Virus record (IMG/VR): IMGVR_UViG_3300036835_000552
DNA: 42,869 nucleotides
Reading direction: 5' to 3' (one strand)
DNA from: a virus
This document shows, piece after piece, positions 1-42,869 of the stretch (position 1 is its first letter; each line of letters opens with the position of its first letter). The notes under the pieces were generated by a model. The model was not told the DNA's origin. It ran no database searches and saw only the letters and a program-made list of their open reading frames with translations. A program made the translations under genes and the position numbers.

Positions 1-127
1 CGAACCTCCGCTGCACGAAGCAGGTGCGCCGCAACGTGCTCGACCGCAACGGGCGGCGCCTCTCCGAGGACCTCGTCACCGTGACGACGATGGCGGCCGG
101 CTCGATCGGGTGCCGCAATGCGATCTT
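1..127. repeat. Terminal direct repeat copy 1 (identical to 42743..42869). Assembly overlap of a circular molecule.
   Basis: Compared base by base: nt 1-127 equal nt 42743-42869. The reading frame is continuous across the join. Confidence 0.9.
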
Positions 128-509
128 TGGGGTGATCCCGGGCGTCTACGTCGAGGAGGCGTTGCGCGCCGCCAAGCACACCGCCGTCGGCGTGGCCACG
201 AGCGTTATCATCCGCCGCGACAAGGCGCTCGCGTATTTTGCCAAGCTCGGGATCGAGGAAGCACGGGTGCTCGGCGTGCTCGGGCGGGAGACGGTCGACG
301 CCATCACGGACGAGGACGTCGCGACGCTGCTGGGGCTCGCGACGGCGATCCGCGACGGCGAGAGCACGGTCGAGCAGGCCTTCCCGCCGCTCGCGCCGCC
401 GGCGGGCTCCGCGGCGTCAGCGACGGCCGAGGCGGGCAGTCGCGCGGACGCGCTCGCCCACGAGTTGGCTGGTGCGGCGCCCCCCGAGACCACGCCGGAG
501 ACGCCATGA
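1..509 (+). CDS. 3' part of a putative single-strand annealing protein (RecT/Redbeta-like), continuing 42394..42869 across the circular junction
   Basis: The frame of ORF 24..509 is open to nt 1 and in phase with 42394..42869 through the 127-nt overlap (285 aa in total). It follows a YqaJ exonuclease with an ATGA overlap, the usual exo+SSAP pair. The exact SSAP family cannot be verified by eye. Confidence 0.55.
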   Translation, partial: NLRCTKQVRRNVLDRNGRRLSEDLVTVTTMAAGSIGCRNAIFGVIPGVYVEEALRAAKHTAVGVATSVIIRRDKALAYFAKLGIEEARVLGVLGRETVDAITDEDVATLLGLATAIRDGESTVEQAFPPLAPPAGSAASATAEAGSRADALAHELAGAAPPETTPETP

Positions 510-643
510 CAGACGGCTGCTGGATCGGTCTCGGCTGGCTCCTTGGGGCCGCGGTCGGCTACGGCTGGGGCTGGATCAGCGGTCGCCGGCACGTCACGCG
601 GCGGCGGCGGGGGCTCCAGCTCGACGTCCGGGCGGTCCGATGA
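506..643 (+). CDS. Small membrane protein (45 aa, one TM helix)
   Basis: The ATG at 506 overlaps the upstream stop (ATGA). Almost all codons end in G/C. Product: MTDGCWIGLGWLLGAAVGYGWGWISGRRHVTRRRRG... Confidence 0.45.
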   Translation: MTDGCWIGLGWLLGAAVGYGWGWISGRRHVTRRRRGLQLDVRAVR

Positions 644-809
644 CGGCATGAGGCGCCTGAGATGCCGACACTGCGACGCGCGAGGGGCGGGTTGCTCTAT
701 GCGATCTGCTGCGTGTTTGACACATTCAGTACGAACCCCGGCATCTAGTCAGGGCATGAAGACCAAGCAGGCCGCCCGAGGCCCGCGCCGCCCCTCGAGG
801 GGGCAAGCC

Positions 810-1265
810 ATGAGGCGGGCTCTGGTTCTCGCGCTCGCCTGTGCCACGCCGGCCGGCGCCTCGCGAGTCAACGTTTCGCGCCTCGAACGGCAAGCCTTCT
901 ATTGCGCGCTCTGGGTGCGGGCCCGCTCTGGCCTCGGGAGCCGCTTCAACTACGCGCTCCGTCCGAACCGGGACGGCACGGTGACGCTCGAGTCGTCGGA
1001 GCTGCCCGGGAGCGGAGAGAGCGCGGCGTTTCGGCGGTGCCTGCGTGAGGAGGGCAATGACGTCCAGCGCGCGCCCGAGCCTTCGCGCGCGCAGGAAGAG
1101 GCGGCGTGGCGGCGCCGGTGCTCCTGGATTCGGAGCCCGATCGACATGGAGTGGAAGGACTGTTACCCGACCCCGGCGGAAGACGCAGCCGCGCGCCGTG
1201 TGCGATGCCGCATGCCCGATCTTGATGAGCAGGAGGCGGCGGCGAACCACTGTCCAGCGCCCTAG
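810..1265 (+). CDS. Secreted or lipoprotein-like cysteine-rich protein (151 aa), moron candidate
   Basis: The ATG at 810 is preceded by GAGGGGG (795-801). The N-terminus MRRALVLALACATPAGAS looks like a signal peptide, and six further Cys follow. The upstream part of ORF 543.. has poor third-position GC and looks non-coding. Confidence 0.5.
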   Translation: MRRALVLALACATPAGASRVNVSRLERQAFYCALWVRARSGLGSRFNYALRPNRDGTVTLESSELPGSGESAAFRRCLREEGNDVQRAPEPSRAQEEAAWRRRCSWIRSPIDMEWKDCYPTPAEDAAARRVRCRMPDLDEQEAAANHCPAP

Positions 1266-1274
1266 CGCGCATGC

Positions 1275-1461
1275 CATGAGGACCCGGCTCTCGGCGCGCG
1301 AGGCCCGCGCGGGCGTGCGGCGCCGCGCGCCGTCGTGCCCGCATCCCCCGGCGCGCACGTTCTGGCAGGAGGGCGACTACGCGACGCCCGACAAGCTGGT
1401 GTGCGGGCGCTGCTTCGTCGTGCTCGCGCAGCGGACGCACGCGCCGCCGCCGCGGCGCTAG
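1275..1461 (+). CDS. Small zinc-ribbon-like protein (61 aa)
   Basis: Nearly every codon ends in G/C. Motif C-x-H-P ... C-x2-C (SCPHP...VCGRC). Its TAG stop shares the tetranucleotide CTAG with the stop of the convergent gene 1458..1607. Confidence 0.4.
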
Positions 1462-1607
1462 AGGCGCCCGAGCAGAATCAGAATCAGCACGACGATCAGC
1501 ACCGTGCCGACCGCGCCGGTCGGGGCGTAGCCGTACTGGTGGTATCCCCAAGTCGGCAGGCCGCCGACGAGCAGCAGAATCAGCAGCACCAGGAGCACGA
1601 GTCCCAT
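1458..1607 (-). CDS. DUF3309-like two-TM small membrane protein (49 aa), candidate holin
   Basis: Starts at an internal ATG (1607) of ORF 1458..1727. The product MGLVLLVLLILLLVGGLPTWGYHQYGYAPTGAVGTVLIVVLILILLGRL fits the DUF3309 pattern. TGATG coupling to 1607..1810. Confidence 0.6.
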   Translation of the reverse strand: MGLVLLVLLILLLVGGLPTWGYHQYGYAPTGAVGTVLIVVLILILLGRL

Positions 1608-1810
1608 CAGCGTGTCCTCATGCGCGGCGGACGCCGCGGCTGGCCCGTACAGACCGGACACCGCTCGCGGCGCGCGCGCTTGCGGCCCGGGCGCCCTTCG
1701 CAGCTCGCGCAGACGAGGTGCGAGCATTCGACATAGAGCGTCCAGCCGGCGTCCTCCGGCGGCGGCTTCTCGCAGACGATGCAGACGAGGAGGAGAGGAA
1801 ACTCCGGCAC
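1607..1810 (-). CDS. 67-aa Cys-rich protein with C3HC4 RING-finger spacing
   Basis: GTG start 7 nt after the endolysin stop. Pattern C10-x2-C13-x15-C29-x-H31-x2-C34-x2-C37-x13-C51-x2-C54 (CIVC...ECSHLVCASC...CPVC). High third-position GC. Stop coupled to the next gene. Confidence 0.55.
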   Translation of the reverse strand: MPEFPLLLVCIVCEKPPPEDAGWTLYVECSHLVCASCEGRPGRKRARRERCPVCTGQPRRPPRMRTR

Positions 1811-1817
1811 CGTACCA

Positions 1818-2417
1818 TTACGCCGCCTGCGCGGGCGGGGGCGCCGTTGCCTCGCACGGCGTCCACGTGAGCGCCACGTTGAACTTCTCCGCGTAGCCCT
1901 GGATCGTGCCCGCCTTGTCGGTGCCGTTGACGATCTTCCGCGCGTTGTAGAAGTCGGTCCCCTGCGCGTTGATGTAGTCCGACAGCTTCCGCCCCGTGAA
2001 GGAGCCGTGCGTCATGCCGTAGAAGATCACGTCGGTGGCGATCTCCAGGTCGAGCGCGTGGTCCGCGACCTGCACGATATCCTTGCCCCACTGCGCGCCG
2101 CACGCCGCCTGCATCGTCTGGTAGTTGGCGAGCCACGTGAGCTGGACGAAGCCGCGGCCGTAGTAGCACTGGTCGTACGGCCCGGCCGGCTGGCCGTAGG
2201 GATAGCCTTTGCCCTTCCCGTACTCCGCGATCGGCGCCATCGTGCACGCCGTCTCGTGGTACGTCGTGGCGAGCACGTAGGCGAACTGCCGGTAGTCCAG
2301 GCCGACCTCGTCGGCGCGATCGATCAGGCAGTTGAGGCCGTCGACTTGCTGCTGGGTCAGGTGCCCGCCGAAGAGGGACGCCCGCACGCTGTCGAAAAAA
2401 TACTTCCGGTGAATCAT
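1818..2417 (-). CDS. Endolysin, glycoside hydrolase family 19 (chitinase-like lysozyme)
   Basis: Motifs TTYHETA and YYGRGFVQLTWLANY are typical of GH19. The ATG at 2417 has GGAGG 9 nt upstream. (The ORF track starts at the GTG at 2432.). Confidence 0.85.
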   Translation of the reverse strand: MIHRKYFFDSVRASLFGGHLTQQQVDGLNCLIDRADEVGLDYRQFAYVLATTYHETACTMAPIAEYGKGKGYPYGQPAGPYDQCYYGRGFVQLTWLANYQTMQAACGAQWGKDIVQVADHALDLEIATDVIFYGMTHGSFTGRKLSDYINAQGTDFYNARKIVNGTDKAGTIQGYAEKFNVALTWTPCEATAPPPAQAA

Positions 2418-2421
2418 CGCA

Positions 2422-2565
2422 CTAGCCTCCACGACGCTCCGTCGCTGGCGGGCACGCCTTCGGCGCCGGACAGGTCGGGCAGTCCGGGCACGCGGGTTTC
2501 CTCAGGCAGCATGCGCCCAGCACTGGGAGCAGCAGCACCAGCAGCAGGGTCGCTTTCGCTCGCAT
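2422..2565 (-). CDS. Small outer-membrane lipoprotein, o-spanin-like (47 aa)
   Basis: Starts at an internal ATG (2565) with an AGGGGA RBS. MRAKATLLLVLLLPVLGAC has the lipobox LGAC. The mature part is Pro/Cys-rich (CPDCPTCPAPKACPP). It lies next to the endolysin. Confidence 0.65.
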   Translation of the reverse strand: MRAKATLLLVLLLPVLGACCLRKPACPDCPTCPAPKACPPATERRGG

Positions 2566-2588
2566 CGTCGTCAGTCCCCTTTCCCGTT

Positions 2589-3239
2589 TTATCGGTACAC
2601 CACGAGATGTTCGGCCGCTTCCTGGAGCGCGACGCGGGCACTGGCTTGCTCGCGCTGGTCGAGCTGGCGCGGATAGAGCGCGCCGATGACCCCGATCAGC
2701 GTGCCGGGGCCGGGCGGGATGCCGGCCAGGCACGCGAACTCGATGTGGCCGACGAGGCTGAAGGGTTCGCCGCATACCGTCTCGCCGTCGAGGATCGCGA
2801 CCATCATCAGGTTCGCGTTCCGCTGGCGGACGAACAGCGGCGCGACGTGCCCGCCGATGGTCTCGCCTTGAAACTCCGCCGGCAGCGGCGCGTCGCCTTT
2901 CGTCCAGACCAGCAGCGTGCGCCGGTTTACCTCCAGCTCGACTTTCCAGATGCCGACGCCGTAGTCCGGCGCGAACGGGTTGACGAGTCGCTGCGCCGTC
3001 TGGCGCATCGTCTCGACGTCCGTCAGGACCAGCTTCGGTGGCGCCGCGAAGAACGCCGCCGCCGCGTTCGTCAGCCGGTCGCGCGCCTGCCAGACGACGG
3101 CGCCGAAGAGTGCGCTCAGGCCGAGGACGATCAGAATGAGCGCGCGCTGCCAGCTCTGCACGCTGAGCACCGCCTGGAGAATCGCCGCGAGCGTCGAGCG
3201 CGGCTCAGGCAGCGGTTCACGCGGCGGCTCGTCGGTCAT
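2589..3239 (-). CDS. N-terminally membrane-anchored protein (216 aa), lysis-associated, function unclear
   Basis: One TM helix (ALILIVLGLSALFGAVVW) followed by a beta-rich domain that ends in a GAF-like pattern (GTLIGVIGALYPRQL...). ATGA coupling with 3236..3610. Confidence 0.5.
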   Translation of the reverse strand: MTDEPPREPLPEPRSTLAAILQAVLSVQSWQRALILIVLGLSALFGAVVWQARDRLTNAAAAFFAAPPKLVLTDVETMRQTAQRLVNPFAPDYGVGIWKVELEVNRRTLLVWTKGDAPLPAEFQGETIGGHVAPLFVRQRNANLMMVAILDGETVCGEPFSLVGHIEFACLAGIPPGPGTLIGVIGALYPRQLDQREQASARVALQEAAEHLVVYR

Positions 3240-3610
3240 GCCGGCGGCTCCGGGGCGTCGACTGATGCTGCGACTGGTGACGAGGGCGGCGCGGGCGGCA
3301 GGACCGGCGCGCGCGGCGGGGCTGCCGGTAACGTCGACAGCACCGGCCCCGTGCGCGTCACCTGCGCGGCGCTCACCGGGTCGAGCGGCGTGCCGCCGTC
3401 GCCCGCGAAGCGACGCGGGTCGAGGCGCCGACGGTACTCGTCATAGGCATAGACAAAGTCCTTCGGCGTCGGCACGACGTCGGCGGTGGGTTTGACGATT
3501 GTGGTGCCGTCCTCCGCGAGGATCGGCCCGTACAGGCCGGTCAGGTCCTGGTCGTCCTGATGATACGCGAACACCCAATCGTCGCCCGGATAGACCACGT
3601 TTTGCGCCAT
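3236..3610 (-). CDS. Hypothetical protein with Pro-rich C-terminus, possible fibre assembly factor
   Basis: The ATG at 3610 has an AGGAG RBS. Lies directly downstream of the tailspike gene. Confidence 0.5.
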   Translation of the reverse strand: MAQNVVYPGDDWVFAYHQDDQDLTGLYGPILAEDGTTIVKPTADVVPTPKDFVYAYDEYRRRLDPRRFAGDGGTPLDPVSAAQVTRTGPVLSTLPAAPPRAPVLPPAPPSSPVAASVDAPEPPA

Positions 3611-3625
3611 CGCCCCCGCTCCTGC

Positions 3626-4906
3626 CTACGGCCCGAAGCCCGTCCACACCATGCTGTTCGTGTTCCCGAGCGTGTCGTGCGCCGGACTACACGCGCCGAA
3701 ATTTCCGAGGTTCAGCGTGGGCGTATCCGCGCGAATGAAGCCGAAATGGCTCGCGAGGAAGGTGAGCGGCGTCGAGCCGTTGTACGCAGACCAGTCGCCG
3801 CTGCCGCTGCCACTCGCAATGATCGTCGCGTTGTCGTTCGCTTCGACGGCGTTGGTGTTGACCGAATTGTGCACGGTGATCTGCCGCGCGCGCAGTTCTG
3901 CGCCGCTCCCGCTGACGCGCACGCCCTGATTCACGCTGTCGATCACCACCGTGTCGATGTTCGCGCTGCCGCCGGTCAGCATGAGGCCGGCGACGTAGTA
4001 GGGGCCGCCGCCTGCCGCGATGTTCTGCACGGTCAGGTTCGACCCGAGGGCGGTGGCACCATCGACGCACGCCAGCCCGCCGCCGGCACAGTTGAGGACG
4101 TCGAGGTCAGCGAAGCCGAGATAGCCGTTCCCATCGACGATGATCCCCTCGCCGCCCCAGCTCTGCGCGAGCACGTTGGAACAGTAGATCAGGTGCCCGC
4201 CCGTGATGTGCAAGCCGCGCGTGCCGGCCGCATTCGCCCCGACAATCGAACAATTGGTCAGGGCGTTCAGCTTCCCGAACAAGACGACGCCGTGCGACCC
4301 CGACGGGAACGACAGAATCGTCCCGCCCTCGCTCGTGCCGTTGATGGTGATGCGCTCCCCGTTGGGGTGGTCGATCGAGAGCGACCCGCCAAAGGTGTAC
4401 GTGGCGTCGACCATCGCGAGCGTCACGTACGCGCTGGGCGCGATCGCGTAGGCGGCGAGGAATTGCAGCGCGCTCGCCAGGTTGTTGAACGGGTCGCCCG
4501 CAAACGGATTCGCCGGGTTCGCCACGCCGCCCGGCGCGATCAGAAACGTGACCGGCGACGTGATGACGTGGAAGTCTGCCCGCACCGTCGGGTTCGGGTA
4601 GCTCCCGCGCAGGTCGCCCCCCGCCGGCCCGCTGGGCGGCAGCGTCGTCGGGATGGTCGGCGCGAGCGCCAGACACATCGCCTGGATACAGCGCCAGAGC
4701 ATCGTCGGGTCGCCCTTCGCTGGGCCGACGCCCGCGTGCGCGAGGAGCGCGTGCAGATTCAAGATCAGCTCGTTGAAGTCCTCGGCGGTCGGGATCGTGC
4801 CGGCCCCGCCGCCGCAGTCCTGAAAGAACCCGTTCGGATGCGGGCCAGGTGCGGAGATTGGCGGACAGACCGTCGCGGCGTCGGCGTTGTCAGGCAGCGT
4901 GAACAT
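3626..4906 (-). CDS. Tail fibre/tailspike with beta-helix-like C-terminal domain
   Basis: GGAGG RBS. Fibre motif GGDLRGSYPNPTV, then repetitive G/N/V-rich turns (NCSIVGANAAG..., NCAGGGLACVDG..., NIAAGGG...) typical of right-handed beta-helix depolymerases. Follows gp48. Confidence 0.7.
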   Translation of the reverse strand: MFTLPDNADAATVCPPISAPGPHPNGFFQDCGGGAGTIPTAEDFNELILNLHALLAHAGVGPAKGDPTMLWRCIQAMCLALAPTIPTTLPPSGPAGGDLRGSYPNPTVRADFHVITSPVTFLIAPGGVANPANPFAGDPFNNLASALQFLAAYAIAPSAYVTLAMVDATYTFGGSLSIDHPNGERITINGTSEGGTILSFPSGSHGVVLFGKLNALTNCSIVGANAAGTRGLHITGGHLIYCSNVLAQSWGGEGIIVDGNGYLGFADLDVLNCAGGGLACVDGATALGSNLTVQNIAAGGGPYYVAGLMLTGGSANIDTVVIDSVNQGVRVSGSGAELRARQITVHNSVNTNAVEANDNATIIASGSGSGDWSAYNGSTPLTFLASHFGFIRADTPTLNLGNFGACSPAHDTLGNTNSMVWTGFGP

Positions 4907-5600
4907 CGGCCGGGTCCTCCGGGGACGGCGCGGCGTCGCGCGCGGCGTACAGGTAGTTGAACGTGACGACGGTGTGCGCGGGCGCGGCGCGCCGGATCAC
5001 GCACTCGAGGACGGACGGGTCGAACGGCCCGGCGGCGAGCACGTTCACCTCCCACCAGAACTCGCACGCGCCAATCTGCGGGATCGAGTTCCCGGCGGTC
5101 TGCGGCGGACAGAGCTGATCGAGGCCGAGGCGCCAGGGCCGGTGCTCCGTGATCGTCACCGTGAAGCCGTAGGCCGCGGCCAGCGCGATGAAATAGGCGC
5201 GCGACTGCCCGCCGCGCGCGGCGAGCTTCGCGCACACGAGCTGCTGCTGCTGCTCGACGGGGACCGGCCAGTACGCTTGCGTGCAGACGTCGGGCAGGCC
5301 GACCATCGCCTCCCACTCGGGCAGGAGATCGACGGCGCCGCACGGGAACGACTCCGCCTGCAAGTGGCAATCGCTCGCATGGACCAGCGCGTACTCGTCG
5401 GCCGGCACGAACCAGAAATTCCAGAGCACCGTGCCCGCGATCCGCGGCCAGGCCGGGCCGCGCGGCAGGAGGTCGAGCAGCAGCTCGTGGAAGTCGTCGG
5501 CCGAGAGCCCGCAGAGCGCCGCCGCTTCGGGCGTCTGCGGCACCGGCCCGGGCGCGAATGGCCCGGCGCCCACGACCGAGGACCCTGCGTCAAGGGACAT
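4890..5600 (-). CDS. Baseplate protein, Mu gp48 / P2 gpI-like (DUF2313 family)
   Basis: LLPRGPAW...LLPEWE..GLPD motifs. Lies immediately after the J-like gene. Confidence 0.75.
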   Translation of the reverse strand: MSLDAGSSVVGAGPFAPGPVPQTPEAAALCGLSADDFHELLLDLLPRGPAWPRIAGTVLWNFWFVPADEYALVHASDCHLQAESFPCGAVDLLPEWEAMVGLPDVCTQAYWPVPVEQQQQLVCAKLAARGGQSRAYFIALAAAYGFTVTITEHRPWRLGLDQLCPPQTAGNSIPQIGACEFWWEVNVLAAGPFDPSVLECVIRRAAPAHTVVTFNYLYAARDAAPSPEDPADVHAA

Positions 5601-6660
5601 AGGTCACCGTCCCGAGCACCGCGAGGTAGCCGATCGGACAGACGACGTCGCCCGGCGGCACGATGATGTGGTGGTGGCGCTCCCCGACCGCGACCGAAAC
5701 CGCTTCCCAGAGCCACGAGACGTAGATGGTCGCGCCCGGGATGGCGTTGCGGCGGAACGTGTCCACGAGCTCGGCGTTGGCGGCCGCCTGCACGTCCGGC
5801 CTATCAGGAGGAAAGAGATCCTGCACCGTGACGTTCACTGGGAGCGGCAGCGGCGCCAGCACGTAGACCTGCGCCGTCACCGGCCGCATGAGGTCCAGAT
5901 GTGCCTGGACGATTGCCACGTCGGCCGGCGTCGGAAAGCCGTCGGGTGCGCGCACGTCGTCCATCATGAAGCGGACGACAACGGTGCCGGCCCCGAACTC
6001 CTGCGGATAGACCCACGCGCGCGTCACGCCCGGCACCTCGAGCGCCCATTCGACGTAGTCCGAGGCCGAGCCGCCCTGCGGCGGGAGTTGAATCCGCAGC
6101 AGCAGGCGCGCGCGGAGGTGCTCGTCGGTCTCGACGTCGGCGCCGCCCGCCAGGCCGGGCTCCGCGACCATCGCGGCGCGCTGCACGCCGGTCGCCGTCG
6201 TCACGGCCTGGACCTGCGTATTGGGCGCCGCATTTCCCGCCGCGCCGGCCACGGAGGCCGTCACCGGCACCGCGGCCGTGCCACCGGCGCCGATGGTCGC
6301 CGCCGCGTCGGCGTCGTAGAGCACGTTGTCCGACCGCTGCCAGGTGGCGCTCTCGGGGACGACGGCGCCGGGCGTGCCGGTGACCGTCAGCGTACCGACC
6401 GCGAAGGCCGCGGGCTCGCGGTCGACGCCCCAGATGGACGCCCAGCGATCGAGGAAGACGGTCTCGCACGTGTCGGGGAACAGTTGGCCCGCGAGCCACG
6501 TCTCGTAGTCGAACTGTGCGTTGGAGAGTTCCGCCAGCACGTCCGCGATGACGCGCAGGTTCGACTGGCGGAGCAGCGCGTCGGCGCCGGGGAGCCGCGC
6601 GCCGAAGTCCTGGCGGATGCGGTCGCGCAGCTCCGCGAGCGTGGGGCGCGTGAACGGCAT
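5590..6660 (-). CDS. Baseplate J-like protein (Mu gp47 / P2 gpJ family)
   Basis: Typical N-terminus MPFTRPTLAELRDRIRQDF and the motif GGADVETDEHLRARLL. Confidence 0.85.
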   Translation of the reverse strand: MPFTRPTLAELRDRIRQDFGARLPGADALLRQSNLRVIADVLAELSNAQFDYETWLAGQLFPDTCETVFLDRWASIWGVDREPAAFAVGTLTVTGTPGAVVPESATWQRSDNVLYDADAAATIGAGGTAAVPVTASVAGAAGNAAPNTQVQAVTTATGVQRAAMVAEPGLAGGADVETDEHLRARLLLRIQLPPQGGSASDYVEWALEVPGVTRAWVYPQEFGAGTVVVRFMMDDVRAPDGFPTPADVAIVQAHLDLMRPVTAQVYVLAPLPLPVNVTVQDLFPPDRPDVQAAANAELVDTFRRNAIPGATIYVSWLWEAVSVAVGERHHHIIVPPGDVVCPIGYLAVLGTVTYVP

Positions 6661-6663
6661 CGA

Positions 6664-7923
6664 TTACGCCATCTCCAGCGCGAGGAACGAAATGCCCGCG
6701 AGACTCGTCGTCGTGCCGGTCGTGTCCTGCCCGGTGATCGTGATCGTGTGCGCGCCGGCGGCGACTCCTGCGGCGAAGTGCACCAGCGTCGGACTCCACG
6801 CGAGCGTGTTGCCCTTGTTGACCGTCACGGCGCCCGGCGCGAACGTCGCGACGGTCGTACCGTCCAGCTTGAGGCGCAGCGTCACGGTATGGGTTCCGGT
6901 GGCGGGCACGTCGGCCAGCAGGAGGGTCACGCACGCGAGCAGGAGCAGGCCGCCGCCGTTCGTCGTCGTGATCGCCTTCGTGTAGAGCGTCGCCTCCGTT
7001 GCCCCGACGGCGGTCCCCTGTGCGGTGACGGTCTGTGCTTGCGCGGCACCCGTCGACGCGCCCGCGGCGAGCTGCGCGAGCGTCACCGCGTCGGTCGCCA
7101 GGCCGGGATTCGGATAGCTGCCCGATAACGATCCGCCGGCCGGTCCCGTGCTGGGGCCGGGCGGCCCTTGCGGCCCCGTCGCACCCGTCGCACCTTGCGG
7201 CCCGGTCGGGCCGGTCTGCCCTTGTTGCCCTTGTTGCCCCGTCGCGCCCTGCGGCCCTTGCGGCCCCTGCGCCCCCTGGTCGCCCTTCGCACCTTGCGGC
7301 CCGGTTGGTCCCGTCGAGCCGTCCTGGCCTGGCTGTCCTGGCGGCCCCGGCGGCCCTTGCTGACCCTGCGCCCCTTGCTGCCCTTGCGGCCCCGGATCGC
7401 CCTGCGGCCCGGCTGGCCCTTGCGGCCCCTGCGGCCCTGGCGGCCCTGGCGGCCCAGGCGCCCCGCCGCCCGTGGGCGGCAGATAGACGAGCGTCGGGCC
7501 GTCCGCGACCGACAGCACGCTGCCGACGTCGCTCGCGGTCGGCGTCGGCGGAATCCCCGGCGCCACCAGCTTGCCCGGTACCGTCAGCCCCTCGCTGTCG
7601 AACGTGGCGACGACGTTGCCGGCGCATTCGACCTCGCAGGCGCCGGCCACCTCGAGCGTCAGGTCATCGCCGTCGGCCTCGATGCACGGGCACTGCTGCG
7701 AGGGATTGCCGAAGTGGACCGCCGAGTCGTTCGCGAGCGACAGCGAACGGTCGGGCGGCACCGGCGACATGAGGCCGCTCGACGCATTGTCCTGCCAGAG
7801 CGCACTGAGCCCGGTGCCCGCCGTCCACGCCTGGCCGTCCCACGTGTAGATGATGCCGTTCGGCGCGGTGTACTCCTGGCCGATCGTCAGCGGCGGCGGC
7901 GGAAAGACGAGCGCGGCGCTCAT
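6664..7923 (-). CDS. Collagen-like triple-helix repeat tail fibre protein (419 aa)
   Basis: AAGGAG RBS. 35 Gly-X-Y triplets, followed by the fibre motif [10 protein letters not shown]. Confidence 0.8.
7150..7464 (-). repeat. Coding low-complexity repeat: 35 uninterrupted Gly-X-Y triplets
   Basis: aa 154-258 of the fibre ORF read [15 protein letters not shown]...GPQGPPGPS. Confidence 0.9.
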
Positions 7924-7936
7924 GTCGTCGACTCCT

Positions 7937-8686
7937 TCACGGTGCTTGCGACGAGACCGCGCGGCGGCGCCACGTCGGGGTGGTCCCTGTCCACACCTCG
8001 GCGAGGGCTTGCGACGCCCGGACCGCCGTCGGCGCCCCGGTGTTCGTCGCCCACACCTCGGTCAAGTCCTGTGACGCGTAGACACTCGTCGGCGGCTGGT
8101 TTTGCGCCCACACCTCGACGAGGGTTTGCGACGCGCGAGCAACCGGCGTGTCGGCAACCCACACCTCGGGCACGACTTGACTCGCCCGGAGGTCGGGAAT
8201 GACCACCGGCCCCTCGAACGCGACGTCGATCAAATAAAAGTCGTTCGGGCTCGTGCCGCTTGGATACGCCGATTGCGACCCGCTGACCCAACACCCCCCG
8301 GCATATTTCATGATCGTGCCGAGTTGCAGGTTCGCGTTTGCCGAGTCGCCCCCCCGATACCCCCATGTCCCGGTGTTGTGAGAAATGCCGATCCGGTATC
8401 GCGCGTTCGCGGTGACGGCGACGGGTGTCGTTAACGTAACGGTTTGCCACCCCGACGACGTCTCGCCACTAAACGCTTGACTCCCGAGCAACGTCGGTCC
8501 GGTTTCCGACCAGAGAAAGGCGGTGTGGGTCCCGGTATCGGAGGAGTCCTTGTAAAACGAAATCGCGTTCACGTTGCCGTTGTACCCGGGAATCCAGATT
8601 TGCCCTTGCACGGTATTGCCCGTGCCGTTGTAGCTATAGGAACCGGGGTTGGCGCCCGCAAAGAACGTGTAGACCTGTGTTGGCAT
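7937..8686 (-). CDS. DUF4082-domain protein with C-terminal ASQxLxEVW repeats (putative receptor-binding protein)
   Basis: The stretch [59 protein letters not shown] matches the DUF4082 pattern. Starts at an internal ATG at 8686. Confidence 0.65.
7985..8185 (-). repeat. Four degenerate tandem coding repeats (51-60 nt each)
   Basis: Peptide repeats ASQVVPEVW / ASQTLVEVW / ASQDLTEVW / ASQALAEVW. The plus strand shows ccacacctcg...ttg(c/a)(g/c)a recurring. Confidence 0.7.
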
Positions 8687-8691
8687 TGCGC

Positions 8692-10224
8692 TTAGAGCGT
8701 CACCCTTTGCCCGACTTGCATCGCGTTCACACCCGCGAGCGTCCACGCGACCCCGGTCGCCGGATCGACGGCATCGACCCGCGAGACGTAGGTGTACGTC
8801 GAGCTAATCGCGGTGTCGGTGCCCGCGACCTCGGTCGAGGCGGATTTGACGCGCACCTGCGCCTGGCGGGTGCCGGCGTCGGATTTCCGCATGTAGACTT
8901 TCGACACCACGGCGAGCACGGCGAAGGGCGTCACGGCGAGCGGCGACACGGTGTACAAATCCTCGGCGTTGACCACCGAGCTATACACAAAGTCGGTGTC
9001 GCCGTTCGCGAGGGGTTCCGCCACGGCGGCGGCGTTCATGCCCATCGTATGCGTGCAGCCGGCCGTGTTCCCGCCCGTCTCGGTCGAGGCGGGGCACGAT
9101 GCCGGGAACCCACTCGCGAAGGGTTGCGCGAGGGCCAAGTGATCGTTCAGCCCGTAAATCCACGCGCTCGTCGTCGTCGAGAACGAGGCACTTGCCAGCA
9201 AGCAGACCCACACTTGCGACGTCGGAAGCAGATAAACGCCGGGCGTAAACGGGAGGTCGAGCACCCCGGCGCCGGGGTTCGTGATGATCGCCGACGTGCC
9301 GAGGCGGGTGCCGGGATCGTTCGCGTTCCCCCACGGCCCCGCAGTCGAACGCGCCGTCGGTCCGTCATTCGCGTAGATGGCCGCTTGAATCTGCCCCGTA
9401 AGCGCCGACTGGAGGATGATCGTCACCTTCGTCACGACACTCGCCCGCGCCGGGAGCGCCATTTGAATGGGCAGGATCGTGTTCGCCGGCATGGTGATGT
9501 TGCCAGCGCCGCCCGAGGTTGGCGACGTCACGATGCCCGCGAGCGAGGTAGCAAAGTCTTTCTGTGCGGTATCGAACGCCGCCAGTTGGCACACCCCCCG
9601 TACGTCGCCCACCCAATCGTTCGGCGCGGGTGCGCTGCCTGAGTACACGAGGAGATCGTCGACGCGCGGGGCGTTCGCGCCCCCCGTCACCACAATGACG
9701 TTCGCGTAGTTGTTTGCCGTACCGCCGCGCGTGTTGAGGTTCGTCGGGCTCGCGAAGCTATCGGACGTCTGGCCGTTCTTCCGCACGGTCAGCGAGCCGG
9801 CGGTGTTCGAGATCACGACCCGAATCTGAAAATGCGTCCAGACGTCCTGTGCAAACGCGCCGGTGTACGTTGCGAGCACTGTCCCCGTCTGAATCCCTGA
9901 TTTCAGCACGATGTTGCCGCTGGATTCCAGCACGATCGTACACTGCGCCGTGGCGCCGTCGCGAAGAATGACGTACACCTCAGGCGTCGTCCCGGAGAGG
10001 GCACCGGGACGATAGTAGGCCAGGGTGAGGAAGATCGTTGCCTCGTTCGACGACAGATTTTTCTGCAAGCTCACGCCGCTGAGATTCGTAATTCCTTGTC
10101 CCGTCCCGAAACGCGTATTCGCCCCCGTGGTGAAGGTCGGCAAACTGGTCACCGAATCCCACACGCTGCGCGCCACGTCGGCGGTCGAGCCGTAGTAGTC
10201 GAAACTGTCCGCGACGATCCACAT
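8692..10224 (-). CDS. Large fibre-associated protein (510 aa), function unknown
   Basis: The ATG at 10224 overlaps the upstream TAA (TAATG). Beta-rich, Ser/Thr/Gly/Asn-rich sequence. Codon usage is atypical for this genome. Confidence 0.6.
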   Translation of the reverse strand: MWIVADSFDYYGSTADVARSVWDSVTSLPTFTTGANTRFGTGQGITNLSGVSLQKNLSSNEATIFLTLAYYRPGALSGTTPEVYVILRDGATAQCTIVLESSGNIVLKSGIQTGTVLATYTGAFAQDVWTHFQIRVVISNTAGSLTVRKNGQTSDSFASPTNLNTRGGTANNYANVIVVTGGANAPRVDDLLVYSGSAPAPNDWVGDVRGVCQLAAFDTAQKDFATSLAGIVTSPTSGGAGNITMPANTILPIQMALPARASVVTKVTIILQSALTGQIQAAIYANDGPTARSTAGPWGNANDPGTRLGTSAIITNPGAGVLDLPFTPGVYLLPTSQVWVCLLASASFSTTTSAWIYGLNDHLALAQPFASGFPASCPASTETGGNTAGCTHTMGMNAAAVAEPLANGDTDFVYSSVVNAEDLYTVSPLAVTPFAVLAVVSKVYMRKSDAGTRQAQVRVKSASTEVAGTDTAISSTYTYVSRVDAVDPATGVAWTLAGVNAMQVGQRVTL

Positions 10225-10958
10225 TAGAGTGCCCCCCGGAGCGTCCAGGTCGGATCGGCGAGCGTCGCGTCGGCTGGCGTCGCGGCGATGATCTCGATCC
10301 GATCGCCCACGCCGACTGCGACACTCGTCGCCCACACGAACGTCGCCACCGTCGCGCCCGCCGCCCACTGAATCTTCCCCTTCGACGCGCCGTTCACCTG
10401 GACGTCGAAGAGGGTCAGCGCCGTCGCCGCGCCCTTCGCGAGCGCCTGGCTGCCGGTCAGGCCGGCCGGCAGCGTGAACGCCATGGCCGCGTCGTAGAGC
10501 GCGACCGAGAGGCCGGCCGTCGGCACGCCGCCGAGCGAGCCGGCAAGCAGGTAGAACTGGCCGCCGATCAGCTTCCCGACACTCGCCATCGCCGGCACGA
10601 ACTGCGACGTCACGCCGTCGTTGTAATAGACGTACAGGTTGCCGTCCGTCGTGCGCCACCAGAGCTGGCCGACCACCGGCGACGCCGGCGCCGAGGGCCC
10701 GATGACCACCGGCGGCGGCGCGCCGGGCAGGCTGTTGAACGCGGTCACCAGGTCGTTGTGCGCCGCGAACACGGTGTCCAGGTCCGCGTCAACCTCGCTG
10801 TCGTGAATGATGTCGTACCCGAGCGCCACCTCGGTCACGTACTCCCGCGTGCCGCCGCTCTTCACCGGCCGCAGAATGGATGCGGGCGTCCCGCTCCGCA
10901 CGCGCCCGATCGTGATCGCGCGGCGCGCCGCGTTCCGCGTGAGTCTATCGTCCGTCAT
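10224..10958 (-). CDS. Tail fibre-like protein (244 aa)
   Basis: ATGA coupling to gp46. Motif GQLWWRTTDGNLYVYYNDGVTSQFVP, common near fibre N-termini. Confidence 0.6.
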   Translation of the reverse strand: MTDDRLTRNAARRAITIGRVRSGTPASILRPVKSGGTREYVTEVALGYDIIHDSEVDADLDTVFAAHNDLVTAFNSLPGAPPPVVIGPSAPASPVVGQLWWRTTDGNLYVYYNDGVTSQFVPAMASVGKLIGGQFYLLAGSLGGVPTAGLSVALYDAAMAFTLPAGLTGSQALAKGAATALTLFDVQVNGASKGKIQWAAGATVATFVWATSVAVGVGDRIEIIAATPADATLADPTWTLRGAL

Positions 10959-11542
10959 CGGCCTTCCTCCCACGGGTCGATGTTCCAGCGCGCGACGTTC
11001 CAGACCGTGTGGTGCCGCGGCGGCGCCGGGGCGATCGGCGGCGCGAGTGGCAGGAAGAGCTGGTCCCACGCCCATGCGTAGCGCATGTCGTAGGTCGTCC
11101 CGTCCTGGCGGAGGATCCGAATCCGCATCCCGAGGTAGCCAGGCGGGAAGCCCTGCGCGTCGAGCCACATTGCTTGAATGTCAACGCGCGCCGCGACGCC
11201 GTCCGCGGTCATCCAGGCGAGCGCCTCGGCGGCGTACTGGCACGCGCGCTGCCGCGTCTGATCGGTCGCCTTCTCCCGCGCGAGTAACCAGAGGCGCGAG
11301 CCCATCGCCCCTTCCGGGGGCGCGTCCTGGTCGCCCACCGGGCCGGTGTTGCCCCACCACCCGCGGCGGTCGTCGCTCATGTCGGGGAGCACGTCGTCGA
11401 CGCGCGCACTGTTGTCCGTGAACAGCGAGAGAATCACCGAGGTCTGGAGATCATGGTCGGTCTCCAGGCCGGGCGGGTCCATCATCCAATCGGCCGCCCA
11501 GGGCGCCGTGTCCGGGTTCCACGCGGTGCGCACGTCGGGCAT
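10955..11542 (-). CDS. Baseplate protein, Mu gp46 family (P2 gpW-like)
   Basis: Motifs SVILSLFTDNSA, RRGWWGN and GSRLWLLAREK. Confidence 0.8.
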   Translation of the reverse strand: MPDVRTAWNPDTAPWAADWMMDPPGLETDHDLQTSVILSLFTDNSARVDDVLPDMSDDRRGWWGNTGPVGDQDAPPEGAMGSRLWLLAREKATDQTRQRACQYAAEALAWMTADGVAARVDIQAMWLDAQGFPPGYLGMRIRILRQDGTTYDMRYAWAWDQLFLPLAPPIAPAPPRHHTVWNVARWNIDPWEEGR

Positions 11543-11545
11543 GCG

Positions 11546-11836
11546 TCAGCCTCCGACCTTCGTCGAGCCGGAGCCGCCGACGCGCGCATGCCCGCAGGTG
11601 TCGACGTCCTGCGTGCGGATGACCGCCTGGTTGGCGATGCGCACCGAGCTGCTGCCGCCCGCCGTTGCCCAGACGTTCGCGCAATGCGCGTTGACCTCGG
11701 GGCACGGCGGATGCGCGCTCCCTTTCGATCCGACGACGGCGACCACCAGGCCGTCGACCCGCACGAACGCCTGCGGGATGGTCTGGATGATGCCGCCGCC
11801 GGCGTTCTGGTCCGTCATCCGTTGGACTGCTGGCAT
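11546..11836 (-). CDS. PAAR-domain spike-tip protein
   Basis: Gly-rich beta pattern with conserved H/C (GSAHPPCPEV..., DTCGHARVGGS). Follows the gp45-like spike gene. The start may instead be the GTG at 11839. Confidence 0.75.
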   Translation of the reverse strand: MPAVQRMTDQNAGGGIIQTIPQAFVRVDGLVVAVVGSKGSAHPPCPEVNAHCANVWATAGGSSSVRIANQAVIRTQDVDTCGHARVGGSGSTKVGG

Positions 11837-11839
11837 CAC

Positions 11840-12286
11840 TCAGCTCTCGTTCACGTCGACCGAGGGCGACGTCACCTTGACCGACTCGCTCGCGTCGATC
11901 GTCAGCTTCTTGCAGGTGAGCTTGTATTCGTCGCACGTTACCTCGACGACTTTCCCGCGCTTCAACACCACCGACGTCCCCTCGTCCGTGTAGAGCGCCA
12001 CCTCGCCCGGCTGGAGGTTGCGGAGCCGGTAGCGGCGGTCGTCGGTCACGATCGCGATCGGGTGCGAGCGGTTCCCGCCGAGGAAGAGGACGATGGTCTC
12101 GGCGCCGCCTTTCGGGACGCTCGTCACCCCGTAGGGCTGGAAGTGCTCGATGTCGTCGATCGTCTCGTTCGAGAGCACGCGCACCTGGTGCCGCTGCATC
12201 TTCTTCTGGTCGTCGGTGAGCGCGACCAGGCCGCGCCCGGCGCCCATGACAGCGCGGCTGTACGTGTCGTCGGTGATCTGGCTCAT
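11840..12286 (-). CDS. Baseplate assembly protein V / Mu gp45-like spike
   Basis: Motifs QPYGVTSVPKGGAE and RNLQPGEVALY. ATGA coupling. Confidence 0.8.
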   Translation of the reverse strand: MSQITDDTYSRAVMGAGRGLVALTDDQKKMQRHQVRVLSNETIDDIEHFQPYGVTSVPKGGAETIVLFLGGNRSHPIAIVTDDRRYRLRNLQPGEVALYTDEGTSVVLKRGKVVEVTCDEYKLTCKKLTIDASESVKVTSPSVDVNES

Positions 12287-13527
12287 GGCTCGTCGTCGCC
12301 CGCGCTGCCGTTCCCCGCGGCGCCTTCGTCCCACGCCTGCTTCGTGTCCTTCGCGTCGCCGCTCGCCGGCTTCGAGGCCCGGTCGATCTCTTGCTCGGTC
12401 GCCAGGAACGCGCCCGGCAGCGTCAGCTCGAGGTCCGTGCGCGTGCCGCCGTCGTCCTTCACGAACTCCACCGAGGCGATCACCAGCGACTCGTTCAGGC
12501 CGAGGAACTTGGCGTCGATCGGCACCGTATCGCCGGCATGCCAGAGCGTGCCGTCCGGCTGTGTCCAGCCCTGCACCGTGACGCGCGCGCGCTTCGAGCG
12601 GCCGATGCGCCGGGCCTTCTCGTATTCCGCGCGCTGCTTCGCCTGCGCCGCGTCCATCACGTGTTCGCCGTAGATGATGACCGGGCGATTGCGCTTCACC
12701 GCGGGATCGGTGACGGTGGCGCTGGGGGCGACGAGGGTGTCGGGCTCGCCGCCGCCGCCGTCGCCGCCTTCGCCTGAATCACCACCGTCCCCACTGTCAG
12801 GGTCCCAGTCGGCGGCGTCGTCGGTGTTCTTGTTGTGGGCTTTGACGGTGTACGAGCTGCCGCGGTCGCTCCAGTCGAACTCGGCGCTGGCGGCGAGAAT
12901 GTTCTGCCCCTGGACCAGCTTGCCCGAAGCGCCGTGCGCGCCAGGCCGGGTAACGACGAGATTTCCCCTCTCGTCATCGCTGACCAGAACGCCGAGCAGG
13001 CGGGACAGCCGTTCGAGAAACGCATGGCGAGTCTCCCCTTGCTGGATCTGCACGTCGGGCAGCTTCTCGCCGGCCGGCGCATCGTAGACGACTTTGATGC
13101 CGAGCGGCTTCATCACGCGCTCCGCGATCTGTTGGAACGTCAAGCCCTGCAACTGCCCGGCGTCGATCTCGACGGAGCTGTCGACGGCGTCCTCGGTGAG
13201 CGAGCGGCCGCGCGCTTCGACGCGGTGCGAGCGCGCATCGAACGCCACGGTGTAGGCGTCGACCCAGCCCGTGTTGACGAGCATGCCGTCCAGAATGACC
13301 TCGCACTTCTGGCCGGGGCTGATCGGCCACGGCTTGTCCTGGCCGGGCCACCGCTCCGAGACCTCGCACGCCCACGGCGACGACGCTTCCTCGATGCTCC
13401 GCCGCACGCGCACGGACGTCCAGCCGCCGTAGTCGGTGCCCTCGATGCGGAGCACCAGGCCCGTCGCATCGGTGAGGCGCGACGCGCTGACCTCGACCTC
13501 GGGCAGCTGCGTAACGGCCTGGCTCAT
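12283..13527 (-). CDS. Baseplate hub protein, Mu gpP (gp44) / P2 gpD-like
   Basis: Position and length fit. ATGA coupling on both sides. Contains an acidic Gly/Asp-rich insert. Confidence 0.75.
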   Translation of the reverse strand: MSQAVTQLPEVEVSASRLTDATGLVLRIEGTDYGGWTSVRVRRSIEEASSPWACEVSERWPGQDKPWPISPGQKCEVILDGMLVNTGWVDAYTVAFDARSHRVEARGRSLTEDAVDSSVEIDAGQLQGLTFQQIAERVMKPLGIKVVYDAPAGEKLPDVQIQQGETRHAFLERLSRLLGVLVSDDERGNLVVTRPGAHGASGKLVQGQNILAASAEFDWSDRGSSYTVKAHNKNTDDAADWDPDSGDGGDSGEGGDGGGGEPDTLVAPSATVTDPAVKRNRPVIIYGEHVMDAAQAKQRAEYEKARRIGRSKRARVTVQGWTQPDGTLWHAGDTVPIDAKFLGLNESLVIASVEFVKDDGGTRTDLELTLPGAFLATEQEIDRASKPASGDAKDTKQAWDEGAAGNGSAGDDEP

Positions 13528-14891
13528 AGTGCCGCCACGACGCCCGACACGGGCAGGAAGCCGGGATGGACCGCGTGCGTCCGCGCCACCAGCTCCGCGC
13601 CGCGCGACGGATCCTGATAGAGCCGCATCGCGAGCACGGGCGCCGGCTGCGGCGCGTTCGTCGTGTAGGTGCGGAGCGGGCGGAGATTCGTGCCGCGGCG
13701 GCTCAGTTCGCGGCTGATGCTCGTGCGCAGCGCCGCCATCGTCCGGCAGACGTCGGCCGACGCGCCGAGCTCCACGTCGTCGAACAGGTCCATCACCCAC
13801 AGGCGGAGCGCCGCCAAGTCGCCGTACGACGTGAGCGGTACCGTGCGGATGGGCTCGATCAGGCCGGCCAGCGCGTTCTGGTTGACGAGCGCCGTCAGGG
13901 CCGCCGAGTTCGCCGCTTCCTGCGCCCGCGCGGGCGTGGGCGGCACCGGCGGCGCGACGTCGCGCGGCACGCCGAGCGCCGCCAGGCGGCGGCTCAGGAC
14001 CGGTGTCGGGCCGGGCTGCTGGCCCTCGACGAACTGGCGCGCGTTCGCCGTCACCGGAAAGCGCAGCCGCCCGAGCACGCCGAGCAGCGTGATCGCCTGC
14101 GCCACCGGCTTCGCGCCGGCGATGATCGACGTCCCCTGTTCGATGAACTTGATGATCGACGCCGGCGAGAGGTCCGACGGCAGGAGGCGCAGCAGCGTCC
14201 CGATCGCTCCCATGGCCGGCATCGGGAGGCCCATCCACCCGAGCACGTCGACCAGGCTGCCCAGGTCTTTGATCGCGGAGAGCGACACGAAGTCCTGCAG
14301 CCCCGTCGCTTTCCAGATGCCGCCGAACCAGTCGCCCGCGGCGCCGAGCAGGCCATCCGCGGCGGTGCCCAGCGCGGCCCCCGGCGCCTCGATGGGAATG
14401 GGCGCCGCGGTCTCGCTCGATTCGGAGAACGCCAGGTCGAAGCGGCAGATGCCGCCCTCGTCGCTGCCCTCGCGCGTGCGGTAGCCGTCGACGCAGACGT
14501 TCAGCTCGCCCAGGTACGGATGCACCAGCTTGCCCGGGCCGCCCGCTTCGAGCGCCGCGAGCAGCCGATCCCGCGCGCCCATGTAGTCGTCGCCCAGCGT
14601 GTAGCCGCGAATCGCGTAGCGCCGCGCCTGGCGGCCGAGGTCTTCGGAGAACGGGAGGTCGCGCCCCGGATACTCGAAGTGCACCCAGCGCCGCCCGCCT
14701 TCGCCGTTCGCCTCGTCGACCCCGAACGGCACGCCGCGGAAGGATGCCGGCTGGAGCCGCTGGCGCCAGGGCGCCGGGAACGTCTGCGGCGGCGGCGTGC
14801 CCGTCGGGTCGCTGTCAAAGAAGCCGACCGGCCACGACACCGCGCCTTTGATCAGACCGACGGCCTGGCCGACGAGGCTATCGTCTGCCAT
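13524..14891 (-). CDS. Mu gpN-like (DNA circulation family) tail/baseplate protein
   Basis: N-terminal hallmark ASFRGVPF..DEANGEGGRRWVHFEYPGRDLPFSEDLGRQARRY. Confidence 0.8.
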   Translation of the reverse strand: MADDSLVGQAVGLIKGAVSWPVGFFDSDPTGTPPPQTFPAPWRQRLQPASFRGVPFGVDEANGEGGRRWVHFEYPGRDLPFSEDLGRQARRYAIRGYTLGDDYMGARDRLLAALEAGGPGKLVHPYLGELNVCVDGYRTREGSDEGGICRFDLAFSESSETAAPIPIEAPGAALGTAADGLLGAAGDWFGGIWKATGLQDFVSLSAIKDLGSLVDVLGWMGLPMPAMGAIGTLLRLLPSDLSPASIIKFIEQGTSIIAGAKPVAQAITLLGVLGRLRFPVTANARQFVEGQQPGPTPVLSRRLAALGVPRDVAPPVPPTPARAQEAANSAALTALVNQNALAGLIEPIRTVPLTSYGDLAALRLWVMDLFDDVELGASADVCRTMAALRTSISRELSRRGTNLRPLRTYTTNAPQPAPVLAMRLYQDPSRGAELVARTHAVHPGFLPVSGVVAAL

Positions 14892-16600
14892 CAGCCCACG
14901 CTCGCCAGGTGGGGCATCGAGTAGCCAACGTTCAGGCTGGTGCGGAGCCCGCGGCCCTTCGTCTGCTGCGTCGCGCGCGAGCCGGCCGGCGCGCCGTTGA
15001 TGTGCAGGTTGACGTCGACGGTGCCGCCGGGCGGACGCGCGTAGGGAATCCCCTTCCAGGGCTCCGCGGGCGCGCCGGCCGCTGGCTGGCCGGGCGCGCC
15101 GGGCGCCGCGCCGGGCGGCGTGCCGGCGAAGAGGTCCTGCAAGCCGCCGAGCGGATTGGCGAGAATGCCGAGCAGGCGCAGCATCGGATGCTCGCGGAGC
15201 CGGCTCCAGGCGTTCGTGAAGCGATCCACCACGTCGTCGAGCACGCGCGTCACGACGTCGCGGATGTTCCCGAGCTGCTGCGCGATGGCGCGATAGAGCG
15301 CCCCCCAGGTGACGTCGGTGACCTTCTGCACCACCTTCGAGTAGTACCGGACCCAGTGCGCGATCTTGTTCCAGTAGAGGTAGACGATCGTCGCAGCCTC
15401 GATCAGGAAGAAGGTCAAGGCGATCCACGGGTTTTTGTACATCGCGAGCGTGATCGCCTTGATCCCCGTCGCGACGGTTAAGAGCGCCGCGCCGAACTCG
15501 AGCACCTCGGACACGACGAGCAGGCCGCCGAAGATCAGGAGCAGGCGATTCACGCCGCCGAGGCGGGCGACGATATCGAGCGCGTACTGCCCCCACTTTT
15601 TCCACTTCTCCAGCTGCGCGGTCCAGTTGACCGCGCGCAGGTTCTGCCAGAGCTTCGCGACCGCGTCGGCGCCCTTGTTCACGTACACGTGGATCTGCTG
15701 CGTGAGCCACTGGCGATTGACGACGATCCACTCGCGCACCGCATCCACGGCCTTCTTCGTGTACGGCGCGAGCGCCGCGCCGATGATCTCCTGCACGCGG
15801 CTGAACGCGCGGTGCAGGCGGATTTGCGATATCTCCAGCTCGTGCGCTTCGTGCGTCTCCGCGGCCGTCATCCGGCCGAGCTGCTCCATGTCCTTGCGCG
15901 CCAGGGCGAGCCCGCGCGATCCCAGCGCGAGCATGGGAATCAGGGCTTGTCCGCCCTTTCCGAACGCCGCGACCGCCAGGCGGGCGCGCTGCGCCGGGTT
16001 GTGAATGCGCGCGATCGCGTCGGCCAGCTGCGGCATCACGTCCGCGGCGCTGCGCACGTGGCCCTTCGCGTCGCGCGCGTTGAGGCCGATGAAGCCGAAG
16101 ACCTTGACCGCTTCCTTGTTCTTGCCCGCGGCCACCTGCGCGAGCACCCGGTTCAGGCGCCCGAGGTTCGTGTCCAGCACGTCCGTCGGCACTTTCACCA
16201 GCGACGCGGCGTACTCCAGGTCTTGCAGGGTACTGACCGTGGTGCCGATGCGCGTCGACACCACGTTCAACCGCGAGCCTTCTTCGACGAAGCGGTTGAG
16301 GCCCTCCGCCAGGTCGAAGAGCCCGGCCACCGTCGCGCCGCCGGCGCCGAGGCCGAGGATCGGCAGCATCATGTGGACGAACTCCTTGCCCACCTTGATC
16401 GCTTCGTCGTGGATGGAGTGCAGCAGGCCGGGCAGCTTCGAGAGCCCGCTCTGCGTGGAGAACGCGCGGAACTGGCGGCCGATGCTGGACGCGACGGTGC
16501 CGAGGCTCGCGAGCTTCCGCTGAATCGCGGTGACGGGCGCGGTCGCCTTGTCGACGACCGCGATGACGGTGGTGACCCGGGAGACGACGTCGGTCGCCAT
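14891..16600 (-). CDS. Tail tape measure protein
   Basis: Helical, with internal hydrophobic segments. Positioned after the chaperone and before the baseplate genes. Confidence 0.85.
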   Translation of the reverse strand: MATDVVSRVTTVIAVVDKATAPVTAIQRKLASLGTVASSIGRQFRAFSTQSGLSKLPGLLHSIHDEAIKVGKEFVHMMLPILGLGAGGATVAGLFDLAEGLNRFVEEGSRLNVVSTRIGTTVSTLQDLEYAASLVKVPTDVLDTNLGRLNRVLAQVAAGKNKEAVKVFGFIGLNARDAKGHVRSAADVMPQLADAIARIHNPAQRARLAVAAFGKGGQALIPMLALGSRGLALARKDMEQLGRMTAAETHEAHELEISQIRLHRAFSRVQEIIGAALAPYTKKAVDAVREWIVVNRQWLTQQIHVYVNKGADAVAKLWQNLRAVNWTAQLEKWKKWGQYALDIVARLGGVNRLLLIFGGLLVVSEVLEFGAALLTVATGIKAITLAMYKNPWIALTFFLIEAATIVYLYWNKIAHWVRYYSKVVQKVTDVTWGALYRAIAQQLGNIRDVVTRVLDDVVDRFTNAWSRLREHPMLRLLGILANPLGGLQDLFAGTPPGAAPGAPGQPAAGAPAEPWKGIPYARPPGGTVDVNLHINGAPAGSRATQQTKGRGLRTSLNVGYSMPHLASVG

Positions 16601-16606
16601 CGTCGC

Positions 16607-16705
16607 TTACCGCTCCTGCGCGCGCTCGAACGCCTCTGCTTCGGCGCGCCGGATGCGCGCCACGTGCGCGGCGAGCCGCGGCAGCATCGTCAACGGGAGG
16701 GCCAT
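16607..16705 (-). CDS. -1 frame ORF downstream of the tail chaperone (probable frameshift extension)
   Basis: Not in the ORF track (under 60 aa). The frame is -1 relative to 16705..17127 and stays open upstream through at least nt 16798. Reads ...MALPLTMLPRLAAHVARIRRAEAEAFERAQER. Confidence 0.4.
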   Translation of the reverse strand: MALPLTMLPRLAAHVARIRRAEAEAFERAQER

Positions 16706-17127
16706 CACTCCCCCGAAGTCTCCGAAGACGTACGCAAGATCGACAGCATGTCTTTCAGCTTCTCTGCCGATGGCGCAAAAAGGGGGAGCAGCGCCGCTTC
16801 AATCGTCTTCAGGTCCGGCACGGAGAAACGTTTGATCGACGACTCCGGGACCGCGGCCAGGCGCGACAGGAGCGTGATCAGCACGCGGAGGTTCGCCGGC
16901 TTGCCCGGCCCCTCGCTGAACGGATCGCCCGCGTGCCACAGGTCCATGCCAGTCGGCAGCTGGAGGGTGACGCTCGCAATGGTCTCGCCCTGCGCCTGGA
17001 CCGGATAGAGCAGGTCGATGGTGCGCGGGAACGTCCGGCTGTATTCCTCGATGCGCTTCGACTGGACCTGTGCCTCGACGAGTTCCTCGGCGCTCAGGTC
17101 CTCGGTCGTGCCGGTGCCGTTCGTCAT
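16705..17127 (-). CDS. Tail assembly chaperone
   Basis: Position between the tube and tape measure genes, acidic 140-aa product, TGATG coupling with the tube gene. Confidence 0.7.
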   Translation of the reverse strand: MTNGTGTTEDLSAEELVEAQVQSKRIEEYSRTFPRTIDLLYPVQAQGETIASVTLQLPTGMDLWHAGDPFSEGPGKPANLRVLITLLSRLAAVPESSIKRFSVPDLKTIEAALLPLFAPSAEKLKDMLSILRTSSETSGE

Positions 17128-17540
17128 CAGGCGGCCTGCGGGAACGGCCGCGGCGCGGTGCCGCTGCCGAGCAGCTCTTCGGCGGCGCGGCCCTCGAAGC
17201 GGAACTCGATCGACCCGTCGGTGGTGTCGAGCGGGTTCGCCTTCGTGCACCAGGCGTTGCGGAGCACGTAGACCTTGCCGTTCAGCAGCTCGACGGTCAC
17301 GGTCACGTTGCACATCGCCTGCAACTGTTCGATCGCCAGGTCTGGCGAGTCGGTGATCTTGCCCTCGACAAAGGCGACCGCGGGGCGCTCGATGTAGCCG
17401 TGCACGCCGTCCTGGCCGATGACGGCTTCGCGCTCGAAGTTCGCCATCGACACCTTGATCTCTGCCCGCGCGCGCAGCTGGCGGCCGTCCACGCGCAGGT
17501 AGACGACGCCAGCGACAACCGGGCAACTGGAATTTGCCAT
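17127..17540 (-). CDS. Tail tube protein
   Basis: GGAGGAG RBS. 137 aa, directly after the sheath gene. Confidence 0.8.
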   Translation of the reverse strand: MANSSCPVVAGVVYLRVDGRQLRARAEIKVSMANFEREAVIGQDGVHGYIERPAVAFVEGKITDSPDLAIEQLQAMCNVTVTVELLNGKVYVLRNAWCTKANPLDTTDGSIEFRFEGRAAEELLGSGTAPRPFPQAA

Positions 17541-17553
17541 CGGCCTTCTCCTC

Positions 17554-19065
17554 CTAGGCCGCCGCGGCGGTGGCCGACGACGGATACTGCAACCGGAACT
17601 GCACGAGCATCGCGAAGATGCGGAGCTGGTTGACGAGGTCCGGCGGGAACAGGACGTTCACGCGATTCGGGTCCGTCGCGTCGCGCTCGACGACGAGGTA
17701 GGTCTTGAACGCGGTCATGTTCTCCGCGAGCGCCGCTTCCTCGAGCTCGCTGTAGAGGGCCACCAGCTCCGCCCGGATCGTGGACGGCGTGACGACCGAC
17801 TGGCCGGCGCCGACGCGCGTGCCGTCGTCCGCGAGCTTCGCGCGCGGGAACTTCGACAGGATGCGATTCCGCGTCTCGCGGACGATCAGCTGGAGCGTGG
17901 CCGGCGTCTGCACATCGAGCCAGGACGGATCCGCCAGGCCCCACGCATCGCGCTGGTACGTGGTGATCGACCGCTGGATGCGGACCACGTCGTCGGGGCC
18001 GGCGTAGCAGGTGGCAATGCCCGCGAAGAGCAGCGACTGGTCGTCCTGAATCGCGAACCGCTGGCCGCGCGGCGCGATGATCGTGCCGATCAGCGGGAGG
18101 GTCTGGAGCGGGCGCGCGGGATCAGCGCGGAGCCCGACCGCGGCCTCGGCCGTCAGCGCCGCGCACATCCGCCAGGGCGGCGTGGGCGAGCCTTCGGGAT
18201 AGCCGAGAATCGTCATGTGCGGGTCGTTCCGCGTCTTCCCGAACGTGACGAGGTTCGACGCGGTGTCCGCGCGCGCGCTGAAGGCGTGGCCGTAGAGCTG
18301 GATATTCCACGCCCACCGGCCGCTGCCCTCGCCGAATGCCTCCTGGGAGGCGTCGAGGGTGGTCGGATCGGACCACGGAATGCCGACGAAGTCGTACTCC
18401 GCGTCCGCGAGCTGCGCGAGCGCGTCCGTGATGTCCGGGTCGCCGCTGCCGCCCGTGAACGGCGTCACTGTCACGGTGAGGCCGGCCGGCACGTACTCGC
18501 CGCCGACCAGGCCGCGGAGGTTGACGCCGACGAACGTCGCGTTGCCGATGGTCCCGGCCGACCGCGCCGTCAGCGTGACGGCGCCCGCCGCCGCCGCGGC
18601 CGAGCACTGCGCGAACGGATCGGCCGCGATGGCCGCGGCGAGCGCCGTCGCGAGGGAATCCGCCGTGCTGGTCGTCGCGACCGGCACCGGATAGCGGCGA
18701 TCGCCCACGTAGACGGCGACCGTGCCCGCCGCCGTCGCGGTGCCCGCGAACGTCAGCGTGCCGCTGGCCTTCGTCCCGGTCGGCTCCGGGACGGCGATGC
18801 ACCACAGCTCGCCGGCCGGATCGTTCCGCCGGTAGACGTCCACCATGTCGGCCAGCATGGAGCCGCTGCCGAAGAGCGCCGCGGCGACGTCGGAGGACGA
18901 CACCAGCGTGATCTCGTTCTCGTTCGCGGGGCCACCCGGCAGCTTGTGCCCGAGCAGGCACGCCGGCTGCGGCAGCTGGAGGTAACTCGCCTGCGTCGCG
19001 TCGAACTCCGCCCAGAAGAGCGGCACGCGCAGATTCGGCGGAATTCTGTTGAAGCTGACGGCCAT
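17554..19065 (-). CDS. Contractile tail sheath protein (Mu gpL-like)
   Basis: Starts at an internal ATG at 19065. N-terminus MAVSFNRIPPNLRVPLFWAEFD, plus further conserved sheath motifs. Confidence 0.9.
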   Translation of the reverse strand: MAVSFNRIPPNLRVPLFWAEFDATQASYLQLPQPACLLGHKLPGGPANENEITLVSSSDVAAALFGSGSMLADMVDVYRRNDPAGELWCIAVPEPTGTKASGTLTFAGTATAAGTVAVYVGDRRYPVPVATTSTADSLATALAAAIAADPFAQCSAAAAAGAVTLTARSAGTIGNATFVGVNLRGLVGGEYVPAGLTVTVTPFTGGSGDPDITDALAQLADAEYDFVGIPWSDPTTLDASQEAFGEGSGRWAWNIQLYGHAFSARADTASNLVTFGKTRNDPHMTILGYPEGSPTPPWRMCAALTAEAAVGLRADPARPLQTLPLIGTIIAPRGQRFAIQDDQSLLFAGIATCYAGPDDVVRIQRSITTYQRDAWGLADPSWLDVQTPATLQLIVRETRNRILSKFPRAKLADDGTRVGAGQSVVTPSTIRAELVALYSELEEAALAENMTAFKTYLVVERDATDPNRVNVLFPPDLVNQLRIFAMLVQFRLQYPSSATAAAA

Positions 19066-19760
19066 CAGTGCGTCCTCCCCTCGGTCTCGGTCTCGCAAAG
19101 CAGCTCGTCGACCGGGCCGCCGGTGACCTTCGTGCGCGGGACCATGAACTCGACCTCGATGCGCCCGTCGGGGCCGGGGTAGCGGATGTTCGGATCCGCG
19201 GCCGGGTCGATCACGTCGACGTCGAAATGCAGGCGACAGAGGAAGTCCGGGATTACCGGGTCGTAGTTCCGGCCGAAGGTCAGGACGGCGTTGATGGTGC
19301 CGCCCATGGTGCGCCGGTCGGTATCCTCGACGCGGCCGAGCACGCCAGTCGTCTCCCACCGCTCGACGCCCTGGAACATCGCGCAGGAGTGGCCGTTGAC
19401 GTGCAGCGTGTACCACGCCGGATTCGGCAGCAGCGCGTTCGTGATCTGCTCGCAGAGGTTGTCGAACGACTGCTGGCTGTCGACCATCAGGCGCGCGGCG
19501 GGCTCGAGGTCCTGCGCCACGGGCGTCTCCACGATGACGTCGATCGCCAGCTTCAGCGCGTAGCGGAACTGGAACGCGCCGACCACGCCGCCGTCGATGC
19601 CCTCGCCCGTTTCGTCGAGCGTGTAGACGCCGATCGCCGGCAGTGGCAGCTCGCGGCGGTAGGGAATGATCGGCGTCGGATAGACGCGGTCGCCCGCCGC
19701 GGTGCCCGCGGCCTTCAGCACGGCGACGGTGGCGAGACGGATGACGTGCCGGTCGAGCAT
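19065..19760 (-). CDS. Neck / tail-completion protein
   Basis: Starts at an internal ATG at 19760. The N-terminus (...GDRVYPTPIIPYRRELPLPAIGVYT) resembles head-tail adaptor/terminator families. Lies between gpFII and the sheath gene. Confidence 0.55.
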   Translation of the reverse strand: MLDRHVIRLATVAVLKAAGTAAGDRVYPTPIIPYRRELPLPAIGVYTLDETGEGIDGGVVGAFQFRYALKLAIDVIVETPVAQDLEPAARLMVDSQQSFDNLCEQITNALLPNPAWYTLHVNGHSCAMFQGVERWETTGVLGRVEDTDRRTMGGTINAVLTFGRNYDPVIPDFLCRLHFDVDVIDPAADPNIRYPGPDGRIEVEFMVPRTKVTGGPVDELLCETETEGRTH

Positions 19761-19764
19761 GGGC

Positions 19765-20205
19765 TCAGACCGGCTCGCCGCTGCTGTCCACAAAACGATA
19801 CTTTGTCGGGACCGGCGTGGGCGACGGAATCGGCGCGGGCTCGTCGACGGGCGGCAGCGGGGCCGTGCTGCCTGGACCGACACGGAAGCAGCGGCACTTC
19901 ACGTGCCCACCGCCGTCGGGCTCGACGTCGGAGACCTCCCAGCGCGCCCCGCGCGCCTCGAACTGCCAGCCCTGCGCGGGCATCTCCGCGTTGGGCAGCT
20001 CGAGGATCCGAAAGCCGACCCAGGGCGCTTGGTTCGACAGCTCGACGCCGATCGCCAGGTCGGCGTGCGCGGGCGGCGAGTCGAAGATGCCGCGCACCGC
20101 GGCGCCCGCCGGATCGCCACCGGGGACGAAGAGCAGGACCGGCTCCGCGAACGCCCACATCTGGCGTTCGAGAGCCAGGTCCTGCTTGTTCCAGAAGCCG
20201 AGCAC
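19765..20205 (-). CDS. Head-tail attachment protein, lambda gpFII-like
   Basis: Pattern AAVRGIFDSP...W.V.DVEPDGGGHVKC parallels lambda gpFII (AVIRGVFDDP...VDRVSPDDGGSCHL). GTG start. Confidence 0.65.
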   Translation of the reverse strand: MLGFWNKQDLALERQMWAFAEPVLLFVPGGDPAGAAVRGIFDSPPAHADLAIGVELSNQAPWVGFRILELPNAEMPAQGWQFEARGARWEVSDVEPDGGGHVKCRCFRVGPGSTAPLPPVDEPAPIPSPTPVPTKYRFVDSSGEPV

Positions 20206-20209
20206 GGGA

Positions 20210-20557
20210 TCAGGCGGTGGACGCGACGAGCTTGACCCAGGACCGCGTCGCGTCGTCCGGCGACACGCCTTCGGCCGCCGACGGCGAGCCGACGCAGTAG
20301 CCGATGACCTTGCCGCCCGTCGCCACGATCAGCTGCGTGGTCTCGTCGAAGCTGACGGCGGCGCCCTCGGTGAGGGTGACACCGCCGGTGCGCTTGAACG
20401 AGAACACGCCCTCGACCGAGATCTCGGCATCAGCGCCCGCCGCCACGTCCGTTCCGGCGACGCCGAACGCCTTGCCGACCACGACGCCGTCGCCCGATTT
20501 GAGCGCGCGCGGCGCCTTCAGCGTGACGGTGTTGCCCGGCTGTACGAAGTTCTGCAT
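20210..20557 (-). CDS. DUF2190-family head decoration-like protein
   Basis: MQNFVQPGNTVTLKAP...SGDGVVVGKAFGVAGTDVAAGADAEISVEGVF. AAGGAG RBS. Confidence 0.75.
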   Translation of the reverse strand: MQNFVQPGNTVTLKAPRALKSGDGVVVGKAFGVAGTDVAAGADAEISVEGVFSFKRTGGVTLTEGAAVSFDETTQLIVATGGKVIGYCVGSPSAAEGVSPDDATRSWVKLVASTA

Positions 20558-20563
20558 GGGGCG

Positions 20564-22735
20564 CTACTCCTTGTGCGCGCGCGCCGACGTGTGCGGCGTC
20601 GCGGCCTCCGTCTGCGCCATGGCCTCGAACCCCGTCGGCAGCGCGCCCGGGTTCTTCACCAGCCCGCGATAGTCGAGCGCCTTCGCGGCGAACTCCTCGC
20701 GCGCTTTGTACTCCTGGCCGTCGATGTCCCACCCTTCGCGCGTCTCCAGCGTGGGGCCGCCCGACGGCGCACCTTCCAGGTAGTCGTACTCGATAGTGTC
20801 CATCTGCGCGGGCGACGCGGCGAGATACCAGGACAGGTCGGTGATGCGTGGATCGACGACGAGCTGGAGCGACTTGTAGGCCGACGGCGTGACGTCGATG
20901 GCCGCCCCGACGATGGTGATCGGCGCCAGGAACTGGAGGGCGTAGAGCTCCTGCTGCGGGCCGACGATCAGGAACGCCGGCGTGATGCCGATGTACTGCC
21001 CGTCGGGCGACTTCTGGTTCATCATCGCGGCGCGCGCCGTGGCGACCGAGGCCACGTTGATCGGTGCCGCGGTCATCAGATTGCCGTGCTGCGTGGAGAA
21101 CAGCGCGAAGCCGTCCGCCATGTTCGGATTGCCGGTGAGGATGCCGTACACCACGTCGCTTTCCATCTGCGCCGCCGAGTTGCCGAAGAGCTGCGGAATG
21201 CGGCTGAAGAGGCCGACGTCGTCGTTGATCATCGCCTCGCGGGTGAACGCGAGGATGCGGCCGTACTTGTCGAGCTTCATCGACTCCACGGGCGCGGTGG
21301 TCATCGGACCGCGGGTGTACTCGCCGTGCTCGTCGACCTTGATCATCTTCGGGCCGACGCCCATCGAAATTTTGTAGGTCGGCCGGAAGTCCGGCAGCGT
21401 GCCCTGGCGGGTCCACTGCGGGAACGTGCGCGGCGCCACCGCATAGCCGGCGGTCAGCTGCGCGCGGCCGACCGTCGCGAGCAGCGCGGCGAAGTCCGAG
21501 GTCGAGAGGAAGCTGTGCGGCCCCTCGCGCACCATGCCGGGGCTCGTGAGCCCGAGCGCGAAGGCCGCCAGCTCCATCCGCCCCACGCCGCGCTGGCGGA
21601 AGCCGCGCGCCTCCAGGCACGCGCGCCCCATCTCCATCAGCGTGCGGCCGTGCCAATCGCGGGCCGCGTCGAGCAGCGCTGCGCGCCGATCCTCGGGCAC
21701 GTGCGCCTTCAAGTGCATCTCGTGCGTGGCCGGCGCGATCCGCTGGAGCAGCGCGTGGAACATGCCCTCGCGCATGCGGGTCAGGCCATCGGCGCCGATC
21801 TCGATCACGCTGCGGGAGACGGTCGGCTGTTGCCGCGCGCGCTCCGCGAGCACCGCCGTCCGCACGTCCGCGACGCTCGTGCCGTCGTCGATGAACGGGT
21901 CCGCGAACGTGTCGGGCAGGCCGCCCGCCCGCACCGCGTCGCGAATCTCGCGGATGCGTTTGCGTTCGTCGGCGCGGGCCGCGCCTTCGGTCTTGTCGTC
22001 CTCCGCGGGCTTCGGCGCCGGGGGCGGCAGGTCCTCTTCGCCCTCGTCGTCGGGCGGCTCGTGCTGCGGCTCGCCGGGCGGGCGTTCCTCGGCGCGCGTG
22101 CGGGCGCGCTTCCCTTTCGGCCGCTCGACCGTGGCGGTCGGATCGTCTGCGCCCATGAGAGACCTCCCTGTGATCTGGCACGGGTAGCGCGTGCCGTCGG
22201 CGTCGCGGACCTGCGCGCCGGCATCGGCGGGGACCGCGACGAACGACAGCTCCGTGGGCTCCCAGCGCGTCGCGCGGTAGACGGGCGGCTCGCCCTTCCG
22301 CCGTTCCTGCCGCTCCAGCTCGTGTGTGATGTAGCCGACCGAGACGTTGCGGATGATGCCGTCTTTCACGTCGTGCCAGAGGGGCTCGACGTCCGGGCGG
22401 CTGGAGAACCGCACGCGCGCCACGCCGGCCCGCTGCGCGCCGCTGCCCTCGAGGTGCGCGTCCTCGACGACGCCGATGACGCCGTCCAGTCCCCAGCGAT
22501 TGTGGCCGGCGAGCACCGGCGCGCCGTTCTGGAGTCGGCTCAGGTCAACCGCACCATCGTCGAGCGCCAGTTCCTCAAACCAGGGTTCGTCATCCCAGAA
22601 CCCCATGCGCTGCACGCGCGCGCCGGTCGTCCAGATCAGCTCGACGGTGCGGGTGTCGGGCCGAATGGACGCCGGCGCGATCGCGGCCCGAGTGAAGCCG
22701 ACCGGAATCGAAACCTGGCGCGCAGCGTCGCCCAT
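20564..22735 (-). CDS. Fusion protein: HK97-type prohead protease, charged scaffold-like linker, major capsid protein
   Basis: N-terminal protease pattern (PVLAGHNRWG...SVGY), an acidic/basic linker, then a capsid domain (ILAFTREAMINDDVGLF...). Confidence 0.85.
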   Translation of the reverse strand: MGDAARQVSIPVGFTRAAIAPASIRPDTRTVELIWTTGARVQRMGFWDDEPWFEELALDDGAVDLSRLQNGAPVLAGHNRWGLDGVIGVVEDAHLEGSGAQRAGVARVRFSSRPDVEPLWHDVKDGIIRNVSVGYITHELERQERRKGEPPVYRATRWEPTELSFVAVPADAGAQVRDADGTRYPCQITGRSLMGADDPTATVERPKGKRARTRAEERPPGEPQHEPPDDEGEEDLPPPAPKPAEDDKTEGAARADERKRIREIRDAVRAGGLPDTFADPFIDDGTSVADVRTAVLAERARQQPTVSRSVIEIGADGLTRMREGMFHALLQRIAPATHEMHLKAHVPEDRRAALLDAARDWHGRTLMEMGRACLEARGFRQRGVGRMELAAFALGLTSPGMVREGPHSFLSTSDFAALLATVGRAQLTAGYAVAPRTFPQWTRQGTLPDFRPTYKISMGVGPKMIKVDEHGEYTRGPMTTAPVESMKLDKYGRILAFTREAMINDDVGLFSRIPQLFGNSAAQMESDVVYGILTGNPNMADGFALFSTQHGNLMTAAPINVASVATARAAMMNQKSPDGQYIGITPAFLIVGPQQELYALQFLAPITIVGAAIDVTPSAYKSLQLVVDPRITDLSWYLAASPAQMDTIEYDYLEGAPSGGPTLETREGWDIDGQEYKAREEFAAKALDYRGLVKNPGALPTGFEAMAQTEAATPHTSARAHKE

Positions 22736-22820
22736 TCCGCGCGCCGCGTCTCATGACGACGACACGCAAGCAATGGACCTTGCATAGATTTCGTGACCCG
22801 ACGGTGCTAGACGGTGCTCG

Positions 22821-23012
22821 ATGGACCAGCCGCCGGTGTCTCGCGACCGGATGATCGGGCTGACGAAGGCGGCGCGCGACCTCGGCCTGGCGCACCGGAC
22901 GTTGCGGCGCGCGGTATCGAGCGGCGAGCTACCGACCTACGTCTTCGGGCAGCGCGCGCGCGTCAAGGTGACCGACCTGCGCGCCTGGATCGAGCGCCAC
23001 CGCCAGCGCTAG
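22821..23012 (+). CDS. Excisionase-family (MerR-like) HTH DNA-binding protein (63 aa)
   Basis: LTKAARDLGLAHRTLRRAVSSGELPTYVFGQRARVKVTDLRAWIE. On the opposite strand inside the head operon. Confidence 0.7.
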   Translation: MDQPPVSRDRMIGLTKAARDLGLAHRTLRRAVSSGELPTYVFGQRARVKVTDLRAWIERHRQR

Positions 23013-24568
23013 CCGGCGACGTCGTGCCCGTTCGTGAGCGGCCGACCGCGCGCGGGCGGCGGCGGTGGCGCGCCTGGGAGCGGCGGCTCGCCCGGCGCCG
23101 CGGCCGATTCGGCCGGCACGCCGGCGCCCTGCTTCGTCGTGCGGCGCGGGTCAATGTCGCTGACCAGCTTCAAATCGTCGAGCATCTGCGCGAACTGCTG
23201 CCACTCGCGCAGAATCGTCTCCGGGTCATAGCCCAGCTCGCGGATCGCCTCTTGCGGCGACGTGAGCGTGGCGCGGACCGCGTCGATTACCGGCGTGGTC
23301 TCGCGTGCCGGATCGACCAGCGGGCGGCGCGGCGTGGTCCAGATCATGGACACGTTGCTCGTATCGTAGCCGGCGATGCGCGCCCCATCGAGGAACCAGC
23401 CGAACACGCGGTCGCAGAAGCCGGGGATGATCACCTGCCACTGGAGTTCTTCGACGAGCGCGTAGTAGGCGCCGCGGCTCATGCGGCCCGACGAGAAGTT
23501 GAACTGCGAGAAGTCGCCCGACAGCTCTTCGTAGGGCACGCCGGTGCCCGCGGCGACGGCCTGGAGCCCGATCCGCATCACGTCCGCGTAGCCTTCGACG
23601 CCGGGCGGGCTCGCGAAGGTGACCTCGTAGCCGGGCGGCAGCTCTTCCACCATGCCCGGCTCGACGTGATCGCAGAGCGGGCTCTGGCGCGAGCGCGTGC
23701 CACCTTCGGGCGTCGAGTAGAAGGCCGCGAAGCACGCCGCGATCTTCTGCCGCACCTGATGCGCGTCCTTGCACTCGTCGAGGTCGCGGAGCGCGATCAT
23801 GGCCGGCGCGAGCAGCGGACAGCCGCGCCCCTGGCCGGCGCGCTCCTCGTCAAAGATGTGTGCCACGTCCTCCGCGGACACGCGCGTCGGCGGCTGCATG
23901 CCGCGCATCCAGGCCCAGGCGTCGCCCGGATGGTACGGCAGCAACCAGTACGCCACCGGGCGGTCGTACTGGTCGTACTCGATGCCGGCGCAAATCCGGT
24001 GCCCGCCCAGCTCGAACTCGCGCGGGTAGAGCATCGCGTCGAGGTAGTCGGCCTCGAGGACCTGCACGCGGAAGCCGAGCGGCACGTCGGGGTCCCACAC
24101 GCGGCGCGCGAGGACCTCGCCCGACTCGCAGAACGTCCGCGCGACGAGCCGCTGCAAGCCCGCAAACGACTGCTTGCCGCGCTGGTCCGCCGTCTGCGCG
24201 TCGGCCCAGGTCCCCCACAGCTGCTGGAGCGCCGACGCTGTCCGCTTGTTCTTGCCCGTGATCGTGCCCGTCAGGCCGTAGCCGACGAGGCTCGACGCGA
24301 GCGCCCGCACCACGCGGCGCCCGTAGGGGTTGTTCCGCACGTGGTCGCGGCTGCGGTCGCGGAGCAGCGGCAGCGCCGTCGCCAGCTCCGTGTTGGCCGA
24401 CGTGCCCGGCGCGACGCGCCAGCCCTCCATCCGCCGCGACTTGGCCGCGCCTTCGTAGTCGCGGACGGCGCCGAGCGCCACGCGGGCGCGCGACCGGCGC
24501 AGCGCGCGCATGGGCGACGCCCACGCGATCAGGCGGTCGAGCCGCGTCAGCGGAGGCGCGTCGGCCAT
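23009..24568 (-). CDS. Portal protein, lambda gpB family
   Basis: 519 aa, conserved N-terminus (RLDRLIAWASP...DYEGA...RR..GW). Synteny with gpW. Confidence 0.9.
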   Translation of the reverse strand: MADAPPLTRLDRLIAWASPMRALRRSRARVALGAVRDYEGAAKSRRMEGWRVAPGTSANTELATALPLLRDRSRDHVRNNPYGRRVVRALASSLVGYGLTGTITGKNKRTASALQQLWGTWADAQTADQRGKQSFAGLQRLVARTFCESGEVLARRVWDPDVPLGFRVQVLEADYLDAMLYPREFELGGHRICAGIEYDQYDRPVAYWLLPYHPGDAWAWMRGMQPPTRVSAEDVAHIFDEERAGQGRGCPLLAPAMIALRDLDECKDAHQVRQKIAACFAAFYSTPEGGTRSRQSPLCDHVEPGMVEELPPGYEVTFASPPGVEGYADVMRIGLQAVAAGTGVPYEELSGDFSQFNFSSGRMSRGAYYALVEELQWQVIIPGFCDRVFGWFLDGARIAGYDTSNVSMIWTTPRRPLVDPARETTPVIDAVRATLTSPQEAIRELGYDPETILREWQQFAQMLDDLKLVSDIDPRRTTKQGAGVPAESAAAPGEPPLPGAPPPPPARGRPLTNGHDVAG

Positions 24569-24747
24569 CAGCTCGCCTTCGTGCGCTGCACGTAGTCCAG
24601 CAGGGCGGCGAGCACGGATGGTTCAAGGACGATCACGTTGGTGGCCCGGATGCCGTCCTCCGTGGTCAACACGAGATCGCCGTACTGGCTCCAATCGGCA
24701 TACACCGCGTCACCGAGATATATCTTGCTGGGCGGTGCGGCGGCCAC
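24568..24747 (-). CDS. Small ORF (59 aa, GTG start) between gpW and the portal gene
   Basis: The GTG overlaps the gpW TAG and its stop overlaps the portal ATG. The coding-like part is ...KIYLGDAVYADWSQYGDLVLTTEDGIRATNVIVLEPSVL... Confidence 0.4.
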   Translation of the reverse strand: MAAAPPSKIYLGDAVYADWSQYGDLVLTTEDGIRATNVIVLEPSVLAALLDYVQRTKAS

Positions 24748-25103
24748 TAGCGCGCGCGCTCCCAATCGACGTCGGTGGTGCGCGTCGGATCGCACGGCGC
24801 GCCGCGCGAGAAGAGCACGTCCACGCCGGGAATCTCCTGGTGCTCGAGGGCGCCCCATCCGCCGTAGCCGGTGTTCAGCCCTTTCGAGAAGCACGCGCCG
24901 CGCCGGATCGGTGTGCCGCCTGGGAGGCCCAGGTTCGCCCGGCTCCAGTCCCACGCCTTCAGCAGGTCGCTGATCGAATGGAACTTGACGGAGCGGTCGG
25001 CGTAGTCGACCTGCTGCACGCCCGCGGCGATCGCTTGCGCCAGGCCCTGAATCAGCAGCTCGACGACCTCGGGCGGCAGCAGCGTTCCATTCCCGTTCGC
25101 CAT
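24747..25103 (-). CDS. gpW-like head-tail joining protein with a C-terminal extension
   Basis: AGGGGG RBS. VQQVDYADRSVKFHSISDLLKAWDW...RRGACF parallels lambda gpW. Position before the portal gene. Confidence 0.65.
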   Translation of the reverse strand: MANGNGTLLPPEVVELLIQGLAQAIAAGVQQVDYADRSVKFHSISDLLKAWDWSRANLGLPGGTPIRRGACFSKGLNTGYGGWGALEHQEIPGVDVLFSRGAPCDPTRTTDVDWERAR

Positions 25104-25139
25104 GAGCGGCCCCCTAGCATGCCGCGCGCGGCTTGTCTC

Positions 25140-25505
25140 CTAGCGCCGCCGATCCCGCGACGACGACCGCCGCCACGTGACCGGCGGCCCCTTGGTCGGC
25201 GTCGGGACTATCTGCGCCGTCGGCGGCGGCGCCACCGTGCGATGGAACAGCCACTGGCCCTCTGGGCACCGCCAGTGCTCCTCCCACTGGCCGAGCTCGA
25301 CGACACTCGGCTGGAGAGAAGCGAACTGCATCAGGCGCGCGCAGTGACGGCAGAGCGGCGGTGTGACGTCGTCGCTCCTGGCGGCCGCCTCAGCCTCGCG
25401 GCAGCGATCCAGGAGCTCCCGCGCCAGCCGTGCCTCGGCCTCGGCGATCCGCGCCGGCGTCATGTGCGGGTTCTTGCCCCGGATGTCGCGCCATCGCGTC
25501 GTCAT
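25140..25505 (-). CDS. Hypothetical protein (121 aa) with a CxHC...C motif
   Basis: ATGA coupling with the upstream gene. Part of the accessory island. Confidence 0.5.
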   Translation of the reverse strand: MTTRWRDIRGKNPHMTPARIAEAEARLARELLDRCREAEAAARSDDVTPPLCRHCARLMQFASLQPSVVELGQWEEHWRCPEGQWLFHRTVAPPPTAQIVPTPTKGPPVTWRRSSSRDRRR

Positions 25506-25861
25506 GATTGTCCGGATGCCGCGCGCGGTCGCCCGCCTCGCCGACCGTTGCGGCGGGCCGCCGCCGCCTTCGCCGCGCTCCGTACAATGCCGCCCAGACG
25601 GCCTGTCGCCTGGCGGACAGGGCGCGCGAGCAGGTCGCTGACCTGGCCGAGGAGCGCGCGGACCTCGGCCACCTCCGCGCAGTCCTCGGCGGCGATCGGG
25701 AGGATCGACGCATGCGGGAGCGCCTTCCCCTCGGCGGCGGCGTGCAACTGGTCGAGCACCCGCTCGGGCGCCCCGACCGCGCCGGCGAGTTGATAGGCCT
25801 CCGCACAGACGCCCTCGAGCTCCGCGACGCGCTTCCGCACGTCCACGGTGTCGGTTCCCAT
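25502..25861 (-). CDS. Hypothetical protein (119 aa) ending in a basic NGRRGGRPR tail, possible antitoxin/regulator
   Basis: Starts at an internal ATG at 25861, 11 nt after the hicA stop. GGGGA RBS. Confidence 0.5.
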   Translation of the reverse strand: MGTDTVDVRKRVAELEGVCAEAYQLAGAVGAPERVLDQLHAAAEGKALPHASILPIAAEDCAEVAEVRALLGQVSDLLARPVRQATGRLGGIVRSAAKAAAARRNGRRGGRPRAASGQS

Positions 25862-25871
25862 ATGTCCCCGC

Positions 25872-26060
25872 TCAGACCTTCCAGCCGGCCTGCCGGGCGA
25901 TGCTGTTGAGCGTGCCACGTTTGAGCTCCTCACTCGGATGTCCGGCCACCGTCACGACGCCCGGGCGGTCCGGATGCTTGAACTGTCGATGACTCCCGAT
26001 CTGGCGCGCGACGTACCAGCCCTCGGTGTGCAGGCGGCGCAGCACGTCGCGAACCTTCAT
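25872..26060 (-). CDS. hicA: HicA mRNA-interferase toxin (62 aa)
   Basis: MKVRDVLRRLHTEGWYVARQIGSHRQFKHPDRPGVVTVAGHP...TLNSIARQAGW is the canonical HicA pattern. Confidence 0.85.
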   Translation of the reverse strand: MKVRDVLRRLHTEGWYVARQIGSHRQFKHPDRPGVVTVAGHPSEELKRGTLNSIARQAGWKV

Positions 26061-26115
26061 CCTGCAGAGGAGACGTATGAACCCAAGGTGTTGGGTTGTC
26101 AAATGGGCGGGTGCT

Positions 26116-26346
26116 TCAGGCGCCGTCGGCGGGACGCCCTGGCAGGTCCTGGGCGTCGAGGATCGGACGCTCGAGCGCGGCCTTCCGCGCGAGGTCCAGA
26201 CTGGCCAAGAGGTCGTCCAGGGTATCGCCGACGAAGCCGCATGGCCGCTCGGAATACACGCTCGGCGCGCCCGCCTCGTCGTAGTAAACCTCGTGGAGCG
26301 CGTGACTTCCGTCTTCGTGGCGGATGACGCGGTAGTTCCAGCTCAT
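26116..26346 (-). CDS. Small acidic protein upstream of hicA, HicB-like antitoxin candidate without an obvious DNA-binding domain
   Basis: MSWNYRVIRHEDGSHALHEVYYDEAG... The position next to hicA is the main argument for the call. Confidence 0.5.
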   Translation of the reverse strand: MSWNYRVIRHEDGSHALHEVYYDEAGAPSVYSERPCGFVGDTLDDLLASLDLARKAALERPILDAQDLPGRPADGA

Positions 26347-26350
26347 CGCG

Positions 26351-26710
26351 CTAGTCGTACACGATCACGCAGTCGCCACGGATGCGCGTGCGGTGCCCGG
26401 CCGGGTCCCGGAAGGCGATGCCGCTCCAGCCGCGATCGACGGCGCCGTCCGAGCGGCCCTCGTAGATGAGCTGCCCGTTCGAGAAGCAGCGCACCGTGGC
26501 GGGCCCCAGTGCCGGGACCGCGGCCGTGAGCAGCCAGCCGAGCCCGAGGCCCGCGGCGATCGCGCCGAGCCCCATGGCGAGGACCCAGAGGAAGGGCGGA
26601 AGCGTGATCCGTCTTCGAGGGACCGCGGCGGCGGCCGCCTTCTGCGCGAGGTCCTCAGGCACATTGGCGGCGCGCAGCGCCTGATAGAGGTCCGCGTTGA
26701 CGAGGGTCAT
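26351..26710 (-). CDS. Single-pass membrane protein (119 aa)
   Basis: The ATG at 26710 overlaps the stop of the ClpX-zinc-finger gene (ATGA). TM segment [25 protein letters not shown]. Confidence 0.55.
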
Positions 26711-27126
26711 TCTGGCGCAGCCGGCCACAAGAACCGGATGATGTCGAGCGTCTGGGCCGCCTCGTGACCGACGGCCAGGCGCTCGAGGCCGCCGCTGACC
26801 CGCGCGAGGCGGCGCTCGATCTCGGCCGCGTCGCCCGCGAGCACGGCCTCCGCAATCCTCTCGAGCTGTGCGGCGCCGTCCCGCTGCCGTGCGGCGGCCG
26901 TCCGGAGTGCCGCGGCGAGTCGCGCCGCGATGGTCTCATGGTCCCAGCCGGTCATGCGTGTTCCCTCCCTTGCGTCCCTGACGGCCGCGGGCTCCCAGGT
27001 CTCCAGGTTCCCGAGGACGATGTCGTTACAGAGGGCGATGCACTCGTTGCAGATCTGGACGTCCGGGCCAGCGATCAGCTTCCGCACGTCGCGGCGCGCC
27101 TTGCCGCAGAAGGAGCAGGCATCCAT
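26707..27126 (-). CDS. Stand-alone ClpX-type C4 zinc-finger (ZBD) protein with a helical C-terminal domain (139 aa)
   Basis: [46 protein letters not shown] closely matches the ClpX N-terminal domain (E. coli: [34 protein letters not shown]). No AAA+ module follows. Confidence 0.8.
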
Positions 27127-27142
27127 CTCGACCCTCCGAGAC

Positions 27143-27176
27143 GAGCGTCTACAATTTAGTTCAATTGTAGACGCTC
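27143..27176. repeat. Perfect 14-bp inverted repeat with a 6-nt spacer (GAGCGTCTACAATT tagttc AATTGTAGACGCTC)
   Basis: Read directly from the sequence. AT-rich for this genome. Spans the stop of 27156..27848 and lies 17 nt upstream of the ClpX-ZBD start. Confidence 0.85.
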
Positions 27177-27848
27177 CCGCCAGCGTCGTTGCCGGGTCGT
27201 CTTCCCCGAAACCGGGCCGTTGAATCGCGGACGACCGGCGCCGCGTCGCGCGAGTCGCTCGCGGAGATAGCGCAGTTCGTCGCCGGAGTATCGCGACCGA
27301 AGCCGGGCGGCTTCGGCGTCGAGCGCGCGTCGGCGCGCGACCGGGAGATCGAGCGTCCGCGTTCGATAGTATTCGGCGCGCCCGCGCCCGGCCGGCGGCG
27401 CGTCTTTCGCGAGCGTGAGCCGATACGGCGAGACGGGCGCATTGAGTAGCGTCGGAGTCTTCCGGTCGCGTCGGAGCCAGCCGTGATGGCGTGCGAGATC
27501 GAGGAGCGAGACGCCGGCCGGTGCGCCCCACTGCTTGGCAGCAACGTCAATCGGGCGCCGGTGCGGGCCGGCCGGGTCGGTCATGGCGGCGGCGATCGTC
27601 CCGATCGTCTCGACCCGTGTCCACGTGAGGAGGCGCGCGACATCGCTGTAGTCGGCGCCACAGGCGATCAGGAAGTAGTCAAACTCGTGGGCGCGCCAGC
27701 GGTCATGCGACACGGCGGTCCGATAGTCGCGCCAGATACCGGACGCGAACATGGCGACGACCGTGTCGACGTAGGTTCCCATCCGGCTCGCGTTGCGGAG
27801 CGCCGACATGAAGCTCACAACGCCCTGACCGCGTCCGTCAAGCGCCAT
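27156..27848 (-). CDS. Unknown protein (about 230 aa) coupled to the HNH-helicase gene
   Basis: The first in-frame ATG (27848) overlaps the helicase stop by 11 nt. Alternative starts at 27809 and 27782. Arg-rich C-terminus. No family recognised. Confidence 0.5.
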
Positions 27849-29994
27849 CGCCGTCGTCGAGGTCTTCCAAGTCGCGGTCGCTCGTGAGCCAGGTCGGGCG
27901 CGGGATGCCCGTCTGCTCGCAATAGGCCGCAATCCATCGCTCTGCGTGCGCGAGGGCCTGTCGGAGCTGCTTGGGTGTCGCCCGCGGACGGCCGCCGCGC
28001 CGCGGGAGCCCGGCGCGGGCGTTGCACTCGGCGACGAAATCATTGACCGCGATGCTCGTCATGTTGAGCTTGGCCCAGCCCGCAGCCCGCTGGAGGCGCT
28101 CGCCGACGACCGCCGCGATGCCGGTCACGCCAAGTGGCGTCGTCTGGGGCGCGGCGTAGTGGCGCGGTGCCGGGGGCTCGGCCAGCGCGGCCTCCTCTGG
28201 CCGGACCGGACGAAAAGGATCCTCGTCGCGGTAGTCGCGCGCGCCGCGGCGTGCTGCCTGGATGGCACGGAGCATGTAGGTCTCAGGAATGCCTGCCGCG
28301 CGAGCGTGGGGCTCAGCCGCCCGAATCAGTGCCGGCCTCACGCCCTCGTCGTCGTCGATGCCGGTCGCGAAGGCATTCTCCTCATCAATATCGCGGACGT
28401 CTTCGACCGCATAGCGCGGCGTCCGCCAATCGCAAGTAATGATGTCTTCGTCGTCGGGGCCTTGGCGACGGCGTTTCTCGTCGTCGTCGGGGCCCGGGCG
28501 TTCCTCGTCCTCGTCCGCGAACTCGTGGCGCATCGGGGCCAGGATGTTGCGGACCTTCTCGATCACCTCCGGCACATCGGGAGCGATGACGGTCGCGACA
28601 ATCGGATGTCGGCCCGGCGCGCGTTCGTACGCGGTCACTCGTTGCGCACGGGCGATGATCTGCCGCACATAGAGCTCCGACGTGATGGCCGTCGCATAGC
28701 CGATCACGGCGATCGACTCGCAATCGAATCCCTCCGAGACCATGTTGACAGTACAGAGGACGCCGGGACGCGCACTCTGCTTGAATGCCTCCAGCGCGGC
28801 TTTGCCGAGCGGGCCGTCGTCGGAGACGGCGACCGAACTCATCGATGTCCAGCCCCGCGCACGGAGGAGCTCCGCGGCCGTGCGTTCGAGAAGCTTCGCG
28901 TGGTACTGCCGGCCCGCGACGATGAGCGCCTTCGCGTTCGTCTGCCGCTCGCCGAGGTCGCGGTAGGCGCGTTCGAGCCGGTCGAGGACATCGCCAACAA
29001 ATCGTGCGCGCCATTCAGGCCGCTCCGGCAAGTCCTTCAGCACGGCGCGGCCGCCTGGGACGTTCAGCTCGGCGATCCGCGACACCGTGCGCGTCTCCCG
29101 CCAATCATCGCGGAGCGTCACGGTCGCGCCGACGCGGAAGAGATCGACGCGGCGGAGCTCACCAGCATCGATCAGGTCGAGCGCGGTAATGTCATGGTCG
29201 ACGTCCGACAGGATTCTGCCGTCGGCCTCGGTGACGTAGCGCACCGTCGCGATCCGCTCCGTGGTCTTCGAGCGCCAGAGCGTGCCGGAGAGATTCAGGA
29301 CGCCCGCGACGGAGAGACCGACATCGACGGTCCCGACGAGCTGGCGGATCCAATGGGTCCACCCCGGCAGCTGGCGCCCGACCCGTTCGCCGAGGTGGTG
29401 CACCTCATCGAGGATGACGAGGGTCGGCTTGTCCGCCGCCACGCATTGGTGGTTCCGGAGGCTCTTCGGCGTGAGCGATTGATACGTGACGACGACACCG
29501 TCTGTGCCGGGAAGCTCCTGCGCGACATCACGGTGGAGCTCGACGTGCCGCTGGCCGAGAAGTTTCTCGTGCCACTGGTCGACCAGCGTGCGATTGGGGA
29601 CGAAAACGACGACGCGGTCGACGTGCCCGATGGCATAGAGCTGTTCGTAGACGAAACAGGCGAGGAGCGTCTTCCCGGCGCCGGGCGCCGCCGCGACGGT
29701 CGCCGCGCCACTCCGGACGATCCGTTCGACGATCGCCGGGATCGCCGCGCGCTGCCAGGCACGCGGCACGACGCGCGGATCGCGGACGTCATGCGCGCCC
29801 TGGGCCCAGTTGCACGCGGCGCACCACGCTTCGAGATTGTCGACGATCGCCGGCCCGCCGTTCGCGTGCGCCCGGAGATGCGCGGCGTGGAACGTCTCGA
29901 TCGCGATCGGGACGCCGCAGCGCTGGCAATGTCCGTCCGCACGCAGATAGAGCCACTCGCGATCGGTCCGCGACAGCCGACGTCTCTCGGACAT
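27838..29994 (-). CDS. HNH endonuclease fused to an SF2 (DEAH-like) helicase (718 aa)
   Basis: GAGGAGG RBS. HNH motifs: HCQRCG...HAAHL...N...CAACN. Helicase motifs: APGAGKT (I), TYQS, ILDEVHH (II), SGT (III), QIIARAQR (VI). Confidence 0.85.
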   Translation of the reverse strand: MSERRRLSRTDREWLYLRADGHCQRCGVPIAIETFHAAHLRAHANGGPAIVDNLEAWCAACNWAQGAHDVRDPRVVPRAWQRAAIPAIVERIVRSGAATVAAAPGAGKTLLACFVYEQLYAIGHVDRVVVFVPNRTLVDQWHEKLLGQRHVELHRDVAQELPGTDGVVVTYQSLTPKSLRNHQCVAADKPTLVILDEVHHLGERVGRQLPGWTHWIRQLVGTVDVGLSVAGVLNLSGTLWRSKTTERIATVRYVTEADGRILSDVDHDITALDLIDAGELRRVDLFRVGATVTLRDDWRETRTVSRIAELNVPGGRAVLKDLPERPEWRARFVGDVLDRLERAYRDLGERQTNAKALIVAGRQYHAKLLERTAAELLRARGWTSMSSVAVSDDGPLGKAALEAFKQSARPGVLCTVNMVSEGFDCESIAVIGYATAITSELYVRQIIARAQRVTAYERAPGRHPIVATVIAPDVPEVIEKVRNILAPMRHEFADEDEERPGPDDDEKRRRQGPDDEDIITCDWRTPRYAVEDVRDIDEENAFATGIDDDEGVRPALIRAAEPHARAAGIPETYMLRAIQAARRGARDYRDEDPFRPVRPEEAALAEPPAPRHYAAPQTTPLGVTGIAAVVGERLQRAAGWAKLNMTSIAVNDFVAECNARAGLPRRGGRPRATPKQLRQALAHAERWIAAYCEQTGIPRPTWLTSDRDLEDLDDGDGA

Positions 29995-30073
29995 CCCACG
30001 TCCTCCTCTTCAGCAACGGATCCACGGAACGTTCCGAACGCTTCGCCATTCGTCGCGCGCCAGCCGACGACCG

Positions 30074-30241
30074 CTACGCGGCGCGTCGCCGGGCGCGACG
30101 CCGCGGGAGACGAGCCAGTCGCTCCGCGAGCACGACGCGCACCCAGTTACTGACTGACCGATCCTCGGCGCGGGCAGCCGCGCGCAGTCCCTCGAGGAGC
30201 TCACGCGGCATACGAACCAGCAGGCGCCTCTCGTCGGTCAC
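30074..30241 (-). CDS. Ribbon-helix-helix (CopG/Arc-like) protein (55 aa, GTG start)
   Basis: Not in the ORF track (under 60 aa). RRLLVRMPRELLEGLRAAARAEDRSVSNWVRVVLAERLA is a classic RHH pattern. Replaces the track ORF 30010..30204, which is in another frame. Confidence 0.6.
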   Translation of the reverse strand: MTDERRLLVRMPRELLEGLRAAARAEDRSVSNWVRVVLAERLARLPRRRARRRAA

Positions 30242-30251
30242 ACTGGGGTCG

Positions 30252-30281
30252 ATCGTACGCCTCGATCCGGGGGGCGGTCAA
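30252..30281 (-). promoter_or_regulatory. Candidate sigma70-like promoter of the accessory island
   Basis: Minus strand TTGACC (30281-30276), N18, TACGAT (30257-30252), ending 10 nt before the RHH GTG. Implies a very short leader or none. Confidence 0.35.
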
Positions 30282-30288
30282 TGCGATC

Positions 30289-30310
30289 CTGTCGGTTTCG
30301 TGGCCGACAG
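30289..30310 (-). other. Stem-loop (7-bp stem, 8-nt loop) just downstream of terL
   Basis: CTGTCGG tttcgtgg CCGACAG. No U-tract, so not a canonical intrinsic terminator. Confidence 0.4.
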
Positions 30311-30334
30311 TCGTCAGCCTGCCGCGTGCAGCCG

Positions 30335-32326
30335 CTACGAGCGGCGCGGGCGATCCCAGAACGACGACCGCCGCCAGCCCGGATGCGGCGCGCCCGCGCC
30401 GGGCAGCGGGACCGTCGGCGGTGCCGGCGACGGGGCGCTCGGTGGCGGCTCGGGCGGCGCAGACGGCCCCCCGAGCGGCGCCTCCAGCCGCCGCCAGTCG
30501 TCCTCCGTGAACCGATCGATCCCGACGAGATGCGCCGCGGCGCGCGCGTAGTTCCGGCAGTCGCTCGCTTCGTCGCGGCGATGAATGTTGATCCATTCCA
30601 GCTTCTCGACGCCGCGCACCACGCGCCGGACCAGCGCATGCGCGACGAGCTGCTGCACGAACTCGTCGCCGACCGCGGGCAAGCTGACCCAGCCGGCCGG
30701 CGTTGGCATGCCTGGCGCCGGGGCGTCCAGCTGGAGCCAGCCGTAGAACTCCAGCCGCAACGCATGCACGTTGACTTGCCAGACGCGGAGCCCGCGCCGC
30801 CGCCGCCGCACGCGCCCGCGCGTCTCGATCGCTTCGGCCGCGCGCGGCAGCGAGACCAGCGTCGGCCCCGGTGGCCCCCCCCGGACCAGCATGACACGCT
30901 CGGGCGGTTGCGTCCGTGCCCAGCGGTGCGCGGGCGCAGGCGCGAAGCCCGTATCGATGGCGACCTTCGCGAGCGGCATGGCGAGCGCACCCGCCGTCGG
31001 CCAGGTCCGCGCACAGAGCGCCGTCAATGCCTGCCAGCACTCCTCGGCGGCCGGATCGCCCTCGAGGACCTGGTGGTCGACGAGCCAGGAGCGCAACCCG
31101 CGGCCCCACCCCCACAGGCTGACCTCGAGGCGGTCGCGCTGGATGTCGACGCCGGCCGTCAGGAACAGCACGCCGGGCGGCACCGTGCCCAGCGGCGCAG
31201 TCGTCTGGCGCTCGCGCAGCCGGTGCCAGTCCGGTGCCTCGCTCGGCGCCGCATACGTCTCGCCGAGCACCGTGTTCGTAAAGGTCTGCATCCGCTGCTG
31301 GTCGCCGGCCGCCTTCTCGGCTGCGGCAGCGATCTCCGCCCAGGAGAGCCAGCCGACCGGCGAGTAGAGGGCGTTCAGGTGGAAGCCAGCAACGCCCGGA
31401 TCGGCCGTTGGCGCGGTCGCGCGCCATTCGCCCCGCCCCAGCATCCTCGTCTTCGCGCCCTCACGGATGAGCTCGTGACATGCTGCGCAGCGATAGCGCG
31501 CCGTCTTCGGCCGCCCCGGCTCCCACTCAAGGCGCGGGAACTCGAGCACCTGGAACGCCCCGCAGTGCGGGCACGGGACGAAGTAGCGCCGCTGGTCCGT
31601 CGCGAGGAACTCCTGCTCGATGCGTGAGAGCCCGGCGACCGTCGGAGTCGACATCACGAGCTCCTTCCGCCGGCTGCCGTACGTCCGCGCCCGCGCCTCC
31701 GCGAGCGCGAGGGGATCCCCCTCGCCCTCGACGTTCGCCGGGTAGCGGTCGACCTCGTCGAAGGCGAGATAGCGACAGGAGAACGCGCACAGGCCCGCCG
31801 CGGAGTTGGCGCCCGTGATCGCGACGAGGCCGCCCGGAAACTCCTTGAGGAGCACCGTGTTGGCCGCGTCGCGACTCCGCGGCGTCGAGACCCGCGCGCG
31901 CAGCGCCGGGCTTTCCGTGATCGACGTGTCGATCCGCTGGCGCGAGAGCCGCTTGCCGAGCTCGACGGTCGGCTGCACGAACAGGAACGGTGCCGGCGCG
32001 AGGCAGATCGTGTACCCGAGCCAGTTGACGGCCCCCTCGGTAAAGCCGAGCTGCGCCGCCTTCTGGACGACGACGCGCCGGATCGGCGAGCGCGCCGAGA
32101 GCGCATCGCAGACCGCGCGAAGGTACGGCGTCCGCTGCGTCCGCCAGCGGCCCGGCTCGGCGGCGCCGCGACCCGAGAGCACCCGATGCTCGTCCGCCCA
32201 CGCCGAGACGCTGAGCGGCGGGTCCGGGCGCAGCCCATCGCAGAGCGCCGCCTGAATGGCTGCGGTATCGGCGCTCGTGGGCTCAGAACGCAACGCGGTG
32301 GTTGGCGAGCTCGGTGAGGAGGTCAC
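30335..32326 (-). CDS. terL: Terminase large subunit, lambda GpA family
   Basis: WADEHR.L....A.PGRWR..RTPYLR, QKAAQLGFTE (Walker A-like), and the CPHCG...C..C zinc motif are typical of GpA. Confidence 0.9.
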   Translation of the reverse strand: MTSSPSSPTTALRSEPTSADTAAIQAALCDGLRPDPPLSVSAWADEHRVLSGRGAAEPGRWRTQRTPYLRAVCDALSARSPIRRVVVQKAAQLGFTEGAVNWLGYTICLAPAPFLFVQPTVELGKRLSRQRIDTSITESPALRARVSTPRSRDAANTVLLKEFPGGLVAITGANSAAGLCAFSCRYLAFDEVDRYPANVEGEGDPLALAEARARTYGSRRKELVMSTPTVAGLSRIEQEFLATDQRRYFVPCPHCGAFQVLEFPRLEWEPGRPKTARYRCAACHELIREGAKTRMLGRGEWRATAPTADPGVAGFHLNALYSPVGWLSWAEIAAAAEKAAGDQQRMQTFTNTVLGETYAAPSEAPDWHRLRERQTTAPLGTVPPGVLFLTAGVDIQRDRLEVSLWGWGRGLRSWLVDHQVLEGDPAAEECWQALTALCARTWPTAGALAMPLAKVAIDTGFAPAPAHRWARTQPPERVMLVRGGPPGPTLVSLPRAAEAIETRGRVRRRRRGLRVWQVNVHALRLEFYGWLQLDAPAPGMPTPAGWVSLPAVGDEFVQQLVAHALVRRVVRGVEKLEWINIHRRDEASDCRNYARAAAHLVGIDRFTEDDWRRLEAPLGGPSAPPEPPPSAPSPAPPTVPLPGAGAPHPGWRRSSFWDRPRRS

Positions 32327-32789
32327 GTACCTGGTCCTCGAGGAGCGTCGTCACGGCGTGCGTGTCGAGCTCGAAGGCCGTCGCGAGCGCCGCGCCGATC
32401 CGCACGGGCCACGTTTGGCAGCTCTCGCGGAGCGCCCGCGCGAACTCGTGCGCCGTGTGTAGCGCGCGCGCCCGCGAGACGAGCTCGCTCCGCAGCCGCG
32501 CGACCTCGAGCTCGTGCCGCTCGGCGTCCGCGAGGGCGCGGCGCCGACGTGCCTCCTCGAGATCGACCACGGTCGCCTCGGCGATCGGCGCGTGCTGTCG
32601 CGTGTGCGCCGCCCATGCCCGGTCGGCAGCCACCGGATCGATGAGGCCGTCCGATCCACGCCGGATCCGGCCCTCCTGGAGTGCTCGCTGCACGGTCCGC
32701 CGGCCCACGTGCCGGTGGCGGGCATACGCGAGGACGGTCATGCCCCCGGGCGGCCGGGCGGCCCGTTTCCGCGCTGTTACGCTGGGCAT
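32283..32789 (-). CDS. terS: Terminase small subunit (Nu1-like, N-terminal wHTH)
   Basis: Position upstream of and overlapping terL. YARHRHVGRRTVQRALQEGRI is HTH-like. Start uncertain (32789 or 32741). Confidence 0.6.
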   Translation of the reverse strand: MPSVTARKRAARPPGGMTVLAYARHRHVGRRTVQRALQEGRIRRGSDGLIDPVAADRAWAAHTRQHAPIAEATVVDLEEARRRRALADAERHELEVARLRSELVSRARALHTAHEFARALRESCQTWPVRIGAALATAFELDTHAVTTLLEDQVRDLLTELANHRVAF

Positions 32790-32839
32790 TTTTCGCGGGG
32801 CGCCGCCTCGCTGTTCGCCGCCGCCGGGAAGGACCCGAG

Positions 32840-32859
32840 CAATTTTGCTAGCAAAGTTG
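32840..32859. repeat. Near-perfect 20-bp palindrome upstream of terS (CAATTTTGCTAGCAAAGTTG)
   Basis: One mismatch. AT-rich. Lies 50 nt upstream of the terS ATG. Confidence 0.7.
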
Positions 32860-32871
32860 GGTGCCTCGCGA

Positions 32872-33045
32872 TCAGCGCCTGCCGCGCGTGGGGGCGCGCG
32901 GGACGTGGTGCCCCGCGGCCCGCGCCTTCGAGAGGTTGACGGCGGTCTCCTGGCGCTTCGCCGCCGCCTTCGTCGCGTGGCGCCCGAGCACACGGCCGCC
33001 GCCGCTCGTCCGCAGCACGAACTTGCCGTGCTCCTTCCGGATCAT
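32872..33045 (-). CDS. Small basic protein (57 aa)
   Basis: Strong GAGGAGG RBS 8 nt before the internal ATG at 33045. MIRKEHGKFVLRTSGGGRVLGRHATKAAAKRQETAV... Confidence 0.5.
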   Translation of the reverse strand: MIRKEHGKFVLRTSGGGRVLGRHATKAAAKRQETAVNLSKARAAGHHVPRAPTRGRR

Positions 33046-33095
33046 CGGAGCAGCCTCCTCTCGTCGGCCGCCAGTAGCACACGCAACGTCGCGCG

Positions 33096-33665
33096 TCACG
33101 CGCGGGGCTTGGTCTTGCCAGCCTCGAGCCGCGCCTGCCGGTCGAGCTGGCGCTGGAGGTTCGTGGTGAGCCGGTCGCGGAGCAGCAGCAGCACGACGGG
33201 GAGGACGTCACGCCGCCGGTACATGCCGGGGACCGAGGGGCCGAAGAGCTCGCGGATGGGGCCACGTTCGCGGCCGACCCGCTCGAACACGGCCTTGTGC
33301 CCGGTCTTCATGGTGGCGATGAAGGCGTGGCGGTAGTTCTCCGTCTTCCGGGCGATCCGGACGTTCACGCCGGTGCGTTTCGTGTCCTTGGGGCGGAACT
33401 CGATCAGCGGGATTGGCCGCCCGGTCGCGACGAGCGCGGCATGCAGGGTGGAGGGCCGCGCGGGCACCACCTTGAACGACTCCTTCACGACGGCGCTCTT
33501 CACGCCGAGCAGCGGTGCGACCTGCTTCGTCGCTTGGACCTGGCCGTTGCGCGCGGTATCGGTCAACGCCCGCGCGGCGACCTTCCCGAGCGTCGGTTGC
33601 TGGAGCGTCGCGAGCACGGCCTGGAAGGCCGACGTGTCGACCGTGACGCGGAGCTCGAAGGCCAT
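33096..33665 (-). CDS. Lambda gpZ-like (minor tail protein Z family) protein
   Basis: HAFIATMKTGHKAVFERVGRERGPIRELFGPSV parallels lambda Z (GAFIQQLKNGRWHVMQRVAGKNRYPI). Confidence 0.65.
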   Translation of the reverse strand: MAFELRVTVDTSAFQAVLATLQQPTLGKVAARALTDTARNGQVQATKQVAPLLGVKSAVVKESFKVVPARPSTLHAALVATGRPIPLIEFRPKDTKRTGVNVRIARKTENYRHAFIATMKTGHKAVFERVGRERGPIRELFGPSVPGMYRRRDVLPVVLLLLRDRLTTNLQRQLDRQARLEAGKTKPRA

Positions 33666-33668
33666 GGC

Positions 33669-33836
33669 CTACTGGTGCGCGGCGGGGAGCAGGAAGGCCG
33701 ACAGCACGAGGAGCGCGAGCCCGAGCGCCGTCAGGTTGATCTTGATGTCCTGTGCCGACTGCGGCAGCGCGGGCCAGATCGCCGCGAGCAGGAAGACGAT
33801 GAAGTCGACGCCGATCAGCGTGTCGCGATAGGGCAT
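33669..33836 (-). CDS. Small two-TM membrane protein (55 aa)
   Basis: Starts at an internal ATG at 33836. IGVDFIVFLLAAIWPAL ... LTALGLALLVLSAFLL. Confidence 0.4.
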   Translation of the reverse strand: MPYRDTLIGVDFIVFLLAAIWPALPQSAQDIKINLTALGLALLVLSAFLLPAAHQ

Positions 33837-34042
33837 ACCGGCGACTCCTCCGCGCGCGGCGTGCGCGCGGGCGGCGCGGTCCAGTCGTGGCAGGCGCCGC
33901 AGTATCCTTCGGCCAGGTCTGTCGGATGGTGACTGGTACGCCGGCAGCGCGGGCAGGTGAAGCCGGGGGAGTGCCGTCCGCCCCGGGCTCGTGTCGGAGC
34001 GGACGGCCTCTGTGATGGGGTGCGGTGAGGTGTGTGTCCCAC
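33815..34042 (-). CDS. Small zinc-ribbon protein
   Basis: CPRC-x14-CGAC. Start uncertain. Moderate third-position GC. Confidence 0.35.
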   Translation of the reverse strand: MGHTPHRTPSQRPSAPTRARGGRHSPGFTCPRCRRTSHHPTDLAEGYCGACHDWTAPPARTPRAEESPVCPIATR

Positions 34043-34158
34043 GCGCCCCGCCTTCTAGCACGTCGTGGGCCAGCTCGCGATGGCGAAACGGACGTCGCCC
34101 ATGAGCGCCCGCACGGTGCCGCGCAGCGCCGTCGGTCTGTGCTCGTGCTCCTCTCGGG

Positions 34159-34860
34159 TCAAGCCTGCGAGATCTCCTGCGACCGCTTGGCCGCCGCCGC
34201 GGCGAGGATGTCGCCGAGCAGCGTGGGCGGCCCGCCGCGGGGGGGCAGTGGCGCCGCGCGGGCGGGCCCGCGGCGCATGCGCTGCGCGCTCCGGCCGGGC
34301 TCCGGGTCCCGCGCGCGCGTGCGGCCCTCGACCCTAGTCGCGCGCGCGCGCGCGTCCGGATCCGGATCTTTTTCTTCTATAGGGGAAGGGGAAGGGGAGG
34401 CGTCGTTAGTAACGGCGTTACCGACGGCGTTACAGCCGGCGTTACCGCCGCCGCCTGCGCGATGCTTCTGCACTCGGGCTCGGCTGGCGGCGCGTCGCGC
34501 AAGGACCTGAACGCGCGAGGGATTGTACGTCAGGTAGTCGTGGATCTCCCATTCCTCGCCCCGGTCGTGCCACAGGCCAAGGGCTGCAAGATGAGCGGAT
34601 ATCGCCTGCACATCGGGCGCACGCGTTCGACACTTCCGTGCGCTACGCGTGCGCATTGGGACGCCCGCATCGTTCCCCGGCGCCACGTAGACGCCGCTCA
34701 GGTTGAGCAAGCAGGCGACCTTGTGCTTCGGGAGCCGGCCGTCGGTGAGGTTCCGCGCGCACCAGGAGATGGCCGCGGTATGGAGCAGCAGCCCGAGCGC
34801 GCCGGCCCGGCCGATCTTCCCGTTGTCGAGAATCGCGTCGTCGATCGCCGCCCAGGCCAT
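34159..34860 (-). CDS. Replication-initiator-like / DNA-binding protein (233 aa)
   Basis: The motif WEIHDYLTYNPS is common in phage replication/DNA-binding proteins. Internal iterons and an AT-rich tract. High third-position GC along the whole length. Confidence 0.5.
   Translation of the reverse strand: MAWAAIDDAILDNGKIGRAGALGLLLHTAAISWCARNLTDGRLPKHKVACLLNLSGVYVAPGNDAGVPMRTRSARKCRTRAPDVQAISAHLAALGLWHDRGEEWEIHDYLTYNPSRVQVLARRAASRARVQKHRAGGGGNAGCNAVGNAVTNDASPSPSPIEEKDPDPDARARATRVEGRTRARDPEPGRSAQRMRRGPARAAPLPPRGGPPTLLGDILAAAAAKRSQEISQA
34401..34445. repeat. Four direct repeats with 12-bp period (CGTCGTTAG, then CGGCGTTAC three times)
   Basis: Copies at 34401, 34413, 34425 and 34437. Adjacent are GGGGAA x3 (34382-34399), an AT-rich tract (34367-34381), TCCGGA x2 (34355-34366) and (CG)8 (34339-34354). 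Confidence 0.8.
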
Positions 34861-34866
34861 CCCGGC

Positions 34867-35106
34867 TCACCCCCCTGACGGCTCGCGGTTCTTCCCGCTG
34901 AAGCGGTCGCGCTCTTTGCAGGTCAGGAAGTGCGAGATCCACACCGACGGGCCGCGCTCGACACGCGGCGGCCGCCCGGGATCGCTCATCCCGGCCGCCT
35001 CGACGCGGTAGCTGTAGACCTGCTCGAGGGGGATGTCGGCCCCTGCCGGCGAGACCGCCCAGGTGATCGGGCGCCCGCAGCCCTTACAGGTCGCCGGCGC
35101 ACTCAC
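34867..35106 (-). CDS. Small zinc-binding protein (79 aa)
   Basis: The GTG start overlaps the ATPase stop (GTGA). Motifs CKGCGRPITW ... SHFLTC. Confidence 0.5.
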   Translation of the reverse strand: MSAPATCKGCGRPITWAVSPAGADIPLEQVYSYRVEAAGMSDPGRPPRVERGPSVWISHFLTCKERDRFSGKNREPSGG

Positions 35107-36833
35107 GTGAAGAGCTCCTCGCTGGCACGCAGCTCGCCGCGGCCCTCGACGAGCTCGAGCGTCCGCAGCCGGCTCAAGTAGGTATCGAACGTGCCGCTGC
35201 GATCACTGAGCCCGGCGCGGGCCGCGAGCTCGGCCCGCGAGAGGGCCGCCGGGTACGCATCGGCGATGACGCGCAGCATGCGCGCCGCGCCGCTATGCCC
35301 GAGCTCGCTGAGCCAGTGCGCGAGCAATCCCTGACCCGTCGGCAACGGCTCGAACGCGCCCAGGGAGGCGACGCCGTCGGCGGTGATCGTCAACGCGCTC
35401 GCCGACCCGGTGATCCAGCCGGCCGCCCGGGCCCGGCTCAGGTACGTGTCGAACGTGCCGCTGCGACTCGACAGTCCCGCGCGGACGCCGAGCTGGCCCC
35501 GCGACAGGCCCTGGGGCCGCTGGGCGAGCGCGACGAGCATCCGCCGGAGTCCGCTCTGACCGATGCGGAAGTGCGTGCGCGTCGCGGCCGGCGGGCCGCC
35601 GTTGGGCGCGGGGCGCGGGGGATATACCGCCGTAAGGGATGGTTTCAGAGTAGATCTCGCCGCCGTGTGGGCACGGTCGAGCAGCTGGGCGAGCGGCTCC
35701 CGCAGATCACTGAGGATGCCGGCGAACGTGCCGACCTGCGCGCGCGTGGTGTTGCTGAGCTCGCCCAGGCCGTCAACGCAACGATCGATCGCGGCCACGA
35801 GACGCTCCACCGTTCGCGTGTCCTGCTCGGAGAACACGGCCACCTCGACGCGCTGGGCCGGTGCCTGCGGCGGCCGGGCGGCGGCGCGCTCGAGCTCGGC
35901 GATCCGCTGGCGCAGCCGACGCGGATCGTTCGCCTTCGCCTGCTCGACGGTCGACGCAATCCGGCCCTTCAGCACCTCGAGGTCGACCGGCGCGAGCGCC
36001 TTCGGCTCGATCGGGTGCGCGTCGGCGGTCGGCGTCGCCGACGAGTCGAACGTCCGCCGGCGGCGGACCTTCACTTGCTTGAAGAGGTCGAGCCAGCCCG
36101 GCGACCACCACCAGGCCGTGCCGATCGGCAGCGACGGCAGTGACGCCATGAGCTGCTGGCGCTGCGCGGGCGTTCCGTGCACCTGGACCCAGGCGTCGAT
36201 GGCGGCGCGGTCCTGCGGCGCGATCGTGCGGAGCGCGACGAGGACCTCGACCTGCGTGAGGACGTCCTTGTTCAGCACGGCGGCGCGTTGCGTGACGAGC
36301 GAGACGCCGAGCCCGCGGGCCCGGCCGCGGCGGACGAGATCCTCGACCGCGCCGAGCATGCGTTCCTGGCCGCGCATCGGCCGCTGGGGGGCAAACGCAT
36401 CCGCCTCGTCGAGCACGACGTGCAGCGGCGCGCGGTTCTTGTGGTAGAGGCGCTCGCAGAAGTCCGCCATGAAGCGGACCTGCGCGCCCTTCCGGAGGAG
36501 CGAGAGATCGAGGACCGCCGACTGCGCCTCGGCGATCAGCCAGTCGGCGATCGTCTCGCCGGCGGTCTCCTCGAGCGGCACATCGCCGTGGTCGCCGCCG
36601 AAGACGACGATCGGAATCCCGGGCCCGGTCCCGGCGGCGTTCGCCCGCAGGCCCCACGCGACACCGACGGGATCGGCGACGACGACGCGCTGGCCCGCGC
36701 CGAGGAGCTCCTCGACGAGCACCAGCGCGCAGTACGTCTTCCCGGCGCCTCGCTTGGCGAGGATCCCGAACGTCTGCGAGACCGCCTCCAGCGGCAGCGC
36801 GAGCCCCGGCCCGATGGCGAGCGTGTGCGCCAT
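35103..36833 (-). CDS. HerA/FtsK-like P-loop ATPase with two tandem C-terminal wHTH repeats (576 aa)
   Basis: ILAKRGAGKTY (Walker A), VVADPVG, VVLDEADAF (Walker B), RRGRARGLGVSLVTQR. Duplicated GLS(S/D)RSGTFDTYLSR(A/L)R segments. Confidence 0.7.
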   Translation of the reverse strand: MAHTLAIGPGLALPLEAVSQTFGILAKRGAGKTYCALVLVEELLGAGQRVVVADPVGVAWGLRANAAGTGPGIPIVVFGGDHGDVPLEETAGETIADWLIAEAQSAVLDLSLLRKGAQVRFMADFCERLYHKNRAPLHVVLDEADAFAPQRPMRGQERMLGAVEDLVRRGRARGLGVSLVTQRAAVLNKDVLTQVEVLVALRTIAPQDRAAIDAWVQVHGTPAQRQQLMASLPSLPIGTAWWWSPGWLDLFKQVKVRRRRTFDSSATPTADAHPIEPKALAPVDLEVLKGRIASTVEQAKANDPRRLRQRIAELERAAARPPQAPAQRVEVAVFSEQDTRTVERLVAAIDRCVDGLGELSNTTRAQVGTFAGILSDLREPLAQLLDRAHTAARSTLKPSLTAVYPPRPAPNGGPPAATRTHFRIGQSGLRRMLVALAQRPQGLSRGQLGVRAGLSSRSGTFDTYLSRARAAGWITGSASALTITADGVASLGAFEPLPTGQGLLAHWLSELGHSGAARMLRVIADAYPAALSRAELAARAGLSDRSGTFDTYLSRLRTLELVEGRGELRASEELFT

Positions 36834-36835
36834 GA

Positions 36836-37336
36836 CTACGACGCCACCAGCGGGAGCGCGGGCTGTCCGCGATCGGCGAGCGGCGTCACGCGGATGCGCA
36901 CGCCGATCGGCAGGCCGCCATCGGCATAGAGCTTGTGGAGCTCCTCGTCCACGATCTGCGCATCGTCGAACCAGAGGATCCCCGTGCAGGCATCCTCGAC
37001 GGCGCGCGCGAGCTTCAGGACGTCGGGCTTCGTCGTCGGAACCATCGGAGCGCTCGGCAGCAGGCCCCGCTTGCCGTGGTGACCCTTCGGGCGCCGGACG
37101 AAGAACCACAGCGCGAGCCGCAGCGCGCCCCGATAGGCAGCGGCACGTCGGCCGACGGCATCCACCTTGGGTGCCGCCTCGGCGGCCGCGAGCCGAATCG
37201 CCGCGCGCCACTCGACGCCGCGCCGCCCACTCATGTCGGTGACCCCGACGTGGAGTGCGCCGTCACGGCCGCGAATCGGGAACGCGCGTTTGGAACCGCC
37301 GGGGACCGGCGCGCCGGGCACGAAAAACTCGATCAT
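36836..37336 (-). CDS. rusA: RusA-family Holliday junction resolvase
   Basis: Starts at an internal ATG at 37336. MIEFFVPGAPVPGGSKR..., and the D...D pattern near the C-terminus (KPDVLKLARAVEDACTGILWFDDAQI). Confidence 0.8.
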   Translation of the reverse strand: MIEFFVPGAPVPGGSKRAFPIRGRDGALHVGVTDMSGRRGVEWRAAIRLAAAEAAPKVDAVGRRAAAYRGALRLALWFFVRRPKGHHGKRGLLPSAPMVPTTKPDVLKLARAVEDACTGILWFDDAQIVDEELHKLYADGGLPIGVRIRVTPLADRGQPALPLVAS

Positions 37337-37518
37337 GCCGGCCGCGGCTCGCCCAGCGGCAACAGTAACGGCTGCTGCTTCTCGTGCGCCGCGCGCAAGA
37401 CCTCGACGCTCACGCGCAGCTGTTTCGCGCGGGCTCTGTGCTTGTGGCAGGAGCAGCAGAGGCCCCCCTCGCCGCGTCTCCGGCAGCGGCAGTTCGCTCC
37501 ACAGATCGGACACGCCAT
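37333..37518 (-). CDS. Small Cys-rich protein (61 aa)
   Basis: GGAGGG RBS. MACPICGANCRCRRRGEGGLCCSCHKH. ATGA coupling to rusA. Confidence 0.5.
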   Translation of the reverse strand: MACPICGANCRCRRRGEGGLCCSCHKHRARAKQLRVSVEVLRAAHEKQQPLLLPLGEPRPA

Positions 37519-37528
37519 GGGGACCCTC

Positions 37529-37957
37529 CTATGCGGCGTCTTCGGCGCCGCCCAGCTGCGGCTCGGCGAGCACGGCGGCCAGCGGGAGCACGAGCCGCCG
37601 GAACGTCGCGCGCCGGGCCGGCGTGAGCGCATGGTAGGCCCGGAGCAGCGTCGCGAGCCCGGGATCGGTTGGCGGCGCCGGGCGGGCGCCCAGCTCGGCC
37701 ACGCAGGCGACGAGCGCGAGCGCGGTCGGTGCCACGGCGCCTTCGAGCTGCGGCACGGCGGCGGCGAGTGTGTGGAGCACCTTCAAGACTGAGAGCAGCG
37801 GGACGCCCGCGCACCGGCCGCTCTCCATGCGCGAGACGAGACCTTGGCTCGTGCCGGCGGCGGCGGCGAGGTCCTGCTGGCTCAGGCCGAGGAGCTTGCG
37901 CGCCGTGCGGACCTGGCGGCCGAGCGTGGCGACGAGCGCCGCCCAGTCCGGCGTCAT
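37529..37957 (-). CDS. XRE-family HTH regulator (142 aa)
   Basis: LGRQVRTARKLLGLSQQDLAAAAGTSQGLVSRMESG. ATGA coupling with the upstream ORF. Confidence 0.75.
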   Translation of the reverse strand: MTPDWAALVATLGRQVRTARKLLGLSQQDLAAAAGTSQGLVSRMESGRCAGVPLLSVLKVLHTLAAAVPQLEGAVAPTALALVACVAELGARPAPPTDPGLATLLRAYHALTPARRATFRRLVLPLAAVLAEPQLGGAEDAA

Positions 37958-38160
37958 GCGTGGGGCCTCCAGCGCTTGTCCCGCGGCCGCTTCGGCGTGC
38001 GCGGCTCGTCGAGGACAAGGAGCTCCTGCCCGCAGCGCCGGCAGCGCATCCGGGGCGCGCCCCGGCCGCCCGGCTGGTACTCGACCGCGCTCTTCGGGTG
38101 CCGGCACGGCCGCCCCGCGCCCGCGCTCCGCGTCTCGCCCTTCGTCCGCCGCCGCCCCAT
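37954..38160 (-). CDS. Small zinc-ribbon-like protein (68 aa)
   Basis: About 100% G/C at third positions. C-x-H-P...C-x2-C (PCRHP...RCRRC), the same layout as ORF 1275..1461. Confidence 0.5.
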   Translation of the reverse strand: MGRRRTKGETRSAGAGRPCRHPKSAVEYQPGGRGAPRMRCRRCGQELLVLDEPRTPKRPRDKRWRPHA

Positions 38161-38317
38161 CGTCGGGGCGGGCGGCCCGCCCCCCAGCACCGCCGCACGG
38201 GGAGGGAACGGGCCGGGGGCGGCTCGTTGTGTGCGGGCGTGCCGGCCACCTCGTGCCGCCGCCATCCACGGGGACGCCGCGGGCCGCCCGGGGGACGGCG
38301 TCGCGCGCGCGCGCCTG

Positions 38318-38348
38318 ATGTCACCACTGTCGGCCGCATGTCACCACT
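38318..38348 (+). repeat. Two direct ATGTCACCACT copies 20 bp apart (candidate integrase arm-type sites, left arm)
   Basis: Copies at 38318-38328 and 38338-38348. Confidence 0.75.
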
Positions 38349-38452
38349 TCGCCGGGAAACCGGGGGCCCCCCGGGAAGCACGCCGGGGAGCCGCCGCCAG
38401 GGTTTCCGCGCAGTTGGGGCCCGCACTTCCCGCGCGGCACCCCCCTGCGACG

Positions 38453-38496
38453 GACTCTTAATCAGCGGGTCGCAGGTTCGACTCCTGCGCGGCCCA
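38453..38496 (+). other. 3' half of a tRNA-Lys(CUU)-like sequence, candidate attP core
   Basis: GACTCTTAATCAGCGGGTCGCAGGTTCGACTCCTGCGCGGCCCA aligns with bacterial tRNA-Lys from the anticodon loop through the T-arm to the discriminator. There is no D-arm and no matching 5' acceptor strand upstream. Confidence 0.7.
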
Positions 38497-38513
38497 TCTT
38501 GGTATTCACGCAC

Positions 38514-39827
38514 TTAGACGTCCCCGCCGTCCTCGCCCATGTCACCATTTCGGCGAAATGTCACCACTTCCCCGCCGACCGCGTCCCGCCGTGGTGACAT
38601 CGGGGCCTCGGGCGTCCCGTCGAAGAGGCCGACCGCAGACGCCGGGAGCTTCGGGCGGGCGGTGACGCCGTAGGTGTTGACGGTGAGCTCGATCCCCGCG
38701 TGGCCGAGCTGGCGCTGCACGTAGACGGGCGAGACGCCGGCGTCGATGAGCCGCGTGCCGTAGGTGTGGCGCAGGTCCTGGGCGGAGAGCGGGTGGGCGA
38801 GCCCCGCCTGGCGCCCGAGGCGGGCGAGGGCGCGGGCGACGTTCCGCGCCTGGACGGGGCCCCCGTCGCGGGACGGGAAGAGCCAGCGGCCGACGGGCGT
38901 GCCGGCCTTGAGCGCCCGCTTCTTGAGCCCGGCGACCTGGGCCCGGAGTACGGCGACGAGTTCCGGCGACCCGGAGAGGTCGACGTCGCGCGGGCCGAAC
39001 TTCGGCGGCTCGAGGGTCATCCGCTTGTAGTCGAAGCCTTGGCGGACGTGGAGCACGGGCGGCTCGGCGCGGAAGTCGGAGACCTCGAGCGCGATCGCCT
39101 CGCCGAGCCGGAGCCCGGCGCGGGCGTAGACGAGGAGCAGCGGATACCAGGCGCGCGCGCGGTCGCGGGTGGTCGTCGTGAGCGCGGCCAGCTCGGGGAG
39201 GGCGAGCACGCGCTGCTCGATCCGTTGCACGCGCTCGCGCGTCGTCGGCTCGAAGCGCAGTCCCCGGGCGCCGCCCAGCTTCGCGGCGGGGTTGGCGGCG
39301 AGGAGGCCGTCGTCGACCGCGGCCTGCAGGGCGGCGCGGAGCGCGGCGTAGACGTGGCGGACGGAGCCGGGCGCGAGTGGCCGCGCGGCGTGGGGGCACG
39401 GGATCCCGTGGTCGGCGCGGGCCCTGACGCACGCCGCCCGGGAGCACGGCGCGCGGCCGTCGACCTGGACGCCGAGGAGGAAGTCCTTGAGATCGGCGCG
39501 CTGGAGCCGCGTGACGCGGACGTCGCCGAGCGCGGGGACGATGAAGCGGGTGCAGGCGCGCTCGTAGGCGTCCCACGCGCGAGGCTTGAGCGTCGCGCGC
39601 TTCTGCCGGAGCCACCGGGCGACCCACTCCGCGAGCGTCATCCGGGGATCCAGCGCCACCCGCCGCGCTGGCGGGCCCTGCCTGCGGCGCTGCGCGGAGT
39701 AGGGGACGAGCGCCTTGAAGGCGTCCTCGGCCTCGGCCTTCGTCCGGAAACGCTTCTGCTGGCGCACGCCGTGGGCGTCGCGGAAGTCGAGGTAGTGGGC
39801 GCCGCGGCGTTGGACGACCTTCGCCAT
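38514..39827 (-). CDS. int: Tyrosine recombinase / phage integrase
   Basis: ...DLRHTYGTRLIDAGVSPVYVQRQLGHAGIELTVNTYG (the HxxR...Y catalytic region). Adjacent to the tRNA fragment. Confidence 0.9.
   Translation of the reverse strand: MAKVVQRRGAHYLDFRDAHGVRQQKRFRTKAEAEDAFKALVPYSAQRRRQGPPARRVALDPRMTLAEWVARWLRQKRATLKPRAWDAYERACTRFIVPALGDVRVTRLQRADLKDFLLGVQVDGRAPCSRAACVRARADHGIPCPHAARPLAPGSVRHVYAALRAALQAAVDDGLLAANPAAKLGGARGLRFEPTTRERVQRIEQRVLALPELAALTTTTRDRARAWYPLLLVYARAGLRLGEAIALEVSDFRAEPPVLHVRQGFDYKRMTLEPPKFGPRDVDLSGSPELVAVLRAQVAGLKKRALKAGTPVGRWLFPSRDGGPVQARNVARALARLGRQAGLAHPLSAQDLRHTYGTRLIDAGVSPVYVQRQLGHAGIELTVNTYGVTARPKLPASAVGLFDGTPEAPMSPRRDAVGGEVVTFRRNGDMGEDGGDV
38539..38600. repeat. Three further ATGTCACCAyT copies (two direct, one inverted), right arm, inside the int 3' end
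   Basis: Copies at 38539-38549 (ATGTCACCATT), 38558-38568 (ATGTCACCACT) and 38591-38600 (GTGGTGACAT, inverted). Confidence 0.75.
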
Positions 39828-40063
39828 CAGCGCTTCTCCCGCGTGACCGCGGCAGCGATCTCGGCGATCGATTCAGCCGTCTGGGTCTCGATCGAGGCGT
39901 TCGCGATCCCACCCATCGCGGCGACGATCACGAGGACGTTGACCCACAGCGGGAACAGGTTGAAGGCGTGGCAATAGGCGAGCAGCCCGGTGGTGACGGC
40001 GCCGCCGATGAGCCCGGCGACACCGGCACGCTGCTGCATGCGCTTGGTAGGAGTCGCGACCAT
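39827..40063 (-). CDS. Two-TM membrane protein (78 aa)
   Basis: VAGLIGGAVTTGLLAYC ... FPLWVNVLVIVAAMGGI. Start and stop coupled to the XRE gene and int. Confidence 0.55.
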   Translation of the reverse strand: MVATPTKRMQQRAGVAGLIGGAVTTGLLAYCHAFNLFPLWVNVLVIVAAMGGIANASIETQTAESIAEIAAAVTREKR

Positions 40064-40296
40064 CAGCTAGCTCCCCGGGCGCGCCGGGAAGGCGTCGGCC
40101 GCGCCGACGTCGACGGGTTCCCCGCCGCCCCGCGATCGGCGTACAGCGTGAGGGCGGTGACGGCGAGGGGCGGGATCGGGTTGGTCCCGGTCTCCCACCG
40201 GGAGACGGTCATCATGCGGACGCCGAGCGCGTCCGCGAGTGCGTGCTGGGTCAGGCCCAGCCGGCGCCTCAGGCGCCGCAGGTCGGTGTTTGTCAT
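40063..40296 (-). CDS. XRE-family (Cro/CI-type) HTH regulator (77 aa)
   Basis: LRRLRRRLGLTQHALADALGVRMMTVSRWETG. High third-position GC. Confidence 0.8.
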   Translation of the reverse strand: MTNTDLRRLRRRLGLTQHALADALGVRMMTVSRWETGTNPIPPLAVTALTLYADRGAAGNPSTSARPTPSRRARGAS

Positions 40297-40681
40297 GCCC
40301 GGGACTATACCCGGAGGCTAACCCGATGGGAAATGGCCGCGCCGCGTCGCGATGGGCCGCGCGGTAGGCGCGCGCGTCGGCGAGCCGGACATGGCGCCGC
40401 CGCCCGATCCGCTCCACGGGGAGCGCGCCCGCCGCCATCAGGTTCGCCGCGGTCTTCTCGGCGACGCCGAGCTCCGCGGCGAGCGCCGCCGCATCGAGCG
40501 GGCGTTCGGCATCGGGCCCCGCCCGCGCCGCGTTCACGCGGGCGAGATGCACCGCGGCCAGCGTGGTCCAGCCGGCGAGCTTCGCGAGGAACGCGACCAC
40601 GTCGCTCTCGAGCGCCTGCGTGAGGTCGGGATCGGGGAGCGCCACAAGATCCGCTACGGCGACGCTCCCCTCGCTGCCCAT
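40067..40681 (-). CDS. Excisionase-type HTH protein whose reading frame runs on across the XRE gene
   Basis: The first 115 aa or so have high third-position GC and an HTH (LAAELGVAEKTAANLMAAGALPVERIGRRRHVRLADARAY). After nt 40330 or so the third-position GC collapses, but there is no stop until 40067. Confidence 0.45.
   Translation of the reverse strand: MGSEGSVAVADLVALPDPDLTQALESDVVAFLAKLAGWTTLAAVHLARVNAARAGPDAERPLDAAALAAELGVAEKTAANLMAAGALPVERIGRRRHVRLADARAYRAAHRDAARPFPIGLASGYSPGHDKHRPAAPEAPAGPDPARTRGRARRPHDDRLPVGDRDQPDPAPRRHRPHAVRRSRGGGEPVDVGAADAFPARPGS
40304..40332 (-). promoter_or_regulatory. Candidate promoter giving a leaderless XRE mRNA
   Basis: Minus strand TTCCCA (40332-40327), N17, TATAGT (40309-40304), then 7 nt to the ATG at 40296. 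No RBS is visible. The -10 is bracketed by the inverted repeat CCGGG/CCCGG. Confidence 0.4.
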
Positions 40682-40797
40682 TGCGGCGGTCGGCCTAGCG
40701 CCGCACGGGCGGGTGTGTCAAGGTACCAACGTGAAGGGTTGGCGTTGCTGCAATAGCAGCATGTCGCATTATTTACGTCGCGTAGGATTGGCGCGGC

Positions 40798-40965
40798 CTA
40801 TCGTGTCCTCGCCGCGAAGCGCTCGGCTGCCTTGCGGAGCACGGTGCGGATGAGCTTCGCCGTTGATCCGCGTTCACCAGGATCGGCTTGCCGTGCGGCT
40901 TCTTTCACGAACGCCGCCCAGACGTCGGGGTCGAGGTAGAGCGTGGTCTTCTTCTTCCGAGGCAT
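40798..40965 (-). CDS. Ribbon-helix-helix (Arc/CopG-like) protein (55 aa)
   Basis: Not in the ORF track. MPRKKKTTLYLDPDVWAAFVKEAARQADPGERGSTAKLIRTVLRKAAE. Divergent from the early operon. Confidence 0.6.
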   Translation of the reverse strand: MPRKKKTTLYLDPDVWAAFVKEAARQADPGERGSTAKLIRTVLRKAAERFAARTR

Positions 40966-41099
40966 CGCGGGCTGTCAGTGGCAAATTGCTGCTTCAGTGA
41001 CAATTCGCGCGAAAATATCTTGACAGTATCCGGATAATGACCATACAAGGCGGCTTTCGCGCCCCAGCTCGCGCGCAGACGAGAGGAGGTTGCCGCGGT
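40966..41099. promoter_or_regulatory. Divergent early regulatory region
   Basis: The most AT-rich intergenic stretch. TTGACA (41020-41025), N18, TACAAG. 10-bp palindrome TATCCGGATA (41027-41036). Repeats TCAGTGGCAAATT (40975-40987) and TCAGTGACAATT (40994-41005). GAGAGGAGG RBS (41081-41089). Confidence 0.45.
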
Positions 41100-41495
41100 A
41101 TGGCGGATCGTCTGACGAAGGAGGAGCAGCGGTGGCGGGCGGCGATCCGCGCGCGGCGCTACGACGAAGCACTCGCCATCTGTCGCCGAGTCGAGCCCCT
41201 GCTTGCAAGTCTCGTCGCTGAGTCGCACGGCGCGCGACGCGCCGACGGACGCAGGAAGGCCGCCTCGCTTGGTGGGAGCGTGGGACCGCTCGGCGCGCCC
41301 AGTGTCTTGAACGGCTGGATTCCGGCGCCCGATCTCGCACGCGAGGTGGGACTCGACACGCGCACGATCAAGCGACAGCTGACGGGCCACGTCTTCGCGT
41401 CGCCGATCAGCGACCGCGTCACGCTCGTCCATCGCGAGAGCTACTTCGCCTGGGTTGCTGCCGGGCGTCCGGCGCCCCAGCCGCAGGCGAGCTGA
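41100..41495 (+). CDS. HTH-containing early protein (131 aa)
   Basis: Starts at an internal ATG at 41100 with an RBS. DLAREVGLDTRTIKRQL is HTH-like. TGATG coupling to the exonuclease gene. Confidence 0.55.
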   Translation: MADRLTKEEQRWRAAIRARRYDEALAICRRVEPLLASLVAESHGARRADGRRKAASLGGSVGPLGAPSVLNGWIPAPDLAREVGLDTRTIKRQLTGHVFASPISDRVTLVHRESYFAWVAAGRPAPQPQAS

Positions 41496-42397
41496 TGAGC
41501 GATCGCACTCGCAGTCTCGGCGCGTCCGACGCCGCTGCCGCGGTCGGCCGCGACCCGTGGCGCACGCCGGCGGATCTCTACCTCGAGAAGACCGGGCGGC
41601 TCGGCCCGCAGCTCCGCGCCTCGCCGGCGATGGAGGCCGGAACGTTCCTCCAGGACGGTATCCTCGACTGGGCGGCGCACACGCTCGGCCTGCCGCTCGC
41701 CTGCCGGCAGTGGGCCCTCGTCCATCCCACCCACCCCGAGCTCTCGGCCACGCTCGACGCCGTCCTGGATGACGGCGCGCTCCTCGAGGCGAAAACGGCC
41801 GGCCTCGTCGGCGGGACGGGCGAGCACCTCGCCGCGTGGGGCGATGCCGGCACGGACGACGTGCCGACGCATGTCCTCCTCCAGGTCCACCACCAGTTCG
41901 CCGTCGCCGCCGCACAGCCCGACTGGCCGGCAGGCCGAGAGCCGCGGCGCTGCTACGTGCCGGCCCTGCTGGCCCGGCGCGGCCTGGTCCTCTTCCTCGT
42001 CGAGCGGCACGACGCCCTCGTCGACGCCCTGATCGAGCGCGAGCGGCAGTTCTGGCGCGACTACGTGCTCGCGGACCGCTGCCCGCCCGACAGCCTCCCG
42101 ACGCTCGACGTGCTGGCACGGATCGCCCGTGAGCCGGCCGTGACGGTGCCGATTCCAGACGCCGCCGTGCGCGCGTGGCAGGAGGCCAAGGCCAAGGTGA
42201 AGGACGCCGAGGCGGCGGAGTCGGCCACCCGCCGGACCGTGCTCGCCGCCCTGGGGACCGCCGAAGCGGGCACGTGCACGCTCGGGACGGTCCTCTATGT
42301 CGAACGACAGCGCCGCGCCTACGAGGTCCCGGCGTCGACCTACCGCCAGCTCACGTGGAAACCCGCCCCCGGGCGGGAGCAGGAGGCCGTCCCATGA
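41495..42397 (+). CDS. YqaJ-type (lambda-exonuclease-like, PD-(D/E)XK) recombination exonuclease
   Basis: SLGASDAAAAVGRDPWRTPADLYLEKTGR ... LEAKTAG is the canonical YqaJ N-terminal and catalytic pattern. Confidence 0.85.
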   Translation: MSDRTRSLGASDAAAAVGRDPWRTPADLYLEKTGRLGPQLRASPAMEAGTFLQDGILDWAAHTLGLPLACRQWALVHPTHPELSATLDAVLDDGALLEAKTAGLVGGTGEHLAAWGDAGTDDVPTHVLLQVHHQFAVAAAQPDWPAGREPRRCYVPALLARRGLVLFLVERHDALVDALIERERQFWRDYVLADRCPPDSLPTLDVLARIAREPAVTVPIPDAAVRAWQEAKAKVKDAEAAESATRRTVLAALGTAEAGTCTLGTVLYVERQRRAYEVPASTYRQLTWKPAPGREQEAVP

Positions 42398-42869
42398 TCG
42401 AAGGCACACCCGCGATCGTCCCGACGACGGCGCTCGAGGCCGTCGCGCGGGCCGAGATCGACATCCAGGTCGCGACGGCGAAGCGCTATCCCCGCGAGGT
42501 CGCGCGGGCTGTCGCGCGCGCGGTCGAGATGGCCACCGCCTCGCCCGACATCGCCGCGCAGTGCTTCTACGTGCTCAAGCGGAAGGACAACCGGACGGGC
42601 AAGGTGACCACCATCGAGGGCCCGTCGATCCGCCTGGCGGAGATCTTCGCCTGCACGTGGGGGAATCTCGCCTACGGGTTCCGCGCCATCGCCGACGACG
42701 GGCGGGCGGTCGTGCTCGAGGGGGTCTGCGTCGACTACGAGACGAACCTCCGCTGCACGAAGCAGGTGCGCCGCAACGTGCTCGACCGCAACGGGCGGCG
42801 CCTCTCCGAGGACCTCGTCACCGTGACGACGATGGCGGCCGGCTCGATCGGGTGCCGCAATGCGATCTT
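42394..42869 (+). CDS. 5' part of the putative single-strand annealing protein (continues at nt 128 of the window through the circular join)
   Basis: ATGA overlap with the exonuclease stop. Open to the window end. In phase with 1..509. Confidence 0.55.
   Translation, partial: MIEGTPAIVPTTALEAVARAEIDIQVATAKRYPREVARAVARAVEMATASPDIAAQCFYVLKRKDNRTGKVTTIEGPSIRLAEIFACTWGNLAYGFRAIADDGRAVVLEGVCVDYETNLRCTKQVRRNVLDRNGRRLSEDLVTVTTMAAGSIGCRNAI
42743..42869. repeat. Terminal direct repeat copy 2 (identical to 1..127)
   Basis: Base-by-base identity with nt 1-127. Confidence 0.9.

Follow-up and report, generated by a model that had tools for sequence, protein, structure and literature searches.

A ClpX-type zinc-binding domain as an optional head of a two-gene, membrane-coupled putative accessory module in a temperate phage

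Analysis of the phage record IMGVR_UViG_3300036835_000552 (42,869 nt; this whole stretch of DNA is referred to as the window) revealed a pair of overlapping genes, the first encoding a ClpX-type zinc-binding domain (ZBD) fused to a helical tail and the second encoding a single-pass membrane protein, hereafter the partner. The explanation that we prefer, and that we hold tentatively, is that the pair forms a mobile two-gene accessory module in which the tail is bound to the N-terminus of the partner, the ZBD serves as an optional head for dimerisation, and the protein exists as two isoforms. The proposed mechanism has several characteristic features: (i) the two genes would constitute a translationally coupled, moron-type accessory module of a temperate phage, (ii) the four-helix tail would bind the cytoplasmic helix-loop-helix of the partner, so that the soluble protein would be held at the inner membrane face via the single transmembrane (TM) segment of the partner, whose small beta domain would be directed toward the periplasm, (iii) the ClpX-type zinc ribbon would be a shuffled optional head, fused in frame upstream of the original start of the tail gene and most likely serving for zinc-dependent dimerisation that pairs two membrane-bound complexes, and (iv) the short 82-aa isoform would act as a non-dimerising competitor. 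The neighbourhood of toxin-antitoxin (TA) genes and the horizontal mobility of the module point to a role in host conflict or lysogen benefit.

The window is a temperate phage genome that was assembled circularly: the 127 nt at its beginning recur at its end, and the complete circular genome thus comprises 42,742 bp. The phage origin assumed by the first-pass annotation is confirmed by the presence of TerS, TerL, portal, sheath and baseplate genes, as well as of an endolysin and an integrase (Table 1). The genome has 70% GC and carries nearly all of its genes on the minus strand. The closest TerL proteins, about 50% identical, come from Ralstonia and Rhodobacter phages, and the host is thus probably a GC-rich proteobacterium. 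The ZBD/membrane-protein pair lies in an inserted block that separates TerL from the genes for the head-tail adaptor and the portal. On the minus strand, this block consists of an HNH and SF2 helicase fusion (29994-27838), a gene for a 230-aa protein, the ZBD gene, the membrane-protein gene, a 76-aa gene, HicA (26102-25872), and two further small genes. The AT-rich inverted repeat found directly 5' of the cassette covers the stop codon of the 230-aa gene and may serve as an insulator hairpin or as an operator. At the same position, the related contigs L001, L011 and L015 have inverted repeats that differ in sequence, and a GC-rich inverted repeat is found 5' of the ZBD gene in contig L016. When 13 kb surrounding the locus were compared by megablast with 50,697 phage records, a single 125-bp match was obtained.

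Table 1. Coordinates of the features described in the text (positions in the window; strand is given where reported)
Feature	Position	Strand	Basis or remark
Lysis cassette	1458-3239
Endolysin	1818-2417		neighbours spanin-like and 2-TM holin-like
Baseplate and tail-fibre genes	4890-10958
Sheath gene	17554-19098		synteny with L001
Portal gene	23009-24568		synteny with L001
Head-tail adaptor	24747-25103
Partner gene, 119 aa + stop	26351..26710	-	hydropathy, AlphaFold2 model, eight homologues
Partner extracytoplasmic five-strand beta domain, aa 69-119 (predicted)	26354-26506	-	AlphaFold2 model
Partner TM segment with glycine zipper, aa ~37-68 (predicted)	26507-26602	-	hydropathy
Partner cytoplasmic helix-loop-helix, aa 1-28 (predicted)	26627-26710	-
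ATGA stop/start overlap	26707..26710	-	ATG 26710-26708 over TGA 26709-26707
ZBD-tail gene, 139 aa + stop	26707..27126	-	ORF, GC3 signature, ten full-length homologues
Four-helix tail, aa 58-139 (predicted)	26710..26955	-	equals the stand-alone 82-85-aa gene of relatives
Disordered linker, aa 40-57 (predicted)	26956..27009	-	pLDDT <50 at residues 40-61
Internal SD-like motif AAGGGAGGG	about 26963-26971	-	7 nt before the Met58 ATG, in the linker
ClpX-type C4 zinc-binding domain, aa 1-39	27010..27126	-	Pfam, identity, fold
Ribosome-binding site GGAGGG of the ZBD gene	27132..27137	-	5 nt before the start
Perfect 14-bp AT-rich inverted repeat GAGCGTCTACAATT N6 AATTGTAGACGCTC	27143..27176		directly 5' of the cassette
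TerL, gpA type	30335-32293
TerS	32283-32789
Integrase	38514-39827
Repressor-like gene	40063-40296
RecE-like exonuclease	41495-42397

Both genes of the pair show the coding signature of this genome, with GC3 values of 0.88 for the ZBD-tail ORF and 0.91 for the partner ORF. The N-terminal part of the first protein matches the Pfam family zf-C4_ClpX (PF06689) over residues 3-37 with 63 bits (E 2.3e-17), well above the gathering score of 27 bits, and a phmmer search against PDB retrieves the ZBD of E. coli ClpX (1ovx/2ds5; E 4e-13, about 68% identity). The zinc ligands are arranged as C-x2-C-x18-C-x2-C, Cys4, Cys7, Cys26 and Cys29 being the counterparts of E. coli Cys15, Cys18, Cys37 and Cys40 (E. 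coli numbering from PMC8808172). An AlphaFold2 model of the ZBD-tail protein, built on 16 family sequences, superimposes on 2ds5/2ds6 with an rmsd of 1.1-1.4 A over 35-37 residues and a TM score (target) of 0.71-0.79. Thus, the profile score, the sequence identity and the fold all agree with the assignment of this region to the ClpX N-terminal domain in the first-pass annotation. The same annotation reported a lack of the AAA+ module and a helical tail of about 80 aa, and both observations hold: the protein has only 139 aa, NCBIfam ClpX models match residues 3-43 alone with 41-43 bits (cut-offs, 359-371), and the tail comprises 82 residues with four predicted helices (63-80, 85-97, 100-114 and 121-133). 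The matches of the 139-aa protein to PHROGs are limited to the ZBD (residues 3-50) and do not extend over its whole length.

The tail is acidic (pI 5.65) and has no DNA-binding motif. In Foldseek comparisons with PDB and BFVD, the tail had no match below an E-value of about 1 and none to a sigma-like or HTH fold; the tail alone has no match among PHROGs; and the searches in Pfam (E up to 10), PHROGs, PADLOC and NCBIfam yielded nothing significant for either the tail or the partner.

Since the domain otherwise sits at the N-terminus of ClpX, the gene might be regarded as a pseudogenised clpX remnant, as the first-pass annotation had cautioned; this location is the only basis for such an interpretation, to which we assign a negligible probability. 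The ORF is intact and has a coding GC3, no AAA+ sequence is found downstream, the ZBD is fused in frame to an unrelated conserved domain, and the substitutions specific for the family are conserved. Ten full-length relatives are intact as well, 5-6 further relatives consist of the tail only, and no remnant of clpX was found. A clpX pseudogene is therefore rejected.

The partner gene begins within the stop codon of the ZBD-tail gene, and no Shine-Dalgarno (SD) sequence precedes its ATG. The 4-nt overlap, together with a sole hydrophobic stretch in the partner (residues ~37-68), bears out the earlier description of the locus as ATGA-coupled to a single-pass membrane protein. The hydrophobic stretch is preceded by an RRR motif, and the predicted topology is N-in, with one TM segment and a small periplasmic domain. 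The beta domain contains two conserved Cys residues and, in Foldseek, gives weak repeated matches to small lipoproteins of the YgdR/YgdI type (E 0.04-0.6). Weak matches to XhlA/haemolysin and, for the partner, to the NCBIfam model 'putative anti-sigmaE protein' (E 1.3e-3) fall far under the cut-offs and serve as leads only. The phage possesses a separate lysis cassette, and we therefore rejected the partner as the main holin of this phage.

A search among 5.8 billion proteins identified ten full-length relatives with both ZBD and tail (58-87% identity) and five tail-only proteins of 82-85 aa (P0011-P0015; 68-78% identity), whose first residue corresponds to Met58. When the tail profile was run exhaustively with HMMER on 1.84 billion representative proteins, only three true clusters emerged, and the family-profile scans of GTDB genomes and IMG/VR found no relative, their one match being a real clpX gene of Erythrobacter. 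The tail thus represents a tiny orphan family seen in metagenomes only. The other HMMER matches of the tail profile were noise produced by Ala-rich multi-stretch sequences.

Whether or not it includes the ZBD, the tail gene overlaps the downstream gene by 4 nt in every readable locus, which amounts to 12 contigs (the window, L001, L002, L003, L004, L011, L012, L013, L014, L015, and two without DNA). The pair of tail and partner was found in at least five different genomic contexts, and in all 12 contigs the partner starts with the motif M-[TS]-L-[VI]-x-x-[DE]-[LVI]-Y-x-A-L-R-A. The C-termini of the partners vary: some have a TM segment and a beta domain, as in the window, some have a TM segment only (the 66-aa type of L003), and the partner of L002 is a soluble coiled coil without TM segments. 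Compared with L002 or L003, the window shows DNA homology only over the tail gene and the first 15-26 codons of the partner gene, and these limits define the tail and the N-terminal helices of the partner as the conserved unit. The 82-aa four-helix tail and roughly the first 28 residues of the partner make up the conserved core of the module. The 66-aa partner type occurs also without the tail gene, namely in L009, L010 and one 26-kb contig; thus, pairing of tail and partner is not obligatory.

Comparison with L011 shows that the ZBD is not the core of the module. This contig is syntenic with the window (HNH-helicase, 252-aa gene, cassette), is 81% identical to it at the DNA level over the tail, partner and next genes, and encodes a partner of the same type, yet its tail gene has no ZBD and is preceded by an unrelated 110-aa ORF. 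The DNA homology of the window with L011 and L002 begins at 26956/26955, that is, at the Met58 codon, and no ZBD remnant was detected in three frames upstream of the tail-only genes. The ZBD is thus an optional component of the module. The cassette as a whole is also mobile, as shown by its higher conservation in comparison with the flanking core genes (DNA identity to the window of 85% in L001 and 81% in L011, whereas TerL, helicase and portal of these contigs are 66-71% identical) and by its occurrence in the unrelated contexts of L012 and L013/L014. In L016, which has the same layout from TerL to the adaptor, a ZBD of the same subtype as in the window (D-S-C...KARREV) heads a different helical domain, and its gene, at the same position of the genome, has a 4-nt overlap with a gene whose unrelated 81-aa product contains two TM segments. 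The coupling of such a head to small membrane proteins is thus recurrent. This recurrence counts against our preferred explanation, as it suggests that the head has a reusable function of its own that goes further than mere dimerisation and may be related to ClpX.

All five fused genes with available DNA (the window, L001, L012, L013 and L015) have an SD-like motif 4-7 nt before the ATG of Met58; the match to the anti-SD sequence is at least 5 nt in four of them, and the motif of L013 is AAGGGAG. The motif of the window, which may also be given as AGGGAGGG, uses the rare codons AGG, GGA and ACA, accounting for 2-4% of their synonymous sets, and, of the 155 in-frame internal ATGs in the window, just 5% have an SD match of at least 5 nt. 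With both the SD motif and the ATG conserved, the fusion has kept the old start site. The gene probably gives rise to two isoforms, the 139-aa ZBD-tail protein and the 82-aa tail, although the internal SD could also be a relic of a recent fusion.

To characterize the head, we used an alignment of six real ClpX proteins, ten family members and ten other small ZBD proteins. The position of E. coli L13 is occupied by L or I in all six ClpX proteins and by D or N in all ten family members; the position of Q22 is Q in every ClpX and R in every family member; and the position of Y35, which is Y or F in ClpX, is Q or H in seven family members out of ten. In the window, the respective residues are D2, R11 and Q24, so the peptide-docking residues are not preserved, and only three residues precede the first Cys. 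ClpX residues 1-12, including L12, D3 and K4, are absent from the family. Most members retain the zinc ligands as well as the VRKLIAGP hairpin and the hydrophobic positions of the helix, and judging from this conservation the variant ZBD would be able to dimerise. In E. coli ClpX, the L12S, L13A, L13D and H23A variants fold and form hexamers but neither bind nor degrade an N-domain-dependent degron; the respective N-domain site overlaps the SspB-tail site (PMC8808172). By its sequence, the phage head is a natural 'L13D' form. The replacement of L13 by D or N at the docking site makes the titration of canonical adaptors or substrates, which the first-pass annotation had proposed, less likely. 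A changed specificity or pairing with the ClpX N-domain is possible, as are two further earlier suggestions, heterodimerisation with host ClpX and tethering to the membrane; on the whole, the contact with host ClpXP looks less direct than it was first proposed.

These observations bear on the suggestion that the head mimics the ClpX N-domain, acting as a decoy for clients and adaptors or forming a heterodimer with the N-domain of host ClpX, so that adaptor-dependent ClpXP proteolysis would be blocked or ClpX would be recruited or sequestered at the membrane beside the partner. We consider such mimicry rather unlikely, even with the high identity of the head to the E. coli domain. Residues K27, I29 and A30, where strong chemical-shift changes occur on substrate binding (PMC8808172), are conserved, and the free E. 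coli ZBD added in trans inhibits the RssB-dependent degradation of sigma-S by ClpXP (PMC7226468). Two unrelated helical domains carry a head of this subtype, and both are coupled to a small membrane protein, as would fit a head that is active in itself; the module also adjoins TA genes, whose antitoxins are protease substrates. A precedent may be the lambda membrane protein RexB, which, according to references given in PMC11077077 (Schoulaker-Schwarz 1991), prevents the ClpXP-dependent degradation of lambda O. A decoy is argued against by the substitutions of L13 and Q22 in all ten family members, given that L13D and L13A abolish substrate binding by E. coli ClpX, and by the missing residues 1-12; furthermore, the ZBD is dispensable in close relatives with the same partner. 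In the ClpX hexamer, the ZBDs are paired intramolecularly, and the phage head would have to compete with these pairs in order to form a heterodimer.

The proximity of HicA in the window and of HigBA in L001 marks this region as a TA hotspot, and the module itself might be a TA or abortive-infection pair, in which the partner would be a membrane-damaging toxin and the soluble upstream protein its antitoxin, the ZBD dimerising this antitoxin or tying its turnover to ClpXP. The gene order and the 4-nt overlap of two small genes, the palindrome just upstream, and the glycine-zipper motif in the TM segment fit this scheme, as do the movement of the pair as a unit that is more conserved than the flanking core genes and the coupling of the L016 ZBD protein to an 81-aa protein with two TM segments. 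It is nevertheless an improbable explanation, because no match was found in PADLOC or to the TA families of Pfam and NCBIfam, the 66-aa partner, that is, the putative toxin, occurs without the tail gene, the partner of L002 has no TM segment, and the acidic tail has no DNA-binding motif for autoregulation. Very improbable, in our estimate, is a membrane-held regulator of the sigma/anti-sigma or antiholin/holin style, with a partner that senses a signal and holds or releases the soluble helical protein. The predicted N-in topology with a periplasmic domain containing two conserved Cys residues, the coupled soluble-protein gene immediately upstream, the weak anti-sigmaE match of the partner, and a layout resembling that of T4 RIII and holin T are in line with such a regulator; on the other hand, the tail falls short of the size of an ECF sigma factor and matches no sigma-like or HTH fold, the pair lies outside the lysis cassette, which is 23 kb away (its endolysin, about 24 kb), and partners exist that lack the periplasmic domain or the TM segment.

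We thus return to the accessory module with an optional head. If this head is only a dimeriser, the locus would provide a clean case of the capture of a host-chaperone domain by a fusion that kept the old start, and its biological interest would be modest. A more far-reaching and unlikely possibility is that the variant ZBD is a portable 'ClpX-N-domain head', placed on different small helical adaptors, each of them coupled to a small membrane protein of its own, to hook these membrane proteins to host ClpX or to shield them from it. With the same low expectation, such a head might act by pairing with the ClpX N-domain or by capturing a non-canonical client, and, no more probably, the internal start might set the ratio of head-bearing to headless adaptor. 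ClpXP controls decisions of phages and hosts via lambda O, MuA, repressor fragments, antitoxins and sigma-S. To our knowledge, phages interfere with host proteases via unrelated inhibitors, and for a phage to copy the very domain with which the protease docks its adaptors would be a novel strategy; portable heads of this kind would form a new class of phage modulators of a host AAA+ protease via domain mimicry. The locus adds a testable structure, namely a modular optional head, defined substitutions in the docking site, recurrent membrane coupling, and probably two isoforms.

The phage head and the ClpX N-domain (1OVX, 2DS5-2DS8; PF06689) have in common the ligand pattern, the fold, 68% identity and the hydrophobic positions of the domain; unlike ClpX, the phage protein has neither the AAA+ module nor residues 1-12, its ZBD is fused to an unrelated four-helix domain, and L13, Q22 and Y35 at or near the peptide-docking site are replaced by D, R and Q, respectively. 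The isolated ZBD studied by Micevski et al. (2020; PMC7226468), a free dimer that competes for adaptor docking, exemplifies the mechanism put forward in the first-pass annotation, but those in vitro experiments used the wild-type E. coli domain at 5-20 uM, whereas the phage head is of the L13D type. Lambda RexB, which the references in PMC11077077 also describe as an 'anti-cell-death' gene for TA modules, is a prophage membrane protein like the partner, but it is a polytopic protein that lacks a ZBD and is unrelated in sequence.

ClpX-type ZBDs are present in four PHROGs (phrog_6797, phrog_12435, phrog_5259 and phrog_20296) and, by tblastn, in 56 phage records, of which about 20 are jumbo phages of ~220-500 kb, mostly annotated with a clpX-type gene. 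The small proteins with this domain include gp19 of E. coli phage P88 and orf93 of D6 (phrog_6797), where the ZBD is C-terminal and the annotation is 'carboxylate-amine ligase', and the 65-aa proteins of Pseudomonas phages phi1, PP9W2 and BUCT566 (phrog_12435), annotated as 'Clp protease'; thus, small ZBD proteins of several cultured phages (P88, D6 and the Pseudomonas phi1-like phages) are wrongly named. The earlier remark that no characterised phage protein of this type was known to its author agrees with our literature search, in which no paper characterising stand-alone or phage ZBD proteins was found, but small ZBD proteins as such are already catalogued in the four PHROGs. They share with the window protein the ClpX-type ZBD without an ATPase and the location in accessory-gene regions, and P88 gp19 likewise overlaps its downstream gene by 4 nt. 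In contrast to the window family, P88 and D6 keep a hydrophobic residue at the L13 position and retain Q22; the non-ZBD parts of the cultured-phage proteins are unrelated to the tail, and P88 gp20 has no TM segment.

Two further phage systems resemble the module in layout. T4 RIII is a cytoplasmic antiholin that binds the cytoplasmic N-terminus of holin T, a single-pass protein with a periplasmic domain. The module likewise combines a small helical cytoplasmic protein with a predicted N-in single-pass protein bearing a periplasmic C-terminal domain; no sequence similarity to RIII or holin T was found, and the module differs in its position outside the lysis cassette. Lambda S107/S105 is a phage gene with two in-frame starts, whose products differ by two residues. 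The ZBD-tail gene also has two in-frame starts, each with its own SD, that could give a long and a short product, but the predicted products differ here by 57 residues, comprising the domain plus the linker.

The identical 127 nt at the two ends of the contig (1-127 and 42743-42869) indicate that it is a circular assembly, with a genome of 42,742 bp; the phrog_3657 gene is broken between the contig ends. Features outside the cassette of tail gene and membrane-partner gene, together with those of related loci, are listed below.

Features of the window and of related phage loci
Feature	Locus	Position	Remarks
Small 2-TM ORF	Window	1458-1727	Holin-like
Endolysin	Window	1818-2417	
Cys/Pro-rich lipoprotein ORF	Window	within 2422-2775	Embedded; o-spanin-like
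216-aa protein	Window	within 1458-3239	N-terminal TM; i-spanin-like
Lysis cassette	Window	1458-3239	
Small C-x2-C ... W-R-C-P-[DE]-G protein	Window	25140-25505	
	L001	6653-6886	
	L011	5363-5587	
HicA toxin gene and 76-aa gene just upstream	Window	25872-26346	
Inverted repeat, perfect, 14 bp, AT-rich	Window	27143-27176	Directly 5' of ZBD gene
Inverted repeats at equivalent site	L001	about 5455-5480	
	L011	about 3735-3760	
	L015	about 6490-6515	
230-aa gene	Window	27156-27848	Overlaps HNH-helicase gene, directly after it
HNH endonuclease-SF2/ResIII helicase fusion gene	Window	27838-29994	
GC-rich hairpin	L016	about 4935-4985	Upstream of L016 ZBD gene
Second cassette type	L016	5001-5638	Between TerL and head-tail adaptor
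Small ZBD protein	L006 (E. coli phage P88)	2309-2976	
	L008 (phage D6)	2306-2626	

The 230-aa gene has its stop codon inside the inverted repeat of the window, and in three syntenic phages (loci L001, L011, and L015) the equivalent site also holds inverted repeats, whose sequences differ from that of the window. The window repeat could serve as an insulator, as a terminator devoid of a U-tract, or as an operator. The pair formed by the HNH-helicase and 230-aa genes is kept between the TerL and portal genes in at least five related phages, including these three and the contig encoding P0066; PADLOC matches of the helicase, to PbeA and DinG-like proteins, are weak.

On the other side of the cassette, HicA of the window was identified by a Pfam match (77 bits), and no HicB for it was recognisable by Pfam. 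The 76-aa gene (phrog_21321) accompanies the cassette in L011, there without HicA, and the same region of L001 contains HigB/HTH antitoxin genes in place of HicA. The small conserved protein encoded after the cassette region in three phages carries a cysteine motif that resembles a zinc ribbon. In the lysis cassette, the endolysin looks GH19-like, as judged by sequence motifs.

The ClpX-type ZBD is also found in other architectures. The L016 phage protein P0019 combines the ZBD subtype of the window gene with another helical domain, and there is a 4-nt overlap between the P0019 gene and the gene for an unrelated 81-aa 2-TM protein. Further architectures are provided by the non-ClpX proteins P0049, P0052, P0016, P0026, and P0055, and include a ZBD combined with sigma-70 region 3, two ZBDs in tandem, and a C-terminal ZBD in a 176-aa protein from a 408-kb contig. 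Among cultured E. coli phages, P88 and D6 encode small ZBD proteins that are annotated, apparently in error, as 'carboxylate-amine ligase'; in P88, the gp19 and gp20 genes show a 4-nt overlap.
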